64,000 nucleotides of DNA, taken from contig JAWLHY010000010.1 of NCBI GenBank assembly GCA_041690135.1, positions 122,110 to 186,109 on the forward strand, given 5' to 3'. Source of the stretch: Armatimonadota bacterium (GTDB lineage Bacteria > Armatimonadota > SYMT01). The notes beneath the pieces were generated by a model that saw nothing but the letters and a program-made list of their open reading frames with translations, ran no database searches and had not been told where the DNA came from. A program made the position numbers and the translations under genes. Positions 1 to 64,000 of this stretch are shown piece by piece. Numbering within the stretch: the first letter of the stretch is position 1; each line of letters begins with the position of its first letter.

Positions 1-3000
1 CACCCGCTCCGCCAGGGCACGACCCGCCTCCACCCACGTGACGTCGTTGAGCGTGGTGAGGGCGTGCAGCGGGGTGCTGGTGATCGTCAACCGCACCTTA
101 CACGTGTTGCGCACGGAAGCATCGAACATATTCGCGGGCGCGACGGTCCGCCGCCAGAAGGTGTAGAGGCTCCGCCGGAAAAGGTCCGCCCCCTTCGACT
201 GGGGGTAGGTGAAGTCGCGCTCCTTCGTGATCGCGAGGCCGTCCCAGATTCCCTTCGGCTGATATGGGTAGACCGGCTTCCCGCCCATTCGGCGGTCGAG
301 CAGTCCGCTCGAGGCGAGGGCCACGTCCCGCAGCAGCATCGAATGCATGCGATACCGGGCGCCGCGCGCCAGCAGCCGGTTCTCCGGGTCCTTCCGCCGC
401 AGCTCCGGCGTCACTTTGGAGCTCTGCCGGTAGGTAGTGCTGGTGACGATGAGGCGGACCAGGGATTTCATGGACCAGCCAAGGCCTTCGGCGGGGTTGG
501 GGGCCTGCGACTGGGGGCCAGTCCGGAAGGATGAAGGATGAAGGATGAAGGATGACCTCGAACCTCGGGGATTGGAAGCGGCTGCGGTCAACAGCGCTAT
601 GTCCCCCCCGCTCTCCGCACCCTTGCTCCCTTGCGCTGTGGTGAAACTACCCGCACCGGAGAACACGGAGGCGAGGTAGTCCAGGAGCTCGGGGTGAGAC
701 GGTGGGTCGGCCTGGGTGCCGAGGTTTTCGGAGGTTTTGACGAGGCCCTGGCCGAAGAACTGTTGCCAAAAGCGGTTGACCTGCACGCGGGCCGTGAGGG
801 GGTTCTCCGGGCTCACCAGCCACCGGGCCAGGCCGAGGCGGTTCCGGGGGTATTCGGCGGGCATGGGCGGCAACGCGGTGGGGGTGCCGGGCTGCACCTC
901 TTCCCGCGGGGCCTCGTAGTTGCCACGGTCCAGGATGTGCGTCTTCCGAGGACGCGCGTCGGACATGATCATCACGCGTGGAAGGGTCTTCCGGAACTCG
1001 TCCCGCGCCCCTTCGGCAGCCTGCAGCCGGGCGTGCAGCTCTTTCAGGCCGCCCGGCGCTTCCGCAGCGAGAAACGCATCCCGGACCTTCTTCGCATCGG
1101 CGGTGGATCGCTTGTCCGCGGCCGTCTTGAGGGCGGCAAGCAGGTCGTCCGGCAGCTTGTTCTCCAGGACACGGAAATAGAAGCCCGCCGGACCGCCGCC
1201 GTTGGCGATCTTGACCAACAGCCGGTTTTCTCCTGGCACCAGCGACACCGTGACCTTGTCCTGATCCGGCAGCACGCCGCGCGTGATCGGGTTCGCGTGA
1301 ACCTGCGCGCCGTTCAGCCAGACCTTGATACCGTCGTCGCTGCCGAGGGAGAGCGTTACCGTGCGCGGTCCCTCCGCCTGGAGCGTGCGGTAGAGATAGA
1401 AGGCAAAGTTCTCACCGCCGGAGATCTCCTGGAGCTTACCGTCCGCCCATTCGGGACGGGGAGTCCAGCGGAGTTTTCCACCCTCGTAGGCGGCGGAAAG
1501 GTCGACTTTCTTCTCTGGTGCAAATTCGGTCCGGAAGGCCTGCTCGAACCCATCGGCCGGAAAGGGCCCGATGGCACGCCAGGGGTCCAACTTCGGCGCG
1601 GCTCCCACTTCCTTCAGGCGCTGTGCTTCCCACCGGGCCTGGGCGGTCTGCAGTTCGGCCTCGTGCTCGCGCTCGTACTTCTCCGCGGCAGTACGGGCCG
1701 CAGTCGCGGCTGCTTCCAGCGTGTCGAGCCGGGACATCTCCTCGGGGCTGCCCGCGTACATCCAGGGATCCGCGATGCGATACTGACCACCGAAGGGAGG
1801 CGTGCCGGTCTCCGGGACGTTGTTGAAGAACGCCATGAAGGAGTAGTAGTCCTTCTGCGTCAGCGGATCGTACTTGTGATCGTGGCACTGGGCGCAGGCG
1901 AGCGTGGCGCCCAGCCAGTTGGTGGCGGTAACGTCCACCCGGTCGAACAGGATCACATTCCGCTGCTCTTCCGGAATGGCGCCCCCTTCCCCGTTCAGCA
2001 GGTGCAGGCGGTTGAAGCCCGTCGCCAGCTTCTGCTCGAAGGTGGCATTGGGGAGCAGATCGCCCGCCAATTGATAGATGGTGAACCGATCGAACGGCAT
2101 GTCCTGGTTGAGGGCCCCGACGAGCCAGTCCCGCCAGACGTACTGGTAGGTGTCGCCATCCTGCTGGAAGCCGTTGCTGTCCGCGTAACGGGCTGCGTCC
2201 AGCCAGGGCAGGGCCATCCTCTCGCCGTAGTGTGGGCTGGTGAGAAGACGGTCGACGACCTTCTCATAGGCGTCCGGAGAGCGGTCGGCCAGGAAGGCAT
2301 CCACCTCCCGCGGGGTCGGCGGCAGCCCGGTGAGGTCCAGCGTCACGCGACGCAGCAGGGTGGCCCGATCCGCTTCGGGAGACGGGCGGAGGCCTTCCTG
2401 CTCCAGACGTGCCAGAATGAAGGCGTCGATCGGGTTGCGAACCCAGGATTTCTGGCGCGGGGTGGGAACCTTCGGACGACGGACCGGCTCGTAGGCCCAG
2501 TGCCGCGCGGGTCCGCCTTCCGCCCAGACCGCCCCCTGGTCGATCCAGGCGCGCACCTCGCCGATCTTCTCGGGCGAAAGTGGCGCAAAGCCGAGCGGCA
2601 TCCGCGGCTTGCCCCCATGCCCCAGCATGCGCGTCACCAGGAGGCTCTTCGCTCCCTGGCCGGGAACCAGACCGGGACCGCCAACGCCTCCCTTGAGGGC
2701 CAGTTCCCGCGAGTCAAGACGGAGTCCCCCTTGCTGCTGGGAACCGCCGTGGCAATCGAGGCAGTGGGCCTTGAGGATCGGCTGGATATCGCGGGTAAAG
2801 TCGACGTTGGGAGCGGCTTTGGCCCGAGAGGCCGCCTCTCCTTGGGTGGTTCCGCCTGATGCTCGCCTGGCGGGAATCACAGTTTTGCGGTTCGTCTTGG
2901 CAGGGGAGCCCTTCTGGCCTACCGCGGTCGCGGCGGGGATCCCGCAGAGCATGAACACCGCGGCGGAGAGCGCGCCACGTCGATGGCAGCTGAGCAACTT

Positions 3001-3018
3001 CCTCTTCCTCATCAGCAT
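1..3018 (-). CDS. PSCyt1/DUF1549/DUF1553 (Planctomycete cytochrome-c domain) protein, 3' end beyond window
   Basis: Hand translation of minus strand: start MLMRKRKLLSCHRRGALSAAVFMLCG (signal peptide), then DFTRDIQPILKAHCLDCHGG..GGLRLD (PSCyt1 CxxCH motif) near 2700-2800; C-terminal part at 1-840 reads VNRFWQQFFGQGLV..PSHPELLDYLA...GWSMKSLVRLIVTSTTYRQSS...LYTFWRRTVAPANMFDA (DUF1553-like). No in-frame stop from 3018 to 1; not in ORF track because it is incomplete. Confidence 0.8.
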   Translation of the reverse strand, partial: MLMRKRKLLSCHRRGALSAAVFMLCGIPAATAVGQKGSPAKTNRKTVIPARRASGGTTQGEAASRAKAAPNVDFTRDIQPILKAHCLDCHGGSQQQGGLRLDSRELALKGGVGGPGLVPGQGAKSLLVTRMLGHGGKPRMPLGFAPLSPEKIGEVRAWIDQGAVWAEGGPARHWAYEPVRRPKVPTPRQKSWVRNPIDAFILARLEQEGLRPSPEADRATLLRRVTLDLTGLPPTPREVDAFLADRSPDAYEKVVDRLLTSPHYGERMALPWLDAARYADSNGFQQDGDTYQYVWRDWLVGALNQDMPFDRFTIYQLAGDLLPNATFEQKLATGFNRLHLLNGEGGAIPEEQRNVILFDRVDVTATNWLGATLACAQCHDHKYDPLTQKDYYSFMAFFNNVPETGTPPFGGQYRIADPWMYAGSPEEMSRLDTLEAAATAARTAAEKYEREHEAELQTAQARWEAQRLKEVGAAPKLDPWRAIGPFPADGFEQAFRTEFAPEKKVDLSAAYEGGKLRWTPRPEWADGKLQEISGGENFAFYLYRTLQAEGPRTVTLSLGSDDGIKVWLNGAQVHANPITRGVLPDQDKVTVSLVPGENRLLVKIANGGGPAGFYFRVLENKLPDDLLAALKTAADKRSTADAKKVRDAFLAAEAPGGLKELHARLQAAEGARDEFRKTLPRVMIMSDARPRKTHILDRGNYEAPREEVQPGTPTALPPMPAEYPRNRLGLARWLVSPENPLTARVQVNRFWQQFFGQGLVKTSENLGTQADPPSHPELLDYLASVFSGAGSFTTAQGSKGAESGGDIALLTAAASNPRGSRSSFILHPSSFRTGPQSQAPNPAEGLGWSMKSLVRLIVTSTTYRQSSKVTPELRRKDPENRLLARGARYRMHSMLLRDVALASSGLLDRRMGGKPVYPYQPKGIWDGLAITKERDFTYPQSKGADLFRRSLYTFWRRTVAPANMFDASVRNTCKVRLTITSTPLHALTTLNDVTWVEAGRALAERV
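527..554. repeat. Perfect heptanucleotide tandem repeat (AAGGATG)x4 inside the DUF1553 coding region
   Basis: Plus strand 527-554 reads aaggatg four times in direct tandem; a C7 homopolymer lies at 603-609. Confidence 0.9.
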
Positions 3019-3535
3019 GGGGAACCGTCCGCGGTACGGCACCGCGTCTGCGGGTTTTGTTACGCCTGGCCGCCGCTTGTTTCAGGAGATCGTGTGGCAG
3101 GTGGCTACCTGCCATACCTGTCAGGTAGATCCAGTTTGCCCGTCGCCAGATAGGGTTCCTGCTCAAGCCGGTCCTGGCAATCGAACATCCAGGCTTGGTG
3201 TTAGGGTCGCCACCCCCCGAAATCCGGGATGCCTTGCCCCATCGGGTGCCGGTCCTGGTGGATGCCAGACCGGGCAGGTACCGGCTCTCGCAGACCGTGT
3301 ACCTGGAGATTTCCGGCGCGCGGTCTCCGGAAGGCGGGTTCTCGACGCCCGCACCTACGACCGACGGATTTCACCCCCGCCATACGCTCACCAGTGGGGA
3401 GTTGCGATTGGAGATTGCAGTGGGTCGGCGATAAGCGCTCCCAGAGCGCCGGTGGCGGAGAGACGCAGGGTTCATACGCACGACTGTAACCCGATGGCAC
3501 ACGCGGGCATCTACACGATGGAAGGAGCACACCCA

Positions 3536-5239
3536 ATGATCCGCCGTTTGGGTATTGCCTCGCTGGTGCTGTTGGTGTCAGCCTGTGGCGCGGTCTTATC
3601 TGCCGCGCCTCCTCTCGCGGATGCGCGCCTGGAACGCAGGGTGACCGTCCACGTGGAAGGGATGGCCCTGGCCGAGTTGCTCCCCCGTCTGTCGAAGGCG
3701 ACCGGCGTCCCCCTCCGTGCGGATCGGGAAACGGCGGAAGATAAGGTCGTGATCCTGGGTCCGGACCGACCGCTGCACGACGTGTTGGAGGACCTCGCGG
3801 CGCTACTCGGCCACCGGTGGGAGCGGCGGACCGTGGGGGGCGAGGTGCAGTTCGTGCTGACCCGCGACCCCGAGGTGCGGAAGAAGGAAGAAAAGCTTGC
3901 CGAGTCCCCGGAGCAGGTGGTCCTCCGGCATCTCCAGGCGCAGGTGCGAGCGCTGCGGGAACCTCGCTCTCGCCTGGAACAACGGCCGGAAAACGACCCG
4001 ATCCGCAAGGCGCTGCTCGACCCAAAACTCCGGCAGGCGACCGAATTCTTTGCCCTTCTCAACTCCCGCCAGCGGGACCTGCTCATTGAGCGGGGCCGCT
4101 ACCGGCTCTTCTTTCCAGCACTGGCGCCTCCCTACCAGGCTGCGCTGCAGGATCTCCACCGCGCCAATCAGGTGCCGGAGGAGACCATCCGCTCTTTACG
4201 GGTCGCCATCTACCGCCGAGGTGCCCCACCGGATGCGGATTTCCATCTGTGGGTGCAAGGCGGTGGCCGCGTTATGGCATCCTTTTACCCGGGCAACGCC
4301 CAATACGCGGTGTTTGAGGTGCCTCCCAACGATCCGCCTGTGCGCGGTAACCCCTATACCGGCGATCCGGTGGTGACGAACGCCACCCTGCCCGCGATCC
4401 AAGAGGTTCTCACCCAGGACACGCTCCCCCGGGTGGAGCGTTTGCGCCGGCTGGCCGAAGCGACCGGGGTTCCAGTGGTGGCGGACTTCTATCGCCTGGA
4501 GCCCTCCCAATTCCTGCACCGGGAACAGAAGCCGGGGTCGGGAGCCGCGGACCGGATCGACGCCCTCGCCCATCGCCTCGGCTCCGTGTGGTGGACCCGG
4601 AAAAGCACGCTGCTGTTCCGCTGCCGGGACTGGTTCCGCCGGCGCGACTACGAGATGTCCGACCGCTGGTTCGACGACACGGTGCGCCGACTCCGCGGCA
4701 AAGAGGAGCCCACCCTGGGAGATCTTTTGCGCCTGGAGACGCTCACTTTCAAGCAACTCATCGGCCTGATCTGTCTGGAGGAGCGGGGGATGGCACTCAC
4801 CGGCACCCAGGATTACCACCAGCGCAAGCTTTCCGGCGTGCCGGAGGTCCTGGACATCCTCGAGGGATTCCACGGCCGGTCGCGCGCGAAACTGGTGAAT
4901 TGGGACCGCCTGACCAGGGAACAACAGCGGGAGATTGCTCCCGCCCTCCCCCTCCGCGCCGAGCAGATGTCGCCCGCCCAGCGCTCCCTGATCCTGCCGC
5001 TGCTCGCCGTGCAGAAGCGAGAGCCGGACGGCCTCTATCCCGAGACATTTCAGATCACGGTTCAAAGCCGGGACCCACGCCCCGCCAAGCGCCGAGAGGG
5101 CTACCGTTACGTACCCGTCGAGCTCTCCTGGGGCACGAAAGGCACCAGCGGCGATGCGGAGCTCCCGCTCCCTCTGACGGTCCCCGACAACAGACGTTCT
5201 GCCGCCGTCATTCAGGTTGCCAATGAGCGGAATGATTGA
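3536..5239 (+). CDS. Secreted hypothetical protein, possible STN-like N-terminal domain
   Basis: ATG at 3536 preceded by ggaagga SD; signal peptide MIRRLGIASLVLLVSACGAV; the N-terminal ORF-track extension from 2609 overlaps the divergent gene and is R/P-rich, so rejected. Confidence 0.6.
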   Translation: MIRRLGIASLVLLVSACGAVLSAAPPLADARLERRVTVHVEGMALAELLPRLSKATGVPLRADRETAEDKVVILGPDRPLHDVLEDLAALLGHRWERRTVGGEVQFVLTRDPEVRKKEEKLAESPEQVVLRHLQAQVRALREPRSRLEQRPENDPIRKALLDPKLRQATEFFALLNSRQRDLLIERGRYRLFFPALAPPYQAALQDLHRANQVPEETIRSLRVAIYRRGAPPDADFHLWVQGGGRVMASFYPGNAQYAVFEVPPNDPPVRGNPYTGDPVVTNATLPAIQEVLTQDTLPRVERLRRLAEATGVPVVADFYRLEPSQFLHREQKPGSGAADRIDALAHRLGSVWWTRKSTLLFRCRDWFRRRDYEMSDRWFDDTVRRLRGKEEPTLGDLLRLETLTFKQLIGLICLEERGMALTGTQDYHQRKLSGVPEVLDILEGFHGRSRAKLVNWDRLTREQQREIAPALPLRAEQMSPAQRSLILPLLAVQKREPDGLYPETFQITVQSRDPRPAKRREGYRYVPVELSWGTKGTSGDAELPLPLTVPDNRRSAAVIQVANERND

Positions 5240-5436
5240 GTTGACCACGGGCTTGCCCGCGTGGGAACGCGCGGAATGGCACGCAAAGGACACCATGGGT
5301 GGAAAGCGGGTCGGAGGGCAGGCCCCCTACTCTGCACCCACACCTGGAATTGCCTGTTTTGCTGCTCGCCTTTGCGCGCCATATTGCTTCTCCAAACAGG
5401 AAGTGACGATACCTGGCCCTACGGAGAAACGTCGTA

Positions 5437-5916
5437 GTGAGTATGGAGTGCCGTTTCCCTAACCTGTACCGGTACAGCACGCTCGAGCTACTTCCCGCGG
5501 CGGGCCTGGGGGCGATTGTGTGGGCGGTGGTATCGGCAATCGCCGGAGCCTTATCCAGGCACCAGCCTTTCTGGGGCGCAGTCGCGCAGGCAGTCGCACT
5601 GTGCGGGCTGGCCGTTTTTGGAGGCGTTCTCGCCCTGTGCGGCTTCTGGGACTTGCGGAACGGATGGGTCCGCCGGTCGTGGGTCCGCAGCTTCGAGCGG
5701 CGCGTCGGCCCGGAGGAACTGGAGCCGTTGCTGGGAGCCGACCCGGGCAGGTATGTGATCCACGTCCGCTACTACGGCGGTTTCGACGTCAACAGCATGG
5801 CCCCCGCGGTGCTGATCGAGGATCGGAGCTCGGGCCAGTTCCTGGTCGCGCATCCGTCTCCCCCCAACCTTTCCGAATGCTGCGAAAGCCTGCGCGTGCA
5901 GGTGAAGAAGCATTGA
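5437..5916 (+). CDS. Hypothetical membrane protein
   Basis: Two hydrophobic segments (LELLPAAGLGAIVWAVVSAIAG, AVALCGLAVFGGVLALCGF); high GC3 codon usage; start may be ATG at 5443. Confidence 0.5.
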   Translation: MSMECRFPNLYRYSTLELLPAAGLGAIVWAVVSAIAGALSRHQPFWGAVAQAVALCGLAVFGGVLALCGFWDLRNGWVRRSWVRSFERRVGPEELEPLLGADPGRYVIHVRYYGGFDVNSMAPAVLIEDRSSGQFLVAHPSPPNLSECCESLRVQVKKH

Positions 5917-5925
5917 AGCGTGTGA

Positions 5926-7278
5926 TCAGCGCTCGGAGGCGGGGATGTTCAGGACGATCAAGCCGGGCTGGCCGAAAGTCAGCTCCCGGCCGGCATTGGG
6001 ATCGAGCGGCGCGCCGTTGAAGGCGATGTAGAGGCGGCTTCCGTCCGCGCTGCATTTCAGGTTATAGGTGCCGCCCACGTTCCAGCGCAGCCGATCCCGC
6101 AGCGGCGCGTTCAAGAAGGCCAGAACCTTGCGCTCCCGTTTCGCCAGGTCGTACTGGACGACCGGAGTGCCGTAGCGTGCGGACTGCCCGTGAGCACCCG
6201 GCGCGTAGTAGAGGTACTTCTCATCGGGAGAGAGCGCCATCACGGCCACATACTCGCCCTTCAGGAAGTTAGCTCCCAACTCCGTCACCATGTCCGTCTT
6301 CGGGTCGAAGGCAAAGAGCGCGCCATCTTTGGTCATGCCGAAGAGGCGGCCATTTCTTGCCGGGCGGGTCGAAGCGCGCAGGAACCGGCCGCCTGTCTTG
6401 CCCGGAGCGGCACCCGCAGCCAGGGGCAGTTGCGCGCGGGTCCGGGTGACCCGGTTTTCGGACGGTGAATAGCGGGCTAGGAAGCCGTCCGCGGTGCTGA
6501 AGTAGCAGTGCCCCGCCGCATCCAGCATCAGGTTCCGGCTGCCTTCTTGCTGGTCACCGCTGCCCCGGTAGAGCACCTTGCGGGCGGTGAGATCGTAGGC
6601 AACGAAGTCACCGCTATAGACCGCCGTGAAGTACTGGATCATCCGCCGGGGGTCCAGGAGCGACGTCGGAAGCCCCTGACCGGGCACGATCGCTCCCAGG
6701 CTCTCGCTGCGCCCCGAACTGGGGTCGTAGCGGAGGAGGACCGATCCCAAGTACCCGGCCTGGAAGTCTGCTTCCTTCGGGATCTTGCCCCAGTAGGTGG
6801 AGAAGTAGAGCAGGCCGTCCTTTCCCTGATCGATTCGGGAGTGGACCTTGCCTGCGGCATACCTTTCCTTCGATTCGGGGAGCGCCTCGCGGAGGTCCAG
6901 TGCGGCGCGCACGGTGCGGTGGTGCGGGTCGTACTCGTACAGGTAGCTCTGACCCTCGGGGCCGAGGTGATTGCCCAGGGCGAAGTAATAGCGCCCGTTC
7001 GAGGCCACGCAGCCGTCGCCCCAGTTGCTCCAGAGCGTCTTCGGACCGGCCGAAGGCAGTCCCTCGAAGACGTGGATATCGATGGTCGGTGCGGTGCGAG
7101 CGATGCGGAATCCCGGCTTTCCTTCGAGCGCCGGCGGAACTGTCAAGAAATCCGGCGTCTCGATCCGGCGCAGGCTCACCGAGGGAGCAGGATCCGCTGC
7201 GCCGGTGCGGCGCTGCCCGCCGACCGTGGCGACCACAACCCCCAGCAGGGCAACATACCCGACGTATCTCCTGGTCAT
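5926..7278 (-). CDS. Secreted hypothetical protein, probable beta-propeller
   Basis: 450 aa with N-terminal signal peptide; start overlaps stop of upstream gene by 4 nt (7275-7278). Confidence 0.75.
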   Translation of the reverse strand: MTRRYVGYVALLGVVVATVGGQRRTGAADPAPSVSLRRIETPDFLTVPPALEGKPGFRIARTAPTIDIHVFEGLPSAGPKTLWSNWGDGCVASNGRYYFALGNHLGPEGQSYLYEYDPHHRTVRAALDLREALPESKERYAAGKVHSRIDQGKDGLLYFSTYWGKIPKEADFQAGYLGSVLLRYDPSSGRSESLGAIVPGQGLPTSLLDPRRMIQYFTAVYSGDFVAYDLTARKVLYRGSGDQQEGSRNLMLDAAGHCYFSTADGFLARYSPSENRVTRTRAQLPLAAGAAPGKTGGRFLRASTRPARNGRLFGMTKDGALFAFDPKTDMVTELGANFLKGEYVAVMALSPDEKYLYYAPGAHGQSARYGTPVVQYDLAKRERKVLAFLNAPLRDRLRWNVGGTYNLKCSADGSRLYIAFNGAPLDPNAGRELTFGQPGLIVLNIPASER

Positions 7279-9020
7279 TGGGGCTCCTCCGCTTTTTGGT
7301 CGGAAACCTGGGCACCGCTCCGGATCTCGATGCGCTGGTTTGGCGTCACGTTTTTGCGAACGACGGTGCCGGCTCCGTGAGGAAGCGTGACTTCCACGTC
7401 GACTCGCTCTGCATCGCCCAGGCCGAAATGCGCGATGGCCGGCTGGCCGGATGCATAGCCGTACCCGGTGGCGATCTCACGGCAGCCAAGCAGCGCGGAC
7501 GGGCTGCCGAGCTTCCCGGACGGGTACACGTCGATCCGGGAGCCGATCCCCATCCGGTTCACGCCGCCCTCTCCGCGGACCTGCACCTGGAGCCAACCGC
7601 CTCCGGGAGTCTCGTTCCGCAGCAGCAGCGAGGGCGCCTCGGCCCACCAACTCGGCAAGAACATATCAAGGCGGCCATCGTTGTCGTAATCTCCGGTAGG
7701 TCCCGGGGCACTGTAGAAGACCTTCCTCTCACGGAGCATCCTGGCGAACAGTTCACCCGCCCTTCGGGTCGCCCGATCTTCTTCCGTGGGGAAGTCGTTC
7801 ACCGCCAGCGCATTCTCCCGGAAGCGCGGGAGGCCATCCCGCACTCCCAGGTTCTTGAAGATGACCGGATAGGGCTTACCTCCCGCAAACTTGACGATAC
7901 TGACGGAGAGGTCCGGCCAGCCGTCGTTGTCGAAGTCCTGCACTTCCACGTGCGGCGCCTTCATCGGCAGCGGCTTCAAACCGGCGGCTTCCGTAACGTC
8001 CTGGAAGTCGGGCTCCCCATTCCGGAGCCCCCGGTTGAGGTAAAGCCGCACCGGCACCGGCTGCTGCCAGGGCCGCTCATAGTGCTGGCCGACCACTAAG
8101 TCGAGCCAGCCGTCGCGGTTGACATCGGCGAAGCCGGCGCCGCAGATCATGTTGTCGCCGCCCGCATCCTTCCAGGCGAACCTCTCGCGGGAGCCGGGCG
8201 CCTCGCGGAATTTGGCTTCTCCGGCGTTCAGAAGCAGAACGTTACCACCGTTGTTGGCGGCCAGGAAAAGGTCCGGGCGGCCGTCGTTGTTCACATCCCC
8301 CGCGGCCACCCCCAGGCCGGGGATTGCCTCCGGCAGCCCGGCGGCGCGAGAGACGTCTTCGAACCGGAGGTTACCGAGGTTGCGGAACAGGCGGGAGCTT
8401 TTCGTGGAAGAACCGTTGTATCCGGGGAGAGGGTCCTCACCCGCCAGGATGTCCAGCAGGCCGTCTCCATCGAAATCTAGTACGGTAGCACTCCGGCCTC
8501 CGAAGGCGGGTGGGCAGGCCCCATTTCCGGCGGAAACGTCGGTGAAGCGGCCCTGTCCGTTGTTTCGGAAGAGGGTGCACCCCCGCAGCGCATGGCCCTC
8601 CCGCAGCGCGAGACGGCTGCCCTCCGGTGCGGGCATACTGGAGACATAGAGATCCAGGTCGCCGTCGTTGTCCAGGTCGGCAAAAACCGAGGCACTAGCG
8701 CGTGAGGAGATCCGGAGTTCCTCCTGCTCATCGAGCCGGAACCGGCCGTCGCCCCCGCGGAAGAACCGGTTCGACTTTCCACCGTCGGTATGGAACGTTG
8801 CCACGTACAGGTCGAGCCACCCGTCGCCATCGGCATCTCCCCAACCGGCGGCATGCCCGCGGATGCCCTCAAGCGCCGGAAACAGACCCGATTGCTGCCC
8901 CATATCCCGGAACAGGAAAGTTTGCTCCTCTTTTTCCGCGGCGCTCAATGCGGGAAGGAGCGCTAACAGCACGCCGACACCCACCGCCCGGAGGCTTTGC
9001 TTCACGTTCCGATCCATCAT
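7275..9020 (-). CDS. CRTAC1-family protein (FG-GAP/VCBS repeats + ASPIC/UnbV domain)
   Basis: Repeated DxDGDGxxD calcium-binding FG-GAP-like motifs (DADGDGWLDLYV, DLDNDGDLDLYV, DFDGDGLLDIL, DFDNDGWPDL) and C-terminal UnbV-like region (GIGSRIDVY..GYGYASGQPAIAHFGLG); signal peptide. Confidence 0.85.
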   Translation of the reverse strand: MMDRNVKQSLRAVGVGVLLALLPALSAAEKEEQTFLFRDMGQQSGLFPALEGIRGHAAGWGDADGDGWLDLYVATFHTDGGKSNRFFRGGDGRFRLDEQEELRISSRASASVFADLDNDGDLDLYVSSMPAPEGSRLALREGHALRGCTLFRNNGQGRFTDVSAGNGACPPAFGGRSATVLDFDGDGLLDILAGEDPLPGYNGSSTKSSRLFRNLGNLRFEDVSRAAGLPEAIPGLGVAAGDVNNDGRPDLFLAANNGGNVLLLNAGEAKFREAPGSRERFAWKDAGGDNMICGAGFADVNRDGWLDLVVGQHYERPWQQPVPVRLYLNRGLRNGEPDFQDVTEAAGLKPLPMKAPHVEVQDFDNDGWPDLSVSIVKFAGGKPYPVIFKNLGVRDGLPRFRENALAVNDFPTEEDRATRRAGELFARMLRERKVFYSAPGPTGDYDNDGRLDMFLPSWWAEAPSLLLRNETPGGGWLQVQVRGEGGVNRMGIGSRIDVYPSGKLGSPSALLGCREIATGYGYASGQPAIAHFGLGDAERVDVEVTLPHGAGTVVRKNVTPNQRIEIRSGAQVSDQKAEEPQ

Positions 9021-9062
9021 CCTGTCCTTTGCGAATGGGTGCCGGGTAAGAACAGCGATCCG

Positions 9063-10484
9063 TCAGGCGCGGATGCCGTCGATCGGCTTCCCCTCTCGGT
9101 CGGCGGGACCGAGGCGCTGCTTCGCATCCATTGCGGCCAGCATGGTGTTGTACACGTCGAGGCCCTCGGCGCCGACATCCAGGATCTGGCCGGTTTTGAA
9201 GCGGCCGTTGGCGCCGGTGATGGCGTGGAAGATCCCCGACAGCTCTCGCTTGACGTTGTTGTGGCGACCGTCCCCGGACTCCGTGGAGATCGTGATCAGC
9301 GAGTTATCCAGGATGGTGCGACCGTTCGCCTCCACCGACTCCGGGCCGTCGAGCCGCTGCAGGAAGTAGGCGACCTCGCGCATCTTCAGGTGGGCATGGG
9401 CGCGCAGGTGTTCGTTCCGCTTCCCCTCGTTGAACTCGTGCCACCATTCGTGGCTGCAGCCCTGCGATCCGAACTTCTTGCGCTGGCCGGCGTCGTCGAA
9501 CTGGAAGACGGTCCTGCCGGCGTAGTCGTAGCGACCCTTGAGCCGGATGCGCTCGCCCGCCGCCAGGAAAGTGATCGAGCCGAAACGGACGCGGTCGGTC
9601 TGGATCGCGAGGGCGTAAAGGTCCGCCATCAGACGCCATTCCTCGGTCAGGTCCTCCAGGGTAATGTCGATCCCCTCACCGCCGGGGTCCGCCGCGCCGC
9701 CGTGCACGATCTCGGAAGGCGGCGGCATGGGCGGCCGCCGGAGCTTCTTCTCGTCCAGGGCGAAGGCGCGCTGCTCGTACTCGCGGATCCGCTCCAGGTG
9801 CTCGGCGATGCGCGCGCGGGAAGCAGTGCCCAGCGGCGAGGTGCGCCCGGTGAAGTACCGGTATTGGTCCACCACGGAGTCGAGGACGCTCCGCTTGATG
9901 CGCCGGACGCGCGGGTCGAGCACGGCTTCCGGCACGGAACCGAACACGCGTTCGAAGAGATCGCGAGGGGTCTCCTGCATCGCCGCCGCCACGGTGCCGT
10001 CCGGGTTGAAGCTCTTGGCGTAGCGGCTCACCCGGTCGCGCCGGAAAAAGGTGCCGGCGATGAGCGTGGGGACCATGCCGGACGGCAGCCCGGCCGGGTA
10101 GTGCGTCGCCCGGACCACCTGGTCGAGGGAAGGGCCCCCCGCCTTGGCGGTGCCGGCGGGCGGCTCCGCAGTGAAGGCGGCGGTGGCCCCATCGCGGTGC
10201 GCGTTCTCTCCGGGCACGTCCGTGCGTATCTGGTCCACATTGCGCATGATGAGCAACTTCCGGCCCAGCGGCTGGAGCGGCTCCAGCACGCCGCCGAACC
10301 CTTCCGCCTGCAGTGGGGACGGGATCCCCAGGCCGAAGAAGACGTTGAACGCCCGCACGGGAACCTGGGCCGCGGGGGCGGCCGCGGCGGGCAGCAGGAG
10401 CATCTCTTCCAGGAGCGGCAGGCCGATCGTTACGGCGCCCGCACCCTGAAGCACGGTGCGCCGGCTAAGGGGTCGTCTCGTCAT
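9063..10484 (-). CDS. DUF1552 domain protein (Tat signal)
   Basis: N-terminus MTRRPLSRRTVLQGAGAVTIGLPLLEE, typical DUF1552 twin-arginine leader; 4-nt overlap with upstream DUF1592 gene. Confidence 0.85.
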   Translation of the reverse strand: MTRRPLSRRTVLQGAGAVTIGLPLLEEMLLLPAAAAPAAQVPVRAFNVFFGLGIPSPLQAEGFGGVLEPLQPLGRKLLIMRNVDQIRTDVPGENAHRDGATAAFTAEPPAGTAKAGGPSLDQVVRATHYPAGLPSGMVPTLIAGTFFRRDRVSRYAKSFNPDGTVAAAMQETPRDLFERVFGSVPEAVLDPRVRRIKRSVLDSVVDQYRYFTGRTSPLGTASRARIAEHLERIREYEQRAFALDEKKLRRPPMPPPSEIVHGGAADPGGEGIDITLEDLTEEWRLMADLYALAIQTDRVRFGSITFLAAGERIRLKGRYDYAGRTVFQFDDAGQRKKFGSQGCSHEWWHEFNEGKRNEHLRAHAHLKMREVAYFLQRLDGPESVEANGRTILDNSLITISTESGDGRHNNVKRELSGIFHAITGANGRFKTGQILDVGAEGLDVYNTMLAAMDAKQRLGPADREGKPIDGIRA

Positions 10485-13171
10485 GGTAGGCTCTCCGCGG
10501 GGTTCTTCTGGATCAGGTCGCTCAGCACCAGGGCGGAAACCAGGGCGGCGTAGGTGCCTCCACCCTTCTGTGCGGCCGCATGGATCCGGTCGATCGCGGG
10601 ACCGTCCGCCTGCACCAGCGGGCGGCCCAGGGCGAACTGGACCACCTTCCGCGTGATGTTCTTCTGGACCCGCTCGTTCCGGGCCAACAGGTCCATCAGT
10701 TGCGCGGTGGTCGTGTAGGAGGCGGGCTGGTTCGTGCCGGGGAAGAGGATCTTGCCGTCCTCCCGCAGCGGGTTGCCATGCTCGTCTCGCTCGTGGTAGC
10801 CGCCTACGCCATCGAACTTCTCCAGCCCGAAGGCCAGGGGTTCGAAGCGGGCGTGGCAGCCGCCGCAGGCCGAATTGGCGACGCGCTGCTCCGCGACGGC
10901 GCGCCGCGACTGGCCCGGCCGGGGCGGCACGGGGGTGGTGTCCACGCCGGGCGGAGCACTGCCGATCTCGCTGTAAAGGAGATCCCGCAGGATGAATAGG
11001 CCACGGGCGACCATCGACGCTTCGTCCCCGCCGACGGTGAGCACGCTGCCGTGGGTCAACAGACCGCCCCGGCTGGACACCTGGGTGAGGTCGTAGCGGG
11101 TCGCCTGGCGGACCGTGGCGCGGATCTCCTCCGGGGTGAGGGCCCGGTTGTAGAGGGCCACCTGGTGGAGCGTGCCGTGCCAGGGGCGGTCTCCGGTGGT
11201 CTCGTTGCCCAGGACCAGGCGGAAGTCCTCACCCCAGTTCGAGAGGTCGCCCGCCGTTTCGCCCGAACTCTGCACTTCGCCGTTCACAAAGAGCCGCGTC
11301 TTCCCGGCGGCATCGCGAGTGTAGGCCAGGTGGGTCAGTCGGGTTCCGGCCGTGCCGTCGGGGCTGCCCAGGCCGGGAAGGCCATTGGCGTCGGTCCGGC
11401 TGCCCCGGAAGCGGACCTCAAAACGGTCCTTCTCCTGCCCGAGGGTGAAGTTCCGCTGCAGGGCGCCGGAGGAGAGCGTAAGGATGCGGGCCGGCCCCTC
11501 CTGTTTCGTATTCGCGGGAGTGACCCAGGCTTCCAGCGACAGGGCTTTGGACTGGCGGACCGCCGCGACGAGGCGTTTCGGTGGTTGGGCACCGGCAATG
11601 ACCGTGGGCCCGGTCACCACGAGACCGCCCTGCTCCCAACTTACTGCCGCGGGGCTCGAGATTTTCAGGTCGAGCGCCTCGCCGGCCCCGGAGGTGTCGC
11701 GCACGGTATCGCCCTGGCCCTCCCCGAAGGTGTAGAGCGCCTGCAGCCCTTCCCGCCGCACGCGGTTGGCCAGGTTGAGTGGGAGACCGTAGTGCGCCGC
11801 CAGGTGGGGGGTGGCGAAGGTGACCCGCGCGTTCATCAGGTCGGCAAGGGGCCGCTTCTCCTTCCAGGCGATCTCCTCGAAGAAGGCGAGCGTCTCCTTC
11901 CGCATGTCGGCGGCGAGTTGGCCGCTCCAGGATGGGAACCGGCGAGGGTTGGGGCGCAGGTTGCCGAGCCGGTCCAGGTTGAGCCACTCGGAGATGAACT
12001 GGCGAGACCGGAGGATGGCGCGCGGGTCCTGGAGCATTCGGTGCACCTGCGCTTCCACGCGAGCCCGTTTGGCGAGGTCACCGGCCTCCGCGGCGCGCAG
12101 CAACTCGGCATCCGGAGGGCCGCCCCAGAGAGTATAGCTGAGGCGCGAGGCGAGCTCGTAAGGTCCTACGGGTCGCAGGTTGCCGGCGCTCTTTCCGACG
12201 CCGGCCTTATCCGCCTCCGCTTCGATCCGGTAGAGGAACCGGGGCGACTGGAGCATCGCCTCGACCACGTACCGGACGGCTTCCGTGTACCCGCCGCCCT
12301 CGCCGGTAACCGCTTTCGCCACCCGGTGGAAAGTGTCGATCTCCTGTGCCTGAAGCGGGCCGCGTAGGAGCCACTTCCCCATCGCCGCAATCAGACGGCG
12401 CATGGAGGCCTCGCCCAGGTCTTGCCCCTTCACAAACCGCGCGGCGAACCGGTCCACGTCCATGCGCCCGACCACGATCTCCGCGAGCCGGGCGTACCCT
12501 TCCACGTGAGCGAGATCCGCGGAAAGATTGTAGGCGGTGTTGGTGAACCCGTCGGCGCGCACGTCCGGCGGCAAGATGCGGCGGGCGTCCTCGGCCACGT
12601 CCACACCGGTCGCGCTGCGAACAGTCTCCACGTACTCCGGCACCGTGAGCCGGCGGAGCCAGTGGTGCGCGGACCGCCGCTCGCGGGTGTGGGTCAGAGG
12701 ATCGATGGTACTGCCGGACCAGACCGCGCCCGCGTCGATCCACTCGCGCAGCGCCCGCTTCTCCTGGGGCGACAGGCGCGGCCGGTCCATCGGCGGCATG
12801 ACGCCCGACGCTACGTGCTTCCACAGCAGGCTCTCCGCCGACTTGCCGGGCACGATCGCCTTACCGTGTGCGCCGCCGGACAGGGCCGTTTTCTTCTGAG
12901 AGAGGTCCAGGCCCCCCTGCTTCGAGCCCGGTCCGTGGCACGCCAGGCAGTGCCGCGCCAGCAGCGGCACGATCTGCGCCTCGAACTGCCGGGCGGCGAT
13001 CACCGGGACAGGAGGGGCGGAGCCACCGGCGCCGCTCGACGCCTGAACCGCCACCAGCGGGGCGAGACAACCGACCGCGGCGAACAGGTGGCGGGCCTTT
13101 ATCCGGCCGGGTTGGGTTACTCCGCGAGCGGTCCCGCGAACGACGCGGGGTGCTTCAGCTGGGAATGGCAT
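10481..13171 (-). CDS. DUF1592/DUF1588/DUF1585-type multidomain protein with cytochrome-c-like CxxCH motif
   Basis: N-terminal CLACHGPGSKQGGLDLS motif, internal SACGGCHARFEPLAFGLEKFDGVGGYHE, C-terminal GGGTYAALVSALVLSDLI; classic partner of DUF1552. Confidence 0.85.
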   Translation of the reverse strand: MPFPAEAPRVVRGTARGVTQPGRIKARHLFAAVGCLAPLVAVQASSGAGGSAPPVPVIAARQFEAQIVPLLARHCLACHGPGSKQGGLDLSQKKTALSGGAHGKAIVPGKSAESLLWKHVASGVMPPMDRPRLSPQEKRALREWIDAGAVWSGSTIDPLTHTRERRSAHHWLRRLTVPEYVETVRSATGVDVAEDARRILPPDVRADGFTNTAYNLSADLAHVEGYARLAEIVVGRMDVDRFAARFVKGQDLGEASMRRLIAAMGKWLLRGPLQAQEIDTFHRVAKAVTGEGGGYTEAVRYVVEAMLQSPRFLYRIEAEADKAGVGKSAGNLRPVGPYELASRLSYTLWGGPPDAELLRAAEAGDLAKRARVEAQVHRMLQDPRAILRSRQFISEWLNLDRLGNLRPNPRRFPSWSGQLAADMRKETLAFFEEIAWKEKRPLADLMNARVTFATPHLAAHYGLPLNLANRVRREGLQALYTFGEGQGDTVRDTSGAGEALDLKISSPAAVSWEQGGLVVTGPTVIAGAQPPKRLVAAVRQSKALSLEAWVTPANTKQEGPARILTLSSGALQRNFTLGQEKDRFEVRFRGSRTDANGLPGLGSPDGTAGTRLTHLAYTRDAAGKTRLFVNGEVQSSGETAGDLSNWGEDFRLVLGNETTGDRPWHGTLHQVALYNRALTPEEIRATVRQATRYDLTQVSSRGGLLTHGSVLTVGGDEASMVARGLFILRDLLYSEIGSAPPGVDTTPVPPRPGQSRRAVAEQRVANSACGGCHARFEPLAFGLEKFDGVGGYHERDEHGNPLREDGKILFPGTNQPASYTTTAQLMDLLARNERVQKNITRKVVQFALGRPLVQADGPAIDRIHAAAQKGGGTYAALVSALVLSDLIQKNPAESLP

Positions 13172-13271
13172 AGAGTTTGTGTCACCAGGACGGTTCCGCT
13201 GTTGCCTTCCTTCTTTCTACAAATCTATTGGGGGCCCCTGCGCGAAACGGCAAGGGTGAACTACAGGCCGA

Positions 13272-15722
13272 TCACTGGAGAGAAGTGCGCACGCGCTCGG
13301 GCTGCCGCAGGGTGGGAGCAAACCGGGCGTAAGGGAAATGCCGGCCGCCCACGCGCCATCGGATGAACCTGGCCGCCCCCGGGGAGGCGTTGAAGTAGCC
13401 ATCCGGCGTGGTTGCCAGCCAGTCGAGGCCTTCCTCATCTTCCGCTCCGGGCAGCAGGCGGAGGGTCGCGAGCTGCCGGCCACTCTCAGGATCCCAGACC
13501 TGAGCGGTCGCCGCAGGGCCGCCGATGATGAGCCGCTTCCCGTCCGGCGAGAACTGTGCACTCGTTCCGGTCCCGGCGATCCGGCGCAGCTCTTTGCCGG
13601 TTTCGACTTCGACGATGTGGATGTTTTCATCACCCACAATGGCAGCGCGCCTGGCGTCTGGGGAGAGCGCCCCGGTGTCCAGGCTCCACTCGAGCGGCAC
13701 TTGATGGACCCGCAGCACGCGGCCCTGTGGCACGCTCCAGCTCTTCACCATACCGGAGCGGTGGAAGCTGAAGTCGTCTTCCGCAAGCGCCGTCAACCTT
13801 CTCCCGTCCGGGGAGAACCGGATCTGCGTGATACTGCTGCCGGCATTCGTGAGCGTCTTGAGCAGCTTGCCGGTCTGGGTAGACCAGAGCTTGATCATCT
13901 GGTCCGAGTCGGCGGTGGCGAGGATCCGGCTATCGGGAGAGAACGCGACGCGGCTCGGCGTGCCGGTATGTCCCACGAACCGGTGGAGGCGCTTTCCCGT
14001 GGCGACGCTCCAGAGAGAATACTCGGACACCTCCGTTTCCAACGGTTCCCCCACGCCCAGAGCCAGCAGCCGACCGTCCGGGGAATAGTCCAGCGCGAGA
14101 ACGGAAGTCTCACTGCCCCCAATCGAGCGGGGTTTTCCGCCCGCGCTCCAGAGGAGCAATCTTCCATCCTGGCACCCGGTGGCCAGGATCTTTCCGTCCG
14201 GTGAGAACGCGAGGTCCCGCACCGAGCCGAAGAAGAACGGGTTCGACCAGGTCAGGGAGCCGTCGCGCAAGTTCCACCGGCCGACCTGCCCCATCTGCTC
14301 GACCAGGAGGGCGGGACTGCCCGTCCCCACGGCGAGGGTCTGCCCATCCCGGGTAACCGCCAGGCTGACCGTGCTCCCCATTTCCGCATCGTCAGCCACC
14401 GGAAGCTCGCGCACCAGCTTTCCCGTTTGCGGATTCCACTCCTGAACGCCGATCCAGTTCTGGGACTGTCCACCGATATCAAACGTCACGAGGGAGCCCC
14501 GTCCCGGCCAGAAGAGCAGGCTGCGGCCGATCCCACGCGCCTTGAGGGTGTGCTTGAGCTCCCACGTCGCCGTGTCCCAAAGGCGGACGAGGTTATCGGA
14601 GCCCTGCTCGGGTTTCTCTGCCCCGGGTTCCCCGAGCGCCGGCATCGAACTGATCGCCAAGAGCTTTCCATCCGGCGAGAACGCCACCCGGCTGGCGCCC
14701 TCCGGCACCTCCAGTTTGCGGATCATCTCCCCATTGCTGGCGCTCAGCACGTGGACCACTCCCTGCTGAAAGCTACCGGCCGATACTACCATTGCGGAGC
14801 TGTCCTTCGTGAAGTAGACGTCAGCGGGAGGAAATCCGGGCGTGTCGAGGAGACGAGGTGAACCAAGCAGCATGCCCGAAGGGAACGACCACAGGCGTAG
14901 TGTCCCATCGGTGAGACATGCGACCAGCCTTTGGCCATCGGGGGAGAACTCCAGGTTGGCCAGGGGCGGCAGGTCCACGTTGAGGTTGAAGAATGCGCCA
15001 AAAAGCTTCCTGGCGGCCTGCGCAAACGGCTTGGCTTGCGCAGGCAGACTCTCCGCGGGGTTGAACAGATCACCGGATTTGGCCTGGCGCTTCAGTTCAC
15101 CGAACGGCAGGCGGCGCGTCACCCGCATGCCCTGAAGATCCCACAACAGAACCGTGTTGTCCGGTCCCCCCGAGACCAGGGTTTGCTCGTCCAGCGAGAG
15201 GGTTGCGGGCGTCCGTGCCCCAGGCAATTCGGTGACCTTGCCGGACTTCGGGTCTTTGATCCGGAGCGCTCCCCCTTCATCGGCGACCAGGATGCGGCCG
15301 CCCGGCAACCGGAGATTCGGCCCGGGCGGGGCCGGATCTTCCCGCAACTCACCCGTACGCGCGCTCCAGATGAAAGATTTCACATCGCCGTCGTTCCGGG
15401 CGTCGAAGTGGAGTTCCGAGCTATCCTCCGAAAAAGCCAGGTTCTCGGCGACACCGTAAACGCTGGAAAACTTGAACGGCAACACCTGGCGCAACTCCAG
15501 GGATTGCCCGTCCCAGATCCGCACCGTGTCGTCGCTGCCGCTGCTGGCGAGGAGCCGGCCGTCCGGCGATATGGCGAAGTCGACGATCCGCCCGGTGTGG
15601 CCGATCTGGAGGACCATCTCCGGCCTGGCATCACCCGCGCCGGCGCCGCTGGGGATCGTACCCGCCTGAGCCGCGAGGCCGGCAAACGCAACCAGGGCCA
15701 TCGTCATGAAGGAGCGTCTCAT
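13272..15722 (-). CDS. WD40-repeat protein with signal peptide
   Basis: Multiple WD40-like units (GHTGRIVDFAISPDGRLLASSGSDDTVRIWD, SPDGKLLAISS, FSPDGKILATGCQDGRLLLW, FSPDSRILATADSDQMIKLW); start overlaps ankyrin gene stop (ATGA). Confidence 0.85.
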   Translation of the reverse strand: MRRSFMTMALVAFAGLAAQAGTIPSGAGAGDARPEMVLQIGHTGRIVDFAISPDGRLLASSGSDDTVRIWDGQSLELRQVLPFKFSSVYGVAENLAFSEDSSELHFDARNDGDVKSFIWSARTGELREDPAPPGPNLRLPGGRILVADEGGALRIKDPKSGKVTELPGARTPATLSLDEQTLVSGGPDNTVLLWDLQGMRVTRRLPFGELKRQAKSGDLFNPAESLPAQAKPFAQAARKLFGAFFNLNVDLPPLANLEFSPDGQRLVACLTDGTLRLWSFPSGMLLGSPRLLDTPGFPPADVYFTKDSSAMVVSAGSFQQGVVHVLSASNGEMIRKLEVPEGASRVAFSPDGKLLAISSMPALGEPGAEKPEQGSDNLVRLWDTATWELKHTLKARGIGRSLLFWPGRGSLVTFDIGGQSQNWIGVQEWNPQTGKLVRELPVADDAEMGSTVSLAVTRDGQTLAVGTGSPALLVEQMGQVGRWNLRDGSLTWSNPFFFGSVRDLAFSPDGKILATGCQDGRLLLWSAGGKPRSIGGSETSVLALDYSPDGRLLALGVGEPLETEVSEYSLWSVATGKRLHRFVGHTGTPSRVAFSPDSRILATADSDQMIKLWSTQTGKLLKTLTNAGSSITQIRFSPDGRRLTALAEDDFSFHRSGMVKSWSVPQGRVLRVHQVPLEWSLDTGALSPDARRAAIVGDENIHIVEVETGKELRRIAGTGTSAQFSPDGKRLIIGGPAATAQVWDPESGRQLATLRLLPGAEDEEGLDWLATTPDGYFNASPGAARFIRWRVGGRHFPYARFAPTLRQPERVRTSLQ

Positions 15723-18070
15723 CGTTTCCCACCCGCCCGCTTGAGGTGGCGGACCACCTGAGTGTGACCTTCCTCTTCCGCCATCGCGAGCGCCGTCTTC
15801 CCATCCTTCGCGCGGAGTGCGGCGTTAGCCCCCTTCGCCAGCAGGAGCTTCACCATCTCCAGGCGTCCCGCGCTTGCCGCGCTCATCAATGCCGTGTGGC
15901 CGTCGTCCGTCCGCGCGTTGATCTCGGCGCCCTTCGCCAGAAGGAGCCCGGCAATCGCAAGGTTCCCCTTGTGCGCCGCCGCCATCAGAGGGCGGGCGCC
16001 CATCTCGACGGGCACGTTCGGCCGAGCGCCGCGCCCCAGGAGCATGCGGGTCACTTCCGTCTCGTTGCGGTAGACGGCGATAAAGAGAGGGCTTCCGATG
16101 GGAGTCTTCTGGTTCGGGTCCGCGCCGCTCCGGAGAAGGAGCCGCACCAGATCCGCCCGCGTCCACTGGTCGGCGAGCAGTCCCTCCGCCAGCTTTTCCG
16201 CCAGTTCCCCGAGCTTCTCCGGGTTTGGGACCCGCTCCAGGGCGCGGCCGACCGCGTCGGCGGCCTTGGGCGGAAGAAGCGGCTCCGAGGGTGCGGCAGG
16301 CTCGGGAAGCGGCTCCCGCGCGGCGGCCGGCTCCGCCTGGCGCGGGTCATCTCGATCCGGAGCAAGAGCCAGGAACAACGGGGTACCTCCCCGCGCACTG
16401 GCGAGGTTCGGGTTCGCGCCTTTCTCGAGCAGCAGCCGGACGAGGTTCAGGTCCTGCATACCGGATTGCGCCCAGCGCAAAAGTGCGTGGTGCAGCGCGG
16501 TGTTTCCGTCAGCATCTTTCGTGTTGGGGTCCGCCCCATTCGCCAGCAGCATCCCCGTGATCTCGGTGTTGGCGCCGTAGGCGGCGAGCATGAGGGGCGT
16601 CACCCCTCCCTGGTGCCGGGTGTTCGGGTCCGCCTTCGCCTCCAGGAGAGCCCGTACCCCCTCCTCCGGGCCGAAGAGCGCCGCCTGGTAGAGCGCCGTG
16701 TTGCCGGCCGCGTCCTTCGCGTTCGGGTCGGCCCCTTTCTCCAGCAGCATCCGGATCAGCGTCTCACTGTGGGCGTTCGCCGCCTGGACGAGGGCAGGCG
16801 TACCCTGCTCATCCTTCTGGTTCGGGTCGGCACCGCGCTCCAACAGCGCGCGGGCGGAGACGGCGTCTTCAGCCTCAATGGCGGCCAGAAGATCCTTATG
16901 GGGAAGCTCCGCGCCGGCCTTCACGAGCACCTCCACGACCTCCGGGTTATCTTGCTGGCCCGCCTTCAGGAGGGGAGTATTCCCCTGCGCATCGCGAGCA
17001 TTCGGCGAGGCCTTACGCTCCAGGAGCAGCTTGACCGCGGCCACTGCCCCATGCTCGGCCGCTTTGAGGAGGGGCGTAACGCCGGTGCTGTCTGCGGCAT
17101 TTGGGTCGGCACCTTTCTCCAGGAGCACCTGCAGCACCTTCGGTTCCTCCAGGGTGGCTGCCGCGTGGACCGCGGTCGCGCCCTGCTCGTTCCGCGCCCG
17201 GATGTCCGCGCCCTGTTCGATCAGGAGCCGGACGATCTCGACGAACCCCCCATCCGCCGCCGCCATCAGAGCGGTCTGGCCCGAACTCGTAGCGGCATTG
17301 ACCTCCGCCCCCTTCGCCAGGAGCGTCTGAATCAGCGCGGCATCACCCAACCGCGACAGCGAGATGAGCGGCGTCTCGCCCTCTCGGTTGCGGACTTTCA
17401 CCTCGGCGCCGCGTTCCAGCAGGAGCCGGGCCAGATCCGCCGTCTCGGCCAGAGCGGAGAGCATCAGCACCGAATCGCCGTCGTAGTCCCGGGCATTGAG
17501 GTTCGCGCCGCGTTCCAGCAGCAGGCGCGCCGTTTCCAGTTGGCCGGTCTGCACGGCCCAGGCGAGCGCGGTGAGCCCCCGGTTGTCCCGCAACTCCAGC
17601 GCGGCGCCCCGATCCAGCAGCAATCGGACCAGTTCGACGTGGCCGTTCCCGGCGGCCTGCATCAGGGCGGTGGTGCCGTCGTTGTTTTCGGCATCTATGT
17701 GCGCCCCGCCATCCAGGAGCGCGCGGGTGAGGGGGAGATGGCCCGCATGGGCTACGAGAGAAAGCACCCGGAAGCCTTCCCGATCCACAAGATCGGGGTC
17801 AACTCCCTGCGCCAGGCGCGCGCGGACACCCGCTACATCCGCGGCCGCCAGCAACGCCAGCAGGCTGGGTGGGGATTTCGGCACGGCCTTGCGGGCAGGC
17901 GCCGGCCGTGTTCGGGCAGGAGCCCGGCGTGTCTTTCCCGGAGCGGTATGCGCCGGTAGGGATGCGCCGAGGATCGCCAGGAGAGCAGTCGTCGCAGGCA
18001 GGAAACGGTGGTGCATTCGGGGCGACATGGCTTGGCCTCGCTCGAGACGGATTCCAGGTTGCCCGAACAA
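15719..18070 (-). CDS. Ankyrin-repeat protein (about 20 repeats) with N-terminal signal-like segment
   Basis: Tandem ankyrin units (DGTTALMQAAGNGHVELVRLLLDRGA, GQTALMAAADGGFVEIVRLLIEQGADI and many more); true start may be an internal Met (MSPRMHH.. or MHHRF..). Confidence 0.85.
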   Translation of the reverse strand: MFGQPGIRLERGQAMSPRMHHRFLPATTALLAILGASLPAHTAPGKTRRAPARTRPAPARKAVPKSPPSLLALLAAADVAGVRARLAQGVDPDLVDREGFRVLSLVAHAGHLPLTRALLDGGAHIDAENNDGTTALMQAAGNGHVELVRLLLDRGAALELRDNRGLTALAWAVQTGQLETARLLLERGANLNARDYDGDSVLMLSALAETADLARLLLERGAEVKVRNREGETPLISLSRLGDAALIQTLLAKGAEVNAATSSGQTALMAAADGGFVEIVRLLIEQGADIRARNEQGATAVHAAATLEEPKVLQVLLEKGADPNAADSTGVTPLLKAAEHGAVAAVKLLLERKASPNARDAQGNTPLLKAGQQDNPEVVEVLVKAGAELPHKDLLAAIEAEDAVSARALLERGADPNQKDEQGTPALVQAANAHSETLIRMLLEKGADPNAKDAAGNTALYQAALFGPEEGVRALLEAKADPNTRHQGGVTPLMLAAYGANTEITGMLLANGADPNTKDADGNTALHHALLRWAQSGMQDLNLVRLLLEKGANPNLASARGGTPLFLALAPDRDDPRQAEPAAAREPLPEPAAPSEPLLPPKAADAVGRALERVPNPEKLGELAEKLAEGLLADQWTRADLVRLLLRSGADPNQKTPIGSPLFIAVYRNETEVTRMLLGRGARPNVPVEMGARPLMAAAHKGNLAIAGLLLAKGAEINARTDDGHTALMSAASAGRLEMVKLLLAKGANAALRAKDGKTALAMAEEEGHTQVVRHLKRAGGKR

Positions 18071-18191
18071 TTCTTGCTTTATGGCCTGGTTGAGCGATGT
18101 GCGGACAACGGGACCGTGGTCAGTTCGACATCATGCAGCAGTCTACCTTTGTGAATTGCCGCAGGGATTGCCTTGCCGCGTTGGGCCGCAC

Positions 18192-19838
18192 TTACTCTTT
18201 TCCGACCTGGATGACGTCGCCGCCGATGCGGTCCGCGAAGTGACGGTCGTGGGAGACATAGATGATGGCGCCGTGGTACTGGTTGAGCGCGTCTTCCAAC
18301 TCCTCGATGGAGGGGAGATCGAGGTGGTTCGTGGGTTCGTCGAGCACCAGCAGCGAAGGGTTGCCGCTGAGCATGCAGATCAACTGGAACCGCGCCTTCT
18401 GGCCCCCCGAGAGCACCCGCAGGGGCAGGTTCCGATCCTGCTGCGGGTCGAAGAGGTAGTCGGACATCACCTTGAGGAGCGTCTGCTCGTTCAGCGGGCG
18501 CGCGGCGGCGGCGTAGACGGTCTCGATCGCCTGCCCCAGGTACATGGAGAGGTAGCGCGTTTCGACTTCCTGCCGGTAGACCCCCACCCGCAGTTGGGCG
18601 CCGGGGCGCACCGTGCCGGAGAAGATTCTGGCCACGGTTGGGGCGCCGTCCGCTTCGTGCAGCAATGCCTGGATGAGGGTAGACTTTCCGGCGCCGTTGC
18701 GGCCGCGGAACATCAGCCGGTCGCCCTGCCGGAGGTTGAAGCTGAGGGGCGCGAAGAGCGGGTGGTCGTAGCCGACGGAGAGGCTATTCACCTCCAGCAG
18801 TTGGCGCCGGTGGCCGTCCGAGTTGGGGGTGTCGATCCGGATGGTGCGGGCCTTGTAGCGGTCGTAGCCCGCCCGCAGCTCTTCCTGCATCTGGGAGGTC
18901 GTCTCGCGGTCGATCCAGAAGGAAGGCTTTTCCAGCCCCTGCTTGAGGGCCTGGTACTCGCGGGTGAGGCGTTCTTCCAGGATCTTCGAGGGGTTGGAGG
19001 AGGCTTTCCCCTTGCGGGCCGCGGCCGCCTGGATCTGCTTCTCCAGCACTTCCATGCGCTTGAGGGAGGCCTCGTACAGGGTCACCTGCGAAAGCGTTTC
19101 GGTACTGTTCTGCTGGATGTACCGGGCATAGTTGCCGGAATAGGTGAAGGCCTGAAAGTCGCGGAGCTCGATGATGGAGTCGACCTCTTCCAGCACGTCC
19201 CGGTCGTGCGTGATGATGCACGCCGCGGTCTCCAACCCACGCAGCCACTGGATAAACAGGTCTTTGCCGTGGTAGTCCAAGTGGTTGGTCGGCTCGTCGA
19301 GGAGGATCAGGTCCGCGCCTGCGAAGGCGACCTTGACCATCTCCATCAGTCGCTTCTGGCCGCCGGACAGGGTGCCGATAGGACGCTGGGCCGTTTCGGG
19401 GTCGATGTCGAAGCCGCCGAAGGCTTCCAGGACCTGGTCTTCGATGCCGTAGTAGTCGCGGTCGATGAACTCCTGGAGCGCATCGGTGTAGACGCGAATC
19501 TTCTCCAGGTCCTCACCCATCGTTTCGGGGTAGGTCTCGACGATCTCCTTGAGCTTCAGGTAGTCCGGGACATGTTCGAGGACGTAGTCCAGCGCGGTAC
19601 GCTCTTCCACGGCCGCGTGCTCCTGCGCGGTGGCGATGATGCGGAGGCCCCGCTTGCGGGTGACGCTGCCCTGGAAATCACTGTCCGCACCGGTGATGAT
19701 CCCGAGCAGGGTGCTCTTCCCCACCCCATTGCGCCCGATCAAGCCCACGTGGGTGGACTCGGGCAACACCAGGTTCAAGTCGCGGAACAGAAGCTTGGAG
19801 CCGAGATGCTTCTCGGCGATCGATAACGTGACGAGCAT
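18192..19838 (-). CDS. ABC-F family ATPase (two tandem ABC domains, no transmembrane domain)
   Basis: Two Walker A motifs (GRNGVGKST, GRNGAGKST), two LSGGQ signatures, linker between domains; start chosen at MLVTLSIAEKHLG (ATG 19836-19838). Confidence 0.85.
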   Translation of the reverse strand: MLVTLSIAEKHLGSKLLFRDLNLVLPESTHVGLIGRNGVGKSTLLGIITGADSDFQGSVTRKRGLRIIATAQEHAAVEERTALDYVLEHVPDYLKLKEIVETYPETMGEDLEKIRVYTDALQEFIDRDYYGIEDQVLEAFGGFDIDPETAQRPIGTLSGGQKRLMEMVKVAFAGADLILLDEPTNHLDYHGKDLFIQWLRGLETAACIITHDRDVLEEVDSIIELRDFQAFTYSGNYARYIQQNSTETLSQVTLYEASLKRMEVLEKQIQAAAARKGKASSNPSKILEERLTREYQALKQGLEKPSFWIDRETTSQMQEELRAGYDRYKARTIRIDTPNSDGHRRQLLEVNSLSVGYDHPLFAPLSFNLRQGDRLMFRGRNGAGKSTLIQALLHEADGAPTVARIFSGTVRPGAQLRVGVYRQEVETRYLSMYLGQAIETVYAAAARPLNEQTLLKVMSDYLFDPQQDRNLPLRVLSGGQKARFQLICMLSGNPSLLVLDEPTNHLDLPSIEELEDALNQYHGAIIYVSHDRHFADRIGGDVIQVGKE

Positions 19839-20131
19839 GGTTGTGGACAGGACCTCCGGGGTTCGGCGACCCCGCCGGCTTTCCGGCGTCCCGAGCAGCA
19901 AGAAAGGCCAGACGCCTGTCGCGCCTGGCCTTCCGAATTCGGGAGCTCAAAGAGCCACTTCTGCGTTCCCGCCATTCCTCCGTCAACCAGGGCCACAGCC
20001 GCCGCGTTACGCCCGGTTCCGGAAGTTAGGTTCCGGCTGGATCGTAACGGGCTATCAGCGCTCTAATCGCGGGAAAGGGTGAACATCGGCGGCAGTATAA
20101 CACAGCCACCGCGGATTTGCAGTAGCTCCTC

Positions 20132-21610
20132 CTAATGTGCCGGAGAAAGGTCGAGAGCCCCCGCCTTGTCGTGGATGGCCACCCGCTCGACCAGGTCCTG
20201 GCACGCCGCGCTGACCCCATCCAGGCGGGCCTTCACGCCCCGGCGGCGGTACGCGAGAATGATCTTATCCAGCATGGCGATGCTCGAGGCATCCCATACA
20301 TGGGCGGCGCTCAGGTCGATTACCACTTCCTCAACCTTCTCATCCATTTCGAACCGGCCCATCAGGTGGTTCGCCGATACGAAAAAGAGCTCGCCGCTCA
20401 GCCGGTAGGTGCGCACCCGTCCATCCGGGCTCAACTCGGAGTGGAGGGAGGCGAGCTTGGCCACCTTGCGCGCAAAGAGGAGAGAGCTGAGGACCACCCC
20501 GACCAGCACTCCGCGGGCGAGGTCGTGCGTGGCGACCACCGCCACGACGGTAGCCACCATTACCAGTCCCTCTCCGCGCGGCTCGATCCGCATCCGGCGC
20601 AGGCAGGCCCAGTCGAAGGTGCTGATGGAAACCATGATCATCACGGCGACCAGGGCCGCCATGGGGATCCGGGTGAGGATAGGGCTGAGCACCAGGATGA
20701 AGAGGAGCAGGAACAGGCCCGCCGCCAGCGAGGAGAGCCGTCCGCGTCCGCCGGATTTCACGTTGATGACGGACTGGCCGATCATGGCGCAGCCCGCCAT
20801 GCCGCCGAAGAAGCCCGTAACTACGTTCGCCACGCCCTGGCCCATCGCTTCCCGGTTCTTGTCGCTCCCGGTGCCGGTCATATCGTCCACGATCTGTGCC
20901 GTAAGCAGCGACTCCAGGAGCCCGACCATCGCCAGCGTGACCGACACGGGCGCGATGATGCCGAGCGTTTCCAGGTTCAGCGGAACGCCGGGGAGTTGGA
21001 AAAACGGGAGCGTGGTGGGCAGCTTGCCCATGTCCCCCACTGTCGGCAGGTCCCAGCCGAGCAGCAGCGTGAGGCCGGTGACCACGCCAATCGCGACCAG
21101 GGGCGCCGGCACCGCCTTCGTGACCCGGGGGAGCAGATAGATCACCGCGAGGCCCAATGCCACCATCGCGTACATCTGCCAGCCCATGCCGCGGAAGTGG
21201 GGCAACTGGGCGAGGAAGATGAGGATGGCGAGCGCATTCACGAATCCCACCATCACGCTGCGGGGCACGAAGCTCATGTAACGCGCCAACTTGCAGGCGC
21301 CAAAGACCACCTGGACGATGCCGGTGAGCACGGTGGCGGCAAAGAGATAGGACAGCCCATGATCACGAACGAGGTGGACCATCAACAGGGCCATCGCTCC
21401 GGTGGCCGCGGAGATCATCGCCGGACGTCCCCCGACAAAGGCAGTGACCACGGCGATACAGAAGGAGGCGAACAGTCCTACCTGGGGGTCAACGCCCGCC
21501 ACAATCGAGAAGGCGATGGCTTCGGGAATGAGGGCCAACGCAACGACCAGGCCGGACACCAGGTCGCCGCTCACATTACCGAACCACTGTCGCTTGGCAG
21601 CTTCCTGCAC
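20132..21610 (-). CDS. SulP-family anion transporter with C-terminal STAS domain
   Basis: Polytopic membrane protein ([25 protein letters not shown]..) plus C-terminal STAS-like domain; start proposed at GTG 21608-21610 preceded by aaggag SD (ORF-track ATG at 21769 is further upstream). Confidence 0.8.
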
Positions 21611-21942
21611 AGAGAGGCTCCTTTTCAAGAGATCGGAAACGGAATGACGCAATGAGACCGTGCTCAACGGAAGACGAAACGATCGTCGGGTCGCCGCTTT
21701 AAAGACAAGGGCGGCGGAAAGAATCGGTCTTCCGTCCGTGAGCGGGTCTAGAGACGGTACAGCAGTCAACCTGGTGGTAGGGTGATTGCCGGTCCCTTCG
21801 TCATTGAAGGAGGGAAGGACACAACGCGGAGGACCGGGCGGTCCGGGGGCCCAGCAGTCCAGAGGGAACGAAGGCGGGGACGCGACGCGTGGCAGCCTGA
21901 CGCGCCAGTATGCCGGAAGCGGTCCGGCAAGTCAACCTAAAA

Positions 21943-21985
21943 CTGCACACTGGGAGCAGGCCGGGGCAAAGCTCCCAGTGTGCAG
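21943..21985. promoter_or_regulatory. 15-bp perfect inverted repeat (ctgcacactgggagc N13 gctcccagtgtgcag), candidate operator or RNA hairpin
   Basis: Read directly: arms at 21943-21957 and 21971-21985 are exact reverse complements; lies about 70 bp upstream of the GTG start at 22055 in a divergent intergenic region. Confidence 0.6.
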
Positions 21986-22054
21986 TATCCGGGAGATGTT
22001 GCACCCCAGTGACCATGGAGCGGTGCGATTCCGCTGCACCGAAACGGAGGGCTC

Positions 22055-22903
22055 GTGACCAACGAGGAGATCGCAGCTCGGTTGGAGGAAACCGCCGACC
22101 TTCTGGAGCTCGACCCCGGCGCGAACCGGTACCGGGTGGGAGCCTACCGCGAAGGCGCGGCTACTCTCCGTCAGGTCCAGGAGCCAGTCGAGGATATCCT
22201 GGCGAAATCCGGCCAGAAGGGCCTGCGCCAGCTCTATGGAATTGGCGAAGGGCTGGCCGGTTCCATCCGGGAACTGGTTGAAACCGGGCACCTGGGTCTC
22301 CTCGACCGACTCCGTGAGGAAGCGGAGCCGGAGCGAGCCTTCACGACGCTCCCCGGCGTGGGACCGAAGCTGGCGACGCGCATTCACCAGCAGTTGGATG
22401 TCGAAACGCTCCCGGAACTGGAACGGGCGGCTCACTCGGGGCGGCTGCGGGAAGTCGCGGGGATCGGGTCGAAGCTGGAGCGGCATATCCAGGAGGCCCT
22501 ACAGGCACGTCTCCAGCGGCGGCCGGCATCCAGCCGGAAGCCACCCGTGGAAGAGATCCTGGACGTCGACCGCGAATACCGCGAAAGGGCGGCAGCGGGA
22601 CGGCTGCGGCGGATCGCACCCCGGCGGTTCAATCTCGAGGGAGAAACCTGGCTGCCCGTGTTGAACAGCCACCGCGGGGAGCGGAGATACACGGCCCTCT
22701 TTTCGAACACCGCGTTGGCCCACCAGTTGAACAAGACGCGCGACTGGGTGGTCCTTTACTACGCGCTACCGGGTGAGCCGGAGGAGCAGGTGACGGTGGT
22801 GACGGAGTCCAGCGGACAGTGGGCGGGACGGCGGATGATCCGGGGGCGCGAACAGGAGTGCCTCCGCTTTTACGAGTTGTCGGAACGCGCCGCGGCAGCT
22901 TGA
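22055..22903 (+). CDS. PolX-family N-terminal (8-kDa/HhH) DNA-binding protein lacking polymerase catalytic domain
   Basis: N-terminal 150 aa resemble PolX lyase/fingers region (EIAARLEETADLLEL..NRYRVGAYREGAATL, TLPGVGPKLATRI, IGSKLERHIQEAL); no palm or PHP domain; GTG start with ggaggg SD. Confidence 0.75.
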   Translation: MTNEEIAARLEETADLLELDPGANRYRVGAYREGAATLRQVQEPVEDILAKSGQKGLRQLYGIGEGLAGSIRELVETGHLGLLDRLREEAEPERAFTTLPGVGPKLATRIHQQLDVETLPELERAAHSGRLREVAGIGSKLERHIQEALQARLQRRPASSRKPPVEEILDVDREYRERAAAGRLRRIAPRRFNLEGETWLPVLNSHRGERRYTALFSNTALAHQLNKTRDWVVLYYALPGEPEEQVTVVTESSGQWAGRRMIRGREQECLRFYELSERAAAA

Positions 22904-22962
22904 GCTATGTCACGGATAGCAGCACTTCCCGCCCCAGCACCAGGACCAGCAGCCCGGGGTAG

Positions 22963-23241
22963 AGCGCGAACTTCACCCGCGGCCTGGCGGAGCAACTCAC
23001 GGAAAAGGGGATCCGGGTGAACGCTGTTGCCCCTGGCCCGGTGTGGACGCCGCTGATCCCGGCTTCCTATCCGGCCGAACAGCTCCATTCGAGCTTTGGC
23101 GCCACGACACCGATGAAGCGAGCCGCCCAACCGGCGGAGATTGCACCGGCGTATGTCTACTTCGCCTCCCAGCAGGATAGCTCGTACGGCTCCGGCGAGG
23201 TACTGCTGCAGACCGGCGGAAAAATTATCGGCCGCGAGTAG
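22963..23241 (+). pseudogene. Short-chain dehydrogenase/reductase (SDR) C-terminal fragment, gene remnant
   Basis: In-frame translation after a TAG at 22960-22962: SANFTRGLAEQLTEKGIRVNAVAPGPVWTPLI..PMKRAAQPAEIAPAYVYFAS, matching the SDR region downstream of the YxxxK site; no N-terminal Rossmann part upstream. Confidence 0.6.
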
Positions 23242-23551
23242 ACCGCCCGCCGTTCACTCTCTTCCTTCACGAACTTTGACAGTCGCCGGTCAGGGAGCAT
23301 GGGATCTCCATGCCCTCCGCCCGGCGACTTTCTTGATGCTTCACTCTCCAGCATCTGCCGTTTGTAAAGCCTTGCCTGCGCGGCGGGACCGAGGCGGAGC
23401 CGTCCGGAAAAACCAACCCTGATTTAGAGGAGCATCGTGTAGATCCGCTCCAGTGAATGTGGGAGATCCTACTACAGCCTGGAATAGCCCTTGTCTGGGT
23501 AACACCCGAGCAACAGGCTCGCAGACATGGATATGGATGAAGGAAGGGCGA

Positions 23552-24064
23552 ATGTCGGAGACGCACCAAGTGGGAGCTCTGCAAATTGGTGACGACCTCG
23601 ACTTCGTGCGGCGCACCTGGAAGTTCCAACGGGCCGGATGGGTGGTGATGGCCCTGGTGATCCTTGCTGCTCTCCTGGGGGTATTCGGCAAAGGGCCGCT
23701 CAGCACCGCGCGGGTCGGTGAGGCGGGCCAGGCTTTGTCGGTGGAGTACCACCGGTTGTGGCGGTACCGGAAGCCGGACGATATTACCCTCCACCTGGGC
23801 TCACAGGCCACCACCGGGCGGGAGGCCCGCGTCTGGCTCGCCAGCGATTACGTGGACAAGCTCGAAATCGAGTACATCACTCCGAACCCGGACCGGGTGA
23901 TCGCGGGTAGTGATCGGGTGATCTACGTGTTCAACCTCGCCCAGCCGGGCCAACCGGTCTCCATCACCTTCAATTTCTCTCCACAGCATGTGGGCGCACT
24001 GGAAGCGCAAGTGGGCGTGGTGGATGGACCGGCGCGCGGGTTCACGTCTTTTTACTACCCGTAG
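23552..24064 (+). CDS. Hypothetical single-pass membrane protein
   Basis: ATG 23552 with aggaaggg SD; one transmembrane segment (AGWVVMALVILAALLGVFG); no recognisable domain. Confidence 0.5.
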   Translation: MSETHQVGALQIGDDLDFVRRTWKFQRAGWVVMALVILAALLGVFGKGPLSTARVGEAGQALSVEYHRLWRYRKPDDITLHLGSQATTGREARVWLASDYVDKLEIEYITPNPDRVIAGSDRVIYVFNLAQPGQPVSITFNFSPQHVGALEAQVGVVDGPARGFTSFYYP

Positions 24065-24088
24065 GCCCGAGGAGAAAGGAGAGGGGCG

Positions 24089-24568
24089 ATGGACGCCGTA
24101 CTGCGCGCCGCCGCGATCTATAGTTTCTTGCTACTGCTGTTCCGTATTGCAGGGAAACGTACGTTCCAGGAGATGACTCCCTTCGACTTCGTCCTGCTGC
24201 TGGTGATCGGAGAGTCCACGGAGCATGCCCTGCTCGGGGATGACCGGTCGGTGACGCACGGGCTCTTGCTGATCACCACGTTGGTCGGCCTGGACGTGGC
24301 AATGTCCCTCTGGAAGCAGCGTTCACAGCGCGTGGAAAAGCTCCTGGATGGTGTTCCTCTCATTCTCGTGGCGGAAGGGCAGCTCATCCGGCAGCACATG
24401 GAGAAGGAGCGAGTGGACGAGGTGGACCTTCTGGAGAGCGCGCGCCGTCACCACGGGTTGGAGCGCCTGGACCAGATCCGCTATGCCGTGCTGGAACCCG
24501 GAGGCGGCATCACGATCATCCCTGCGGAAGAGACGAGCAAAGCCGCGCAGGATCGAATGGCGGCCTGA
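24089..24568 (+). CDS. DUF421 (YetF-like) membrane protein
   Basis: LRAAAIYSFLLLLFRIAGKRTFQEMTPFDFVLLLVIGE typical of DUF421 N-terminus. Confidence 0.8.
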   Translation: MDAVLRAAAIYSFLLLLFRIAGKRTFQEMTPFDFVLLLVIGESTEHALLGDDRSVTHGLLLITTLVGLDVAMSLWKQRSQRVEKLLDGVPLILVAEGQLIRQHMEKERVDEVDLLESARRHHGLERLDQIRYAVLEPGGGITIIPAEETSKAAQDRMAA

Positions 24569-24743
24569 TCCAGGGAGTGAGACAGACGGTTGGCGCCTCG
24601 CGAAATGGGGAACTAACCCCAGCGGTAGCCCACCGACATGCGGTTCAGGAGTAGACCTTCCGAGCCCCAATGGAGCCAGGGAAGGGGCATTCGGGATTGA
24701 TGCCCCATGCAATGACCGGTGGGCTTCGGCAGGAACGGGGGAT

Positions 24744-25850
24744 ATGCAGCTGAAGACCGGAGTTCTCACCTTCCATCGTTGTTTCAACTACGGCAGTTAC
24801 TGGCAGGCGCGGTGCCTGGTCGAAGCGTTCCGGGAGCGGGGTCATAACGCGGTGCTGCTGGATCACCAGTCCCCCCGGGTGGAGCGTGCCGAGCGCAAGT
24901 GCGGCTTCGAGCCCGTCTTGCCGACTCCCGTTCCGCGAGAGGATCACTTCCTGTACGGGCGCAAGATCGCAAAGTTCCAGCGCGCGTTCGCCGCACTACC
25001 GCGATCATCGCGGTTCCCGCTGGATCAGCCGGAAAAGTTGCCCAGGTTCGACCTGGTGGTCGTGGGCAGCGACGAAGTGTGGAACCTCCGGCACCCGTGG
25101 TACGCCCGGTTTCCCCTCTTCTTCGGCGAGGGGCTGCCGGCTAACCGCCTGGTCTCCTATGCGGGGAGCTTCGGGAACTATCATGCCGCCGAGGGTCTGG
25201 ACCGCGAGTGGTCGGAGCGGCTGCGGTCCTTCGAACGGCTGTCGGTGCGCGATGAAAACTCCCGGGTCCACCTCCGCTGCGCACTCGGGGTCGAGCCGGA
25301 GTTGGTCCTCGATCCGTGCCTGCAATTTCCCGTCCGGCCGGAGGGACGCTGGCGGGGTCCGCGCGAATCGTTTGCCCTGGTTTACGGACACAACTTCCCG
25401 GAGACCTTCGCCGGGCAGGCGCGCCGGTGGGCGGCCGAGAGGGGCCTGCCCCTGGTCAGCATCGGTTACCGCAACGACTGGGCCGACCGCCAGTGGATCA
25501 CCGCCGGACCCCATGATTTCGCGCAGGCGATGGAGCGCGCCGCGGCCGTGATCACCAACTTCTTCCACGGCTGTGTCTTCGCCCTGCGGAACGCCAAGCC
25601 GTTCATCTGCGGGCTCACTCCGTATCGTTCGATCAAGGTGGAGAACCTACTGGCAACGGTCGGAGGCGAAGAGCATCTGGCCACTGAAGCCACCGGATAC
25701 CCGGAGTATGCGGACCGTCTCAACTCCCCAGTGGATCCTTCCATCCTCCGCCGCATGGATGCGCTCCAGCGGTCGTCGGAACGGTTTCTCGAAGAGATCG
25801 CCGGAAAGGAGGCTAGCTTGCAGGCTCGAATGGAAGGGGCCGCGGCATGA
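24744..25850 (+). CDS. Polysaccharide pyruvyl transferase family protein
   Basis: MQLKTGVLTFHRCFNYGSYWQARCL N-terminus characteristic of PF04230-type pyruvyl transferases; ORF-track start 24348 rejected as upstream extension; SD aggaacgggg before ATG 24744. Confidence 0.8.
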   Translation: MQLKTGVLTFHRCFNYGSYWQARCLVEAFRERGHNAVLLDHQSPRVERAERKCGFEPVLPTPVPREDHFLYGRKIAKFQRAFAALPRSSRFPLDQPEKLPRFDLVVVGSDEVWNLRHPWYARFPLFFGEGLPANRLVSYAGSFGNYHAAEGLDREWSERLRSFERLSVRDENSRVHLRCALGVEPELVLDPCLQFPVRPEGRWRGPRESFALVYGHNFPETFAGQARRWAAERGLPLVSIGYRNDWADRQWITAGPHDFAQAMERAAAVITNFFHGCVFALRNAKPFICGLTPYRSIKVENLLATVGGEEHLATEATGYPEYADRLNSPVDPSILRRMDALQRSSERFLEEIAGKEASLQARMEGAAA

Positions 25851-27253
25851 CCGAAGCGGCGCGCGCAAAGGGGCCCGAAGCCATCAGTCCCGCCCAGGTC
25901 GTGCACTCCGGTCTGTGTATCGGATGCGGAAGTTGCGTGTCGCAGGCGCAGTCCCCGGATGCACTGATCGTGCTGGATGATTACGGGCAACTTCGGCCCA
26001 GTGGACCCCCGGATTGGTTCCGCTCGAGGTCGGAGGTACTGGCGCGGACTTGCCCGTTCTCACCCACCGCACACAATGAAGACCGGCTGGCCGCGGAGTT
26101 GTTTCCCGAGGTCGAGCAGTATCCGGACATCGGCCGGATGCGGGGCGCTTACGTGGGCTATGTCGAAGAGGTGGGCTTCCGCGACCGCGGCAGCTCCGGG
26201 GGCATGGTGAGCTGGGTCCTTTCCGAACTCCTGCGCGCCGGCAAGGTGGATGGAGTTGCCCACGTGGTGCCGGTGGATGATCCACAGCAGGATGGACGCT
26301 TCTTTCGCTACCGGATCTCGCGCACGCCGGAGGAGGTGTTTGCCGGGGCCAAGTCCCGCTATTACCCGGTAGATCTCTCCGGAGTGCTGCAGACCATCCG
26401 GGCCCATCCGGGTCGCTATGCCGTGGTGGGGGTGCCCTGCTTCATCAAGGCGCTGCACTTGCTCCGGCAGGAAGATCCAGTGGTGCGCGAGCGGGTAGTG
26501 TACACCCTCGGACTGTTCTGCGGGCACATGAAGAGCGCACGCTTTGTGGAGAGCTTCGCCTGGCAGATGGGGGTGGACCCGCGGGAGGTGCGGAAGGTGG
26601 AGTACCGCCTGAAGGACCCCAACCGCCCCGCCAGTACGTACACCACCGAGTTGACGCTGCGGGACGGGACGGTGGTGAAACGCGACTGGTGGAACCTGGC
26701 CGACGGAGACTGGGGCGCGGGCTTTTTCCAGTATTCCGCCTGCAACTTCTGCGATGATGTAATCGCGGAGACCGCGGACATCTCCTTCGGCGATGCGTGG
26801 GTAGAGCCCTACTCCTCGGACGGAAGAGGCACCAACGTGGTAGTGACCCGGTCCGCGGAGATGGAGACGCTGATTGCCGGAGGGATCGACCAGGGCCGCC
26901 TTAGTCTGCAACCGGTGGACAGTGAATTTGTGGTAGCGACCCAGGCCGCGGGGTTCCGGCAGCGGCGTGAGGGCCTCTCCTACCGGTTGTCCTGGCCCCG
27001 GCTGGGGCTTCGTCCCCAGAAGCGCGTGGCACCCGACACCCGGCATCTCAGCCGGCGCCGTAAACTCATCTACCGGATGCGGCACCTGATCAGTGCGTGG
27101 AGCCATCGCATGTCCTGGCTCGCGCAAAGAACGGGGCGACCGGAAATCTATGTCCGATGGGCGCGGACTTCCCTGGCGCTCTACCACGGGCTGGCCTACT
27201 CACGTGGACGCATCGGCGAGATTCTCTCACGAGTTCGAGGGTTGCAAGAGTAA
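25847..27253 (+). CDS. Coenzyme F420 hydrogenase/dehydrogenase beta-subunit-like (FrhB-like) Fe-S flavoprotein
   Basis: CIGCGSC ferredoxin-like cysteine cluster at N-terminus, FrhB N/C-like regions (YVGYVEEVGFRDRGSSGGMVS, GLFCGHMKS, CNFCDD); ATGA overlap with pyruvyl transferase gene. Confidence 0.8.
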   Translation: MTEAARAKGPEAISPAQVVHSGLCIGCGSCVSQAQSPDALIVLDDYGQLRPSGPPDWFRSRSEVLARTCPFSPTAHNEDRLAAELFPEVEQYPDIGRMRGAYVGYVEEVGFRDRGSSGGMVSWVLSELLRAGKVDGVAHVVPVDDPQQDGRFFRYRISRTPEEVFAGAKSRYYPVDLSGVLQTIRAHPGRYAVVGVPCFIKALHLLRQEDPVVRERVVYTLGLFCGHMKSARFVESFAWQMGVDPREVRKVEYRLKDPNRPASTYTTELTLRDGTVVKRDWWNLADGDWGAGFFQYSACNFCDDVIAETADISFGDAWVEPYSSDGRGTNVVVTRSAEMETLIAGGIDQGRLSLQPVDSEFVVATQAAGFRQRREGLSYRLSWPRLGLRPQKRVAPDTRHLSRRRKLIYRMRHLISAWSHRMSWLAQRTGRPEIYVRWARTSLALYHGLAYSRGRIGEILSRVRGLQE

Positions 27254-27273
27254 CTCCGTCCGACGAGTGAAGT

Positions 27274-28143
27274 ATGAGCCTCGACGCGTCCTCCACCGTT
27301 CTAACGTCCGAAGAGATCGACCACTTCTTGCGGTTCGGCTATGTCGTCCTGCACGATTGCTTCCCCCGCGCCCTCGCCGAAGAGTGGACCGCCGCGGCCA
27401 TGGAACGCCTGGGATACGACGCCATGGACCCCGCTACCTGGAAGCTATCGCGAGTCCATCTCCCCAGCGTGCGGACGATGGGTTTCCGCACCTTCGCCCC
27501 GCGCGCATGGCAGGCCGCCTGCGAACTGGTGGGCGGCGAGGAACGGGTGCGGCAGCCCTGCACCGTGAGCGACGGGTTCATCATCAATTTCCGGATCGGA
27601 GGCGGCCGTAAGTGGAAACCGCCCGCGCCGGACGCGGCGGCCTGGCACCTGGACGGCGACTACTTCCGGCATTTCCTGGACAGTCCGGAACAAGGCCTGC
27701 TCACCCTGATGCTCTGGTCGGATATTGGCCCGCAAATGGGCGGCACCTTCCTGGCCCGCGACTCCGTGGCGGTAGTCGCCCGCTACCTGGCAGAGCACCC
27801 TGAGGGTGTGCGACCGGCACGCCTCGAGACCCGCCGTTTGATGCAGGAATGCCGCGACTTTGTGGAGGTCACCGGCCGGGTGGGCGACGTGCTGCTGATG
27901 CACCCGCTGATGCTTCACGCCGCGTCGCCGAACCCGTCGGGCAAGCCGCGGTTCCTGACGAACCCGCCACTCGCGCTCAAGAAGCCGCTACAGTTTCGGC
28001 GTGTACGAACTAGCTACTCTCCGGTGGAGCAGGCGGTGCTGCTAGGATTGGGGGCTTCCGAGTACGCGTTTGCTCCTACGGCGCCACGGCAGCGGATCAC
28101 CCCGGCGCGAGTGCGGAACCAGCGCAAAATGGGAGTGGGATAA
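27274..28143 (+). CDS. Phytanoyl-CoA dioxygenase (PhyH) family protein
   Basis: LTSEEIDHFLRFGYVVLHDCF N-terminal signature and WHLDGDY iron-binding-like motif. Confidence 0.8.
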   Translation: MSLDASSTVLTSEEIDHFLRFGYVVLHDCFPRALAEEWTAAAMERLGYDAMDPATWKLSRVHLPSVRTMGFRTFAPRAWQAACELVGGEERVRQPCTVSDGFIINFRIGGGRKWKPPAPDAAAWHLDGDYFRHFLDSPEQGLLTLMLWSDIGPQMGGTFLARDSVAVVARYLAEHPEGVRPARLETRRLMQECRDFVEVTGRVGDVLLMHPLMLHAASPNPSGKPRFLTNPPLALKKPLQFRRVRTSYSPVEQAVLLGLGASEYAFAPTAPRQRITPARVRNQRKMGVG

Positions 28144-28216
28144 GGAAGTCAAGATAAGGACAAGGAGGGTTGATAAGGAGGGTGGATAAGGATCAGGTTG
28201 AGGATGAGGAAAATGG
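28139..28216 (+). repeat. GGA-rich direct-repeat array (4x GATAAGGA plus GAGGATGAGGA)
   Basis: GATAAGGA at 28139-28146, 28153-28160, 28172-28179 and 28185-28192; eight GGA triplets within about 75 nt starting at the PhyH stop codon. Confidence 0.8.
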
Positions 28217-28234
28217 TACCGAGATGGGAGCAGA

Positions 28235-28270
28235 GTGATGTGGGCGCGATAAAGCAAGGCCCCACATCAC
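28235..28270. terminator. Stem-loop (10-bp stem gtgatgtggg / cccacatcac, 16-nt loop) between convergent genes
   Basis: Exact reverse-complement arms at 28235-28244 and 28261-28270; weak T run follows on plus strand. Confidence 0.45.
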
Positions 28271-28309
28271 CCTTTCGCAAACACAGCTTCCATGGGAGAC
28301 TTGGGCAGA

Positions 28310-28756
28310 TCAGTGGGAGTTGACAAGATGCCGGTCACCTCTTTTCTCCAACTCCTCGACAGGTATCGGTTGGGCCTGACAATAGCGCCGGATGAGGTCC
28401 AGGATGCGGGGCCAGTGCGCGGGCTTGGTGACCGCCGTGATCGACCCGGGATAGACGCGCGTGTCGAGCCGGTCCGCAACTCCCGAGATGACGCAAACCG
28501 GAATCGAGGCGTCGAGCGCCTGCTGCCGGGAAAGGAATTCCCAGCCCGTCATCACCGGCATCATCAGGTCCAGCAGGATCACGTCCGGCCGGCAACCAGC
28601 TTCCAGCACGTCCAAGGCCTCACGGCCGTTGGTTGCCTGCCAAACGCAGTAACCTTCTTCCTCCAGGAGCTCCGATACTGACTCTCGGATGTCCGGATCG
28701 TCCTCCACCAGCAGGAGGGTGCCGGCAGATCGAGAGCGGTGGCCGTCGTTGAACAT
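28310..28756 (-). CDS. Stand-alone response regulator receiver (CheY-like) protein
   Basis: LLLVEDDPDIRESV..DVILLDLMMPVMTGWEFL..TKP receiver motifs; no output domain. Confidence 0.8.
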   Translation of the reverse strand: MFNDGHRSRSAGTLLLVEDDPDIRESVSELLEEEGYCVWQATNGREALDVLEAGCRPDVILLDLMMPVMTGWEFLSRQQALDASIPVCVISGVADRLDTRVYPGSITAVTKPAHWPRILDLIRRYCQAQPIPVEELEKRGDRHLVNSH

Positions 28757-29216
28757 GGTCCCTCCTCATTTAGCCTTCGCCTCGTTCTACCGGGAGAAGC
28801 CCCCTTCCAAAACCCCGGTACCCGACACTTCTCACGGATCTTCGGGCGCTACCCGGCCGTAGCCTCCGCTCTCCACGGAGCGCCAGGACTGTGAGTGCCA
28901 ACCCGATTGGACTCCGTGCCGCGATCGATGCACCCACAACGCGATAGAATCACCCGTGCTCAAGCCCGCACTAGGGGGCAGGTGGGATTACCTGTGAACT
29001 TCTGGAGACACTGGCGGATGCGCACCGCCACGAGCCGCCTCGGAATGAAATTCCGCGGCAACTACGGAGTAAACCCCTCCCATCCCCCATTCGTGGGTAC
29101 CCGGCCATGAGGCGGTGTTAGCACCGCACAAGACCGGATCAAATTGTCCACTGTTGCTTTCAGCGCCCCCTACCTTGCCCCGGATAGCGTATCCGTACCC
29201 CTTGGAGCGGTCCCCC

Positions 29217-30497
29217 ATGTTCAAGAGATCCACTTCCTCCCCTACCAGCCCAGCCAGGATCCCGAGGCGGCGTTTTGTGGCTTTAGCCGCCGGCCTGGTG
29301 GTAGCGGCCGGCCTTTCCGGATCCGCCGTTCCGGCACAGGCACCGCCGCCGGTGCTGATCAACACAAACTTTCCCGGCGCCTCGCTGGGGAAGGTGGAGA
29401 AGCTGGGTGAGACGGAGTTCCGCTGCCATGTACCCGGCCAGTACGACGAGCGCGGGCGCAACCGGCAGACAACCTGGTACTACTTCCGCATGGACCGCGT
29501 CCGTGGACGGGAGCTTACGATCACCCTGACCGATCTCGTGGGCGAGTACAACGACAGGCCGGGCGCAGTACCCATGAACGCGGACACAGTGCCGGTGTGG
29601 AGCGCGGACGGTCGCCGGTGGACGCATTTCGCGGGGTACGCGTGGAACGACCAGACGAAAGAAGCGACCCTGCGGATTCGGCCGGAGTCCGACACGCTCT
29701 GGATCGCGCATCAGCCGCCCTATACGCCGGAGGATCTGCATCGCCTCCTGGCGGACGTGGACCGCTCCCCTTCGGCCCGCGTCGAAGTCATCGGGAAGAC
29801 GGTCCAAGGGCGGGACCTGCACCTGGTGACGGTCACGGACTTCGCGGTTCCGGACTCCGGAAAGAAAACGGTGTGGCTCCAGGCCCGGCAGCACGCCTGG
29901 GAGTCGGGCACCTCGCACGTGCTGGACAGCGCCCTGCGGTTCATCACTTCCGAAGAGCCGGACGCGCGGGAACTGCGGCGGAAACTGGTGTTCAAGTTCC
30001 AGCCGATGGGCGACCCTGATGGGGCCGCCAACGGGAAGGTGCGCTTCAATGCCAACGGCTACGACGTGAACCGCCACTGGGAGGAGGTCGACCTCCGCGA
30101 CAAGACTCTTCTTCAGCGGATGCCGGAGATCTGGTACGTGAAAAAGGCCGTACTCGCCCAGTCCGCCGTGGCGCCGATCGACTTGCTGGTGAACATGCAC
30201 AACACCGAGACCGCCGAGTACATCGACACCCTGGCGGACAGCGGACCCGCTCGGGAGGTGGTGGAGCGGTTCTACCGGGGGCTGGTCGAACGCACCCGCT
30301 TCGACCCCAGCCGGCCCCCTACCTATGCCGCCGGGAAGGGCTCCACAAACTCCCTTTACCTGGAGACGAAGTCCCCGGTCGTGCTGATGGAACTGCGGAT
30401 CGGCACGAGCAAAAAGCTGGGGCGCCGCCCCACGGTGGAAGATCGCGTCCGTTTCGGGCCGGAACTGCTGAGGGAAATGGCGAAAGCAGTGTTGTAA
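29217..30497 (+). CDS. M14-family zinc carboxypeptidase-like protein with Tat signal
   Basis: Start at MFKRSTS (ATG 29217, SD ggagcgg); RRRFVALAAGLVVAAGL leader; HAWESGTSH and NRHW motifs consistent with M14 fold. Confidence 0.75.
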   Translation: MFKRSTSSPTSPARIPRRRFVALAAGLVVAAGLSGSAVPAQAPPPVLINTNFPGASLGKVEKLGETEFRCHVPGQYDERGRNRQTTWYYFRMDRVRGRELTITLTDLVGEYNDRPGAVPMNADTVPVWSADGRRWTHFAGYAWNDQTKEATLRIRPESDTLWIAHQPPYTPEDLHRLLADVDRSPSARVEVIGKTVQGRDLHLVTVTDFAVPDSGKKTVWLQARQHAWESGTSHVLDSALRFITSEEPDARELRRKLVFKFQPMGDPDGAANGKVRFNANGYDVNRHWEEVDLRDKTLLQRMPEIWYVKKAVLAQSAVAPIDLLVNMHNTETAEYIDTLADSGPAREVVERFYRGLVERTRFDPSRPPTYAAGKGSTNSLYLETKSPVVLMELRIGTSKKLGRRPTVEDRVRFGPELLREMAKAVL

Positions 30498-30498
30498 A

Positions 30499-30960
30499 TC
30501 AAATTGGTTGGATATGCTCGTAGAGATCGGTGATCAATTCCGTTTCGGGGACGCAAGTGCAGTCGTTGACGTAGATCTCGAATGACGGGCCGCCACCGGG
30601 AATGCGGCCGGAACGCAGGATCTCCTGGATGAGCTCCCCCCACGCGGCCGGAAGCCCCGAATAGGAGCCCGGGTGCCGCGCACAGGCATAGGTGCCGCCC
30701 GGGATCTCGAAAACGGTGACGGCGGGATCATCGATCACGGCATCGGCCGGGAGGGTGGTGCAGGCGTCGGAGCGGAGCTGGTCCGGCGCGACTTCCTGGG
30801 GGTTGTCCCAGTACACGCCCACCATGGCGCCTTGGGGCAAGCCGGAGGTCTCCAGCCACTTCCCTAGCCTTCCGAACGCCTCTCCGATCTCCCAGTACGG
30901 GCCGATGTGGCGGACGCCCACCACCCGCAGTGGGGAAATCTCGCGGAACTCGACTTTCAC
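30499..30960 (-). CDS. GyrI-like / AraC effector-binding domain protein
   Basis: 153 aa, MKVEFREISPLRVVGVRHIGPYWEIGEAFGRL pattern typical of GyrI-like small-molecule-binding domain. Confidence 0.75.
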   Translation of the reverse strand: MKVEFREISPLRVVGVRHIGPYWEIGEAFGRLGKWLETSGLPQGAMVGVYWDNPQEVAPDQLRSDACTTLPADAVIDDPAVTVFEIPGGTYACARHPGSYSGLPAAWGELIQEILRSGRIPGGGPSFEIYVNDCTCVPETELITDLYEHIQPI

Positions 30961-30990
30961 GGCGTTCTCTCCTCCGTCGTCAGTTAGCTT

Positions 30991-31416
30991 TCAGGATTCG
31001 TCTTCAGCCGCCTCTTCCTGGAGTTCGAACATCGCCCGGATCTCCTGGGGGACGGAACGCGGCCGGCCGCTGGTGAGATCGACGTAAACCCAGTCCGTTT
31101 CTCCCCGCGCCAGGAGCGTGTCGTCACCCGTCCGGACGAATTCGTAGCGGCGTAGCGAGAAGGCTCGCCGCACATCCGAGACCCAGGTCCGTACTTCGAT
31201 CCGGTCGCCGGCAAAGGCAGGCTTGAAGTACTCGATCTGGTGGCGGCGGGCCATCCAGGCCGCACCGGCGGCCTCGGTAGCAGCGGTGCAACCGACGGCA
31301 TCCGAATGCGCCGTTGCCGCATCCTGCATCCAGCGCACGTACTCCACGTTGTTGACGTGCCCCAGGCGATCGATGGAAGCTTCGGAGACTTCGATCCGAT
31401 GGATGTGCTGAGCCAT
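30991..31416 (-). CDS. Acyl-CoA thioesterase (hotdog / 4HBT family)
   Basis: 141 aa; RLGHVNNVEYVRWMQDA signature of YbgC/4HBT thioesterases. Confidence 0.8.
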   Translation of the reverse strand: MAQHIHRIEVSEASIDRLGHVNNVEYVRWMQDAATAHSDAVGCTAATEAAGAAWMARRHQIEYFKPAFAGDRIEVRTWVSDVRRAFSLRRYEFVRTGDDTLLARGETDWVYVDLTSGRPRSVPQEIRAMFELQEEAAEDES

Positions 31417-31542
31417 GGGTTCCCCTCGCTGACCGGTGAGTGCGACCGGCCCTTCACTGCGATCGAGACGGCCGGGACCGAACCCCTCCAGAAAGGTTTA
31501 CCATCGAAACAACCGGCGGGTGCAACCTTTTGCCGCTAGAGG

Positions 31543-32076
31543 CTATTCGAACGTCACTCCGTAGCCTTCCAGCAGCGGGACGATCTCCTGGGTGTTGGAT
31601 TCCCACAGATCTCCGGGATTGATGGGCTCGACTTTCCCATTGAGGTGGCGAACGTACCAGAGTTTCCCGCGCCGGCGACCGCCGGTAACACCGTGCGCGA
31701 TGCGGACCGACTCGACGTCCCCGTAATCGAATCCCTTGGTCATGGGTGCGAACCAGAACCCGGTCCGCTGCTCGATGCGTTTCGGCGTCACGACTACGCG
31801 GTCGAGTGCCATGTTGGGAAGCACGATCCCCAGAGCGAAGAAGGCAATGAGGACGGAAGGGATCATCACCCGGGCGCCCCAGGAGTAACACCTGGCCAGG
31901 GCCGCGACGGCCGCCGAACAGACGGCAACCATGAACACGAGGAACAGAACCATGGGCGGGAACCGGAACACCATTTCCGATGCCGCTCCCTGCGCGCACG
32001 CGGCGCCGGCGAGGGATAGTCCGAACAGGGCGAGGAAGGGTGCGTTGATCCGGAATGGGGAGAAAACACGCCGCAC
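31543..32076 (-). CDS. Hypothetical membrane protein
   Basis: Several hydrophobic segments; overlapping ORF 31454-32227 in another frame is R-rich and rejected. Confidence 0.55.
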   Translation of the reverse strand: MRRVFSPFRINAPFLALFGLSLAGAACAQGAASEMVFRFPPMVLFLVFMVAVCSAAVAALARCYSWGARVMIPSVLIAFFALGIVLPNMALDRVVVTPKRIEQRTGFWFAPMTKGFDYGDVESVRIAHGVTGGRRRGKLWYVRHLNGKVEPINPGDLWESNTQEIVPLLEGYGVTFE

Positions 32077-32355
32077 GAGATAAGCCTTTCACCATGGTCG
32101 CCGCGCGGGGTTGCCTTACCTCCGGCGACGCGTACTTATAGCCAAGGAGTACAACGCCCGCCGGCTTGTAGAGCTGCCGGCCGACCTGGTCACACCGGCT
32201 GAGGTATCGGCAGAAACGGGGGCTCACTCAAGATGAGTCGTAGGGCGGTCGTCGGGGAGTGTCATCCGTGAAGTTGTAAGGCCGTAGGAGGGGGCGGTAC
32301 GAACGGGGAACAGTTGTATGCTGGTGCAACGACGCACCGGGAAAGGAAGCCCTCG

Positions 32356-33684
32356 ATGGAGAGGTCCGAGGCGGAACTGGAGCGTGAAACACTCAGCCGA
32401 GTCACGCGGCGGTTGATCCCGTTCATCTTCCTGCTCTATGTGTTCAACATCCTGGACCGGATGAACGTCAGCATCGCGGTGTTGACGATGAAGGCGGATC
32501 TGGGTTTCTCGGACGGCGTTTACGGGTTCGGGGCGGGCATCTTCTTCATCGGCTACTTCTTTTTCCAGGTGCCGAGCAATGCCATCCTGCACCGGGTAGG
32601 GGCGCGACGCTGGCTTTCACGGATCGTGATGGTTTGGGGCATCACCGCGAGCTGCATGCTCTTCGTCAACAGCCCGTGGAGCTTCTACACCATCCGCTTC
32701 CTTCTCGGGGTAGCCCAGGCCGGGTTCTTTCCCGGCATAATGCTTTACCTCACCTACTGGTTTCCGAACTCCATGCGCGGACGTACGGCCGCACGGTTCG
32801 TTCTGGCCGGCGTGCTGGCGAACATCATCGGCGGACCGCTCGGGGCTCAGCTCCTGAAGCTTGATGGGCTGGGCGGTTTGCACGGCTGGCAATGGCTTTT
32901 CCTGCTGGAGGGCATTCCCGCGATCCTGTTGGGGTGCGTGGCGCTCAAGTACCTGACCGACCGCCCCCAGGACGCCCATTGGCTGAAGCCGGACCAGCGG
33001 GAGTGGCTGGTCCGCCGCATGACCGCCGAGCATGAGCACCAGGCGCGCTTCCACCAAGTGACCTTCTTGCAGGCCCTCGCTTACCCGCGGGTCCGGCACC
33101 TCGCCACGATCTTCTTTCTGAACGTGATGGCGGGTTCTGGAGTGGGCCTCTTTTCCAACCTCATCCTGCGACAGCGCAGCGGCTGGCCCGACCAGACCGT
33201 GCTGTGGGTCAGCGCGCTCCCGCATATCGTCGGGGCAGTGACGGTCCTGACGGCAGCTACCTACTCCGATCGCACCAATGAACGACGGCTGTTCGTGGTT
33301 ACCGGATTGTCCATTTCTTGCCTGGGGGTGATCCTTTGCGCTACCGCCACCACAGGCCCCCTCACCGTGTTGGGGCTCTGCACCATGGCGTTGGGAGGGC
33401 AGATCGCCAACGCGCCCTTCTGGGCGCTGAGCACGGGATTTCTCACCGGGAACGCCGCGGCGGGCGGGATTGCCTTCATCAATTCCATCGGCAACTCGGG
33501 CTCGTTCTTCGGACCGGCATTGACGGGGTTCCTGAAGGACCGCCTGGGGGCCTATGAACCGGCCCTGCTCGTGCTCGCGGGGATCGTTGCTTCCGCAGCA
33601 TTCGCGGCCTATCTCCTGCCCCCCGACCCGGCACAGAAGGCCGGACCAAGCGTGGAGGTCAAACCCTCCGCTGCCTCGGTGTGA
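32356..33684 (+). CDS. MFS transporter
   Basis: 12-TM-like hydropathy, MFS loop motif region (GVAQAGFFPGIMLYLTYWFP..RGRTAARFV); start at ATG 32356 with ggaaaggaag SD. Confidence 0.85.
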   Translation: MERSEAELERETLSRVTRRLIPFIFLLYVFNILDRMNVSIAVLTMKADLGFSDGVYGFGAGIFFIGYFFFQVPSNAILHRVGARRWLSRIVMVWGITASCMLFVNSPWSFYTIRFLLGVAQAGFFPGIMLYLTYWFPNSMRGRTAARFVLAGVLANIIGGPLGAQLLKLDGLGGLHGWQWLFLLEGIPAILLGCVALKYLTDRPQDAHWLKPDQREWLVRRMTAEHEHQARFHQVTFLQALAYPRVRHLATIFFLNVMAGSGVGLFSNLILRQRSGWPDQTVLWVSALPHIVGAVTVLTAATYSDRTNERRLFVVTGLSISCLGVILCATATTGPLTVLGLCTMALGGQIANAPFWALSTGFLTGNAAAGGIAFINSIGNSGSFFGPALTGFLKDRLGAYEPALLVLAGIVASAAFAAYLLPPDPAQKAGPSVEVKPSAASV

Positions 33685-33691
33685 GCCTACG

Positions 33692-34981
33692 CTACTCCGC
33701 GGCGGGCATCAGTTCGCGCACTGGTTCCGGATCGTCGAGCACCTGCATTGGCCGCTGCTCGCGGTCCGGGATCGTCGTGTAGGGATCGATTCCCAGGTGG
33801 CGGTATAGGCAGGCAATTACGTTGGCGGGCGTGTAAGGCACTCCGGTGGAATGGCCCCCTTCCGCATCCGTTTCGCCGATGACCTGACCCACCCGGAAGC
33901 CGCCCCCGGCCAACACTGCCGCGCCCGCGTCCGGCCAGTGGTCGCGGCCGGCGATGCGGCTGATCCGGGGCGCCCGGCCGAACTCGCCCCACATTACCAC
34001 CGCCACGTCATCTTGGAGGCCCCGGTCGTAGAGATCGGTGATCAGGGCATGGATTCCCTGGTCGAGTTGGGGCAACTGCTCGCGCATGTCACGGAAGTTG
34101 TGCTCGTGAGTATCCCAGTCCCCAACCTTCAACGTGACTACGGGTATTCCTGCTTCCACCAGGCGGCGGGCCAGCAGGAACCGCTTGCAGAACTCCCCAT
34201 AGCGAGCGACTGTTTGCGTTGACTCCCGGCCCAAATCGAAGGCGGCGCGGGCCTGGGAAGAGAGGACCATCTCCATGGCACGCGTCGTAAAGGCATCTTG
34301 CCCGGCGGCGGCTTCGGTGCCTTCGAAGCTGCGGTGGAGGGCTTCCAGACGTTCGCGCAGCCGACGTCGCGTCAAGAAGCGTTCGCCGGACACGCCCCGT
34401 GGCAGGCTCAAATCCGCCAGGGCCTCACCTTCCGGTACAAAGGGACGGTGGGCGGAGCCGGTGTAGGTGGGGTTCTCATGGGTCCCATCCTCACGGTACA
34501 TCATGCTCACGTAAGGCGGAAGCCCGTCCGATCGCGGGTGCAAGTAGCTAACGACGGAACCAAAGGCGGGACGCTTGCCGCGATCGGGAAACCCTGTGAC
34601 GATGTAATGCGGCGTGTGGTCGCCCAGGTCGTTGGACCTGATCCCGCGCAAGACAGCCAGCCGGTCCATGATTTGTGCGGTCCGCGGCAGGTACTCACAA
34701 ATCCGGATGCCGGGGACATTCGTCGGAATGGGGTTGAACTCGCCCCGAATCTCGGAGGGTGCGTCCGGTTTCATGTCAAAGCTGTCGATGTGTGACGGAC
34801 CGCCGCGCAGCCAGATCATAATGACCGCTTTGCCCTTACCGAATCCGGGGGCGGCTTCAGCCCGCAGGCGAAGAAGATCCGCCAGGGAGAGGCCGGTGAA
34901 ACCGAGACCGCCGACCCGGAGCAACTCTCTGCGGGTGATCCCATCACACAGTTTCGCCCCGTGCCCCAGAATGCGCAGCAT
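33692..34981 (-). CDS. DUF1501 (sulfatase-like) protein with Tat signal
   Basis: Start at MLRILGHGAKLCDGITRRELLRVGGLGFTGLSLA; DWDTHEHNF and GRDHWP motifs typical of DUF1501. Confidence 0.85.
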   Translation of the reverse strand: MLRILGHGAKLCDGITRRELLRVGGLGFTGLSLADLLRLRAEAAPGFGKGKAVIMIWLRGGPSHIDSFDMKPDAPSEIRGEFNPIPTNVPGIRICEYLPRTAQIMDRLAVLRGIRSNDLGDHTPHYIVTGFPDRGKRPAFGSVVSYLHPRSDGLPPYVSMMYREDGTHENPTYTGSAHRPFVPEGEALADLSLPRGVSGERFLTRRRLRERLEALHRSFEGTEAAAGQDAFTTRAMEMVLSSQARAAFDLGRESTQTVARYGEFCKRFLLARRLVEAGIPVVTLKVGDWDTHEHNFRDMREQLPQLDQGIHALITDLYDRGLQDDVAVVMWGEFGRAPRISRIAGRDHWPDAGAAVLAGGGFRVGQVIGETDAEGGHSTGVPYTPANVIACLYRHLGIDPYTTIPDREQRPMQVLDDPEPVRELMPAAE

Positions 34982-35079
34982 CGCAACTCCTGCCTTTCGA
35001 GCGAAGTGTAGATCAGTTTGCCTTTCTGTCCTGTGAGTGCGTTGACTGGGTTCAGTTTCAACGGAATTGGAGTGTTCAA

Positions 35080-36564
35080 ATGGGCCTTCGAAGAGCGGTC
35101 CTATCGCTGTGCCTTGCCGCTTCCTTTGCGGCGCTTGCCGCACCTGGAACGGCCTTTCAGGCGAAGGCGGCGCGCAACCTCGATCCTGCTCAGCAGTCGA
35201 TGCTGCGCTACCTGGACACGATCACGCCGGAGTTAGTGGCGATGAACCAGGATATCTGGAGCTACGCGGAAGTCGGCCTGGAGGAGAAGCGTTCTTCGAA
35301 GCGGCTCTCGGACGCGCTGGAGAAGGCCGGGTTTCGGGTCCGCCGGGGAGTGAGCGGGATGCCCACGGCCTTTGTGGCGGAGTATGGGTCGGGCAAACCG
35401 GTGATCGGTCTGCTTGCCGAATACGATGCCCTGCCGGAGCTGTCGCAGGAAGCCGTGGGCGAACGGAAGCCGGCGCCGGGGCGGGCGAACGGGCATGGCT
35501 GCGGTCATTCCGCCTTCGGGACGGCGGTGGTCGGCGCAGCCCTGGCGGTGCGCGAGGCCTACGACCGGTCCGGACTGAAGGGTACCATCCGGGTCTATGG
35601 GACTCCGGCCGAAGAGACCCTGATCGGGAAAGTGTACTTGGCCCTGGATGGTCAGTTCAACGACCTGGACGCCTGTCTCCACTGGCACCCGGCATCGAAG
35701 AACAAGGTCAGCTACGGCAGCAGCAAAGCCATGATCTCGGCCAAGTTCAAGTTCGCGGGGCTCCCGGCGCACGCGTCCGGAAGCCCGCACCAGGGGCGGA
35801 GCGCGCTGGACGGGGTCGAGTTGATGAACATTGGCGTGAACTACATGCGGGAGCACGTGAAGGAGAGCAGTCGCATCCATTACGTGATCACCAACGGCGG
35901 AGGACAGCCGAACGTGGTCCCTCCCACCGCCGAGGTGTGGTACTTCATCCGCGCCAACACCCACGATGACGCGGAAGCGAACTTCGACTGGATCCGAGAG
36001 ATCGCCGAGGCAGCGGCGAAAATGTCGCGGACGAAGGTAACCGTTCAGATCGATACCGACTGCCACGAGGTAATTCCCAACCTGCCGCTCTCCCGGGTGG
36101 TGCAGAAGAACCTGGAGGCCGTCGGCGCGCCAAAGTTCGACGAGGCCGACCGCAAGCTGGCCCTGCAACTCCAGTCCGACCTGCGAAGCCAGCCGGGTTT
36201 CAATGAGAAAAACCCGCTGCATGAGAGCGTGGACAAGCTGCCGGAGAAGCCGACGGGGGCGACCGGTGGAAGCACCGACGTGGGCGACGTGAGCTGGCTG
36301 GTGCCCACCGCCGGGTTCAACGCCGCCTGCTTTGCGGCCGGGAGCCCCGGCCATAGCTGGCAGAACGTGGCCGCCGTCGGCTCCCCCATCGGTCATAAGG
36401 GAATGCTGGTGGCGGCCAAGGTGCTGGCGCTGAGCACGGCCGACCTGCTTCAGGACGCAGCCGTGCTCAAGGCGGCGCGGGCCGATTTCGACCGCCAGAT
36501 GAAGGACCGGAAGTACACGACCCGGATCCCCAAGGGACAGAAGGCGCCGGCAAGTATTCGGTAA
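35080..36564 (+). CDS. M20-family amidohydrolase (AbgB-like) with signal peptide
   Basis: NGHGCGHSAFG metal-binding motif, GTPAEE, overall M20D-like; ggag SD before ATG. Confidence 0.85.
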   Translation: MGLRRAVLSLCLAASFAALAAPGTAFQAKAARNLDPAQQSMLRYLDTITPELVAMNQDIWSYAEVGLEEKRSSKRLSDALEKAGFRVRRGVSGMPTAFVAEYGSGKPVIGLLAEYDALPELSQEAVGERKPAPGRANGHGCGHSAFGTAVVGAALAVREAYDRSGLKGTIRVYGTPAEETLIGKVYLALDGQFNDLDACLHWHPASKNKVSYGSSKAMISAKFKFAGLPAHASGSPHQGRSALDGVELMNIGVNYMREHVKESSRIHYVITNGGGQPNVVPPTAEVWYFIRANTHDDAEANFDWIREIAEAAAKMSRTKVTVQIDTDCHEVIPNLPLSRVVQKNLEAVGAPKFDEADRKLALQLQSDLRSQPGFNEKNPLHESVDKLPEKPTGATGGSTDVGDVSWLVPTAGFNAACFAAGSPGHSWQNVAAVGSPIGHKGMLVAAKVLALSTADLLQDAAVLKAARADFDRQMKDRKYTTRIPKGQKAPASIR

Positions 36565-36634
36565 ACGCTCCGGGTGGGTGAGCGGAGGAAGCGGAGGAGA
36601 TTGAGGGGGACCATATCGCGACCCAGTTGCTCTG

Positions 36635-36717
36635 TCGCCCCTCCGGGGCTTGTTCGAGCGGGCACCATAGCCGGGGGTGCAAACCCCCGGCTATTTTCTC
36701 GCCGCCCCTCCGGGGCT
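36635..36717. repeat. Two copies of a 15-bp internally palindromic direct repeat (cgcccctccggggct) flanking a terminator hairpin; REP-like
   Basis: Copies at 36636-36650 and 36703-36717, each with gcccc/ggggc dyad. Confidence 0.6.
36669..36699 (+). terminator. Rho-independent terminator (agccggggg tgcaaa cccccggct + ATTTTCT)
   Basis: Perfect 9-bp GC-rich stem, 6-nt loop, T-rich tail on plus strand downstream of the M20 gene. Confidence 0.75.
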
Positions 36718-36737
36718 AAAGGCCCGACCTTGACCGA

Positions 36738-39700
36738 TCATTGAACCGCCTTGGCGGCGACAATGGTGAGGTCAGTGAGGACTTCGCTGATCACCACCGG
36801 ATCGACACTGGCCAGGGGGACCCGGTCTTTATGGTCCGGGTACATCTCGGGGCGCCAGATCCCGGGCACGAAGAAACAGCGGGTCACCGTCTGGTTATCC
36901 CAGCCGTCCATGTAACCGACCGGCACGCCCTCTTCATATTCGACCACCGCGGTAACGTTGGCGCCGTAGAACGGCTTGGAGTGGGAGTAGAAGATCCCCG
37001 CATCCTCCGGGATTCCCCGCTGCCACTCGAGCTTCTCCAGGGTGAATACCAGCGACTGGGGCGCAATCTCCAGGTTCGTCCACCGGCAGAGCTCTTCCGC
37101 CACTTTCTCCGCGGGCTCAAGGCTCGAAATCGGACGGCCCAACTGCGCGAACGGCGGCACGATCTCGTAGTCACCCAGGAGCTCGCCCCACGCCTGCTTG
37201 TCTTCTTCGGAAAGGTGCAGCGGGTGGACGAGGCCCACCTCCGGGTAACCGTCCAGGGAGATCGGTTCGTCCTGCTGGTCCGCGAAAGACTGCTCTTCGG
37301 TCACCCGGAACGTCGCGGCCAGGTTACCGTCGGCGTCGTAGGCGCCCCACACCAGCAGGCGCACAAGGTTGGTCATGAGGGGGTGGCGCACCAGCAGGTT
37401 CTCGAAATCCTCGCGCGGCCAGCGCCGTCCGGTCACCATCGCCTGCTCCAGGCGCACCACCTGCGTCTTCACCACGTCGCCGACCTGCTTCTTCAGCAGC
37501 TTCCACTCTTCCGTCGCCTGGGCGGCCAGGGCCGGATCATCCTTTGCGTTCGGCTTCGGTAGGTCCGGGCGCACCTTGCCATCGGCCTCCCGGAGCATCG
37601 GCTTCATTCCCGGACCCAGGACGAACCGGAACTGGCGAGGACCGAAGTCGAACGTGCGGGTGCCGCGCTCGTCGAGGTCGCAGGTGGGGACGATGCGGTC
37701 TTCGAGCTGCGGCCGCGTGAAGCCGCGGTCCTTCGCGATCGCCTCCATGCACTCGCCCGCTTTGGTCTTGAGCCCTTTGAACGGCACCTTCTGCGCGATG
37801 CCGTTGATTAACATCAGCGCCGTATCGCTTCCGATGGCGCGCAAGCATTCCAGACCCAGTACGGCCCGCTGGTGCTGGCTTTCCCCAGGCCAGGCACGCA
37901 CCATCGGAGCCAGTTTCAGGGCGGACGCATCCGAACCGAGATGAGCCAGGGCGGTCATCGCCCACTTCTCCTTCGAAACCGCGCCATCCGCCAGCCAGAG
38001 CTCGAACAGGCGCCAGGCGAAACGGTTCAGCGAGCCACGGTCCACGTGTTTCCGAAGGCCCTGGAGAAGCGGGCCCGGTTCTCCCAGCGGATCGCGCTGC
38101 AGCGCACCAAGCACCTCCTGAACCTGCGCCTGGCTTAGGCAGCGATCACCGATGGCGATTAAAGGAAGGTCGGCGGGGCTCACCCACTGGGGCGGCGCGG
38201 CCTTCTTCTTGCCGGTGGCCGCTGCCAGGGCCTCGCGCAGCCAGGTGGGGGTGGAGGCCTCATCCAACGGATCGAGGGCAGACCCTTCTTCTTCCAGCAG
38301 GCTACGCACCTTCTCCGCCACGTCCGCGGGCGCCTGCTCCAGCGCGGCCTGGATGAGTGCCTTTGCACCCTTCCGACCCAATGCGCGCAGGTATTCCGCG
38401 GCCAACTCGGCCAGCTTTCCCCTTCCGGCCGCCGTGGGAATCAGTCCGACCACGGCATGTTCCGGGTGGGCTTCGAGCCACTGGCGCGCCGGGCGACCGG
38501 CCTTGGATGATACGGTGAGCTCCAGCATGTGGGGAGCCGCCTCCGGCGCCTTGACGGCGGCGAACGCCTCCAGAAGCTGCTCCGCGGCCTCTTTGTTTTC
38601 AGCGGTCGCCACCGCGTCATGGACCACGTCGAGAGCGCCGTATTCCGTATGGGCCAGCCAGGCGCCGACATACTCGGGCAGATGCAGGCGGAGCTTCAGC
38701 CGCCGCATGTGCGACTCGACCAGTCGCGGCTCTCCCAGGCCGAAAAGGATCTCCATGGGGCGGTCGTAGTAGTACGCGTACTGGCCCCCGAATTGATCGT
38801 CCGGCCATGCCTCCACGACAGCCCGCAATTCCTCGTGCATTCCAGTGATGGCCGCGAAGAAAAAGGCTGCCGGACGTGGCGAAGACCAGAGGTGGGGCTG
38901 GACCTGGGGCCTTACCAGGTCTCGGACTTGCGTCAACTCTGCCTCCGTCAGAAAGGGCAGCACCAGCGTACGGAAGCCCTGGCCGAACGCCTGACTCCGA
39001 TTGGACCAGTAGTTGCCCCACCAACTCTGGTTCCGGAACTCCTCGTCGCGGGCCAGAAGCCACTCCAGGACAACCGGAACCGAGAAGAGGTTGACCAGCG
39101 GCACGATCAGGTGCCCGGGCGTGTGCGCCATCTGCTGCTCGACGCGCGTGGTGATCTCCTCCAGGGTGATCTCGCCGGTAAACCCACGCTGCTTCAGGGC
39201 TTGCGCACGCTGGGAGTGGTCCACTTCGCCCGAAGTCGATTCCGGCAGTCCGAGCGCCTTGAGAGCTTTCAGAAACTCCGATCCATCCTTTGCGCTCCCG
39301 CGGCCCCAAACGATGAGGTGCCGGGCAAGGTCTTTGGGAGCGAAATCCTTCGGACGGGCGGACATCGCCAGCGCCCAGAAGTGAGCTTCTTCTCGGGTGA
39401 GTTTCGGAGCAATTCGCGCCTTCTCCCAGGCCCAGGTCCAGCCGTAGTGAGAGGTAGTGACCTTCGAGAGCCTCGCCGCAGCTTCATCGAGATCGAAGGG
39501 CGGGGCTTCCGGAAGGGAGCGCGGCGTGCGCGGTCGCCAGGTAGCCCACTGCCAGTCCTCCGACTTCAGATCGAGCGACCGCGATACGTGTGCGCTGCTG
39601 GGAGGATTCGTCTTTGGGGCGGTAACTACCGCTTCATCGATCTGCGCCTCACCCTGGCCGGTTTCATCCGCGGAGCTTGTGGGAGCTTGAGGCTTTCCCG

Positions 39701-40004
39701 ATACTGTTGACTTGCGTGGGGTGGACGGTGGCGCCACGCGGTTGGTCGGCGCAGGGGTCGCGGACGTGGAGGAAGCCGCCGGAATGGCGGTAACGCCCTG
39801 CTCCACGTAGCCTTTCTTGACCTTCTCGGCGATCAGCTTTTCGGCGGACTTCTGCGCCTCCGCCTCCGAGCCGAACTCCTTGGTCTGCGTCTGCCCGGTC
39901 GTTCCGATTCGCCCGTACTGGACGGTATAGCCGGCGTCCTCGACCGATATCCGCCAGAACTTGTGCGAACTGCCCTCGCTGAATTGGAACTCTCTCGTCG
40001 CCAT
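36738..40004 (-). CDS. WGR-domain + DUF4132 protein (MolR-like), 1088 aa
   Basis: N-terminal MATREFQFSEGSSHKFWRISVEDAGYTVQYGRIG..KGYVE is a WGR domain; long C-terminal region resembles DUF4132. Confidence 0.75.
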   Translation of the reverse strand: MATREFQFSEGSSHKFWRISVEDAGYTVQYGRIGTTGQTQTKEFGSEAEAQKSAEKLIAEKVKKGYVEQGVTAIPAASSTSATPAPTNRVAPPSTPRKSTVSGKPQAPTSSADETGQGEAQIDEAVVTAPKTNPPSSAHVSRSLDLKSEDWQWATWRPRTPRSLPEAPPFDLDEAAARLSKVTTSHYGWTWAWEKARIAPKLTREEAHFWALAMSARPKDFAPKDLARHLIVWGRGSAKDGSEFLKALKALGLPESTSGEVDHSQRAQALKQRGFTGEITLEEITTRVEQQMAHTPGHLIVPLVNLFSVPVVLEWLLARDEEFRNQSWWGNYWSNRSQAFGQGFRTLVLPFLTEAELTQVRDLVRPQVQPHLWSSPRPAAFFFAAITGMHEELRAVVEAWPDDQFGGQYAYYYDRPMEILFGLGEPRLVESHMRRLKLRLHLPEYVGAWLAHTEYGALDVVHDAVATAENKEAAEQLLEAFAAVKAPEAAPHMLELTVSSKAGRPARQWLEAHPEHAVVGLIPTAAGRGKLAELAAEYLRALGRKGAKALIQAALEQAPADVAEKVRSLLEEEGSALDPLDEASTPTWLREALAAATGKKKAAPPQWVSPADLPLIAIGDRCLSQAQVQEVLGALQRDPLGEPGPLLQGLRKHVDRGSLNRFAWRLFELWLADGAVSKEKWAMTALAHLGSDASALKLAPMVRAWPGESQHQRAVLGLECLRAIGSDTALMLINGIAQKVPFKGLKTKAGECMEAIAKDRGFTRPQLEDRIVPTCDLDERGTRTFDFGPRQFRFVLGPGMKPMLREADGKVRPDLPKPNAKDDPALAAQATEEWKLLKKQVGDVVKTQVVRLEQAMVTGRRWPREDFENLLVRHPLMTNLVRLLVWGAYDADGNLAATFRVTEEQSFADQQDEPISLDGYPEVGLVHPLHLSEEDKQAWGELLGDYEIVPPFAQLGRPISSLEPAEKVAEELCRWTNLEIAPQSLVFTLEKLEWQRGIPEDAGIFYSHSKPFYGANVTAVVEYEEGVPVGYMDGWDNQTVTRCFFVPGIWRPEMYPDHKDRVPLASVDPVVISEVLTDLTIVAAKAVQ

Positions 40005-40212
40005 TCACCTACCCCCGGCCGCATCATTGCAACACTCGTAACCTGTTTCCTGCCGGGACCGCCTGGTCCTCCCTCCCGCCGTGGAGGCGAACTCAAGGGT
40101 GAGGGCGCCGGGCTCATAAATCCCTGTAGGTCTGCCAAGCACCCGCCTATAATCTGTTTACCTGTGGCAAGGTCTGGCATTTGGAAGCCGTGGCATAGTG
40201 TGTGAGGCCAAG

Positions 40213-42321
40213 ATGATTTCGAACGAACGCGAGAACCGCATCGGACCTTGCAGTTCAACCCATCTGGATAACACCACCGACCTGCGCTCGTTGCTGGCAC
40301 ACGCGCGGTGCCTCTTGTGGCGAGCCGTCGTCGAGGCCCCTCCTCCAGGCGAGGAGGGTTTCCGCTGGACCTTTTCGTTTTTCGACGAAGAAACCGCGCA
40401 GCGCTTCCTGCCGCTGGAACTGCTGCCCGGCGAAACGTATGCGAAAGCCTTCTACCGGCACAAGCCGGAAGCAGATCGCCAACTGGCCGATCGCATTGCG
40501 GGGGAGGCCCTGCGGAATGGACTGCCGGCGTACCAGCACGATACCCGTTGCCGGCGAAGAGATGGGGAGATCCGCTGGCTCCACGAGGAAGTGCAACTCG
40601 AGGCCATCTCACCGGGACGCTGGCAGGCGATTGGCACGTGCACCGATATCACCGATCGCCGGCTTGCCGAGGAAGCGCTGCGGGAAAGCGAGGCCCGTTA
40701 CCGAGCGTCCTTCGAACACACCAAAGTGGCTGTGGTCCATACGGATCTGGAGCACCGCTTCGTGCGGACGAATGCCGCCTTTGCCCAGATGTTCGGCTAT
40801 TCGGAAGAAGAGATTCTCCAACTCTCGATGCCGGACATCACCCATCCCAATCACCTGGGCGAGAGCATCCAACAACGGATGCCCCTGCTCGCCGGAGAGA
40901 GCGACTTTTTCCAGATGGAGAAGCGCTACCTTCATCGGGACGGACATGTACTCTGGGGACTTACCAACGTCGCACTGGTGCGGGACTCTTACGGCCGTCC
41001 ATCTTTCTATTTGGGACAGGTACAGGACATTACCGCGCGGAAGCAGGCCGAAGAACGTGCCCTGGGCCTGGCGAATGGCTTGCGCGAGGTGCTATCCGCC
41101 GTGGATCTCCTCCTGGCGTGCGAGACCCTGGACCAACTTTTGAAAAGGGGAGTCGAAACGGCTCGCGAGCGACTGGGGCTGGAGCGCTGCTCCATCTTCC
41201 TGGTAGATAGATCCGGGCAACAGGTCGTAGGTTCCTACGGCACGGACGGCGAGGGTCGGACGACGGATGAACGCACGGTTTGTGGGGAGATCAATGCGGA
41301 GTGGGAGCGCTACCTCCAGGGAGATGCGACCACCGGAGCCCGGTGGTCGCTCATTGCAGACCATCCGCTGAACTATTGGGACCAGGGTGAGTGTCGCTAT
41401 CTGGGAAAGAATAGTTGGAGCGCCGCAACTCCCATCCAGGGCCCGGCCGGGCCCATCGGTGTCCTTTTCAACGACTCGGCGCTGACGGGAGCCCCGCTGG
41501 ACCGGACGCAACAGGAGGTGGTGGTTGTCTACGCAAGATTGCTCGGCAGCCTGATCCAGAACCAGCTTGCGGAAGAGAGGCTGCGCGCCAAAGACCGTGA
41601 AGTCCGGGCCATGACCGAGCAACTCTGGCAGGCGGCGAAACTGGCCACGATGGGCGAGCTGGCGGCGAGCATCGCGCACGAATTGAACAACCCGCTGGGC
41701 ATTATGAGCCTGCGATTGGAAGAACTGCTGATGGATGTCGCCGATGGGCCGCAAGCGGATTCGCTGCGGGTAGTTGAGGGTGAAATCCAGCGCATGGCGG
41801 GTCTCGTTTCCAACCTCTTGCAGTTCAGCCGGCGGAACAGGCAGCACATCTCCACGGTGGATCTTTCGGTCGAGGTCGAAAACGCGTTGGAGCTGGTGAG
41901 TTACCTCTTCCCCAAGCACAACATCCAGGTGTCCCGCGAGTACTCGCCGAACGTCCCCCCGGTCCTAGCGGACCGGCAGCAGATCCGTCAACTTCTGCTG
42001 AACCTGATTGTGAATGCGATCGACGCCATGGCCGGGGGAGGCACGCTTACCGTAAGGGTGACCTCGAATGGGTGGGCCACGGTCGAGATCATCGATACCG
42101 GGACGGGCATCCCCGCGGAGCTGCTGGAACGGGTTACGGAGCCGTTTTTTACGACCAAGGCGGAGGGCAAAGGCACCGGACTGGGTCTGAGCATCTGCCA
42201 GCGGATCGTGCAGGACCACCACGGCCGGATGGAGGTTGAGAGCCAGCCGGGTCGTGGCACCACCATTCGCGTGCGACTGGTGAAAGTCAACCGCACCACC
42301 GCATCATACCTTGCAGATTAG
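40213..42321 (+). CDS. Sensor histidine kinase (PAS/GAF sensory region, HisKA, HATPase_c)
   Basis: H-box AASIAHELNNPLG, N/G boxes (NLIVNAIDAM, GTGLGLSICQ); no transmembrane segments; ATG 40213 with gagg SD. Confidence 0.85.
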   Translation: MISNERENRIGPCSSTHLDNTTDLRSLLAHARCLLWRAVVEAPPPGEEGFRWTFSFFDEETAQRFLPLELLPGETYAKAFYRHKPEADRQLADRIAGEALRNGLPAYQHDTRCRRRDGEIRWLHEEVQLEAISPGRWQAIGTCTDITDRRLAEEALRESEARYRASFEHTKVAVVHTDLEHRFVRTNAAFAQMFGYSEEEILQLSMPDITHPNHLGESIQQRMPLLAGESDFFQMEKRYLHRDGHVLWGLTNVALVRDSYGRPSFYLGQVQDITARKQAEERALGLANGLREVLSAVDLLLACETLDQLLKRGVETARERLGLERCSIFLVDRSGQQVVGSYGTDGEGRTTDERTVCGEINAEWERYLQGDATTGARWSLIADHPLNYWDQGECRYLGKNSWSAATPIQGPAGPIGVLFNDSALTGAPLDRTQQEVVVVYARLLGSLIQNQLAEERLRAKDREVRAMTEQLWQAAKLATMGELAASIAHELNNPLGIMSLRLEELLMDVADGPQADSLRVVEGEIQRMAGLVSNLLQFSRRNRQHISTVDLSVEVENALELVSYLFPKHNIQVSREYSPNVPPVLADRQQIRQLLLNLIVNAIDAMAGGGTLTVRVTSNGWATVEIIDTGTGIPAELLERVTEPFFTTKAEGKGTGLGLSICQRIVQDHHGRMEVESQPGRGTTIRVRLVKVNRTTASYLAD

Positions 42322-42330
42322 GAGGCCATC

Positions 42331-44481
42331 GTGTCGCAAGGCAAGCTGGGACGCGTGCTTGTAGTCGATGACGAGCCGGAAATGGTCGGGACGTTGTGTC
42401 GCCTGCTGGAACGCCATGGCTATGAGGCCATCGGGCGAGAGGAGGGAAGTGCGGCCCTCGTGCTACTCGGCCAGGAAGACTTCGACCTGCTGCTGACCGA
42501 TCTGATGATGCCCGGAATGGACGGGCTGACCCTGATGGAACTGGCGCAGCAGCTCGATCCACAGGTCGTCTGCATCGTCATGACCGGCCAGGCGACCGTG
42601 CAAACCGCGGTTGACGCCATGAAGCTCGGGGCCTTTGACTATATCACCAAACCGTTCAAACTGCACGAGCTACTACCGGTGTTTGCGCGGGCCCTGGAGA
42701 TGCGCCGTATCCGCATGGAAAACGTGCAACTGCGGCAAACGGTGGCCATGCAAGAGCTCACCAGCGCACTCACCTTGACGCTCGAGCGAGAGACGATCCT
42801 GGAGAAGGTCGCGGACGCGGCCCTGCAGCAATGCGATGCGGACGAGGCTTCGATTCTGCTCTACTCGCCCGGGGACCACGTTTTTCAGGTCGCGGTCATC
42901 GGTGGCGATTGGACGGGGCCGGGAGTTGGTGAGCAACTGCCTATCGCTCCGGAGGTGGCCCCATGGTTGGAGCAGCACCAGGCAAGGGTCACCGACGCGG
43001 ACGGTACGGAGCCGTTGTTTCCGCCCATCCGAACCGGCCCCGGATTGTCGGCGGTCTCTGTTCCCATGTTGCTGGGTGGGCGCCTGATCGGGGTCCTCCA
43101 CGTTGCCCGCAAGAAGAGCGCGCGTCCTTTCGCCCCGGGGCAGGTGAAAGGCCTCACCATCCTCGCGGGAACGGCATCTGCCGCACTGGAAAGTGCGCGT
43201 CTCGTCCAGCAGCTACGCGAATCCAATCGGAGGCTGGAGTTGGCTCTGGAAGAACTCCAGAAGGCCCAGCAGCAGATCCTGGAACAAGAGCGTCTCAGCG
43301 CACTCGGTCAGATGGCCAGCGGAATAGCGCACGATTTCAACAACGCACTGGCGCCCATCCTGGGCTTCGCCGACCTGCTGGTCCGGTTACCGGAGAACCG
43401 CAACAATCCCGAGACTCTCACCAGCTACCTGGAGTACATTCGCATCGGTGCGGGGGATGCCGCGGCCGTGGTGCGGCGCCTGCGCGAATTCTACCGGGGC
43501 CGCGAGGAAGAAGACGCGTTCCAGCCGATCGACCTTCGGGAAGTGGTAGAGCAGACCGTCTCGCTGACGCAGCCCCGGTGGAAAGATCAAACCCAAGCCC
43601 AGGGGCGGACGGTTCGCATCGATACCCGGCTGGCTTCGGTCGCGCCCGTCATGGGCGATGAATCGCAACTCCGCGAACTCTTGACAAATCTTATCTTCAA
43701 TGCGGTGGATGCCATGCCGAATGGCGGAAGCATTTGTATTGCAACCGGAACCGACGGGACCCATGCGATCCTGGAAGTGAGCGACGAAGGCACGGGGATG
43801 CCGGAAGAGGTACGGCAACACTGTCTCGATCCATTCTTCACCACCAAGGGGGAAAAGGGCACGGGGCTCGGGCTCTCGATGGTTTACGGCATCACCAAAC
43901 GGCACCATGGAAGCCTGGAGATCGAGAGTGAAGTTGGAAAAGGCACGACGTTCCGCATGCGGCTCCCCTTTGGACGGACGGCGGTTGCCGATAACGCCCC
44001 GCAGCACTCCCCTATTCCCATGCGCCTGCACGTCCTTGTGGTGGACGATGAGGCGATGGTCCGCAACCTGGTCGCCACCTACTTCGCAGCCGACGGTCAC
44101 ACCACGGAGACCGCGGCAAGCGCCCGAGAAGCGCTGGAGCGGTTCCGCCCCGGCGCCTTCGATCTGGTGGTCACCGACCGGGCGATGCCCGACGGCAGTG
44201 GCGATCAGTTGGCGGTAGCCATTCGCCAAATCGCGGCCGACCAGCCCATTATCCTGCTGACCGGCTTTGGTGAGTTGATGATCGCCAGAAGCGAGCTTCC
44301 GGAAGGAGTCGACGTCATTCTGGGAAAGCCCGTTACCCTGGGCGAACTCCGGGAGGCCGTCTCCAAAGCGTTGACCACACCTGCCGCGCCGCCGTCGAGT
44401 GCACCCGACCATGCATCCCCTCGGGCGAGCCGGAGCTCCACCGAGGCGCTGTTACCAGGCGGTGTGGTGGCATGCAACTAA
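42331..44481 (+). CDS. Hybrid histidine kinase (REC - GAF-like - HisKA - HATPase_c - REC)
   Basis: N-terminal receiver (VLVVDDEPEM..DLLLTDLMMPGMDG), H-box MASGIAHDFNNAL, ATPase motifs, C-terminal receiver (VLVVDDEAMVR..DLVVTDRAMPDGSG); GTG start after taggagg SD. Confidence 0.85.
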   Translation: MSQGKLGRVLVVDDEPEMVGTLCRLLERHGYEAIGREEGSAALVLLGQEDFDLLLTDLMMPGMDGLTLMELAQQLDPQVVCIVMTGQATVQTAVDAMKLGAFDYITKPFKLHELLPVFARALEMRRIRMENVQLRQTVAMQELTSALTLTLERETILEKVADAALQQCDADEASILLYSPGDHVFQVAVIGGDWTGPGVGEQLPIAPEVAPWLEQHQARVTDADGTEPLFPPIRTGPGLSAVSVPMLLGGRLIGVLHVARKKSARPFAPGQVKGLTILAGTASAALESARLVQQLRESNRRLELALEELQKAQQQILEQERLSALGQMASGIAHDFNNALAPILGFADLLVRLPENRNNPETLTSYLEYIRIGAGDAAAVVRRLREFYRGREEEDAFQPIDLREVVEQTVSLTQPRWKDQTQAQGRTVRIDTRLASVAPVMGDESQLRELLTNLIFNAVDAMPNGGSICIATGTDGTHAILEVSDEGTGMPEEVRQHCLDPFFTTKGEKGTGLGLSMVYGITKRHHGSLEIESEVGKGTTFRMRLPFGRTAVADNAPQHSPIPMRLHVLVVDDEAMVRNLVATYFAADGHTTETAASAREALERFRPGAFDLVVTDRAMPDGSGDQLAVAIRQIAADQPIILLTGFGELMIARSELPEGVDVILGKPVTLGELREAVSKALTTPAAPPSSAPDHASPRASRSSTEALLPGGVVACN

Positions 44482-44735
44482 GTGTGCGTGGGATAACCTG
44501 CGCTGTTCCAAAGGACGGAGTGGACGCGGTCACCGTCGCCCGCGACGGAATGGAATTCTCCAATACCCCCTCCGCGGGTACCCGACGCATGCGCGCGGCT
44601 ACGGCGGAGTGATCTCCTCCGGGGTTGGTGCGGCACCAGTCCGGATCAAGCCTACTCGTTGCCTCACCAACCCCTTGTTCGAATCTGGGCCGAACATCAC
44701 CCCGGTCAAGCGACACCGGCGACGGCGGTATGGCC

Positions 44736-45290
44736 TTACACTATCCGGCGGCGCATGCCGGCTTGCGCGTGCGGCTCGGCGGCAGTGTCGACCGCCTCGG
44801 CTTCCACTTCCGCCTCCGCCTCCGCCTCAAGGGGCGTTTCGCGGAGGATGGATAGTTCCAGTGCCACCAACGCCGCCAGTTGGAGGAAAAAGCGTGCCAG
44901 GTGCGCATACTCCCACTGGTTGCGGACCTGCACCCAATCCGTAGGGGGAGCGTTTACCGGCCAGCTCGCCATCAAGGTATTGGTGGGGGCTACCCAGATC
45001 CAGAACACCGCATGCGCGAGGGCCATCAGGGCAGCGCCGATAACCGTTGGCCAGTATGCGGGACGGCGATTGCGAACCAGGTACGCAAGCACGAGGGTCG
45101 CAGCCACCGCGCCGACTTCCATGTATCCACCAATCTTGCCGTAGAACACATAGAGCGTGCGGTGCAGCGTGAGATAGAGCGCAGCATCGTAATCCATCTT
45201 CGGCCGGAGTTCGAGCGCGTGGCTGAAGGCCAAGCCCATGCTAAGCGCCATCAGCGTGATTGCGATCAACCGCCAGATTCGCAGAGCCAT
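44736..45290 (-). CDS. DUF1772-like membrane protein with acidic (EA)n tail
   Basis: Start at MALRIWRLIAITLMALSMGLAFSHALE (aaggag SD); C-terminal EAEAEAEVEAEA encoded by hexamer repeat near 44793-44828. Confidence 0.65.
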   Translation of the reverse strand: MALRIWRLIAITLMALSMGLAFSHALELRPKMDYDAALYLTLHRTLYVFYGKIGGYMEVGAVAATLVLAYLVRNRRPAYWPTVIGAALMALAHAVFWIWVAPTNTLMASWPVNAPPTDWVQVRNQWEYAHLARFFLQLAALVALELSILRETPLEAEAEAEVEAEAVDTAAEPHAQAGMRRRIV

Positions 45291-45384
45291 CCGGTTCTCC
45301 TTGCCTTTTCGCGCCCGTTCTCCGTGCCAGTTTCCCGCGCCGCCCAGCACGCTCAAACCACGGGGCCGCGGGACCAGGGCCAGG

Positions 45385-46011
45385 CTACGCCGTCTCGTCG
45401 GTTCCGCCCGGCAGACCCCTACCCCATTCGAGAACTTCTACTCTAACCCTCGCGCGACCGGCCGAGACATAGCCGAGTTGCTCCGCCGCCCGGCGCGAGA
45501 GATCGATGATCGGTCGCCGAGCCCGATGGGGCGCGCTGAAGGGACCCCGATCCACAACTCTCACCTTTACGGACCGGTCGTTGCGCAGGTTGGTGACCCG
45601 TAGGATCGTACCGAACGGATAAGCGCGATGAGCGGCGACCATCTGGTTTTGCCGGAACGGAATGCCGCTGGCGGTCCGGCGACCTTCGAAGTGATCGGCG
45701 TAGTACGTGGCGCCACCGGTGACCTGCTCCAGGACCGGTTCAGGAAGCGCCTCGCGCAAGCGCTCCGGGGTTTGTTCCGGGGTGGCATCGGGATGGGGCA
45801 CAGGCTCCGGCGCCGGCGCTTCCCGCAGAACCGGATACCGGGCCTTGAGCATCTCCACCACATCCGGTGGAACCCGCGGCGGCAGTTGGGCAGTGATGGT
45901 GGGCGCCTTCGACACGCCCGGGGAAGTCTCTGGCCGCGGACTGGCGGTGCAGCCGGCCAGGGTAACACACAGCGGCACCCAGAGAAACGGGGGCCGCGAT
46001 AGCATCTTCAT
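45385..46011 (-). CDS. rlpA: RlpA-like lipoprotein (DPBB domain)
   Basis: Lipobox LAGCTA; GGATYYADHFEGRRTASGIPF..VKVRVVDRGPF double-psi beta-barrel signature. Confidence 0.8.
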   Translation of the reverse strand: MKMLSRPPFLWVPLCVTLAGCTASPRPETSPGVSKAPTITAQLPPRVPPDVVEMLKARYPVLREAPAPEPVPHPDATPEQTPERLREALPEPVLEQVTGGATYYADHFEGRRTASGIPFRQNQMVAAHRAYPFGTILRVTNLRNDRSVKVRVVDRGPFSAPHRARRPIIDLSRRAAEQLGYVSAGRARVRVEVLEWGRGLPGGTDETA

Positions 46012-46366
46012 CTTCTAACCTCTTGCTGATTTGGTCTCCTTGGCAACGAGCGGAATATCCGCATACGGCCTGTTTTCCATGGATCTTCCGATCTCACACT
46101 TCCCAACTGTAAGGCCAACCGCTCTTCTTGTGGCGGCTACAGCCTGGGAATGGCCAGGTGCCTGGGTTGGACTGGATACAACGAGCCAGCCCAGGGCCAG
46201 CCATGGATTGGCGCAAACAACCACGCGGGCGGAGGAGAGTGAAGGAGAAAAGCCGGGCTCGTTTGTTTCAGCGGCAGCAGGCGCGGACACAAGGAATACG
46301 GGCGCGCAGACAACGGCACTCACTCGTCCCTGTAATTCGTTTGTTCAACCCGATGAAGCACACAAG

Positions 46367-46957
46367 ATGAGCAAGAAGATCGCCATTATTCAGGGACATC
46401 CGGACCCGGTCGGTCATCACTTCGGACATGCCCTCGCCGACGCTTACATGGAGGGCGCGGGCGAAGCCAGCCATGAGACTCGCACCCTCGAAGTGGCTCG
46501 ACTGGAGTTTCCCCTCCTGCACACGAAGACGGACTTCGAGCACGGCACGCCTCCGGAAGACATCCTGAAAGCCCAGGAGACCGTCCGCTGGGCGGATCAT
46601 CTCGTGCTCCTGTATCCGCTGTGGCTCGGCGGCATGCCGGCCGTGCTCAAGGGATTTCTGGAGCAACTCTTCCGTCCCGCCTTCGTGACCGGCGCGGCGG
46701 ACGACTTCGCGCATACCTCGGCCAGAGCGCTCAAGGGGAAGACAGCGCAGGTCGTGGTCACCATGGGCATGCCGGCGATGGCCTACCAGTGGTTCTACGG
46801 CGCACACAGCCTGAAAAGCCTGGAGCGGAACATCCTCGGCTTCTGTGGAATCGGGCCGATCCACCACACGCTGATTGGGATGGTGGAAGCGGGAGACGAC
46901 GCGGACCGGGCCAAATGGCTGGAAAAACTGCGTGAACTGGGGCGGGAGGGCAAGTAG
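46367..46957 (+). CDS. Flavodoxin-like NAD(P)H-dependent oxidoreductase
   Basis: MSKKIAIIQGHPDP..LVLLYPLWLGGMPAVLKGFLEQ typical of Flavodoxin_2/NQO-type; ORF-track start 46031 rejected as extension. Confidence 0.8.
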   Translation: MSKKIAIIQGHPDPVGHHFGHALADAYMEGAGEASHETRTLEVARLEFPLLHTKTDFEHGTPPEDILKAQETVRWADHLVLLYPLWLGGMPAVLKGFLEQLFRPAFVTGAADDFAHTSARALKGKTAQVVVTMGMPAMAYQWFYGAHSLKSLERNILGFCGIGPIHHTLIGMVEAGDDADRAKWLEKLRELGREGK

Positions 46958-47032
46958 CCCTCCCTGCACCCAGGATGGCCGGCCCGTTCGTGCCGAAGAA
47001 CGGGCCGGCCTTGAAGCAAGTTGGGGATGCGA

Positions 47033-47737
47033 TTAGGGGGTCCAGGCGAACCAGACCAGCCACACGTCCAGCCGGCGGTTCTCGGCAGTGCGGGGGACGT
47101 TGATGTGGTTCATCAGGTAGCCGGTTTCCACCCGAAGCTGCGGGTTCACCTGGCGGCTGACGCCGAGGAACAGGCGGTTCTGATCGAAGCCGGAAACCGG
47201 CCCGTTGTCGGTGGAGTTCAGGTTGAAGAAGAACTCGTCGTAGCCGACCAGGGCCCACTTTTTGTCCGCGCAGATGGGATGGGTCAGGCGGAACATGCTC
47301 CGCAGGCGGACCGCCGTGCCGCCCGCGCCCTCGATAAAGCGCTCTTCCAGACGCGTGCGGTTGGTGAAGGCAGTATTGCCGAACCGATCATCGTAGAGCA
47401 ACTGCTGGTAAATTCGGTGTTCATCCGCAAAGCCGGGCTCGAACAGCGGTGTCCAGCCGTAGCCCTGCCAGACCGACACTTTGGAATTGAGCCGATAGCC
47501 GATGGCTGGTCGTACGATGAGGCGCTCCAACTCCGAAATGTCCTGGCCAATGCGAGGCTGAACTTCGAAGTAGCCGATCCACCGATCGGAGAGGTTTTTC
47601 TGAACCGTGAACAGCGTCCATTGCTGGGTGTCCACGTCGTCGGCGCAGGCAGGCGACGTGACGGCGAGCGCCAGGGCAACGCCCAAGGTGGCCGCGACGA
47701 TGCGGCTACGGATGGTGTTGAATAGGTCAGTCATCAA
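47033..47737 (-). CDS. DUF2490-type outer-membrane protein
   Basis: Signal peptide then alternating-hydrophobicity beta-strand pattern; WTLFTVQKNLSDRW..RPAIGYRL resembles DUF2490. Confidence 0.7.
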   Translation of the reverse strand: MMTDLFNTIRSRIVAATLGVALALAVTSPACADDVDTQQWTLFTVQKNLSDRWIGYFEVQPRIGQDISELERLIVRPAIGYRLNSKVSVWQGYGWTPLFEPGFADEHRIYQQLLYDDRFGNTAFTNRTRLEERFIEGAGGTAVRLRSMFRLTHPICADKKWALVGYDEFFFNLNSTDNGPVSGFDQNRLFLGVSRQVNPQLRVETGYLMNHINVPRTAENRRLDVWLVWFAWTP

Positions 47738-47830
47738 ACCTACGTATCTCAGACCAGCCGCCAGTTAGTCGTGTTTGCAGGGGGTAACCAGGAAGGCACG
47801 CCAACGAAACCCGTTTTGCGCATTTTCGAT

Positions 47831-47860
47831 ATTGCGCAATTACTCCGGCCGGTTATACTG
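47831..47860 (+). promoter_or_regulatory. Candidate sigma70-like promoter (-35 TTGCGC, 17 nt, -10 TATACT) with overlapping 10-bp palindrome ATTGCGCAAT, putative ArsR operator
   Basis: Read directly; a second TGCGCA half-site at 47817-47822; about 40 nt upstream of arsR-like start. Confidence 0.5.
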
Positions 47861-47898
47861 AGGAGCGGCAATATGCATTGATTGGAAGGATGTAACCG

Positions 47899-48300
47899 AT
47901 GCCGATGCGGGACGCACTGCGGCAGTTCAAAGCAGATATTTTCCAGGCACTGGCCCATCCCACGCGTATCGCGATCGTCGAGATACTGTGCGAGGGCGAG
48001 CAGTCGGCTGGATCGCTGGTCGAAAAGCTGGAAATAGAACCGGCAAACGCTTCGCAGCACCTGGCTGTCCTGCGCAGCCGGCAGATTGTCGAAAGCCGCA
48101 GGGAGGGAAACCAGGTCATTTACTCACTTCGCGATCCCTTGCTCGGCGAGGTTCTAGAAGTAATGCGTCGCTACTTCCAGGCCCACCTGGCGGAGGCCAC
48201 GGCGCTCTTGCGGGACCTCCATCCGGAAACCGGCGCTGAAGCAAAGCCGGCTTCCGCAACCCGTGCGAAAGGCATGGGTGAGAGGGATGAACTCCAGTGA
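47899..48300 (+). CDS. ArsR/SmtB-family transcriptional regulator
   Basis: HTH region ALAHPTRIAIVEILCEGEQSAGSLVEKLEIEPANASQHLAVL; ggaagga SD. Confidence 0.85.
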   Translation: MPMRDALRQFKADIFQALAHPTRIAIVEILCEGEQSAGSLVEKLEIEPANASQHLAVLRSRQIVESRREGNQVIYSLRDPLLGEVLEVMRRYFQAHLAEATALLRDLHPETGAEAKPASATRAKGMGERDELQ

Positions 48301-50015
48301 GCGACGGACTGGCGTTTAGACGGTGGACCCCGCGCCTACTGGAGACGCTTCGTACCTACGACAGGCGTACGTTCGGGAGTGACCTGATCGCGGGGATCAC
48401 GGTAGGGTTGGTCGCGCTGCCGTTGGCGATGGCGTTCGGAATCGCCAGTGGCGTTACGCCCCAGTCCGGCATTTACACGGCGATTGTGGCCGGCTTCCTG
48501 ATCTCGGCGCTTGGCGGATCGCGGGTGCAGATCGGCGGGCCTACCGGCGCGTTCGTGGTCATCGTGGCCGGCATCATCAGTAAGTTCGGTCTCTCCGGCC
48601 TCCTGATGGTCACACTCATGGCCGGCGGTATGCTCGTCTTGATGGGAATTACCGGCCTCGGAACCGCCATCAAGTTCATCCCGAGACCGGTGGTCATCGG
48701 CTTTACCAACGGCATCGCGATCCTGATCGCATCCACCCAGATCAAGGACTTCCTGGGGCTGCAGACCGGCCCGCTCCCAGGTGAATTCCTGGAGCGCATG
48801 CACGTTTACGCGGGAGCGTTGAGTACGGTACATCCGCCGACGCTGCTCGTCGCCTCCGTCTCGCTGGGAATCATCCTGTTCTGGCCGCGCATCACGCGCC
48901 GGATTCCCGGATCCATCGTAGCACTGCTTCTCGCCACGATACTCACCCCTCTGCTAGGCTTGCCGGTCGAGACTATTGGCAGCAAGTTCGGGGGAATTCC
49001 GGTTGGCTTGCCCCGGATCGCCCTGCCGGAATTCCGCCCGGACTTGATCGTGACACTGCTCCCGTCGGCGGTGACCGTGGCGCTGCTGGCGGCCATCGAA
49101 AGCTTGCTTTCGGCGGTGGTGGCGGACAGCATGAGTGGCGACAAGCACAACTCCAATGTGGAACTGGTCGCCCAGGGCATGGCGAATCTCGCGGTTCCGT
49201 TCGTGGGAGGAATTCCCGCCACGGGAGCCATCGCGCGCACGGCCACCAACATTCGCTCTGGGGCACACACCCCCGTGGCCGGCATCACACACGCGCTCAC
49301 ATTACTGTTCATTATTGTGGTAGCGGCGCCGCTCGCACGGTTCATCCCGCTGGCAACACTGGCAGCCGTGTTGTTTGTGGTGTCTTACAATATGGGGGAA
49401 TGGCGAGAGATCGGTTCGATCCTCAGGCTTTCCCGGGCGGACAAGGCCGTTTGGGCCAGCACCTTTGCGCTCACCGTCCTGGCCGATCTCACTGTGGCCG
49501 TTGAAGTCGGCATTGCACTCGCGGCACTGCTCTACATCTACCGGGTATCGCAAACGACCACCGTCTCCGTGGTTACCCCCGAGTATGTAGATGCGGGTTG
49601 GGTTCACAGCCTGCAGGGCCAGGAGATTCCCCCGTACGTCTCCATCCTCAGGATCCACGGTCCGTTTCTGTTCGGCACCACGGAAAAGCTGGCGGAAGAG
49701 ACCGCGGACCTCACGCGCTTCGCACCGGTAGTCATTCTTCGGCTGCGCAACACAACCGCCCTCGACGCCACGGGACTACACGCATTGGAAGTGTTTGCGG
49801 AACGGCTGCGGAAAGCGGGGAAAACGTTGCTCCTCTGCGGCGCCCGCGACCAGCCGGCGAAGCTGCTGCAGCGATCCGATTTCGTGGCGCACATCGGCAG
49901 TGACAATATCCTCCCGCATGTTCAGGCCGCCCTGATGCGGGCTCGCGAGGTGGCGGAGGAGTTCGGTGGTTTGGGATACGAGGCAGCGGAAGATCTCGCC
50001 CACGCACCCCTCTAG
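48297..50015 (+). CDS. SulP-family anion transporter with STAS domain
   Basis: GITVGLVALPLAMAFGIASGV.. transmembrane core plus C-terminal STAS; ATGA overlap with arsR-like gene. Confidence 0.9.
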   Translation: MSDGLAFRRWTPRLLETLRTYDRRTFGSDLIAGITVGLVALPLAMAFGIASGVTPQSGIYTAIVAGFLISALGGSRVQIGGPTGAFVVIVAGIISKFGLSGLLMVTLMAGGMLVLMGITGLGTAIKFIPRPVVIGFTNGIAILIASTQIKDFLGLQTGPLPGEFLERMHVYAGALSTVHPPTLLVASVSLGIILFWPRITRRIPGSIVALLLATILTPLLGLPVETIGSKFGGIPVGLPRIALPEFRPDLIVTLLPSAVTVALLAAIESLLSAVVADSMSGDKHNSNVELVAQGMANLAVPFVGGIPATGAIARTATNIRSGAHTPVAGITHALTLLFIIVVAAPLARFIPLATLAAVLFVVSYNMGEWREIGSILRLSRADKAVWASTFALTVLADLTVAVEVGIALAALLYIYRVSQTTTVSVVTPEYVDAGWVHSLQGQEIPPYVSILRIHGPFLFGTTEKLAEETADLTRFAPVVILRLRNTTALDATGLHALEVFAERLRKAGKTLLLCGARDQPAKLLQRSDFVAHIGSDNILPHVQAALMRAREVAEEFGGLGYEAAEDLAHAPL

Positions 50016-50055
50016 ATAGCAGGGTCGTGCACTTGCGGAGAAAGAGTAAGTTCAG

Positions 50056-50796
50056 ATGAGGATACTCGGAGCTACCATTTGCCTGGCATTAGCCCTGCTG
50101 GCGTGGCCCACTCTCGTACAAGCGGAGCACCCCGCGCCTGGGCCCGCGATCGATCCGCAGCGCGTACTGCTCTCATTGATGGCGGGGAACCGGCGGTTCG
50201 CTACCGGCCATGCCGTGCACCCCCACGCAGAGCGCGCTCGCATACGGGAAACGGGCTGGCACGGCCAGCATCCGCAGGCCGTCGTTCTGGCTTGTGCCGA
50301 TTCCCGCGTGTGCCCCGAGATCCTCTTCGACCAGGGCGTAGGAGACCTCTTTACGATTCGCGTGGCGGGTAACGTCGGCAACGAAGACGAGGCAGCCTCG
50401 GTGGAATACGCGGCCGATCACCTGGAAGTCCCCGTGTGTGTCGTGCTGGGACACACCGGCTGCGGAGCCGTAACGGCGGTAGTCCGTAAAGAACCGCTGC
50501 ACGGTAGCTTCGACCACCTGCTGGCGCACACCCGAGAAGCAGTAGGAGCTTTACGGAAGAAGCGGCCGGACCTGACCGGCACGGCGCTTCTCGACGAAGC
50601 CGTCCGCGCCAACATCTGGGAGGCGATCGAAGACCTCCTGCAGGAAAGCCCGGCATTGGTGGAGCGAGCACGCACCGGAAAGCTCCGCATCGTCGGCGCC
50701 GTCTACGACACGCGTAGTGGCAAGGTGCATTGGATGGGGCGCCATCCACGCGAGAACGCCCTGCTGAAGGAGCAGGCCGGAAAGCGGCCCGGTTAA
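50056..50796 (+). CDS. Beta-class carbonic anhydrase with signal peptide
   Basis: CADSR and HTGCGAV zinc-ligand motifs; N-terminal signal peptide. Confidence 0.85.
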   Translation: MRILGATICLALALLAWPTLVQAEHPAPGPAIDPQRVLLSLMAGNRRFATGHAVHPHAERARIRETGWHGQHPQAVVLACADSRVCPEILFDQGVGDLFTIRVAGNVGNEDEAASVEYAADHLEVPVCVVLGHTGCGAVTAVVRKEPLHGSFDHLLAHTREAVGALRKKRPDLTGTALLDEAVRANIWEAIEDLLQESPALVERARTGKLRIVGAVYDTRSGKVHWMGRHPRENALLKEQAGKRPG

Positions 50797-50908
50797 CACC
50801 GCAGGTGGCCCGGTTGATCGCATTACATGTGCGCCCGTGGGATCAACCCCACGGATGGCCGCCTTGCGAGGTTCCGGCACCGAGCACGGAGCTCGCGATA
50901 GCCTGTCG

Positions 50909-50948
50909 CCGGGAAGCCTCCCTCATCGGCGTGAGGGAGGCTTCCCGG
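50909..50948. terminator. 17-bp perfect palindrome (ccgggaagcctccctca tcggcg tgagggaggcttcccgg), probable bidirectional terminator
   Basis: Exact reverse-complement arms; sits between convergent carbonic anhydrase and methyltransferase genes. Confidence 0.6.
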
Positions 50949-50986
50949 CAGGAGCTCAGCGCGCATACTGGCTTTGAAACGGAAGC

Positions 50987-52039
50987 TTAAATCCCCAGCA
51001 GCTTCTTCACGCCGTTCTTGACCGGCTGCGGTAGGGCGCCGCCCAGCGACCGCAGTCCGCCGGAGGAGTCTCCCCCCTGCGACGGTCCCGCGAACTCCGG
51101 CCACTCCAGTTGTCCGCGGTCTTCCAGGAGCGGAGCGGAGATGATTTCGGCCGGTTTCCCCTTCACGGCCAGCAAGGTGATCGTCTCTTCAATCCGCGGC
51201 CCGTGCGTCTTGTTGACGATCCAGGAGAGCGCGCCGGGTCCACTCCCCTTACCGGCGGATTCCTCACTGGCGGAGGGCAGATTGCCACACCGCTCGATCT
51301 TGTCGGGAAAGCCGACTCCGGTGGCCGGCGTAAGGCACGCGTAGGCCGAAGTGTAGCCGTAGTTCGACAGGAAGTTCAGGAGGGAAGACCGGGTGAACTC
51401 GAAGCTGTGGGGATTGTCCAGAGAGTTCCAGACCTTCTCCATCCGCTCTTCCATGGAAGAATCGGGGGAGTGCTCCCGCGTCTTTCGGCCCCAGTAGGTG
51501 TGTCCCTTGTACTCGACAGAGACTTCCGCCACGAGACTGTACTGGGTGGAGATAATCGTGATTCCGGTGCAAACCGCACTGATCTGCTCCAGGAACCGGA
51601 ATACGTCCGGCTGGTCGAGGTGATACAGGATTCCCAGGCACAGCACTACGTCGAAGTGGCCGTACTTCTCGGGGCTCAGGTTGCGAACGTCGTCGAGGTG
51701 GAGTTCCACGTTTTCCAGCCCCAGTACTTCTTTCGCGTAACGTGCCTTCTCCAGGTTGGCTTCCCGACCCTCCACCAGGACCACGCTCGCCCCATGCCGG
51801 GCCAACTCGATGCCGTAGAGACCCTCCAGACAGGCCAGGTCCAGAATCCGCAGTTCGTTCAGCGGTCGCCGCGCGGCGTCCGCCACGGTCTGCACCACCT
51901 GCCGCAGCTTGAGCTCGTCGGCGATGATGCGGCCGTCGATGGTGTAAAGGTCGCCCCCAAGGTGGATGTTATGCGCGGTCCACTCGCCGTGCTTTTCCAC
52001 GACCTCGCGCTTTTTTCGCGCCATTTCCTCGACGTTCAT
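50987..52039 (-). CDS. Class I SAM-dependent methyltransferase
   Basis: Motif I LDLACLEGLYGIELARHGASV; start at MNVEEMARKK (ATG 52037-52039, ggag SD). Confidence 0.8.
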   Translation of the reverse strand: MNVEEMARKKREVVEKHGEWTAHNIHLGGDLYTIDGRIIADELKLRQVVQTVADAARRPLNELRILDLACLEGLYGIELARHGASVVLVEGREANLEKARYAKEVLGLENVELHLDDVRNLSPEKYGHFDVVLCLGILYHLDQPDVFRFLEQISAVCTGITIISTQYSLVAEVSVEYKGHTYWGRKTREHSPDSSMEERMEKVWNSLDNPHSFEFTRSSLLNFLSNYGYTSAYACLTPATGVGFPDKIERCGNLPSASEESAGKGSGPGALSWIVNKTHGPRIEETITLLAVKGKPAEIISAPLLEDRGQLEWPEFAGPSQGGDSSGGLRSLGGALPQPVKNGVKKLLGI

Positions 52040-52301
52040 CCGAAATCTCCTGTTGCCCGACCGCGGTCCACCGGGACCCGCAGGTCCGTATCTCCGGGAA
52101 GCCCCCAAAATTCAACTATTCAGAAAGGTAACGGTTCTCGGCCGCTGCAGTGTCTTCCGGAAGCGTCCGGGCGGCATTCGCGGTGGGGGTGCTGGAAAGC
52201 CACCCTTCTAATCTTCGGATGATCGACCAGAAAATCTGGGTTGCGGACCGATGGATATTGGCTTGCGCTGCAAATCGGGGGCGCAAAGGGAGCCGCCAAC
52301 G

Positions 52302-52338
52302 AAAAACAACCCGTGAGCGACACGCTCACGGGTTGTTT
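52302..52338 (-). terminator. Rho-independent terminator downstream of tRNA-Ser (16-bp stem, 3-nt loop, U5 tail on minus strand)
   Basis: aaacaacccgtgagcg aca cgctcacgggttgttt; on the minus strand the stem is followed by TTTTTCG. Confidence 0.75.
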
Positions 52339-52353
52339 CAGGTCGTATCGGAA

Positions 52354-52442
52354 CGGAGAGGGCGGGATTCGAACCCGCGGCAGAGTATGATCCCTGCGAC
52401 GGTTTAGCAAACCGCTCCCTTCGGCCACTCGGGCACCTCTCC
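52354..52442 (-). tRNA. tRNA-Ser: tRNA-Ser (anticodon GCU)
   Basis: Minus-strand sequence GGAGAGGTGCCCGAGTGGCCGAAGGGAGCGGTTTGCTAAACCGTC..GCGGGTTCGAATCCCGCCCTCTCCG: 7-bp acceptor stem, GTTCGAATC T-loop, long variable arm, anticodon loop UUGCUAA; CCA not encoded. Confidence 0.85.
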
Positions 52443-52463
52443 AGGCCGGTTCAGGACTGCGGG

Positions 52464-52493
52464 ATTTTAGCATAGCGCCGCGCGGGTCTGCAA
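52464..52493 (-). promoter_or_regulatory. Candidate promoter for tRNA-Ser (-35 TTGCAG, 18 nt, -10 TAAAAT on minus strand)
   Basis: Read on reverse complement about 25 nt upstream of the tRNA 5' end. Confidence 0.4.
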
Positions 52494-52617
52494 GAGGTAT
52501 TCTCGCGGGCTCGCCTCCTCTATCATTGTTCGGAAAGCACGCAACCCTGGCGACCGTAGCTTCGTATTATCTGCGTCGGCCTATTTGCTGTATTCGGTGC
52601 ATTTCTCGACCTGACCC

Positions 52618-53706
52618 ATGGCGACTATCAACTTCGGCAAATATGAGCTGACCCGGGAACTCGGCCGCGGAGCCATGGGGATCGTGTACGAGGCGCACGA
52701 GATTGGGCGGGGCGGAGAACTCGCGCTCAAGGTCATTACGATCAAGAACGGCGCTTCCCCGGAATCTCGGGCGCGGCAGCTGGAGCGATTCTCACGCGAG
52801 GCACGCGCCCTGTCTCAACTGAACCATCCCAACGTGGTGCGGTTGTTCGAGCGGGGTGAGATCGGTGGCCGTGCTTATTTCACCATGGAACTGGTGCGCG
52901 GAACCACGCTCCGCGATCGGCTCCAGTTCCAGGGCGCTCTTTCCTTACCGGAACTGACGCGGCTGGCATTGGAAATGTGTGCGGCACTGGACCACCTCCA
53001 CGAGCATGGGGTGGTACACCGCGACGTGAAGCCGGACAACATCATGCTGATGCCGGACGGCAGTTCCAAGCTGATGGATTTCGGAATCGCCCTGCTGCTG
53101 TTCGAGGATAGTCAGGGAGCGAGTGGTTTTGAGGGCTCACCGGCCTACATGTCGCCCGAGCAGGTGGCCTCACGCCCGGTAGATGGACGCACAGACATCT
53201 ATTCCCTGGCAGTGACGCTCTACGAAGCCGCCACGGGAAAACGCGCATACGACGGGGACAGCATCGCGACCATCACCCAGAAGGTCGTTCAGGAATACCC
53301 CGCTCCCCCGCCCGGTATGCCGCTCCACTTCCAGGCGATCCTGATGCGGGCGATGGGAAAGAATCCGAATCACCGGTATCAACATGCCACGGAGATGGCT
53401 GCGGACCTGCGCGCCGCGCGGCTACCCCAGCGCCCTTCGGTAACTTCGCTCCCGGCCGCCCCGCCCAACCCAGGAACATTCCCGAACGTGGCGCCTCTGT
53501 CGGCTCAACCTTCTGGCACCCCGCCACACGCGACGACGCCCCCCCATCGCGCCGCGGCTCCTGGCATAGCCTGCCGGATCCACCCCGGCCGCGCGGGTGT
53601 GGCCCACTGCGAAGCTTGCGGCCATCCGATGTGCTACACGTGCATGCTGGAAATTCCACACCGGGGAACGATCTGTCGCACGTGCGCTTTCGGCCCCCGC
53701 CTTTGA
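52618..53706 (+). CDS. Hanks-type Ser/Thr protein kinase with C-terminal Cys-rich zinc-ribbon-like tail
   Basis: GRGAMGIVY glycine loop, ALK lysine, HRDVKPDNIM catalytic loop, DFG, SPE; tail C..CEACGHPMCYTCMLE..CRTC. Confidence 0.85.
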   Translation: MATINFGKYELTRELGRGAMGIVYEAHEIGRGGELALKVITIKNGASPESRARQLERFSREARALSQLNHPNVVRLFERGEIGGRAYFTMELVRGTTLRDRLQFQGALSLPELTRLALEMCAALDHLHEHGVVHRDVKPDNIMLMPDGSSKLMDFGIALLLFEDSQGASGFEGSPAYMSPEQVASRPVDGRTDIYSLAVTLYEAATGKRAYDGDSIATITQKVVQEYPAPPPGMPLHFQAILMRAMGKNPNHRYQHATEMAADLRAARLPQRPSVTSLPAAPPNPGTFPNVAPLSAQPSGTPPHATTPPHRAAAPGIACRIHPGRAGVAHCEACGHPMCYTCMLEIPHRGTICRTCAFGPRL

Positions 53707-53745
53707 GGCACGGGTCCGGACCGTAGGGCACCGCCGGCCGAACGA

Positions 53746-54138
53746 TTACTCGTTTTCCGGGCAGGAGTTCGGGGTCGCAGCCAGAGCCCGTCGAACCAGC
53801 GTGGCGATGTCGTCCGGGCGAAACGGCTTGGTGAGGTAATAATCGGCGCCGATATCGAGACCCAGCGTCACATCCTCCGGCTGGTCCTTCACCGTCAGCA
53901 ATACCACGAGTATGTGCCGGAGACGGGGGTCCGTCTTGATCCGGTTCAGCACGCGATAGCCGTCGAGCTTCGGCATGACCACATCGAGGACCACCAGGTC
54001 CGGATGCTCAGCTTCCACGACTTCAAGCGCCCTTTCGCCGTCATGTGCGGTCAGCAGCGTGTAACCCTCGGAGCGGAGACACATCTGGAGGAGCCTTACG
54101 ATGTCCGGATGGTCGTCGACGAGTAGGATCTTGGGCAT
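53746..54138 (-). CDS. Stand-alone response regulator receiver (CheY-like) protein
   Basis: ILLVDDHPDIV..DLVVLDVVMPKLDG..TKP receiver motifs. Confidence 0.8.
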   Translation of the reverse strand: MPKILLVDDHPDIVRLLQMCLRSEGYTLLTAHDGERALEVVEAEHPDLVVLDVVMPKLDGYRVLNRIKTDPRLRHILVVLLTVKDQPEDVTLGLDIGADYYLTKPFRPDDIATLVRRALAATPNSCPENE

Positions 54139-54241
54139 GGTTCGGAAAGGTACTTCGGTCAGGTGCGCAAGGGCAAAGCGGTGCTTGTCCTTAACTTACA
54201 GCTAAAATCGCCCGTCTTCAACCGGGCCGACCGAAGGAGGT

Positions 54242-55285
54242 ATGGATCCGATGAAACTCAAACACGCAATGCTTGCTGTCGGCGCGGGTGCTCTCCTGTG
54301 GGGATCGGGGTACCTGCACGCGCAGAGCGCCGCCACGCGCAAAGGCTGGACTCCGGGAAAAGGCTACGGTTGGGTGTGGGGCAAGAACGACGAAGTGGGA
54401 GCCCTGAACACTCTCGGACCGGGAGACGTTAGGGAAGCCGCCCGCCTGATCCAACAGGGCAAGGTATACGATCTGGGGATCACCTACGACCGCACCTCGT
54501 TCAAGTGGCCGGGCCACTCCCCCGGTGAGGTCATTTCATTCCGCACGCCGGAAGGGGTGAAGCGCCAGAAGGATCTCGACTTCGTTTTCGGGCCGGGTAA
54601 CAGTTCGGAAACGGCCTGGCACAGTTGCGCGCTTTTCATCAGCGATAACGTGGCCACCCAGATCGACGGCCTCGGGCACATAACGGTGGGGAAGGACAAC
54701 CACTGGTACAACGGGTTCAAGGAGAGCGAGGCGGGGAGCAACTGGGGGATCCGCAAGTGCGGGGCCGAGACCATTCCGCCCATCGTCGCCCGCGGCGTGT
54801 TAATCGATGTCGCCGGTTACCTGAAGCAAGAGGCGCTACCCGCCGGGTTCGCGATTACCCCCAAGATCTTGCAGGACACGCTGGCGGCCCAGAAAACCAC
54901 GCTGCGTCCGGGGGACGCGGTGTTCATCCGCACCGGCACACTGCGGTACTGGGGAGAGACCGGCAGCGACCATGAAAAGCTCAAGCAGCACGACACGGCC
55001 GGTATCAATCTGGATGCGGCGAAATGGCTGGTCGGGGAGCAGGGAGCGGTACTGGTGGGTTCCGACACCAGCGGCCTTGAGGTGATGCCTCCGCCTGCGG
55101 GAAGCAATAGTTTCAATCCCGTCCATGTCTACCTGCTCATCGAACAGGGCGTGCACATCGGGGAGTTCCACAACCTGGAGGAACTCGCGAAGGATCGAGC
55201 TTACGAGTTCTTCTATGCCTGTTCCGTGAACAACATCAAAGGCGCGGTGGCCGGCTTCACCCTGCGCCCCATGGCCATTCGGTAG
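54242..55285 (+). CDS. Putative cyclase-family protein (arylformamidase-like), secreted
   Basis: Signal peptide; ISDNVATQIDGLGHI and GVLIDVAGY motifs reminiscent of PF04199 cyclase family. Confidence 0.7.
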   Translation: MDPMKLKHAMLAVGAGALLWGSGYLHAQSAATRKGWTPGKGYGWVWGKNDEVGALNTLGPGDVREAARLIQQGKVYDLGITYDRTSFKWPGHSPGEVISFRTPEGVKRQKDLDFVFGPGNSSETAWHSCALFISDNVATQIDGLGHITVGKDNHWYNGFKESEAGSNWGIRKCGAETIPPIVARGVLIDVAGYLKQEALPAGFAITPKILQDTLAAQKTTLRPGDAVFIRTGTLRYWGETGSDHEKLKQHDTAGINLDAAKWLVGEQGAVLVGSDTSGLEVMPPPAGSNSFNPVHVYLLIEQGVHIGEFHNLEELAKDRAYEFFYACSVNNIKGAVAGFTLRPMAIR

Positions 55286-55415
55286 GATTCAATGACGGCT
55301 TGACACCTGACGGCTGCAGCCGCAGGCCGGAACGGCAAAAAGCGGAGAGGGGTTGCCGTGCCGAACCCCTCTCCGCTTTGCCGGCGCTTCCAAAAGAGGC
55401 GCGCGTGTTCAGCCT

Positions 55416-56537
55416 TCAGAACCCGAGTGCGCGCAGTTCCTTCTTCAGGTCTTCCATTTGGTTTCCGGTCGCCCGCCAGCGGATCTTTCCGGTCTCATCC
55501 ATCAGGTAGAAAGTCGGGTAAGCCGACACCTTATAGGCCGAAGCGACCGAGTCCTGGGTGCCGGAGAGCACCACAGGGAAGGTGACCTTGCTGTCTTTGA
55601 CATAGGAAGCGACGGAAGGCGGAGAACCGTTCCAATTGACGGCAATCACCTCCAGCCCCTTCGGCTGAAGTTCGGCGTATAGCCGCTGGAGTTCAACCAG
55701 ATCGGCAAGACACGTGGGGGACCCCTGGAACCAGAAGTACAACAGCGTGGCTTTCTTCCCTTTGCGCGCCTCGGCCAGGTAAAGGGACGTTCCATCCGCA
55801 CTCAGCGCTGTGAATGCCGGTCCTTCCTGCCCCACCGCCAGCAGGCCTTGATCCGCGCTGGCGGACCTGTACGGTCGGTAGCCCTCGGGAGGGGTGTAGG
55901 CAAACTGGTCGGGGGACATGGCCGCGTTGGTCCGCAGGTTCTTGAGCCAGGTGGAGACGATGCGCGACCCCTTGGGCTGTGCGAACCGGAGCTCCACGCC
56001 CTCCAGCAGCCCGGTAGCCCCAAAGAACAGTTTTCGACTCTGCGGAGGCCGGTTCGACCGCACTTCCAGGATCTGGAATACTCTCCCCCCTTCATTCTGC
56101 TGGCCCACATACCGCGGTTGTTCACGCGCCAGCAGGCGGTCCGGGGAGAAAAAGGCGCTCACCGGCGAATACATGCCACCCACTCCGCCCACGTTTTGCC
56201 CCTGTGGCGCAGCGGTGCTCTTCTGGAACCGCTTCACCTCTTCGGTGAGGACATAGAGGTCCCTTCCGTCCGACATTACCGCGCCCTTCGGCTTACCCGC
56301 GCTGTCGGTGAAGCGTATCTGTGCGAAATTGGGGCGCATCAGGCGCAGCGAGTAACGGAGGGTGTCCACCTGTCCTCCGGAATCGGTGGTGGTGACCATG
56401 TCCGCCGTCAACGTGCGGATGGAAGGGGCCATCTCCCGGCACCGTTTCAGCACGTTGTCGGCGCGGGTATCGGCCGATGCGCCACCGGCGGCGGCCAGGA
56501 GCGTCAGGGTCAGGAGCCAGGTTCGCTTGCGTGTCAT
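55416..56537 (-). CDS. LolA-like N-terminal domain fused to TlpA-like thioredoxin-fold domain with atypical SPTC motif
   Basis: Signal peptide; C-terminal TlpA-like region where the usual WCGPC position reads GSPTC (LLYFWFQGSPTCLADL). Confidence 0.7.
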   Translation of the reverse strand: MTRKRTWLLTLTLLAAAGGASADTRADNVLKRCREMAPSIRTLTADMVTTTDSGGQVDTLRYSLRLMRPNFAQIRFTDSAGKPKGAVMSDGRDLYVLTEEVKRFQKSTAAPQGQNVGGVGGMYSPVSAFFSPDRLLAREQPRYVGQQNEGGRVFQILEVRSNRPPQSRKLFFGATGLLEGVELRFAQPKGSRIVSTWLKNLRTNAAMSPDQFAYTPPEGYRPYRSASADQGLLAVGQEGPAFTALSADGTSLYLAEARKGKKATLLYFWFQGSPTCLADLVELQRLYAELQPKGLEVIAVNWNGSPPSVASYVKDSKVTFPVVLSGTQDSVASAYKVSAYPTFYLMDETGKIRWRATGNQMEDLKKELRALGF

Positions 56538-56774
56538 TCGCCTCCCTCTTCACGTGCCGGTCAGACAAGCACCCATGTACCCGCAAAGAGGCGAGGCGTC
56601 AAATCCAAGGGGAGGAAACGCGCACAGAAGGGAAAATGAGTCATCGACAGGTAGCGGTGCATCCGCACGTTGACGCGTGAACAACGAACGCGGCGTGGAA
56701 CCCGGGACCGTTCGGGCTTACCCTACCGTCATCGGAGTCTCGTCAACCAGGTACATGGATCAAGGAGCCCCGCG

Positions 56775-57704
56775 ATGTCCGTGGCAGCCACTCATCCCAA
56801 CACCCTCAAACCTGACGCTGCGACCCCGTCTCCGCTCCCCCGGCGGCGTTTCGGGAAAACGGGAGAATATGTCCCCGTGCTCGGCCTGGGCACTGGGCCG
56901 GGCGGCATTGGATTGCCCGACGAACAGGCGATCCCCCTTTATGAGGCGGCGATTGACCAGGGGATCAGCTACCTCGACACGGCGCCGGGCTACAACCGCG
57001 CCCACGCCCAATTGGGCCAGATTCTCCCCTCCCGCCGCGATGGGCTGTTCCTGGCTACTAAGTGTTTTGCCGCCACGGCCGAAGAGGCGCTGAGGATCCA
57101 CGAGCAAAGCTTGCGCGACCTGCGCACCGACTGCGTGGACCTGCTCTACGCGCACTGCATCGGCTCCTTCGAACCCGAACAACTGCTGGCCCCGGACGGA
57201 GTCTTCGCCGGGTTGATCGAAGCGCGACGACGTGGGTGGACGCGCTACATCGGGTTCACGGCGCACCACCTCCCCGGCCGGGTTGAACGGGTGATGGCGG
57301 AAGTGCTGCGCGGCAACCTCGAGATCGACGCGGTGATGCTGGCGATGAACTATATTGACCGGCACACCTATGGCTTCGAGGAGCGCATTCGGCCCCTGGC
57401 GGAAAAGCTCGACCTGGGGATCGCCTGCATGAAGGTGTACGGCGGAACGCGGGCGATGGACTACGAGAAGAACCGCGACTCGGCCCTCGGCGAACGCAAC
57501 CATCGGGAAGCATTCCGGTATGCGTTGGGCCTTCCCGGCATCTCCGTAGCCGTCGTCGGCATGTACACCCTGGAGGAAGTAGAGCAAAACATCGCCTGGG
57601 CCCGTTCGTGGGAGCTCTTGACGGGCGAAGAGTTGGAACGGCTAACCGTCCAGGGGCGTGAGATCGCGTCCGAGTGGGGTCCCCACTTCGGGGATGTGGA
57701 GTAG
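56775..57704 (+). CDS. Aldo/keto reductase
   Basis: RRRFGKTGEYVPVLGLGT..ISYLDTAPGY.. typical AKR N-terminus; ATG 56775 with caaggag SD (ORF-track start 56670 rejected). Confidence 0.85.
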   Translation: MSVAATHPNTLKPDAATPSPLPRRRFGKTGEYVPVLGLGTGPGGIGLPDEQAIPLYEAAIDQGISYLDTAPGYNRAHAQLGQILPSRRDGLFLATKCFAATAEEALRIHEQSLRDLRTDCVDLLYAHCIGSFEPEQLLAPDGVFAGLIEARRRGWTRYIGFTAHHLPGRVERVMAEVLRGNLEIDAVMLAMNYIDRHTYGFEERIRPLAEKLDLGIACMKVYGGTRAMDYEKNRDSALGERNHREAFRYALGLPGISVAVVGMYTLEEVEQNIAWARSWELLTGEELERLTVQGREIASEWGPHFGDVE

Positions 57705-57864
57705 GCCGCCGGATCTTCAGGGTCTCGCAAGCAGCTCGGCAGGTGCGTGGGACCTCTGGCTGCAAGGCACTAACTCCGCGCCGCGTAGGAGGATGGCAGC
57801 CGGAGAACGAACAGGGGGCCGGAAACCCGGCCATTCTGGCCGGCCGTGTTGGGAGCTACGAACC

Positions 57865-59130
57865 ATGCCGCAATCCCTGGACCGACGGTCTCTACTCGCT
57901 TCCCTGGCTGCTATTGTGCCGTCCGGGAGCGCATTGGCACGCACACTGGCAGCGGCGCCTGAAGAGAACCTACCGCCGGTGCGAGCCATCACACGGGGTC
58001 CGAAATTCCACTGGTTTGGCTATTACGACAAGCTGGAGATCGATCCCACGGGCCGCTACGTGCTGAGCAACGAGGTTGACTTCGAACACCGTTCGCCGAC
58101 CCCCGACGAAGTGATCAAGGTCGGCATGGTTGACCTGCAAGACCACGACCGCTGGATCGAGTTGGGCGAAAGCCGGGCCTGGAACTGGCAGCAGGGGTGC
58201 ATGCTGCAGTGGCTGCCGGGATCCAGGACGGAGGTCCTTTGGAACGACCGGGTTGGGGATCGCTTCGTTTGCCACATCCTGAACGTGAAGACCGGCAAGA
58301 AACGGACCCTGCCGGCGCCGGTCTACACCGTGAGCCCGGATGGAAAGTGGGGTTTTTCCCCCGACTTCCGCCGCCTCAACGATACCCGACCCGGCTATGG
58401 CTACGCGGGTCTCCCGGACCCCAACCGGGAGGTGCTGGTCCCCGAGGACGCGGGCATCTGGAAGATCGACCTGCGAAGCGGTAAGGAGCAGTTGGTTCTC
58501 TCCCTTGCCGACGCGGCCCGGATCCCCTACACCAACGGAGACTGGACCGGAGCGAAGCACTGGTTCAACCACTTGCTGGTCAATACGGACGGAACGCGGT
58601 TCATCTTCCTCCACCGCTGGCGCGGGGCCAAGGAGGGGCGTGGATTTGCCACCCGTATGTTCACCGCCGGCACGAACGGGAAGGATCTCCACGTGCTGGA
58701 TCCTTACGGGCGCACTTCGCACTTCATCTGGCGCGACCCGGACCACGTGTTGGCGTGGGCGTTCCACCCCTCGCTCGGCAAAGACCGCTTCTTCCTCTAC
58801 CGGGACCGCACGGACCGAGTGGAAGCCGTGGGCCCGGAGGTGATGACGGTCAATGGCCATTGCACCTATCTACCCGGGAACCGCTGGATCCTCAACGACA
58901 CCTATCCGGACCGTGAACGTAAACAAAATCCCTATCTCTACGAAGTGATGAGTGGGAAACGAGTACCGCTAGGCCACTTCCATTCCCCTCCGGCCTATAC
59001 CGGAGAGTGGCGCTGCGATACCCATCCCCGCTTTAGCCCCGACGGTACGAAAGTGGTGATCGACTCGCCACACGGGGGGAACGGTCGACAACTTTACCTG
59101 ATCGACATCAGCGAGATCGTCCGGAGTTGA
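57865..59130 (+). CDS. Secreted beta-propeller protein, possibly oligogalacturonide-lyase-like
   Basis: Start at MPQSLDRRSLLASLAAIVPSGSALA (Tat-like); functional call is a weak guess. Confidence 0.65.
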   Translation: MPQSLDRRSLLASLAAIVPSGSALARTLAAAPEENLPPVRAITRGPKFHWFGYYDKLEIDPTGRYVLSNEVDFEHRSPTPDEVIKVGMVDLQDHDRWIELGESRAWNWQQGCMLQWLPGSRTEVLWNDRVGDRFVCHILNVKTGKKRTLPAPVYTVSPDGKWGFSPDFRRLNDTRPGYGYAGLPDPNREVLVPEDAGIWKIDLRSGKEQLVLSLADAARIPYTNGDWTGAKHWFNHLLVNTDGTRFIFLHRWRGAKEGRGFATRMFTAGTNGKDLHVLDPYGRTSHFIWRDPDHVLAWAFHPSLGKDRFFLYRDRTDRVEAVGPEVMTVNGHCTYLPGNRWILNDTYPDRERKQNPYLYEVMSGKRVPLGHFHSPPAYTGEWRCDTHPRFSPDGTKVVIDSPHGGNGRQLYLIDISEIVRS

Positions 59131-59142
59131 ACGGCTCGGCGG

Positions 59143-59571
59143 CTACTTCCGCCGAGCCAGGGCGAGCAGCAGCAGAGCCACCAGAAAGAAGGCTCCCATC
59201 CCGGCGTTCAACCAGGCAAGGACCAGCGACGCTCCCGTAAGCTCCAGCTTGACCGCGGGGGCTTCGACACTAACGCCCGCGAGGAGTGGGGCCGGCAGGC
59301 TCAAGAGAGCGAGCAGCGCACCGGTCCAGAGCGCCCATCGGCCTCTCATCCGAATGCCGTAGACCACCAGACCGCGGAGAAGCATCAGCCCAGCAGGCAC
59401 GAGAACGGTCGCCCCGCGCACCGTGGCGTCCGAAGTGGCGAAGGTAACGATCGCCGCTGCGGTTGCCACAAGGGTCGCAGCGACTGCCGCTGTGAGGAGC
59501 AGGTTCCAGGCCAACTTACCGCGGCCAGGATCGGCGCCATCGCCGGGATGAATAGGAATTTCAGGTCTCAT
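59143..59571 (-). CDS. Hypothetical small membrane protein
   Basis: Four hydrophobic stretches, high GC3 in C-terminal codons checked by hand. Confidence 0.5.
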   Translation of the reverse strand: MRPEIPIHPGDGADPGRGKLAWNLLLTAAVAATLVATAAAIVTFATSDATVRGATVLVPAGLMLLRGLVVYGIRMRGRWALWTGALLALLSLPAPLLAGVSVEAPAVKLELTGASLVLAWLNAGMGAFFLVALLLLALARRK

Positions 59572-59825
59572 GAGGGGTGGATACCACCGGGCGGGTTAAG
59601 GGTGACATGTTCCTCGTCGGGATTCCGGTCGCGCGAGTGCAGCCGCCTTGTTGCCCACCTGGCCGCGGAGGTCGCGACCGGAAATCCGGCACGACTCCGG
59701 GCACGAGACTCACGCCTGCGAACGTATTCAATCGCGGTACCGCTCACCGCGAAAAGACACAGCTTCACGCCCGATTTTAAAGTGGGATTTACTAAATTCC
59801 AGGCAGGCGAGGGGACTGTGTTTTC

Positions 59826-59854
59826 TTGACACCCTTAGAGGCCGTCAGTATAAT
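59826..59854 (+). promoter_or_regulatory. Consensus sigma70-type promoter TTGACA-N17-TATAAT upstream of secDF
   Basis: TTGACA at 59826-59831 and TATAAT at 59849-59854, exactly 17 nt apart, about 120 nt upstream of the secDF start. Confidence 0.6.
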
Positions 59855-59973
59855 TGCGCGGATTCCTGGGGCGCTTCTCTGCTCGCCGCAGGCGCTATTT
59901 TACGTGTGAACCGGGCCAATTCCGCCCCCGTTCGAGTTATTGAATCCCGGAACGTGTCCATCAGGAGGACATT

Positions 59974-62829
59974 TTGAAAAAGGGCTTAAGCATCCTTGCG
60001 CTGATTGCTCTAGCCGCGGCCGCCATCTGGTATAGCCTGACGCCACAGTTTCCGGTGGCATTGGGTCTGGACCTGAAGGGTGGTATGCGCGTTACGCTGG
60101 AGCCGGATCCGACCAAAGAAGGCGGAACCAACGTTCCCGCAGAGACCATGAAACAGGTGCGGGACGTTATCGAGAAACGGGTCAATAGCTTCGGATTGGC
60201 AGGGGCCGACGTCCGGCTGAAAAGCACGCTGGACGGTCAGCAGCAGATCCTGGTTCTCCTACCCGGCGCTCGGAATCCCGACGAAGCTTTGACGCTCATC
60301 AGCACCGTGGCCCAGCTGGAGTTCCGGCACCTGCAGAACGTGCAGTCCGAGCGGAACCCGAGCGCCCGGTACAAGATGAACGTGGTCCCTGGTGATGCCG
60401 AGAGGGGCGAGCCGGACACGTACCAGTTCCTCGACACGGAGAACGGCAACAAAGAGGTGCCGCAGGAACAGGTCCTCGGCGAGAGCCAGCTGGTGGTGAA
60501 GGGCGACTCGCTCCGGGCCACCTCCGAAGCGCAGCTCAACCCGACGACGGCCCAGCCTTACGTTTCCTTCGAGTTCAAGCCTGATGGCGCCCGGGCGTTC
60601 GGTACGTTCACGACGGAGAGCGTGGATGAGATCCTGGCGGTGGTACTGGACAACAAGATCATCTCCGCCCCGACGATCAACGAGCCGATCACGGATGGGC
60701 GCGGGCAGATCTCCGGTGGGTTCCGCAACATGGCGGAAGCCCGCGTCCTCGCCAATCTGCTGAACTCCGGCGCGCTCCCCATTCCGCTGCGGCCTGCGGA
60801 AACGCAGGTCGTGGGCGCCACCCTCGGGCAGGAGTCGATCGAGCGCAGCATCCAGGCCGGCCTGATCGGTCTCGGGCTCGTGCTGGTTTTCATGCTGGCC
60901 TACTACTGGCTGCCGGGCCTGCTGGCGTGTCTCGCACTCGTCTTCTACGCGGCGCTGAACTTCGCCATCTTCAAGGGCCTGGGTATCTTCCCACCGATCG
61001 TACTGGACCTGCCGGGTATTACCGGTTTCATCCTGTCGGTCGGTATGGCGGTCGACGCCAACATCCTGATCTTCGAGCGCCTGAAGGAAGAACTGAAGGC
61101 GGGCAAAAACATCCACGCCGCCGTGGACACCGGTTTCTCCCGCGCGTTTTCGGCGATCCTGGACTCCAACGTCACCACCTGGATCGTGTGCGCCATCCTG
61201 ATCTGGCTGGGCGCGCCGATCATCAAGGGTTTCGCCATTACCCTGGCCATTGGTGTCGCGGTGTCGATGTTCACCGCCATCACGGTCACCCGCACCCTGC
61301 TGCACCTGGTGATGGACATGCCGTGGGCCCGCAATGAGAGACTTTACGGTCTCAACGTGAGCTGGATCGGCCTGTTCTTCCCGGCCTCTCGTCAGGGTGC
61401 CATTCTTCCCGTCTACAGCAAGCGGAAGGTCTATTACGGCCTCAGCATCCTCGCCGGCGTCGTTGCTCTCGCCTTCGCGGCCATGACCCCGTTCGGCATG
61501 GGCCTCAAGCCGGGTATCGACTTCACCGGCGGAACCGTGGTGGAGTCGGCCTTCTTCAATCCCAACGTCAACCGTGAAGAGGTGGTGAAGGCGCTGAGCA
61601 CAGCGGGGGTCAATGAGGCCACCGTGAGCATCGCTCGCTCCGAACAGACCTGGACCCGCTTCGAGCTTTCCGCCAGCGGCGTGGACAACCCTGCCGAATC
61701 CGCCGTCCGCGACCGGCTGCCGCAGGCGGCGGACAACAACTTCGCGGCGGATCGCTTCCAGGGGACCCGCGAAGGCGAAACCTTCAAGGCGACCGGCCTC
61801 TACACCGTCCCGGTAACCGAGGCGGACATCCGGCGGGCACTGGCCACACCGCTCTCCGCGGGAGACTCGGCCCTCAATCTGAAGGACCTCAAGATCACCG
61901 TCGCCCCCGAGCCGCGCACGGGTGAGAACGCCGTGGCGATTGCCCTGATCCAGTCCCAGCAACTCCGTCCGGAGCAGTTGGACGAGATCAAGACGCAGTT
62001 GGCTTCCGTGGGCGGGGGGATCGTCGATCCGCTTTATCAGGCGAACTCGATCGGTCCGTCGGTGGCTGCGGAAGTTACTGCCAACGCCTTCTGGTCCGTG
62101 GTGGTGGCTTCGCTCGCGATCGTTCTCTACCTCGCGTTCCGGTTCGCCATCGGCGGGTTCCTGAACGGTCTGAAGTTCGGAACCTGCGCGGTGATCGCGC
62201 TGGTTCACGACGTGGGTATCACCATCGGCCTGTTTGCCCTGATGGGGTGGCTGGCCGGGTGGCAGGTCGACAGTCTCTTCGTAACCGCGGCGCTGACGAT
62301 CCTCGGCTTCTCGGTCCACGACACCATCGTGGTTTACGACCGAATCCGCGAGAACCTGCTTCACCGCCGCAAGGGTGAGACCTTTGCCGAGATCAGCGAC
62401 CGCAGTATCACCCAGACCTTCGACCGCTCGTTGAACACCTCGTTCACCGTGCTGCTGGTCATCGCCGCGTTGGTGGTCTTCGGTGGGGAGTCGATCCGCC
62501 TGTTCAACATCGCGCTGCTCTTCGGCGTGGCGATTGGGACCTACTCATCCATCTTCGTGGCGAGCCCGCTGGTGGTCTCTCTGGAGCAGCGGCTGGCCTC
62601 CCAGGAGACCCGTTCCGGAGCGGCCGCGGCGCCTCGCAGCTCCCGGCGGGATGACGCTCCGCTGACACCTGCCCGCCGGGAGCGGCCCAGCGCGCCCGCC
62701 ACGTCCAGCCGCACGGCCACGGTCGAGCGCCCTGCCGTAGATACGGAGAGCGCCGCGGATACGGAGACGACCGGTGCGGATCGGTCGAAGTCGTCATCCA
62801 TTAAGCCAAGGCGCAAACGACGCATGTAG
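59974..62829 (+). CDS. secDF: Fused protein translocase subunit SecDF
   Basis: Two SecD/SecF-type transmembrane modules with long periplasmic domains, 951 aa; TTG start after aggagg SD; low-complexity S/R/T-rich C-terminal tail. Confidence 0.9.
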   Translation: MKKGLSILALIALAAAAIWYSLTPQFPVALGLDLKGGMRVTLEPDPTKEGGTNVPAETMKQVRDVIEKRVNSFGLAGADVRLKSTLDGQQQILVLLPGARNPDEALTLISTVAQLEFRHLQNVQSERNPSARYKMNVVPGDAERGEPDTYQFLDTENGNKEVPQEQVLGESQLVVKGDSLRATSEAQLNPTTAQPYVSFEFKPDGARAFGTFTTESVDEILAVVLDNKIISAPTINEPITDGRGQISGGFRNMAEARVLANLLNSGALPIPLRPAETQVVGATLGQESIERSIQAGLIGLGLVLVFMLAYYWLPGLLACLALVFYAALNFAIFKGLGIFPPIVLDLPGITGFILSVGMAVDANILIFERLKEELKAGKNIHAAVDTGFSRAFSAILDSNVTTWIVCAILIWLGAPIIKGFAITLAIGVAVSMFTAITVTRTLLHLVMDMPWARNERLYGLNVSWIGLFFPASRQGAILPVYSKRKVYYGLSILAGVVALAFAAMTPFGMGLKPGIDFTGGTVVESAFFNPNVNREEVVKALSTAGVNEATVSIARSEQTWTRFELSASGVDNPAESAVRDRLPQAADNNFAADRFQGTREGETFKATGLYTVPVTEADIRRALATPLSAGDSALNLKDLKITVAPEPRTGENAVAIALIQSQQLRPEQLDEIKTQLASVGGGIVDPLYQANSIGPSVAAEVTANAFWSVVVASLAIVLYLAFRFAIGGFLNGLKFGTCAVIALVHDVGITIGLFALMGWLAGWQVDSLFVTAALTILGFSVHDTIVVYDRIRENLLHRRKGETFAEISDRSITQTFDRSLNTSFTVLLVIAALVVFGGESIRLFNIALLFGVAIGTYSSIFVASPLVVSLEQRLASQETRSGAAAAPRSSRRDDAPLTPARRERPSAPATSSRTATVERPAVDTESAADTETTGADRSKSSSIKPRRKRRM

Positions 62830-62869
62830 CGCGGCTTGCGCGGGTAGCGCACTTCGAATGTAGTGAAAC

Positions 62870-62969
62870 GCGGCACTCCGGCGGTTGGCCGGAGTGCCGC
62901 TATGCCGATAAAACATGAGACGTGGAGCGAAGGGAGCGCAGGCCCCCATGTTCCACGTCTCATTTTTTG
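62870..62969 (+). terminator. Two hairpins downstream of secDF: 12-bp perfect stem (62870-62900) and 12-bp stem with long loop followed by T6 (62915-62969)
   Basis: gcggcactccgg cggttgg ccggagtgccgc; atgagacgtgga ... tccacgtctcat tttttt. Confidence 0.55.
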
Positions 62970-63050
62970 CGCCTCAAGCTGAATACCGGCCTCGCCCGTA
63001 GCGCTGCCTTCCGCGCGCGGCACGACCGGCTTCCGGACCCTGGACTCGTT

Positions 63051-64000
63051 ATGCCTGCGAAACGCTGGATTCTGCCCCCACCGCCCCACCCCGATTGCAC
63101 ATCGCTCGGCAGTCGTCTCGGTATCTCGCCGTTTGTTGCCGGGTTGCTCATGAGCCGTGGATTAGAATCCGAGGCCTCCGCACGGCGATTTCTGAACCCG
63201 GAGATGGATCAACTTCACGATCCGTTCCTGTTGCCCAACATCCAGCCCGCGATCGATCGGGTGACGGAGGCGATCCGGAAGGGCGAGAAAATCCTCGTTC
63301 ATGGGGACTACGACGTGGACGGAGTATGTGCCGCGGCATTGATGACGCGGGTGCTGCGGGTCCTCAAAGCGAACGTGGACGTATTTGTCCCCCATCGCCG
63401 GAAGGACGGGTACGACCTATCCGTGGAAACGGTCCAGCGATCCGCGCAGGAAGGGGTGAAGGTCATCATTACGGTGGACTGCGGCATCGTCGCCTTCCAG
63501 GCCGCGGAGGCCGCTCGCCAGGTGGGGATCGACCTCATCATTACCGACCACCACGAGCTCCATCCCGATGGCGACCAACCGAATGCACTTGCGGTGGTCA
63601 ACCCCAAGCTTCCCGAGTCCGACTACCCCTTCCACGAACTCTGCGGCACTGGGGTGGCCTACAAGTTCTGCACGGCACTCGTTCAGCACCTCGGCGTTTC
63701 CTCTTCCGCGTTCCGGACCGCCTTCCTGGATCTGGTGGCACTGGCTACCTGCGCCGACTGTATGCCCCTGGTCGATGAGAACCGTATTTTTGTGCGGGCG
63801 GGCCTGGAAACACTCCGGAAGACGAACAAGGCGGGTCTGAAGGCACTTCTGCGCGTAGCGGGTCTGACACCCCAAACGGTGACTACCCGGAGTCTCGGTT
63901 TCGCTTTGGGGCCGCGGATCAATGCCATCGGACGATTGGATGCAGCTGAGCATGCCCTGAAGCTGATGTTGACGGCGGACCAGGCGGAAGCAGACGCCCT
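63051..64000 (+). CDS. recJ: Single-stranded-DNA-specific exonuclease RecJ, 5' part (continues beyond window)
   Basis: Hand translation: MPAKRWILPP..LGISPFVAGLLMSRGLESEASARRFLNPEMDQLHDPFLLPNIQPAIDRVTEAIRKGEKILVHGDYDVDGVCAAALM..ITVDCGI..LIITDHHE (DHH motifs); absent from ORF track because it has no stop in the window. Confidence 0.85.
   Translation, partial: MPAKRWILPPPPHPDCTSLGSRLGISPFVAGLLMSRGLESEASARRFLNPEMDQLHDPFLLPNIQPAIDRVTEAIRKGEKILVHGDYDVDGVCAAALMTRVLRVLKANVDVFVPHRRKDGYDLSVETVQRSAQEGVKVIITVDCGIVAFQAAEAARQVGIDLIITDHHELHPDGDQPNALAVVNPKLPESDYPFHELCGTGVAYKFCTALVQHLGVSSSAFRTAFLDLVALATCADCMPLVDENRIFVRAGLETLRKTNKAGLKALLRVAGLTPQTVTTRSLGFALGPRINAIGRLDAAEHALKLMLTADQAEADA

Follow-up and report, generated by a model that had tools for sequence, protein, structure and literature searches.

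What is a tandem heptamer repeat doing inside a conserved domain of a bacterial protein? At the left end of a 64,000-nt stretch of DNA from an Armatimonadota bacterium (the window, by which we mean the whole stretch that was analysed), a PSCyt1-PSCyt2-PSD1 (DUF1549/DUF1553) gene carries such a repeat, and an earlier note had read the piece around it as a candidate phase-variable or recently acquired segment. The locus thus raises the question of whether this piece is a switch, a mobile element, a new adaptive loop, an error of assembly or repeat DNA that the fold tolerates.

The host gene and its extra segment

The host protein contains PSCyt1, PSCyt2 and PSD1 in family order, with Pfam scores of 47.9, 289.5 and 256.3 bits, respectively, all above the gathering cut-offs of 22, 29.8 and 28.5 bits (E-values of 2.2e-12, 2.2e-86 and 3.3e-76), the PSD1 match being in two stretches (Table 1). 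In translation the gene starts with MLMRKRK... at ~3024 and its C-terminus lies past the window's left edge. The product has a CLDCH haem motif and an N-terminus resembling a signal peptide, in keeping with a secreted cytochrome-like DUF1553 protein. The domain order and the haem-binding CxxCH are common to this protein and the PSCyt1-PSCyt2-PSD1 proteins of Planctomycetota and Verrucomicrobiota, and identity to metagenomic members of the family is 66–81%. The sole difference from the family is a lengthened turn.

Table 1 Features of the insert and its host gene, in window positions
Feature	Position	Strand	Basis or remark
PSCyt1-PSCyt2-PSD1 (DUF1549/DUF1553) gene	1..3024	-	Translation and Pfam
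PSD1 second part, profile positions 65-213	1..480	-	Pfam; begins GWSMKSLVRLIVTSTTYRQSS
Extra 60-residue segment SGAGSF...PAEGL	481..660	-	Replaces the 3-residue turn RES of most relatives
Perfect heptamer array (GAAGGAT)x4.3	526..555	+	Tandem Repeats Finder: period 7, 100% matches
Two copies of a second heptamer (ACCTCGA, ACCTCGG), adjoining the main array	555..568	+	Sequence inspection
C7 homopolymer (G7 on coding strand)	603..609	+	Within GCAAGGGAGCAAGGGTGCGGAGAGCGGGGGGG stretch, ~8-nt period
PSD1 first part, profile positions 1-61	661..843	-	Pfam; ends in helix ...HPELLDYLASVF

This lengthening is due to segment 481–660, whose 60 residues have no Pfam match and fall between PSD1 profile positions 61 and 65. 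The segment is a gap in 23 of 25 aligned homologues, and the alignment and the split Pfam match together confirm that an extra in-frame piece lies inside the domain. The spacing from LLDxL to TYRQ is 79 residues in the window protein. Of the 102 best-matching database homologues where it was measurable (found with the C-terminal 300 residues of the host protein as query), 97 have a spacing of 22 residues, as do 40 of 59 metagenomic relatives. Sixty residues therefore stand in for three, which lengthens the gene by a net 171 nt (57 residues). The premise of the earlier note that the two motifs are normally close is thus correct for most relatives, although 19 of the 59 metagenomic relatives have a longer turn. 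Likewise, its caveat that homologues might carry a similar linker applies in part, as most are short while a substantial minority have different inserts exactly there.

The length of the segment is a multiple of three and it contains no stop codon. Its GC content at codon positions 1, 2 and 3 (0.57, 0.67 and 0.68) is compared with 0.68, 0.49 and 0.83 in the rest of the gene, and by this measure the segment looks like non-coding DNA without the codon signature of the gene. Weak codon periodicity would, however, also be expected if the segment were a long-established disordered loop, rich in Ser, Gly, Ala and Pro, on which selection had relaxed. A search of 5.8 billion proteins found no homologue of the insert peptide, no second copy of the insert was found in the 64-kb window, and comparison of the insert and its flanks with 120 array-bearing loci matched the heptamer alone, the flanks being dissimilar. 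Across these three sets, no source copy was found for the parts of the insert outside the repeat. Several other identities were considered and rejected. A structured RNA element is not indicated, since an Rfam scan of the segment gave chance-level matches only (E above 4) and its RNA fold is no stabler than shuffles (z-score of 0.33); promoter-like and terminator-like sites are absent from the insert; and an intein does not fit 60 residues that lack a Pfam (Hint) match and are far shorter than any intein. Inteins did appear elsewhere in the survey, in loci L008 and L077.

Repeats can break assemblies, and the contig of locus L139 ends exactly at the site of the insert, so the possibility of an assembly or sequencing artefact, or of a decaying pseudogene, was considered. 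We regard this as highly improbable: the sequence on either side belongs to one continuous conserved domain, the reading frame passes through the insert without a stop, the rest of the 1008-residue frame is intact with strong Pfam scores, the array, at 30 nt, falls within the length of a sequencing read, and similar inserts arise independently in many assemblies.

Repeats within the segment

The (AAGGATG)x4 array given by the earlier note at 527–554 is exact, and positions 526–555 form a perfect 7-nt tandem beyond chance, as expected of a heptanucleotide SSR; a 21-nt version of the array has a single occurrence in the window and none in 100 shuffles. The forward strand of the array contains TGA in all three frames, while the coding strand reads (CATCCTT)n, is open in all three and is translated here as SSFILHPSSF. 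Its perfection makes the array look young, and a recent origin of the (CATCCTT)4 tract would be consistent with its sequence. Composite heptamer arrays like that at 526–568 were also observed in loci L073 and L074. The C7 run is likewise present where the earlier note placed it. Only 2 runs of C or G of at least 7 occur in the 64-kb window, versus ~31 expected from base composition, and this scarcity makes the run atypical for this genome.

The PSD1 turn as an insertion site

No solved structure was found for the PSD1 domain. The position of the insert was examined in a predicted model of an insert-free homologue (P0001, pLDDT 76), which was built with a deeper alignment and used in place of a poor, truncated model of the window protein (pLDDT 51). 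In the P0001 model four residues of coil at the site link helices 92–104 and 109–117, with pLDDT of ~87 at the flanking helices, the former of which matches the HPELLDYLASVF helix of the window protein. In the truncated model the insert itself is coil with the lowest confidence. As modelled, the extra DNA sits exactly at a tight 3–4 residue turn joining two helices, and it would represent a fold-compatible, in-frame insertion of 180 nt between confidently predicted elements.

Indels in the PSD1 domain are concentrated at this turn far more than anywhere else. When 62 sequences were compared over 246 core columns, 19 of them had an insert of at least 5 residues at the turn, against 6 for all the other sites combined, and the 19 metagenomic relatives with a longer turn extend it by +1 to +57 residues. 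This acceptance of inserts could reflect either tolerance of the fold or some feature of the local DNA. Many of the turn inserts in other lineages derive from heptamer arrays or palindromic repeats. Lag-7 autocorrelation of at least 0.40 is seen in 6 of 13 inserts, including that of the window, compared to 2.1% of control segments taken from the same loci (binomial P ~1e-7), while L140, L170 and L177 carry palindromic inserts whose arms are 26–32 nt long (P < 0.003). Where relatives have heptamer arrays at the turn these are degenerate, and others have none. Since inserts occur at the same site in many relatives, the window's insert is one case of a recurrent loop expansion. The reading of the earlier note stands in part: the perfect array points to youth and the closest relatives lack the insert, but the event is not a singular one.

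The inserts of other lineages are unrelated to that of the window, save for a weak resemblance in the closest relative, L123. Alignment of these two inserts beats shuffled versions (z of 3.3–3.9), a similarity due in part to C-rich, low-complexity sequence of a kind that shuffling by mononucleotide does not preserve, and the two have an 11-nt CCCCCAACCCC in common beside the 3' junction.

Could the segment be a new surface loop, such as a flexible linker or binding epitope, kept by selection? By our own estimate, a frame would be kept over 180 nt by chance in only ~7% of cases (1/3 for length multiplied by ~0.2 for absence of a stop), and some subfamilies do have a conserved longer loop at the turn, for example the QTPTxRT... 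group (L185, L189, L197, L191 and L177). However, the window segment has no homologue, no coding composition and is predicted to be disordered, and turn inserts are non-homologous between lineages. An adaptive origin is thus quite unlikely.

We propose instead, with a probability of around 0.6, that the window protein has undergone a lineage-specific, in-frame expansion of a structurally permissive helix-turn-helix connection in PSD1, built from non-coding-like DNA with 7–8 nt tandem repeats. That about a third of the relatives carry other repeat-derived inserts at the turn argues for a tolerated loop expansion rather than a demonstrated switch.

Array length and phase variation

Phase variation is formally possible because a change of one or two 7-nt units shifts the frame. 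Gain or loss of 1 or 2 units would introduce a stop 26 to 154 residues on, with loss of most of PSD1 (the C-terminal part), whereas a change of 3 units would keep the frame. Similarly, the C7 run would bring in a stop at once if it lost one base, and would shift the frame if it gained one. A contingency switch, in which slippage of either tract toggles the protein, would also be in keeping with a perfect array of a non-triplet unit in the reading frame (7 nt, 4.3 copies), and longer AAGGATG arrays do differ in copy number among otherwise identical viral contigs (5 vs 6 and 16 vs 18 copies). Against this, arrays of 3 and 4 copies are invariant in all 10 groups of viral contigs with identical flanks, and at 4 units the window array would appear too short to vary in this manner. 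Well-studied contingency loci have tracts longer than 4.3 units or a 7-base homopolymer. Relatives above ~81% nucleotide identity were sought in metagenomes and none was found, and the comparison of copy number that the earlier note had proposed yielded, among metagenome contigs (closest relative ~81% DNA identity), no allele of the locus with 2 to 6 units. The turn of relatives, as described above, does not hold a comparable perfect array, and the host gene is a member of a large family of paralogues in a free-living lineage, where a need to switch it on and off is not apparent. Phase variation of this gene is therefore unsupported and very unlikely.

The contrast with an established system is instructive. 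Among the contingency loci of host-adapted bacteria, HMW1A of Haemophilus influenzae is controlled by heptanucleotide repeats whose tracts are long and variable between and within strains (PMC8262952, PMC12721329). The window resembles such loci in having a non-triplet repeat in or near the gene of an exported protein, where length changes would alter expression, but differs in its 4 units, in the absence of observed variation and in its free-living, planctomycete-type genome.

The AAGGATG unit in other loci

The unit of the array is over-represented across phyla, and in viral contigs it is 5 to 19 times commoner than composition-matched permutations. Array-bearing loci contained 54 perfect heptamer arrays versus 3 hexamer and 12 octamer arrays. 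Of 135 (AAGGATG)n arrays, 52 belong to hairpins with strict polarity (52 vs 0), and 80 lie at or just past the end of an ORF (control 7.6%). The window array, inside a conserved domain, departs from this usual gene-end placement, and it is not alone in doing so: arrays in the open orientation were found inside conserved domains of PriA, TsaD, EPSP synthase, squalene-hopene cyclase, UvrD and others. Within genes an AAGGATG array can survive in the CATCCTT orientation only, as it does in the window. We found no description of AAGGATG as a tandem unit in the searchable literature. At the RNA level AAGGAUG bears what we take to be a resemblance to CsrA-binding repeats, which in the window's case would lie on the antisense strand.

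A small mobile or selfish repeat (MITE-like, REP-like or RPE-like) transposed in frame would be compatible with several of these observations, namely the hairpin-associated arrays, the excess of the unit in viral contigs and the clear palindromic inserts of L140, L170 and L177 at the same turn. P0027 also has an insert at the turn, a tandem SPSPxGGEGSGVR, which we presume to be a translated palindromic repeat. In the window, however, the insert is not palindromic, its best inverted repeat being of 7 bp and short of significance (P = 0.73), no inverted partner was found for the array (best 10 of 14), and inspection of the junctions revealed no clear terminal repeats or target-site duplication; a possible short TTCTCCGG / TTCCGG direct repeat at the junctions was set aside as a target-site duplication because it is inexact. 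The palindrome or terminal inverted repeats expected of an RPE- or MITE-like element are thus lacking, and a hairpin-type element was rejected on the same grounds. With neither a second copy in 64 kb nor flanks like those of the 120 array-bearing loci, transposition of such an element into this gene is unlikely.

There is precedent for such insertion in the palindromic RPEs, which are inserted in frame into Rickettsia genes (PMC10969869). Like these and other intragenic MITE-like repeats, which place ~100–200 nt of repeat DNA in unrelated conserved proteins, the window insert is short repeat DNA, in frame and fold-compatible, with a peptide that has no known function, and L140, L170 and L177 share the palindromic structure of RPEs. 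Unlike RPEs, it is not palindromic, has no detected family of copies and no conserved peptide, and its repeat is a tandem heptamer rather than a dispersed element. Another parallel is found in bacterial heptanucleotide SSRs, which are over-represented according to Mrazek et al. 2007, as cited in PMC4692102 and PMC4679880. Known examples are TAACTGA (Beggiatoaceae, Cyanobacteria and Bacteroidetes), GGGAATC (Xanthomonas) and STRR (Calothrix) (PMC4692102, PMC4679880); TAACTGA is translated as LSVISYQ repeats (PMC4679880), and inverted pairs occur among heptanucleotide repeats (PMC4692102). AAGGATG arrays share with these a range of 3 to ~18 copies, a unit common to distant phyla and a mostly intergenic position near gene ends, and with TAACTGA a forward reading with stops and a translatable reverse (giving the peptide HPSSFIL); the window array differs in lying inside a conserved domain. 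Neither the hairpin polarity (52 vs 0) nor repeated colonisation of one protein loop was met in a limited search of the literature.

A bolder reading, which we offer tentatively and consider doubtful, is that (AAGGATG)n marks an undescribed, cross-phylum and sequence-specific class of heptamer elements that a dedicated mechanism spreads or generates. Such elements would take the form of 5'-(AAGGATG)n-loop-(CATCCTT)n-3' hairpins at gene 3' ends, also on phage contigs, with repeated entry into coding sequence in the open orientation; the PSD1 turn would be a preferred site for their landing or growth and the window insert a recent colonisation. If this is true, new protein loops would be actively supplied by heptamer repeats in Planctomycetota, Chloroflexota, Acidobacteriota and Cyanobacteria.

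A proposed route to tolerated loop expansion

For the tolerated expansion that we favour, a plausible route would begin with repeat DNA arising or landing genome-wide, either by polymerase slippage or by templated insertion of common intergenic repeats. Such DNA would be retained only under three conditions, namely a length that is a multiple of three, an open frame and a fold able to tolerate a disordered surface loop, and this filter would pass the AAGGATG unit in the CATCCTT orientation only. Growth of the window segment was probably stepwise: part of it may be common to the insert of L123, and the perfect (CATCCTT)4 array would be a later addition. The insert most likely has no dedicated function, and its array may leave the gene somewhat likelier to suffer frameshift loss.

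For the host gene itself this is a small matter: a protein whose function is unknown has gained a disordered loop. The PSD1 turn, on the other hand, logs many independent heptamer-derived or palindromic insertions, and so provides a natural assay for how repeats become protein loops. For annotation, peptides of the SSFILHPSSF type within conserved proteins should be read with caution, as translated repeats and not domains. An excess of 7-nt repeats in bacteria was recognised in 2007 and still awaits an explanation, with polymerase slippage, mobile DNA and selection for a role at the RNA level as candidate mechanisms. AAGGATG, with its cross-phylum distribution, hairpin polarity, preference for gene 3' ends, presence on phage contigs and in-frame copies in housekeeping enzymes, offers material with which these mechanisms could be tested.

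The insertion in PSD1

By translation, the gene starts at about 3024 on the minus strand and runs past the left edge of the window. Its product carries a signal-peptide-like N-terminus, a CLDCH haem motif and the Pfam domains PSCyt1, PSCyt2 (DUF1549) and PSD1 (DUF1553), and the genes around it are typical of Planctomycetota (a second PSCyt/PSD protein, DUF1552, FG-GAP, WD40 and ankyrin proteins). Between the two stretches that match PSD1 lie 60 residues (481–660) with no Pfam match. The LLDxL-to-TYRQ distance is 79 residues in this protein and 22 in 97 of the 102 measurable sequences among the 120 best database homologues; the 60 residues therefore stand in for the usual three-residue turn (RES) and lengthen the protein by 57, confirming against most database homologues the in-frame extra segment in DUF1553 that the earlier note had described. 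Two homologues, P0013 and P0027, have a distance of 49, with unrelated sequences. No solved structure of a PSD1 domain was found. When homologue P0001, which lacks the insert, is modelled (pLDDT 76), the site falls in a four-residue coil between helices 92–104 and 109–117 (local pLDDT ∼87), and in the poorer model of the window protein the insert is coil of the lowest confidence.

The heptamer tandem repeat and C7 homopolymer noticed previously are both real. The array occurs only once in the window and in none of 100 shuffles. A stretch of roughly 8-nt period surrounds the homopolymer. C or G runs of at least 7 number two in the 64-kb window (that of the insert and 53539–53545) against ∼31 predicted by base composition, such homopolymers being strongly avoided in the source genome. 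In the insert, GC over codon positions 1/2/3 runs 0.57/0.67/0.68, compared with 0.68/0.49/0.83 in the remaining gene, and the genome's coding signature is absent from every frame of the insert. A search of 5.8 billion proteins gave no homologue of the insert peptide. The insert DNA matches no Rfam family, shows no exceptional fold stability and contains neither promoter-like nor terminator-like sites; it has no significant inverted repeat and no second copy in the 64-kb window. Elsewhere in the window, just 3' of ORF 27274–28143, positions 28140–28275 hold an intergenic relative of the insert's AAGGA-rich motif, a purine-rich tract made up of degenerate GATAAGGA and GGATGA-type repeats, for which Tandem Repeats Finder gives periods of 13 and 6, and after it a hairpin, GTGATGTGGG...CCCACATCAC.

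Features of the window insert, of turn inserts in metagenomic relatives, and of AAGGATG arrays in species-representative genomes and viral contigs
Feature	Location	Strand	Detail
PSD1 profile positions 1–61	window 661–843	minus	Pfam match
PSD1 profile positions 65–213	window 1–480	minus	Pfam match
Heptamer array	window 526–555		period 7, 4.3 copies, 100% identity
ACCTCGR, two copies	window 555–568		adjoining main array
C7 run	window 603–609		G7 on coding strand
Turn insert	relative L123		(CCCCAAC)n
Turn insert	relative L156		(CACCCTC)n
Turn insert	relative L148		(GCAATCS)n
Turn insert	relative L159		8-nt unit
Turn insert	relative L191		9-nt unit
Turn insert	relative L140		inverted arrays, (GGCCAAG)n then (CTTGGCC)n
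Length-variant arrays	viral contigs L207 vs L229; L222 vs L230, L263, L268
Arrays with inverted partner, examples	genome loci L033:4005-4085, L066:3701-3774, L103, L083, L119
Genes with intragenic arrays	genome loci L012:4423-7260, L035:2947-4101, L073:2540-4075, L074:6091-7998, L077:2969-6043, L096:2909-3991, L038:3442-5223

A recurrent expansion site

Among relatives sought by a metagenome contig scan, the spacing was measurable in 59 loci and is 22 in 40 and longer in 19 (+1 to +57), so the earlier note's premise that the two motifs are normally close stands for the database homologues but less well for these loci. In an alignment of 62 sequences with 246 core columns, inserts of at least 5 residues are found in 19 sequences at the turn versus 6 at all remaining sites combined; expansion recurs at the PSD1 turn. 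Many of the relatives' inserts clearly consist of short repeats, as the table shows. Lag-7 autocorrelation reaches 0.40 or more in 6 of 13 turn inserts, that of the window included, and in only 2.1% of equal-length controls from the same loci (P ∼1e-7). The best-supported reading, with a probability of about 0.6, is that short tandem repeats seeded the window insert as a loop expansion that is lineage-specific and tolerated. The one turn of PSD1 that accepts extra residues would provide the site, and reading frame and orientation would filter what is retained. The insert has no demonstrated function, and it is quite unlikely to be an adaptive loop. We regard an artefact or pseudogene as highly improbable.

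The turn inserts of relatives have no similarity to that of the window, L123 excepted. L123 is the closest relative (∼81% nucleotide identity in the region), and its different, shorter insert aligns weakly but above chance with the window insert (z 3.3–3.9), sharing CCCCCAACCCC next to the 3' junction, and is similar to none of the other relatives' inserts. Tentatively, these sequences suggest stepwise loop growth, in which the perfect (CATCCTT)4 array would be the newest layer. A metagenome contig of another relative, L139 (85% protein identity in the best aligned segment, ∼78% nucleotide identity), ends exactly at the turn (L139:1-20, beginning ...SGWNVK), possibly because assembly broke off at a repeat insert there.

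Palindromic turn inserts with arms of 26–32 nt are found in L140, L170 and L177, the latter two being near-perfect and in frame (arms 30–32 nt), and the tandem FMSPSPxGGEGSGVR insert of P0027 resembles a translated palindromic repeat. Such inserts in relatives favour a small mobile element, an origin that the anatomy of the window insert itself speaks against and that we consider unlikely.

Proposed phase variation

The earlier note had also proposed the segment as a candidate for phase variation or recent acquisition, and on paper a switch is possible, since gain or loss of one unit or two would throw translation out of frame, with a stop 26–154 residues on and most of PSD1 lost. Three units gained or lost would leave the frame unaltered, and length changes in the G7 run act in a similar way. 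The window array, however, has just four units, a pattern search found no 2-unit to 6-unit alleles of the locus, and at the turn relatives have degenerate arrays or none. Viral contigs, which roughly gauge how slippage of this unit depends on tract length in nature, also count against a switch: length is constant in all ten groups with identical 120-nt flanks and 3-copy or 4-copy arrays, and longer arrays between identical flanks differ (5 vs 6 and 16 vs 18 copies). On these points, a phase switch here is very unlikely.

AAGGATG arrays across genomes

Arrays of three or more AAGGATG copies are widespread, occurring in many bacterial phyla. An (AAGGATG)3 scan of one genome per species gave at least 120 loci, the matches listed including Planctomycetota, Chloroflexota, Acidobacteriota, Cyanobacteria, Armatimonadota, Verrucomicrobiota, Bacteroidota, Betaproteobacteria and others, with cultured isolates among them. 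Viral contigs hold 93 stretches of at least 3 copies, compared with 5, 11 and 20 for three composition-matched permuted heptamers and 31 for AAGGGTG. With the selected unit excluded, perfect arrays in the listed genome loci comprise 54 heptamer, 3 hexamer and 12 octamer arrays.

The forward unit places TGA in each of three frames; read in reverse, it has no stop in any frame and encodes HPSSFIL. Among the matches listed, 80 of 135 arrays lie in forward orientation where a long ORF ends or no more than 40 nt past that point, compared with 7.6% for the control, and 52 have an inverted partner, the order in these pairs being invariably 5'-(AAGGATG)n-loop-(CATCCTT)n-3' (opposite polarity, 0) with loops mostly of 6–100 nt. 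These hairpins, covered by no Rfam family, may be terminator-like or REP-like. In the open orientation, arrays are found within the Pfam domains of PriA, TsaD, EPSP synthase, squalene-hopene cyclase, UvrD, an ABC permease and a short-chain dehydrogenase; intragenic arrays in different phyla are read in frame as SSFILHPSS, several being flanked by a forward KDEGGRMKDE arm or a second heptamer array. Inteins were also seen in ribonucleotide reductase and UvrD helicase (L008:1309-6216 and L077:2969-6043), the L008 array lying within the intein near the LAGLIDADG region.

We take AAGGAUG to resemble the CsrA-binding repeat and SELEX consensus (A/C)AGGAUG, and forward arrays in transcripts could be candidate multivalent protein-binding sites; for the window array, such a site would lie on the antisense strand of the gene. 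No AAGGATG tandem was found in the literature searched. Heptamer repeats are over-represented in bacteria, and particular units, TAACTGA and GGGAATC among them, are common to distant lineages, where most copies lie close to the ends of genes (PMC4679880, PMC4692102). The closest known analogues of the insert are the in-frame Rickettsia palindromic elements (PMC10969869) and bacterial heptanucleotide repeats; it is like both in manner, but fails the palindrome test of the former and does not share the intergenic location of the latter. The AAGGATG repeat class is a more interesting lead than the window insert itself.

Follow-up and report, generated by a model that had tools for sequence, protein, structure and literature searches.

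Two open reading frames that overlap on the minus strand of the window (the whole stretch of DNA analysed here, 64,000 nucleotides) encode an ankyrin-repeat protein and, behind it, a WD40 protein, which raises the question of whether these proteins work together, and in which compartment. The ankyrin frame runs over 15719..18070 (783 aa from a TTG) and the WD40 frame over 13272..15722 (816 aa from an ATG). Their junction reads ...AAACGATGAGACGC, in which the ATG at 15722-15720 and the TGA at 15721-15719 share the letters ATGA. This agrees with the first-pass annotation, which had described a translationally coupled pair of giant secreted proteins with such an overlap; the label "giant" was overstated, as ~770-816 aa is large, not giant. 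One orthologous locus was found (L001), and it has the same gene order and the same overlap, with a GGGAGG located 6 nt upstream of it. The pair is thus syntenic in the one related locus found.

15719..18028, minus strand: gene of the ankyrin-repeat protein, 769 aa if counted from the conserved ATG, with its TGA at 15721-15719 (Pfam, L001 orthologue)
15719..15722, minus strand: ATGA start/stop overlap of the ankyrin and WD40 genes, kept in L001 at 4076-4079
13272..15722, minus strand: WD40 gene, 816 aa (Pfam, structure model, orthologues)

Since the 4-nt ATGA is the commonest same-strand overlap in bacteria, and two more are present in the same cluster (10481-10484 and 7275-7278), the overlap by itself is unremarkable. 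Its conservation suggests translational coupling of the two genes. In comparison with L001, dN/dS was 0.21 for the ankyrin gene and 0.23 for the WD40 gene, at dS 0.74-0.83, which identifies both as real genes under purifying selection. As pairs of bacterial repeat proteins go, this one is ordinary.

The ankyrin length of 783 aa that was proposed initially corresponds to an existing ORF, but the TTG at 18070 from which it opens is probably not used, and the conserved start, an ATG at 18028 (MSPRMH...), gives 769 aa. This ATG is the likelier start because it is preceded by GAGG with a 7-nt spacer, because ATG and GAGG are both conserved in L001, and because the stop-to-stop frame in L001 opens just 10 codons upstream of the ATG. 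The region in front of it is presumed to be the promoter region of the gene; a promoter scan upstream of the ankyrin gene did not find a sigma-70 consensus. The parts of the gene and its upstream region are as follows.

18029..18191, minus strand: intergenic region upstream of the ankyrin gene, with the GAGG ribosome-binding site at 18036-18039 and several blocks conserved with L001
17864..17959, minus strand: basic linker rich in Pro, Arg and Lys, ankyrin residues 24-55 (LPAHTAPGKTRRAPARTRPAPARKAVPKSPPS), also present in L001, where it is 5 residues longer
16364..17863, minus strand: about 15 consecutive 33-residue ankyrin repeats, residues 56-555 (Pfam and repeat signature)
16169..16363, minus strand: Pro/Glu-rich insertion of ~65 residues plus amphipathic helix, residues ~556-620, between the two helices of one repeat
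15722..16168, minus strand: last 4-5 ankyrin repeats and C-terminal cap, residues 621-769 (Pfam and repeat signature)

Both repeat identities given earlier were borne out by Pfam. For the ankyrin protein, Ank_2 (PF12796) scored 401 bits against a cut-off of 27.3 (E=1e-122) over ten stretches, the Ank profile (PF00023) scored 332 bits, and the 33-residue signature (LLxxGA) recurs ~19-20 times. A single-sequence AF2 model of this protein was unusable (pLDDT 55). The protein is 79% identical to its L001 orthologue, and the Pro/Glu-rich insertion is conserved there with a 3-residue gap. Repeats 1 and 2 (residues 67-132) are 91-100% identical between the two loci while 20-30% of third positions have changed; the silent-site differences exclude recent recombination as the cause, and such invariance points to a constrained binding surface.

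The WD40 protein matched WD40 (PF00400) with 179 bits against a cut-off of 27 (E=4e-54), as well as many other beta-propeller families, and its orthologues are P0001 (100% identity) and P0002 (71%). L001 shares the start at the ATGA; in the NCBI record, the product P0001 (811 aa) begins at Met6, a residue that is missing in L001. Exact-sequence look-ups with the WD40 protein and with P0001 returned no record. An AF2 model (pLDDT 79.7) was all-beta, with ~15-16 four-stranded sheets forming a tandem beta-propeller, a low-confidence helical insert at residues 210-244, a short C-terminal tail (~767-816) and, at residues 2-20, an isolated N-terminal helix. When this model was used in a fold search (Foldseek), the best PDB matches were double propellers such as 2ymu (E=3e-35). 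Like the WD40 model, Nostoc punctiforme 2ymu and Pwp2/Utp-type proteins have two consecutive WD40 propellers, but TM-scores are only 0.37-0.52 at 12-23% identity, and, unlike the WD40 protein here, they have no signal peptide and belong to the cytoplasm or the nucleus.

Six genes follow one another on the minus strand between 18028 and 5926, with the pair at their head; all six carry predicted export signals, and they form three ATGA-overlapped pairs: ankyrin and WD40, PSCyt and DUF1552, and FG-GAP/ASPIC and a 450-aa protein. The four genes of the first two pairs keep their order in L001, with both flanks differing.

13172..13271, minus strand: 100-nt spacer from the WD40 to the PSCyt gene, with a 23-nt block at 13200-13222 (TTGTAGAAAGAAGGAAGGCAACA) that is identical in L001
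10481..13171, minus strand: PSCyt1-PSD3-PSD5-PSD4(DUF1592)-Laminin_G_3-PSCyt3-PSD2 gene, 896 aa (Pfam; 86% identical in L001)
9063..10484, minus strand: DUF1552 (HXXSHH) gene, 473 aa, ATGA-coupled to the PSCyt gene (Pfam; 92% identical in L001)
7275..9020, minus strand: FG-GAP / ASPIC-UnbV gene, 581 aa, with predicted signal peptide, absent from L001
5926..7278, minus strand: predicted exported-protein gene, 450 aa, ATGA-coupled to the FG-GAP gene; its C-terminal 206 aa alone survive in L001

The PSCyt protein has CxxCH motifs at residues 75 and 769 and a predicted signal peptide ending in ...VQA/SS (here and below, a slash marks the cleavage site), and the DUF1552 protein has the twin-arginine motif SRRTVLQ. 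Given the two haem motifs and the Tat motif, these two proteins must act outside the cytoplasm. The 450-aa protein had no Pfam or PDB match, and PDB sequence searches with the DUF1552, PSCyt and 450-aa proteins returned nothing meaningful.

Export signals were called by a crude n/h/c rule: a positive n-region, an h-region of 7-15 residues, small residues at -3 and -1, and no lipobox. Both N-termini of the pair fit this rule, each with an uncharged hydrophobic core, which confirms the signal-like segments noted at first.

17960..18028, minus strand: signal-peptide-like segment MSPRMHHRFLPATTALLAILGAS, ankyrin residues 1-23, candidate cleavage GAS/LPA (ALS/LPA in L001)
15663..15722, minus strand: predicted signal peptide MRRSFMTMALVAFAGLAAQA/G, WD40 residues 1-20; L001 counterpart MMRAFIPATLLVLAAFAAQA/G

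The WD40 site is AQA/G, and for the ankyrin protein either GAS/LPA or LPA/HTA would serve. In L001 the signal-peptide shape is kept and the sequence is not: these segments are the least conserved of all, at 47-58% identity (58% for the ankyrin segment). The rule flagged all six cluster genes, and elsewhere in the window just four proteins, which have hydrophobic N-termini of their own. No further hydrophobic segment and no lipobox was seen in either protein of the pair, nor did either have an anchor at the C-terminus, and no sorting signal or hydrophobic anchor was found in residues 621-769 of the ankyrin protein. Judged by their N-termini, both proteins are probably exported and cleaved. A point against export is that ankyrin repeats, being fast to fold, pass poorly through the post-translational Sec route, as is known from DARPin export work. 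Of the earlier proposal of an extracytoplasmic protein-interaction module, the extracytoplasmic part fits, since all six genes carry export signals; the partner binding, including that between the ankyrin and WD40 proteins, is what we infer.

Our best explanation of the whole, held tentatively and at somewhat less than even confidence, is a co-produced pair of periplasmic binding scaffolds that is possibly accessory to the adjacent PSCyt module. One translationally coupled cassette would yield two Sec-exported soluble scaffolds in roughly matched amounts, the first a ~20-repeat ankyrin solenoid behind a basic proline-rich linker and the second a tandem WD40 beta-propeller. Both would reside in the periplasm or the envelope of a diderm cell, probably a member of the Armatimonadota (to which the nearest named SecDF relatives belong), and both would be protein-binding platforms, most likely for each other and for partner proteins. 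Co-expression with the neighbouring PSCyt(DUF1592)/DUF1552 pair is probable, and the cassette may act as a lineage-specific accessory to that pair in complex assembly, substrate recognition or activity control. That the PSCyt genes share a transcript with the cassette, or are tied to it in function at all, is our inference.

A parallel may be seen in PVC bacteria, where WD40 and Big_2 domains are fused to, or encoded beside, PSCyt proteins. Kamneva et al. (2012; PMC3542564) reported PSCyt1/WD40 genes in DUF1501-PSCyt clusters and read them in terms of complex assembly or substrate recognition, and He et al. (2017; PMC5615132) described PSCyt proteins with fused WD40 "PPI" domains. The likeness lies in a WD40 propeller that is part of, or fused to, an exported planctomycete-type cytochrome cluster with a Tat-exported partner. 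The WD40 protein studied here differs in that it lacks the PSCyt1 haem domain (no PSCyt1 match and no CxxCH motif) and is coupled to an ankyrin gene, and the cluster is of the PSCyt3/DUF1552 type, probably from Armatimonadota, whereas the PVC clusters are PSCyt2/DUF1501. A second likeness is found in metagenome proteins that join BlaR1_M56, PD40 and ankyrin parts in a single chain (P0288, P0291 and P0363; only 33-34% similarity, at repeat level), in which a propeller array and ~20 ankyrin repeats follow a membrane-anchoring domain in one product. The sensor domain of BlaR1 lies outside the cell, and by analogy the repeat part of these proteins can be read as extracytoplasmic. They have PD40 instead of WD40, the propeller before the ankyrin part, and one anchored chain, in contrast to the two soluble chains predicted here.

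The strongest alternative, which we regard as possible but rather doubtful, is a periplasmic pair that works independently of the PSCyt genes; the ankyrin protein could, for example, bind an envelope enzyme as its stoichiometric inhibitor or as its chaperone, with the WD40 protein as co-scaffold or target, with PSCyt proximity being an accident of a lineage-specific insertion. In its favour, PSCyt>DUF1552 forms a self-contained cassette with ATGA coupling in every relative. Its closest relatives (62-68% identity) are on seven contigs that represent five distinct loci (L047/L048, L049/L050, L051, L052 and L053/L054), none of which has an adjoining ankyrin or WD40 gene, although L052 says little, with only ~310 nt of upstream sequence. 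Among the loci compared, the two cassettes adjoin in the window and in L001, and the link to PSCyt may reflect no more than their neighbourhood within a single narrow lineage. The pair also evolves faster than the neighbour genes (dN/dS 0.21-0.23 versus 0.09-0.14), and the PSCyt pair could have a promoter of its own in the conserved 23-nt spacer block; as this block was found only in the window and L001 when the window and all loci were searched, it is not a general PSCyt leader. Both for this alternative and for the scaffold pair, a precedent is offered by the Bdellovibrio bacteriovorus protein Bd3460, an ankyrin protein for self-protection that acts in the periplasm and binds enzymes there (PMC4686830). 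It resembles the ankyrin protein in having a Sec signal, in binding exported proteins in the periplasm and in being encoded next to its partner, but it has 6 repeats, 23 kDa and a DD-endopeptidase partner, as opposed to ~20 repeats, 80 kDa and a WD40 neighbour here, and similarity is repeat-level only, with no detectable orthology. Points against an independent pair are that the four-gene order is kept in L001 despite rearranged flanks, that the spacer has no terminator-like hairpin (a terminator scan found none between the six genes, and terminator-like sites were not above shuffle expectation), and that no candidate target enzyme (peptidase or hydrolase) is encoded beside the pair.

On a wider scale, no further orthologues came to light when 185,579 species genomes and the JGI metagenomes were scanned, from which the pair appears lineage-specific and, on present evidence, confined to two assemblies. 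The WD40 scan of species-genome contigs returned 45 loci, each with a generic WD40 protein of no more than 38% identity and none with an ankyrin, PSCyt or DUF1552 neighbour. In the JGI metagenomes, the WD40 alignment had no match, and the ankyrin alignment matched eight generic small ankyrin proteins, none of them adjoining a WD40 gene. A homologue search with the ankyrin protein was dominated by generic repeat matches and is uninformative on distribution, because the 79%-identical L001 orthologue itself was not listed.

The opposite extension of the preferred scaffold-pair reading, that both proteins are dedicated periplasmic subunits of PSCyt(DUF1592)-DUF1552 in a multi-scaffold envelope complex, possibly together with the FG-GAP and 450-aa propeller-like proteins, seems unlikely to us. 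If it were true, a planctomycete-type cytochrome system would for the first time be seen to have recruited an ankyrin array, and the defined binding partners would offer a lineage-specific handle on PSCyt/DUF1552 function. These families, of which Planctomycetota, Verrucomicrobiota and Armatimonadota have very many members, have no known function; to our knowledge they have been unexplained since 2004.

If the scaffold-pair reading itself is true, it would make a large two-protein addition to the few bacterial ankyrin proteins that act outside the cytoplasm, of which Bd3460 is the characterised precedent, and would show both kinds of scaffold being produced jointly by a single coupled cassette. 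The position of the pair at the head of the cluster could then open the PSCyt/DUF1552 families to experiment via pull-downs with the well-behaved repeat proteins. With the pair confined, on present evidence, to two assemblies and nothing that contradicts existing knowledge, its practical importance is modest.

A topological variant of the scaffold pair, to which we give a similarly low probability, keeps the ankyrin protein in the membrane: its hydrophobic N-terminal segment would stay uncleaved and serve as a signal anchor, the basic Pro-rich linker would act as a stiff spacer like that of TonB and keep the solenoid at a distance from the inner membrane, and the cleaved WD40 propeller would dock on the ankyrin protein. 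The ankyrin c-region is imperfect in the window, with no clean AxA site (AHT/AP has Thr at -1, and HTA/PG has Pro at +1), so the signal could be such an anchor. The conserved linker of ~30 Pro/Arg/Lys residues directly downstream would suit it too, and the BlaR1_M56-anchored proteins are membrane-tethered versions of the propeller-ankyrin combination. Against this, the L001 protein has a good ALA/AP site, both orthologues share a plausible xxS/LPA, and the hydrophobic core of ~15 residues, broken by Pro and Thr, is short for a stable transmembrane helix.

The other half of the earlier proposal, an effector-like pair acting on a eukaryotic host or grazer as in sponge or amoeba symbionts, gained no support, and we consider it improbable. 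In the literature on symbiont "eukaryotic-like proteins" from sponges, corals and amoebae (e.g. PMC10947273), ankyrin and WD40 repeats, often with signal peptides and in uncultured bacteria, are reported as a classic signature, and the very narrow distribution and relatively fast evolution of the pair would fit. Such proteins, however, form expanded families (ankyrin, WD40, TPR and LRR) in host-associated genomes, as opposed to a single pair in a PSCyt cluster: the 64-kb window has only one ankyrin and one WD40 gene, hence no expansion of repeat families. All Dot/Icm ankyrin models (NCBIfam AnkH, AnkY, AnkG, AnkX and others) stayed far below their cut-offs, the best being AnkH with 238 bits versus 600 and the matches being multi-stretch and repeat-level only, and no secretion-system gene was identified among the scanned window ORFs. 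A dN/dS of ~0.2 gives no sign of an arms race. As far as known, Armatimonadota are free-living, and it is among Armatimonadota MAGs, and not among known symbionts, that the nearest named relatives are found. The PSCyt, DUF1552 and FG-GAP neighbours are typical of free-living saccharolytic bacteria (PMC5615132).

Least probable of all is that the signals are spurious. Both proteins would then be scaffolds of the cytoplasm, as are most ankyrin proteins of bacteria and most of their WD40 proteins (STAND NTPase- or kinase-linked). The generic top matches of both are indeed, for the most part, repeat proteins of the cytoplasm linked to STAND/NACHT, kinase or HTH domains, but Pfam found no NTPase, kinase or HTH domain in either, PADLOC matches were repeat-level only, the n/h/c pattern is conserved at both N-termini despite low sequence identity, and every neighbour gene on the strand has an export signal. 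Anti-phage defence through ankyrin or WD40 components (MZA and PADLOC models) was rejected, with MzaA at 237 bits against a cut-off of 800, PADLOC matches that were repeat-level only and that included none of the four neighbours, and export signals on both proteins.

Finally, at the DNA level, recent amplification of the ankyrin repeats was excluded by the lack of a 99-nt periodicity in the gene, and a 737-aa antisense ORF on the plus strand (15746-17959) was treated as a GC-rich shadow of it. Two short DNA repeats are present, one of 21 nt in 2 copies inside the basic linker region and one of 30 nt in 1.9 copies inside the Pro/Glu-rich insertion.

The first-pass annotation had described two overlapping genes, for an ankyrin-repeat protein and a WD40 protein, and both open reading frames were found at the positions it gave, with the minus strand now established (15719..18070 and 13272..15722). 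The WD40 frame starts with ATG and encodes 816 aa, and the junction sequence, ...GGGAAACGATGAGACGC, bears out the reported overlap, an ATGA at 15719-15722 common to the WD40 ATG start and the ankyrin TGA stop. For the ankyrin protein the reading frame stood, but the 783 aa depended on a TTG start. The gene almost certainly starts at an ATG at 18028 (769 aa, MSPRMH...), because this ATG and the GAGG that precedes it with a 7-nt spacer are both kept in L001, the Logan contig with the sole orthologous locus that we found, where the frame stays open for just ten codons further 5'. Proteins of 770-816 aa are large rather than "giant". Comparison with L001 likewise indicates that the ATG within the ATGA is the conserved WD40 start. 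The NCBI product of this gene (P0001, 811 aa) begins at Met6, dropping the Arg-Arg n-region and the ATGA overlap (window 15705-15722, -); since its L001 orthologue (P0002) has no Met at this position, the annotated start is probably wrong. ATGA is the commonest same-strand overlap among bacteria, and further copies lie at 10481-10484 and 7275-7278 in the same cluster, which includes a planctomycete-type cytochrome (PSCyt) gene:

15719-18028, minus: ankyrin-repeat protein
13272-15722, minus: WD40 protein
10481-13171, minus: 896-aa PSCyt1-PSD3-PSD5-PSD4(DUF1592)-Laminin_G_3-PSCyt3-PSD2 protein, after a 100-nt spacer 3' of WD40
9063-10484, minus: 473-aa DUF1552/HXXSHH protein, twin-arginine motif SRRTVLQ, ATGA-coupled to the PSCyt gene
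next, minus: 581-aa FG-GAP/ASPIC-UnbV protein, after a 42-nt spacer from the DUF1552 gene
5926-7278, minus: 450-aa predicted exported protein, ATGA-coupled to the FG-GAP/ASPIC gene

The region thus comprises three ATGA-coupled pairs of proteins with export signals, and no terminator-like hairpins were found between the six genes. CxxCH motifs occur at residues 75 and 769 of the PSCyt protein. Neither Pfam nor PADLOC nor the PDB (by sequence) had a match for the 450-aa protein, in which motifs such as LSPDEKYLYYAPG hint at a further beta-propeller-like fold. A second PSCyt-type gene, PSCyt1/PSCyt2(DUF1549)/PSD1(DUF1553), also on the minus strand, occupies 4-3081 and runs off the window start, so that the region amounts to a small island of PSCyt genes; the DUF1501 partner usual for such a gene would fall beyond the window.

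A search of 5.8 billion protein clusters with the WD40 protein gave P0001, which is this gene itself, and one other true relative, P0002, at 71% identity; the remaining matches were generic WD40 proteins at ~28%. P0002 is encoded on the 20.9-kb L001 in the same gene order: a 771-aa ankyrin protein (79% identical) overlaps the 817-aa WD40 protein by ATGA, and PSCyt/PSD/LamG (86%) and DUF1552 (92%) genes follow. Synteny of the pair, overlap included, is therefore kept in this one second locus. By the Nei-Gojobori method, dN/dS between window and L001 was 0.21 for the ankyrin gene, 0.23 for WD40, 0.14 for PSCyt and 0.09 for DUF1552 (dS 0.48-0.83 over the four), so that the pair is under purifying selection while evolving faster than its neighbours. 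Ankyrin repeats 1-2 (residues 67-132) are 91-100% identical to L001, yet 20-30% of their third positions have changed, which points to selection on the protein rather than recent recombination as the source of this identity. Least conserved are the N-terminal segments of the two proteins (58% and 47%).

The two loci differ at their flanks, with an ABC-F ATPase gene 5' of the ankyrin gene in the window versus a GT87 glycosyltransferase gene in L001. At the other end (L001 10510-11433; compare window 5926-9020), L001 has no FG-GAP/ASPIC gene, and of the 450-aa gene it has just the final 206 codons (86% identity), directly after DUF1552, without the initial ~244. The simplest reading is an ancestral six-gene arrangement from which L001 lost ~2.5 kb, leaving a truncated gene, though an insertion in the window lineage may explain the difference instead. 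In the WD40-PSCyt spacer a 23-nt block, TTGTAGAAAGAAGGAAGGCAACA, is identical at window 13200-13222 (-) and L001 6583-6605, with the rest of the spacer just ~60% conserved. It occurs once in the window, was not found upstream of more distant PSCyt genes, and may serve the PSCyt and DUF1552 genes as promoter, leader or regulatory site.

The signal-like N-terminal segments noted earlier on both proteins were confirmed and have counterparts in L001 (a slash precedes the residues that follow each segment):

WD40, window: MRRSFMTMALVAFAGLAAQA/GTIP
WD40, L001: MMRAFIPATLLVLAAFAAQA/GPAP
Ankyrin, window: MSPRMHHRFLPATTALLAILGAS/LPAHTAPGK
Ankyrin, L001: MSPRMHFSFLPASAALAVVAALS/LPALAAPAK

Between the loci the n/h/c shape holds while the residues themselves vary, the usual pattern for signal peptides. 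A crude export rule, which asked for an n-region of net positive charge, a hydrophobic core free of charges, small -3/-1 residues and no +1 Pro, was positive for all six minus-strand genes that lie in a row between 18028 and 5926, for four of 15 other window proteins (two of them small, the others an M20 peptidase and SecDF, in which it picked up the first transmembrane helix) and for none of the 11 window proteins without a hydrophobic N-terminus. No further hydrophobic segment, lipobox or C-terminal anchor was found in either protein. We infer that both would be exported, a prediction well supported by these features. The c-region of the window ankyrin protein is imperfect, so its N-terminal segment may be an uncleaved membrane anchor.

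Pfam confirmed the class of both proteins. The ankyrin protein matched Ank_2 (E=1e-122) and Ank (3e-103); its helix-2/turn signature LLxxGAxxN recurs ~19 times at a spacing of 33 residues, a regularity interrupted by three repeats, of which one is short, one is 38 residues long and one carries a ~65-residue Pro/Glu-rich insertion (residues ~556-620). It contains no cysteine, and a conserved ~30-residue Pro/Arg/Lys-rich linker directly follows the signal segment. DNA tandem repeats lie in the two Pro-rich non-ankyrin segments (16276-16333 and 17892-17932; 30 nt x1.9 and 21 nt x2); slippage may alter the length of these linkers, which differ between the two loci by 3 and 5 residues. A single-sequence AF2 model (pLDDT 55) was too poor for use. 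Antisense to the gene runs a gene-like 737-aa ORF (15746-17959, +; GC3 0.78), most likely a shadow ORF of the GC-rich, Ala/Leu/Gly-rich ankyrin gene; the Pfam matches and the dN/dS signal sit on the opposite, minus-strand frame. The WD40 protein matched WD40 (4e-54) and many beta-propeller families. Its AF2 model, built from a 27-sequence alignment (mean pLDDT 79.7, pTM 0.64), is all-beta with ~15-16 four-stranded sheets, an isolated N-terminal helix (residues 2-20), a low-confidence helical insert (210-244) and a short tail. Foldseek against the PDB matched this model to tandem double propellers (Nostoc 2ymu, Pwp2/Utp proteins, ciliary WD proteins) at E 1e-35 to 1e-24 and TM-scores of just 0.37-0.52, matches that fix the fold class of the model only and give no clue to function.

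The PSCyt/LamG protein has many relatives. For those closest to it with the same architecture (62-68% identity), we examined the contigs: L047/L048 from an Armatimonadota MAG, L049/L050, L051, L052 and L053/L054. PSCyt followed by DUF1552 was kept in every contig reaching far enough, mostly with the same 4-nt overlap, and no ankyrin or WD40 gene lay nearby, L052 carrying little weight with only ~310 nt upstream. Neighbours there encode DUF5060, Spherulin4, GFO/IDH/MocA oxidoreductase, FGE-sulfatase and GT-C transferase proteins. The surroundings look carbohydrate-active at L047 8372-16667 and L049 8746-9966 (DUF5060, Spherulin4, beta-helix/pectate-lyase-like and GFO/IDH/MocA oxidoreductase genes), with the FGE-sulfatase in L051, in line with a published conjecture that sugars are the substrates of LamG-bearing PSCyt proteins. 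A WD40 scan of one genome for each of 185,579 species gave only generic loci (<=38% identity), none adjoining ankyrin, PSCyt or DUF1552 genes, and JGI metagenome scans with WD40 and ankyrin alignments found no orthologue. The ankyrin protein search, swamped with generic matches, missed the known L001 orthologue and is therefore uninformative on distribution. From the relatives and the negative scans, the ankyrin-WD40 cassette is a rare, lineage-specific addition ahead of a widespread PSCyt-DUF1552 cassette.

On the best-supported interpretation, the two genes are a translationally coupled cassette for a pair of Sec-exported scaffolds, which would serve as protein-binding platforms in the periplasm or envelope. 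Plausibly the two proteins bind one another, are co-transcribed with the PSCyt pair and serve it in assembly, recognition or control. In PVC bacteria, WD40 (and Big_2) domains are fused to or encoded beside PSCyt genes and read as complex-assembly or substrate-recognition parts (PMC3542564, PMC5615132). Two points speak against the PSCyt link: the cassette is absent beside the closest PSCyt relatives, and the spacer's perfectly conserved block may act as a separate promoter or leader. A bolder reading, in which the two proteins are dedicated subunits of the PSCyt/DUF1552 machinery, is improbable. Other precedents for the scaffolds are Bd3460, a periplasmic protein of six ankyrin repeats that binds exported endopeptidases (PMC4686830), and metagenomic single-chain proteins in which a BlaR1_M56 membrane domain is joined to a PD40 propeller and ~20 ankyrin repeats. 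We class the pair with extracytoplasmic bacterial ankyrin and WD40 repeat proteins, here adjoining a PSCyt cluster. The earlier proposal of an exported interaction module or effector pair is partly supported: export and synteny held up; the effector half lacks support, with every T4SS ankyrin effector model far under cut-off, no secretion system identified among the scanned window ORFs, no family expansion (one ankyrin and one WD40 gene in 64 kb), named relatives of free-living type, and dN/dS ~0.2. A defence-system reading was rejected.

The nearest named relatives of the fused SecDF (59974-62826) are Armatimonadota, including Capsulimonadaceae (48-68% identity), as are two of the closest same-architecture PSCyt proteins; window G+C is 60-70%. 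The window probably comes from an uncultured member of the Armatimonadota. Elsewhere, 24348-27253 (+) holds an odd set of three genes that may modify cell-surface polysaccharide: one for a polysaccharide pyruvyl transferase, an FrhB/FdhB-like F420-hydrogenase beta-subunit gene overlapping it by 4 nt, and then one for a PhyH-family dioxygenase. A large cytoplasmic WGR + DUF4132 protein (1088 aa) is encoded at 36738-40004 (-).

Follow-up and report, generated by a model that had tools for sequence, protein, structure and literature searches.

A PF04230/FrhB-like gene pair, probably a stand-alone copy of a widespread cassette, beside a PhyH dioxygenase gene in an Armatimonadota genome

Introduction

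The enzymes of family PF04230 that have been characterised so far form cyclic pyruvate ketals. The FrhB family includes the stand-alone substrate reductases BciB and HCAR. In MurA/MurB and FbiD-FbiA/FbiB, an enolpyruvyl transfer is followed by a flavin-dependent reduction, which yields a lactyl group. The PF04230 pyruvyl transferases comprise, among others, WcaK, CsaB, EpsO, ExoV, GumL and Pvg1p (names in part from PMC6801904), and the same review of pyruvylation makes no mention of lactyl ethers made by PF04230 enzymes (PMC6801904).

In Klebsiella, pyruvyltransferase genes are present in the capsule types K8, K22, K37 and K66, the capsules of which are not pyruvylated (PMC4616057). Only K66 has a gene described as "coenzyme F420 hydrogenase" (HG203), which is listed beside the unique pyruvyltransferase gene wcqF, while only K22 and K37 have the pyruvyl transferase gene wclZ plus a nitroreductase gene (HG127) (PMC4616057). 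The K22 and K37 capsules carry a 4-O-lactyl group on GlcA (PMC4616057).

Here we describe three consecutive genes, A, B and C, of an Armatimonadota bacterium that encode a PF04230 protein, an FrhB-like protein and a PhyH-type dioxygenase, respectively. The whole 64-kb stretch of DNA that was analysed (GCA_041690135.1, contig JAWLHY010000010.1, positions 122,110 to 186,109) is referred to as the window, and all coordinates are positions in it.

Results

Organisation of the locus

A, B and C are ORFs on one strand, all with the GC3 signature of coding sequence, and each has a Pfam match, as the initial annotation of this region had proposed (Table 1); an antisense ORF at 26060-27187 is without a coding signature. 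The DUF421 and response regulator genes that had been named as flanks were likewise confirmed by their Pfam matches. The ATGA at 25847 had been taken to couple the pair to the dioxygenase gene; the overlap is real, but it joins A to B. The latter ends with a TAA codon (27251-27253), and after a 20-nt spacer C begins at 27274. The region between B and C contains no predicted terminator-like site, promoter and terminator scans gave background-level signals only, and no Rfam matches were found in 23000-29500.

Table 1. Features of the locus and of the surrounding window
Feature	Position	Strand	Remarks
Gene A	24744-25850	+	368 aa, PF04230 PS_pyruv_trans pyruvyl transferase
ATGA start/stop overlap, A to B	25847-25850	+	Read directly from the sequence
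Gene B	25847-27253	+	468 aa, FrhB-like Fe-S flavoprotein
Gene C	27274-28143	+	289 aa, PhyH-type Fe(II)/2-oxoglutarate dioxygenase
YetF/DUF421 membrane protein gene, upstream flank	24089-24568	+	PF04239 and PF20730 matches
Single-domain response regulator gene, convergent downstream flank	28310-28756	-	PF00072 receiver domain
Truncated SDR gene remnant	22948-23232		1.5 kb upstream of the pair; tblastn with cluster partner representatives
Methyltransferase gene	50987-52108		24 kb from the pair; weak tblastn match to the TIGR04290 family

The YetF/DUF421 and response regulator genes are outside the module: the former has a homologue in none of the related A-B loci, and receiver-domain matches in these loci are weak and scattered. 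An M14 carboxypeptidase gene lies near the pair both in the window and in one related locus (L011); the two proteins are barely similar, and the resemblance was taken as coincidence. Pfam scans of 50 ORFs, i.e., nearly every ORF with a coding signature in the 64-kb window, detected no glycosyltransferase, as had been noted before, and no flippase, polymerase, export or sugar-nucleotide genes. Accordingly, these scans revealed no complete Wzx/Wzy or ABC exopolysaccharide locus in the window.

The PF04230 protein A

The PF04230 profile is matched by A over positions 1-275 of 280 with a score of 97 bits (gathering cut-off 25.3, E = 2.4e-27), which places A in the family over most of the domain. 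An alignment of 81 sequences showed 58 residues that are at least 97% conserved. Sequence searches identified no PDB relative of A, and no NCBIfam model exists for it. A is a predicted PEP-dependent pyruvyl/enolpyruvyl transferase, and its homologues, 48-65% identical, are located directly 5′ of every B homologue.

The FrhB-like protein B

Both domains of the FrhB/FdhB family were found in B above threshold: FrhB_FdhB_N (PF04422) with 66.7 bits (cut-off 22, E = 2e-18) and FrhB_FdhB_C (PF04432) with 123.8 bits (cut-off 23.3, E = 6.9e-36). The Fe-S cysteines and the glycine-rich motif of the family are present as well. Residues C24, C27, C30 and C69 (CIGCGxC...CPFS), C198, C225, C299 and C302, together with the SSGG motif at 116-119, are invariant (41-81 homologues), and G115 is at least 90% conserved; we infer that these residues are putative Fe-S and flavin cofactor sites. 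For the AF2 model of B (pLDDT 85.5), the top Foldseek matches were FrhB-family modules and Arabidopsis HCAR, with E values as low as 2.9e-18 against FrhB-family chains. Based on the invariant cysteine motifs, the SSGG motif and the FrhB/HCAR-like modelled fold, B is predicted to be an active redox enzyme, probably an oxidoreductase that binds FAD and [4Fe-4S] clusters.

Against the NCBIfam equivalogs, B scored 35 bits for frhB (cut-off 331.5) and 32 bits for FpoF (cut-off 475), and no hydrogenase or Fpo genes were found in the window (Pfam scans) or in related loci. B was therefore rejected as a genuine F420-reducing hydrogenase beta subunit or FpoF. Homologues of B, 56-75% identical, occur across at least six phyla, including some that appear not to be known for F420; thus, the electron donor of B is likely something other than F420.

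The PhyH-type dioxygenase C

C matches the PhyH profile PF05721 with 33.4 bits (cut-off 22, E = 7.3e-8). Its residues H125-x-D127, H215 and R226, which correspond to the 2-His-1-carboxylate triad and the 2OG-binding Arg, are invariant among homologues, and the top Foldseek matches of its AF2 model (pLDDT 91.4) were GriE, proline hydroxylase, SnoK, EctD, KanJ and PhyH. Profile, fold and active site thus place C among the PhyH-type Fe(II)/2OG dioxygenases. Searches returned no PDB sequence match and no NCBIfam match or model for C, which belongs to a well-conserved family of proteins of about 297 aa with 1421 homologues, the best 120 of which are 52-84% identical.

Conservation of the A-B pair

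In all of the 80 genome loci, which represent Armatimonadota, Abditibacteria, Chloroflexi, Bacteroidota, Alpha-, Beta- and Gammaproteobacteria, Actinobacteria and other groups, A directly precedes B in the same orientation; the same arrangement was found in the loci L004, L086 and L090. With B start codons picked heuristically, 72 of the 74 junctions are either overlaps or gaps of no more than 11 nt, and a 4-nt overlap occurs in 28/74. In Parabacteroides distasonis and Dinoroseobacter shibae, Wzx/Wzy loci contain more distant FrhB-like genes (only 25-30% identity to B), and these too overlap a PF04230 gene. In the window, as in its relatives, the two genes are adjacent, on the same strand and joined by a minimal junction. 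A-B is among the most rigidly conserved gene pairs testable here, and the junction of this widespread two-gene cassette suggests translational coupling. What was found is one more ordinary example of a recognised, biochemically uncharacterised pairing; the literature searched yielded no biochemical data on this pair.

Distribution of C relative to A-B

No C homologue was found within ±10 kb of A-B in any of the 80 loci or beside the closest A-B homologues (L006, L086 and L090). Downstream of the closest A-B pairs a different gene is found in each case, encoding an SDR, a beta-lactamase-family protein or a beta-helix protein. A metagenome scan with C yielded 16 loci, of which few were informative. 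Taken over all C loci, roughly 9 were informative, and neither an A nor a B homologue was present in them. The closest C homologues with usable context (74-75% and 60% identity) adjoin unrelated genes; a GH2-like gene overlaps the C homologue in L087, and a sulfatase gene plus GT9 genes lie near that in L002. The MAG GCA_046292385.1, which holds the best B match among the matches listed in the genome scan as well as the closest C homologue with usable context, has the A-B pair and the dioxygenase gene on different contigs.

The three genes had been proposed to form a three-enzyme tailoring module, a proposal that was to be given up if they were not co-conserved. Since C is not co-conserved with A-B, the trio does not stand; the part of the proposal that concerns A and B does, with adjacency in all 80 loci, and the part that concerns the PhyH gene does not.

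The usual cluster of the pair and its orphan copies

According to an all-ORF clustering over 79 loci, the A-B pair is accompanied by conserved partners in 69/79 loci, and by glycosyltransferase families in many. The partner genes encode a His phosphatase (67/79 loci), a Glyco_hydro_cc-like (TIM-barrel hydrolase-like) protein (65/79), a TIGR04290 methyltransferase (48/79), a GT9-like protein (37/79) and an inositol-1-phosphate synthase (two ORF clusters, 19 of the 79 loci each), and further partners are GT4 and PF13524 glycosyltransferases, Zn-ADH and Gfo/Idh/MocA proteins. The annotated cluster of the S. meliloti pSymB type has the same partner set. In 10/79 loci the pair is an orphan flanked by unrelated genes; these loci do not form one clade by B identity, and intact orphan pairs with full flanks occur in at least 7 other genomes.

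The window has none of the usual partner genes, as judged by tblastn of partner representatives and by Pfam scans. The only tblastn matches were the SDR fragment and a weak one (27-37% identity) to the methyltransferase gene of Table 1, which was rejected as a TIGR04290 partner on account of this low identity and its distance from the pair. The missing glycosyltransferases might be read as a pointer to a non-glycan substrate. This argument is weak, given that the same pair is found with conserved partners, glycosyltransferases among them in many cases, in 69/79 loci; moreover, the orphan layout recurs (about 13% of the sampled loci, in unrelated lineages), so the lack of a nearby glycosyltransferase is not a sign of a new substrate class.

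Discussion

We consider it quite likely that A-B is a stand-alone, orphan copy of the cassette and that C is a separately distributed neighbour, whose position 20 nt downstream of the pair is peculiar to this genome. C may nevertheless be co-transcribed with A-B, and a lineage-specific functional link may exist. A stronger form of such a link, in which a PhyH dioxygenase was recruited 3′ of A-B to act on the same substrate within a young, lineage-specific three-gene operon, seems unlikely to us. C would then have a role such as hydroxylation of the glycan or of the carboxyethyl substituent. The shared strand, the 20-nt spacer, the absence of a predicted terminator-like site after B, the intact HxD...H...R site of C and the carbohydrate-related context of two of the three closest C loci (L087 and L002) are in line with this operon. 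However, adjacency in one genome is weak evidence when set against 80 A-B loci devoid of C, informative C loci devoid of A-B, the separate contigs of GCA_046292385.1 and the variable genes downstream of the closest pairs. It is very improbable, in turn, that A-B is what remains, decaying or without function, after a rearrangement that separated it from its cluster. The lack of any usual partner gene in the 64-kb window and the truncated SDR remnant, a trace of local decay or rearrangement, could be so explained, but A and B are full length with every residue of at least 97% conservation in place, including all Cys motifs, their coding GC3 signature is normal, and intact orphan pairs recur in the other genomes mentioned above.

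With regard to the chemistry of the pair, we tentatively propose as the likeliest mechanism, though with somewhat less than even confidence, that enolpyruvyl transfer by A is followed by reduction by B to give a lactyl ether. The cassette probably attaches a three-carbon acid to a hydroxyl of a sugar or a glycosylated cyclitol. On this proposal, A would move the enolpyruvyl group of PEP onto the acceptor hydroxyl, B would reduce the C=C bond of the enol ether with electrons passing via its Fe-S clusters, and the product would be a 1-carboxyethyl (lactyl) ether, instead of or besides a pyruvate ketal. The genes that build the acceptor would lie elsewhere in the genome of this organism. Klebsiella capsule genetics fit the lactyl-ether proposal, because the types with both a transferase and a flavin reductase gene are non-pyruvylated and, in K22 and K37, lactylated. 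A slightly less likely alternative is that A forms ketals as conventional pyruvyl transferases do, the product being a pyruvate ketal, and that B has another redox role; before any pyruvylation it might oxidise or reduce the acceptor, a sugar or cyclitol, or it might serve as an electron-transfer partner for another cluster enzyme. A covers nearly the full profile of a family whose characterised members make ketals, and the Zn-ADH, Gfo/Idh/MocA and inositol-phosphate synthase genes of the usual cluster make cyclitol redox chemistry plausible. Nevertheless, the A-B adjacency (80/80) and overlap persist in orphan loci without the other cluster enzymes, and overlaps of the A-B type persist in distant Wzx/Wzy loci, which speaks for B working directly together with A; the Klebsiella types just cited also speak against a ketal.

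More broadly, and still only as a tentative possibility, the PF04230/FrhB-like pair may be a general, self-contained lactyl-ether synthase that is non-homologous to MurA/MurB; the inositol cluster would then make a methylated, lactylated glycosyl-inositol conjugate, and the orphan copies would act in trans. Such a general synthase would account for the formation of lactyl-substituted sugars in many glycans of bacteria. The inositol-phosphate-synthase cluster that usually carries the pair is found on S. meliloti pSymB as well as in Bacteroidota, Chloroflexi and Armatimonadota; if the lactyl-ether proposal is true, it identifies the enzymes responsible for a sugar modification known for a long time and opens a way to study an uncharacterised glycoconjugate cluster that spans several phyla and occurs in a model rhizobium. 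For the window itself the result is corrective, in that what looked like a three-enzyme cassette is most likely a gene pair of a known type next to which a third gene lies by chance.

Comparison with known systems

C shares its fold and HxD...H...R site with GriE, proline hydroxylase H11, SnoK, EctD, KanJ, HygX and human PhyH; nevertheless, it is only 11-20% identical to them, with TM scores of about 0.45-0.5, and unlike these small-molecule hydroxylases of the PhyH clade it stands in a family of its own. B has the same two Pfam domains and Cys/SSGG motifs as the F420-binding modules of FrhB, FpoF and Fsr-N, and its predicted fold matches that of Arabidopsis HCAR (5dqr), although its identity to solved FrhB-family members is only 14-20%. 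B also differs from these proteins by an additional N-terminal CxxCxxC...CP motif and by a helical C-terminal extension of about 100 aa. Like the PF04230 pyruvyl transferases named in the Introduction, A fits the family profile nearly end to end, and its homologues lie in glycan-type clusters in most genomes; unlike the family at large, the A subfamily is always partnered by an FrhB-like gene, and the A gene of the window, unlike typical PF04230 genes, is located away from any sugar-assembly gene.

The proposed logic of A-B, reduction of the C=C bond of a PEP-derived enol ether, is that of MurA/MurB and FbiD-FbiA/FbiB by analogy only, since the families are unrelated: A is without the MurA/EPSP-synthase fold, and B is neither a MurB nor a nitroreductase. 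In the Klebsiella K66 and K22/K37 cps loci, a PF04230-type gene is listed beside a flavin reductase gene, as A is beside B, a likeness drawn from gene descriptions; unlike the pair of the window, those genes sit in complete Wzx/Wzy capsule loci. The clusters of S. meliloti pSymB and Fimbriimonas ginsengisoli differ from the window in having the partner genes that it lacks, while the pair itself is shared, the B of the window being 56-73% and its A 48-64% identical to their counterparts.

A conserved gene pair and a local neighbour

Using a third-position GC filter on this DNA (G+C of approximately 64%), we identified three consecutive plus-strand genes: A, for a PF04230 pyruvyl transferase; B, for an FrhB-like Fe-S flavoprotein; and C, for a PhyH-type Fe/2OG dioxygenase. 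Their Pfam scores all exceed the curated cut-offs, and both ORF/GC3 and Pfam analyses confirmed the three genes and flanks of the initial annotation. A longer ORF for A, starting at 24348, was rejected because it overlaps the upstream YetF gene and lacks homology support. The pair had also been described as coupled to the dioxygenase gene by an ATGA; this ATGA (25847-25850) is real, but it is the stop/start overlap joining A to B, whereas 20 nt separate the TAA of B from the start of C.

Features of the window discussed in the text
Feature	Position	Strand	Description
A	24744-25850	+	368 aa; PS_pyruv_trans, Pfam E 2.4e-27
B	25847-27253	+	468 aa; FrhB_FdhB_N E 2e-18, FrhB_FdhB_C E 6.9e-36 (Pfam)
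C	27274-28143	+	289 aa; PhyH, Pfam E 7.3e-8
YetF/DUF421 gene	24089-24568	+	flank of the trio (Pfam)
Receiver-domain gene	28310-28756	-	convergent flank of the trio (Pfam)
GATAAGGA cluster	28139-28192	+	all 4 copies in the 64-kb window; spacings 14, 19, 13 nt
SDR C-terminal part	22948-23232	+	~95 aa (…GIRVNAVAPGPVWTPLIP…QTGGKIIGRE-stop); N-terminal Rossmann part absent
Planctomycetes-typical families	1-13171; 33692-35143		PSCyt1/2/3, PSD1-5, DUF1552, DUF1501
Two adjacent large repeat proteins	13272-18070	-	816-aa WD40 beta-propeller; 783-aa ankyrin-repeat
Second SulP/STAS gene	20132-21769	-	
WGR/DUF4132 gene	36738-40004	-	1088 aa; N-terminal WGR, C-terminal DUF4132
Two large PAS/GAF histidine kinases	40198-44481		after the WGR/DUF4132 gene
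SulP/STAS transporter and beta-carbonic anhydrase genes	48297-50796	+	second gene 40 nt on

The B orthologue group (56-75% identity) extends over Armatimonadota, Abditibacteria, Chloroflexi, Bacteroidota, Alpha-, Beta- and Gammaproteobacteria, Actinobacteria and others. In a tblastn search of the best 80 genomic loci of B homologues, with flanks of up to 10 kb, every one of the 80 had an A homologue (48-64% identity) on the same strand immediately upstream, and none had a C homologue near A-B. With B start codons picked heuristically, the A-B junction overlaps or spans no more than 11 nt in 72 of the 74 assessable loci, and the 4-nt overlap of the window recurs in 28 of the 74. Among the closest B homologues (73-75% identity), A is always upstream, while the gene after B varies, encoding an SDR, a beta-lactamase-family protein or a beta-helix protein (loci L006, L086 and L005, respectively). 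The metagenome-assembled genome (MAG) GCA_046292385.1 carries both the top B match listed by the genome scan and, among C homologues whose context is usable, the closest one; its A-B pair lies on one contig and its C gene on another.

The C family (approximately 297 aa) is large and well conserved, with 1421 matches. Its closest members were found beside an AbiE pair and a DAO/Rieske gene (locus L001, 75% identity), beside a GH2-like gene (L087-L089, 74%) and after a sulfatase gene and two GT9 genes (L002, 60%); in L087/L088 (5551-8885), a GH2-like gene of the beta-mannosidase type (817 aa) shares its last 4 nt with the C homologue. A and B are absent from all these loci and from the 40-44% identical metagenome loci of C. 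Since the three genes are not co-conserved, which the initial annotation had named as refuting its three-enzyme tailoring module, A-B is the unit and C a local neighbour; the two-gene part of the module survives, and the three-enzyme version is unsupported. The GH2-like (L087/L088) and sulfatase/GT9 (L002) neighbours hint at possible carbohydrate-derived substrates for the C family. The invariant residues H125-x-D127, H215 and R226, together with a confident model (pLDDT 91.4) whose nearest structures include the small-molecule hydroxylases GriE, proline hydroxylase, SnoK, EctD and KanJ (11-20% identity), indicate that C is probably an active dioxygenase.

Genomic context of the A-B pair

Clustering all ORFs of 79 usable loci showed that A-B normally sits inside a conserved gene cluster. 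Its partners are a histidine phosphatase (67 of the 79 loci), a Glyco_hydro_cc-like protein of approximately 325 aa (65), a TIGR04290 methyltransferase (48; 394.7 bits, cut-off 300), a GT9-like protein (37), Zn-ADH and Gfo/Idh/MocA proteins (24 each), GT4 (23), PF13524 glycosyltransferases (20, up to three per locus), a protein of approximately 590 aa with no Pfam match (20), and myo-inositol-1-phosphate synthase, in two ORF clusters of 19 loci each. This multi-phylum cluster is represented by L004 (282-11377), L108 (10929-25356) and most of L007-L085, and in Fimbriimonas ginsengisoli it adjoins Wzx-type, Wza-type and NeuB genes. A-B is also present on pSymB of S. meliloti 1021 (NC_003078.1, 257932-259287), with the A and B homologues spanning about 257.9-260.4 kb. 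On an annotated S. meliloti plasmid, the genes run in the order pyruvyl transferase, "coenzyme F420 hydrogenase", "beta-xylosidase", histidine phosphatase, inositol-3-phosphate synthase, a hypothetical protein, Gfo/Idh/MocA, Zn-ADH, a small hypothetical protein, two epimerase/dehydratases, then GT4 and another glycosyltransferase beyond a gap. Even where identity to B falls to 25-30%, FrhB-like genes overlap PF04230 genes in classic Wzx/Wzy loci of Parabacteroides distasonis and Dinoroseobacter shibae; the co-occurrence in polysaccharide loci stated in the initial annotation is a general pairing that includes distant Wzx/Wzy loci. We found no description in the literature of a product made by the conserved A-B/inositol-phosphate-synthase cluster.

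None of the usual partner genes is present in the 64-kb window. A Pfam scan of 50 ORFs, which cover almost all of its ORFs with a coding signature, identified among others PSCyt/PSD/DUF1501/DUF1552 proteins, proteins with WD40 or ankyrin repeats, transporters, kinases and peptidases, and no genes for glycosyltransferases, flippases, polymerases, export or sugar nucleotides, which bears out the reported lack of a glycosyltransferase near the trio. This lack reflects a recurrent orphan placement of a normally cluster-embedded cassette: 10 of the 79 loci, at least 7 of them with full 10-kb flanks, are equally orphan, their flanks consisting of unrelated genes such as peptidase, aminotransferase and ALAD genes, histidine kinase and serpin genes, or ABC transporters. 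In B identity, the orphan loci are scattered over the whole range and constitute no single group, so orphan placement has arisen repeatedly. The window B is 65-69% identical to cluster-embedded copies and equally similar to other orphans. The simplest reading would be that the window pair performs the same chemistry as the cluster copies, with the acceptor-building genes elsewhere in the genome.

Other features of the window

For all the Planctomycetes-typical families in the window, the closest relatives of A, B and C lie in a MAG labelled Armatimonadota, where PSCyt/PSD/DUF1501 genes likewise neighbour the A-B pair. The SDR fragment, located between a PolX-like HHH gene (22055-22903) and an ORF at 23453-24064, is 55-61% identical to full-length SDRs of 299-304 aa in L042 and L045 and has the appearance of a gene remnant; the full-length SDR of L045 is directly downstream of the B homologue. 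The SulP/STAS and beta-carbonic anhydrase genes at 48297-50796 look like a bicarbonate-transport pairing. The GATAAGGA cluster begins at the C stop codon and occupies the convergent spacer ahead of the response-regulator gene. Against its four copies, 0.59 are expected for the whole window, and none of 100 shuffles reached four; the cluster may serve as a protein-binding array or merely be a purine-rich repeat.

Proposed reaction of the A-B pair

A has 58 near-invariant positions, and no relative with a solved structure or an NCBIfam name was found. B retains the N-terminal CIGCGxC...CPFS motif (C24, C27, C30 and C69), an SSGG motif (116-119), G115 (at least 90% conserved) and four more invariant cysteines (C198, C225, C299 and C302). 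Structural matches of its AF2 model (pLDDT 85.5) are modules of the FrhB family and Arabidopsis 7-hydroxymethyl chlorophyll a reductase (14-20% identity), and in NCBIfam B scores far under the cut-offs of true FrhB and FpoF. By these motifs, fold and scores, B is predicted to be an FrhB-like flavo-Fe-S oxidoreductase; its assignment as a hydrogenase subunit was rejected.

That a PEP-using transferase is obligately coupled to a flavin/Fe-S reductase suggests that A would transfer the enolpyruvyl group of PEP, which B would reduce to a 1-carboxyethyl (lactyl) ether, a scheme that we consider quite possible, if short of probable. Klebsiella capsule genetics provides independent support: K8, K22, K37 and K66 have pyruvyltransferase genes, yet their capsules lack pyruvylation; among the K types, only K66 has a gene for a "coenzyme F420 hydrogenase" (HG203, accession AB924602), listed beside its unique pyruvyltransferase wcqF; and K22 and K37, the only types with the pyruvyl transferase wclZ and a nitroreductase, have lactyl on C4 of glucuronic acid (PMC4616057). 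The main rival explanation, a conventional ketal-forming A with a different redox role for B, is in our view only slightly less likely. No biochemical study of the pair was found in the literature.

The window A-B is a further member of an already known, functionally uncharacterised pairing, and the window itself is therefore of modest interest; the more interesting leads are general, namely a possible lactyl-ether chemistry and the inositol-linked cluster conserved across phyla. MurA/MurB and FbiD-FbiA/FbiB likewise transfer an enolpyruvyl group and then reduce it, and the proposed A-B scheme would be analogous to them in reaction logic only.
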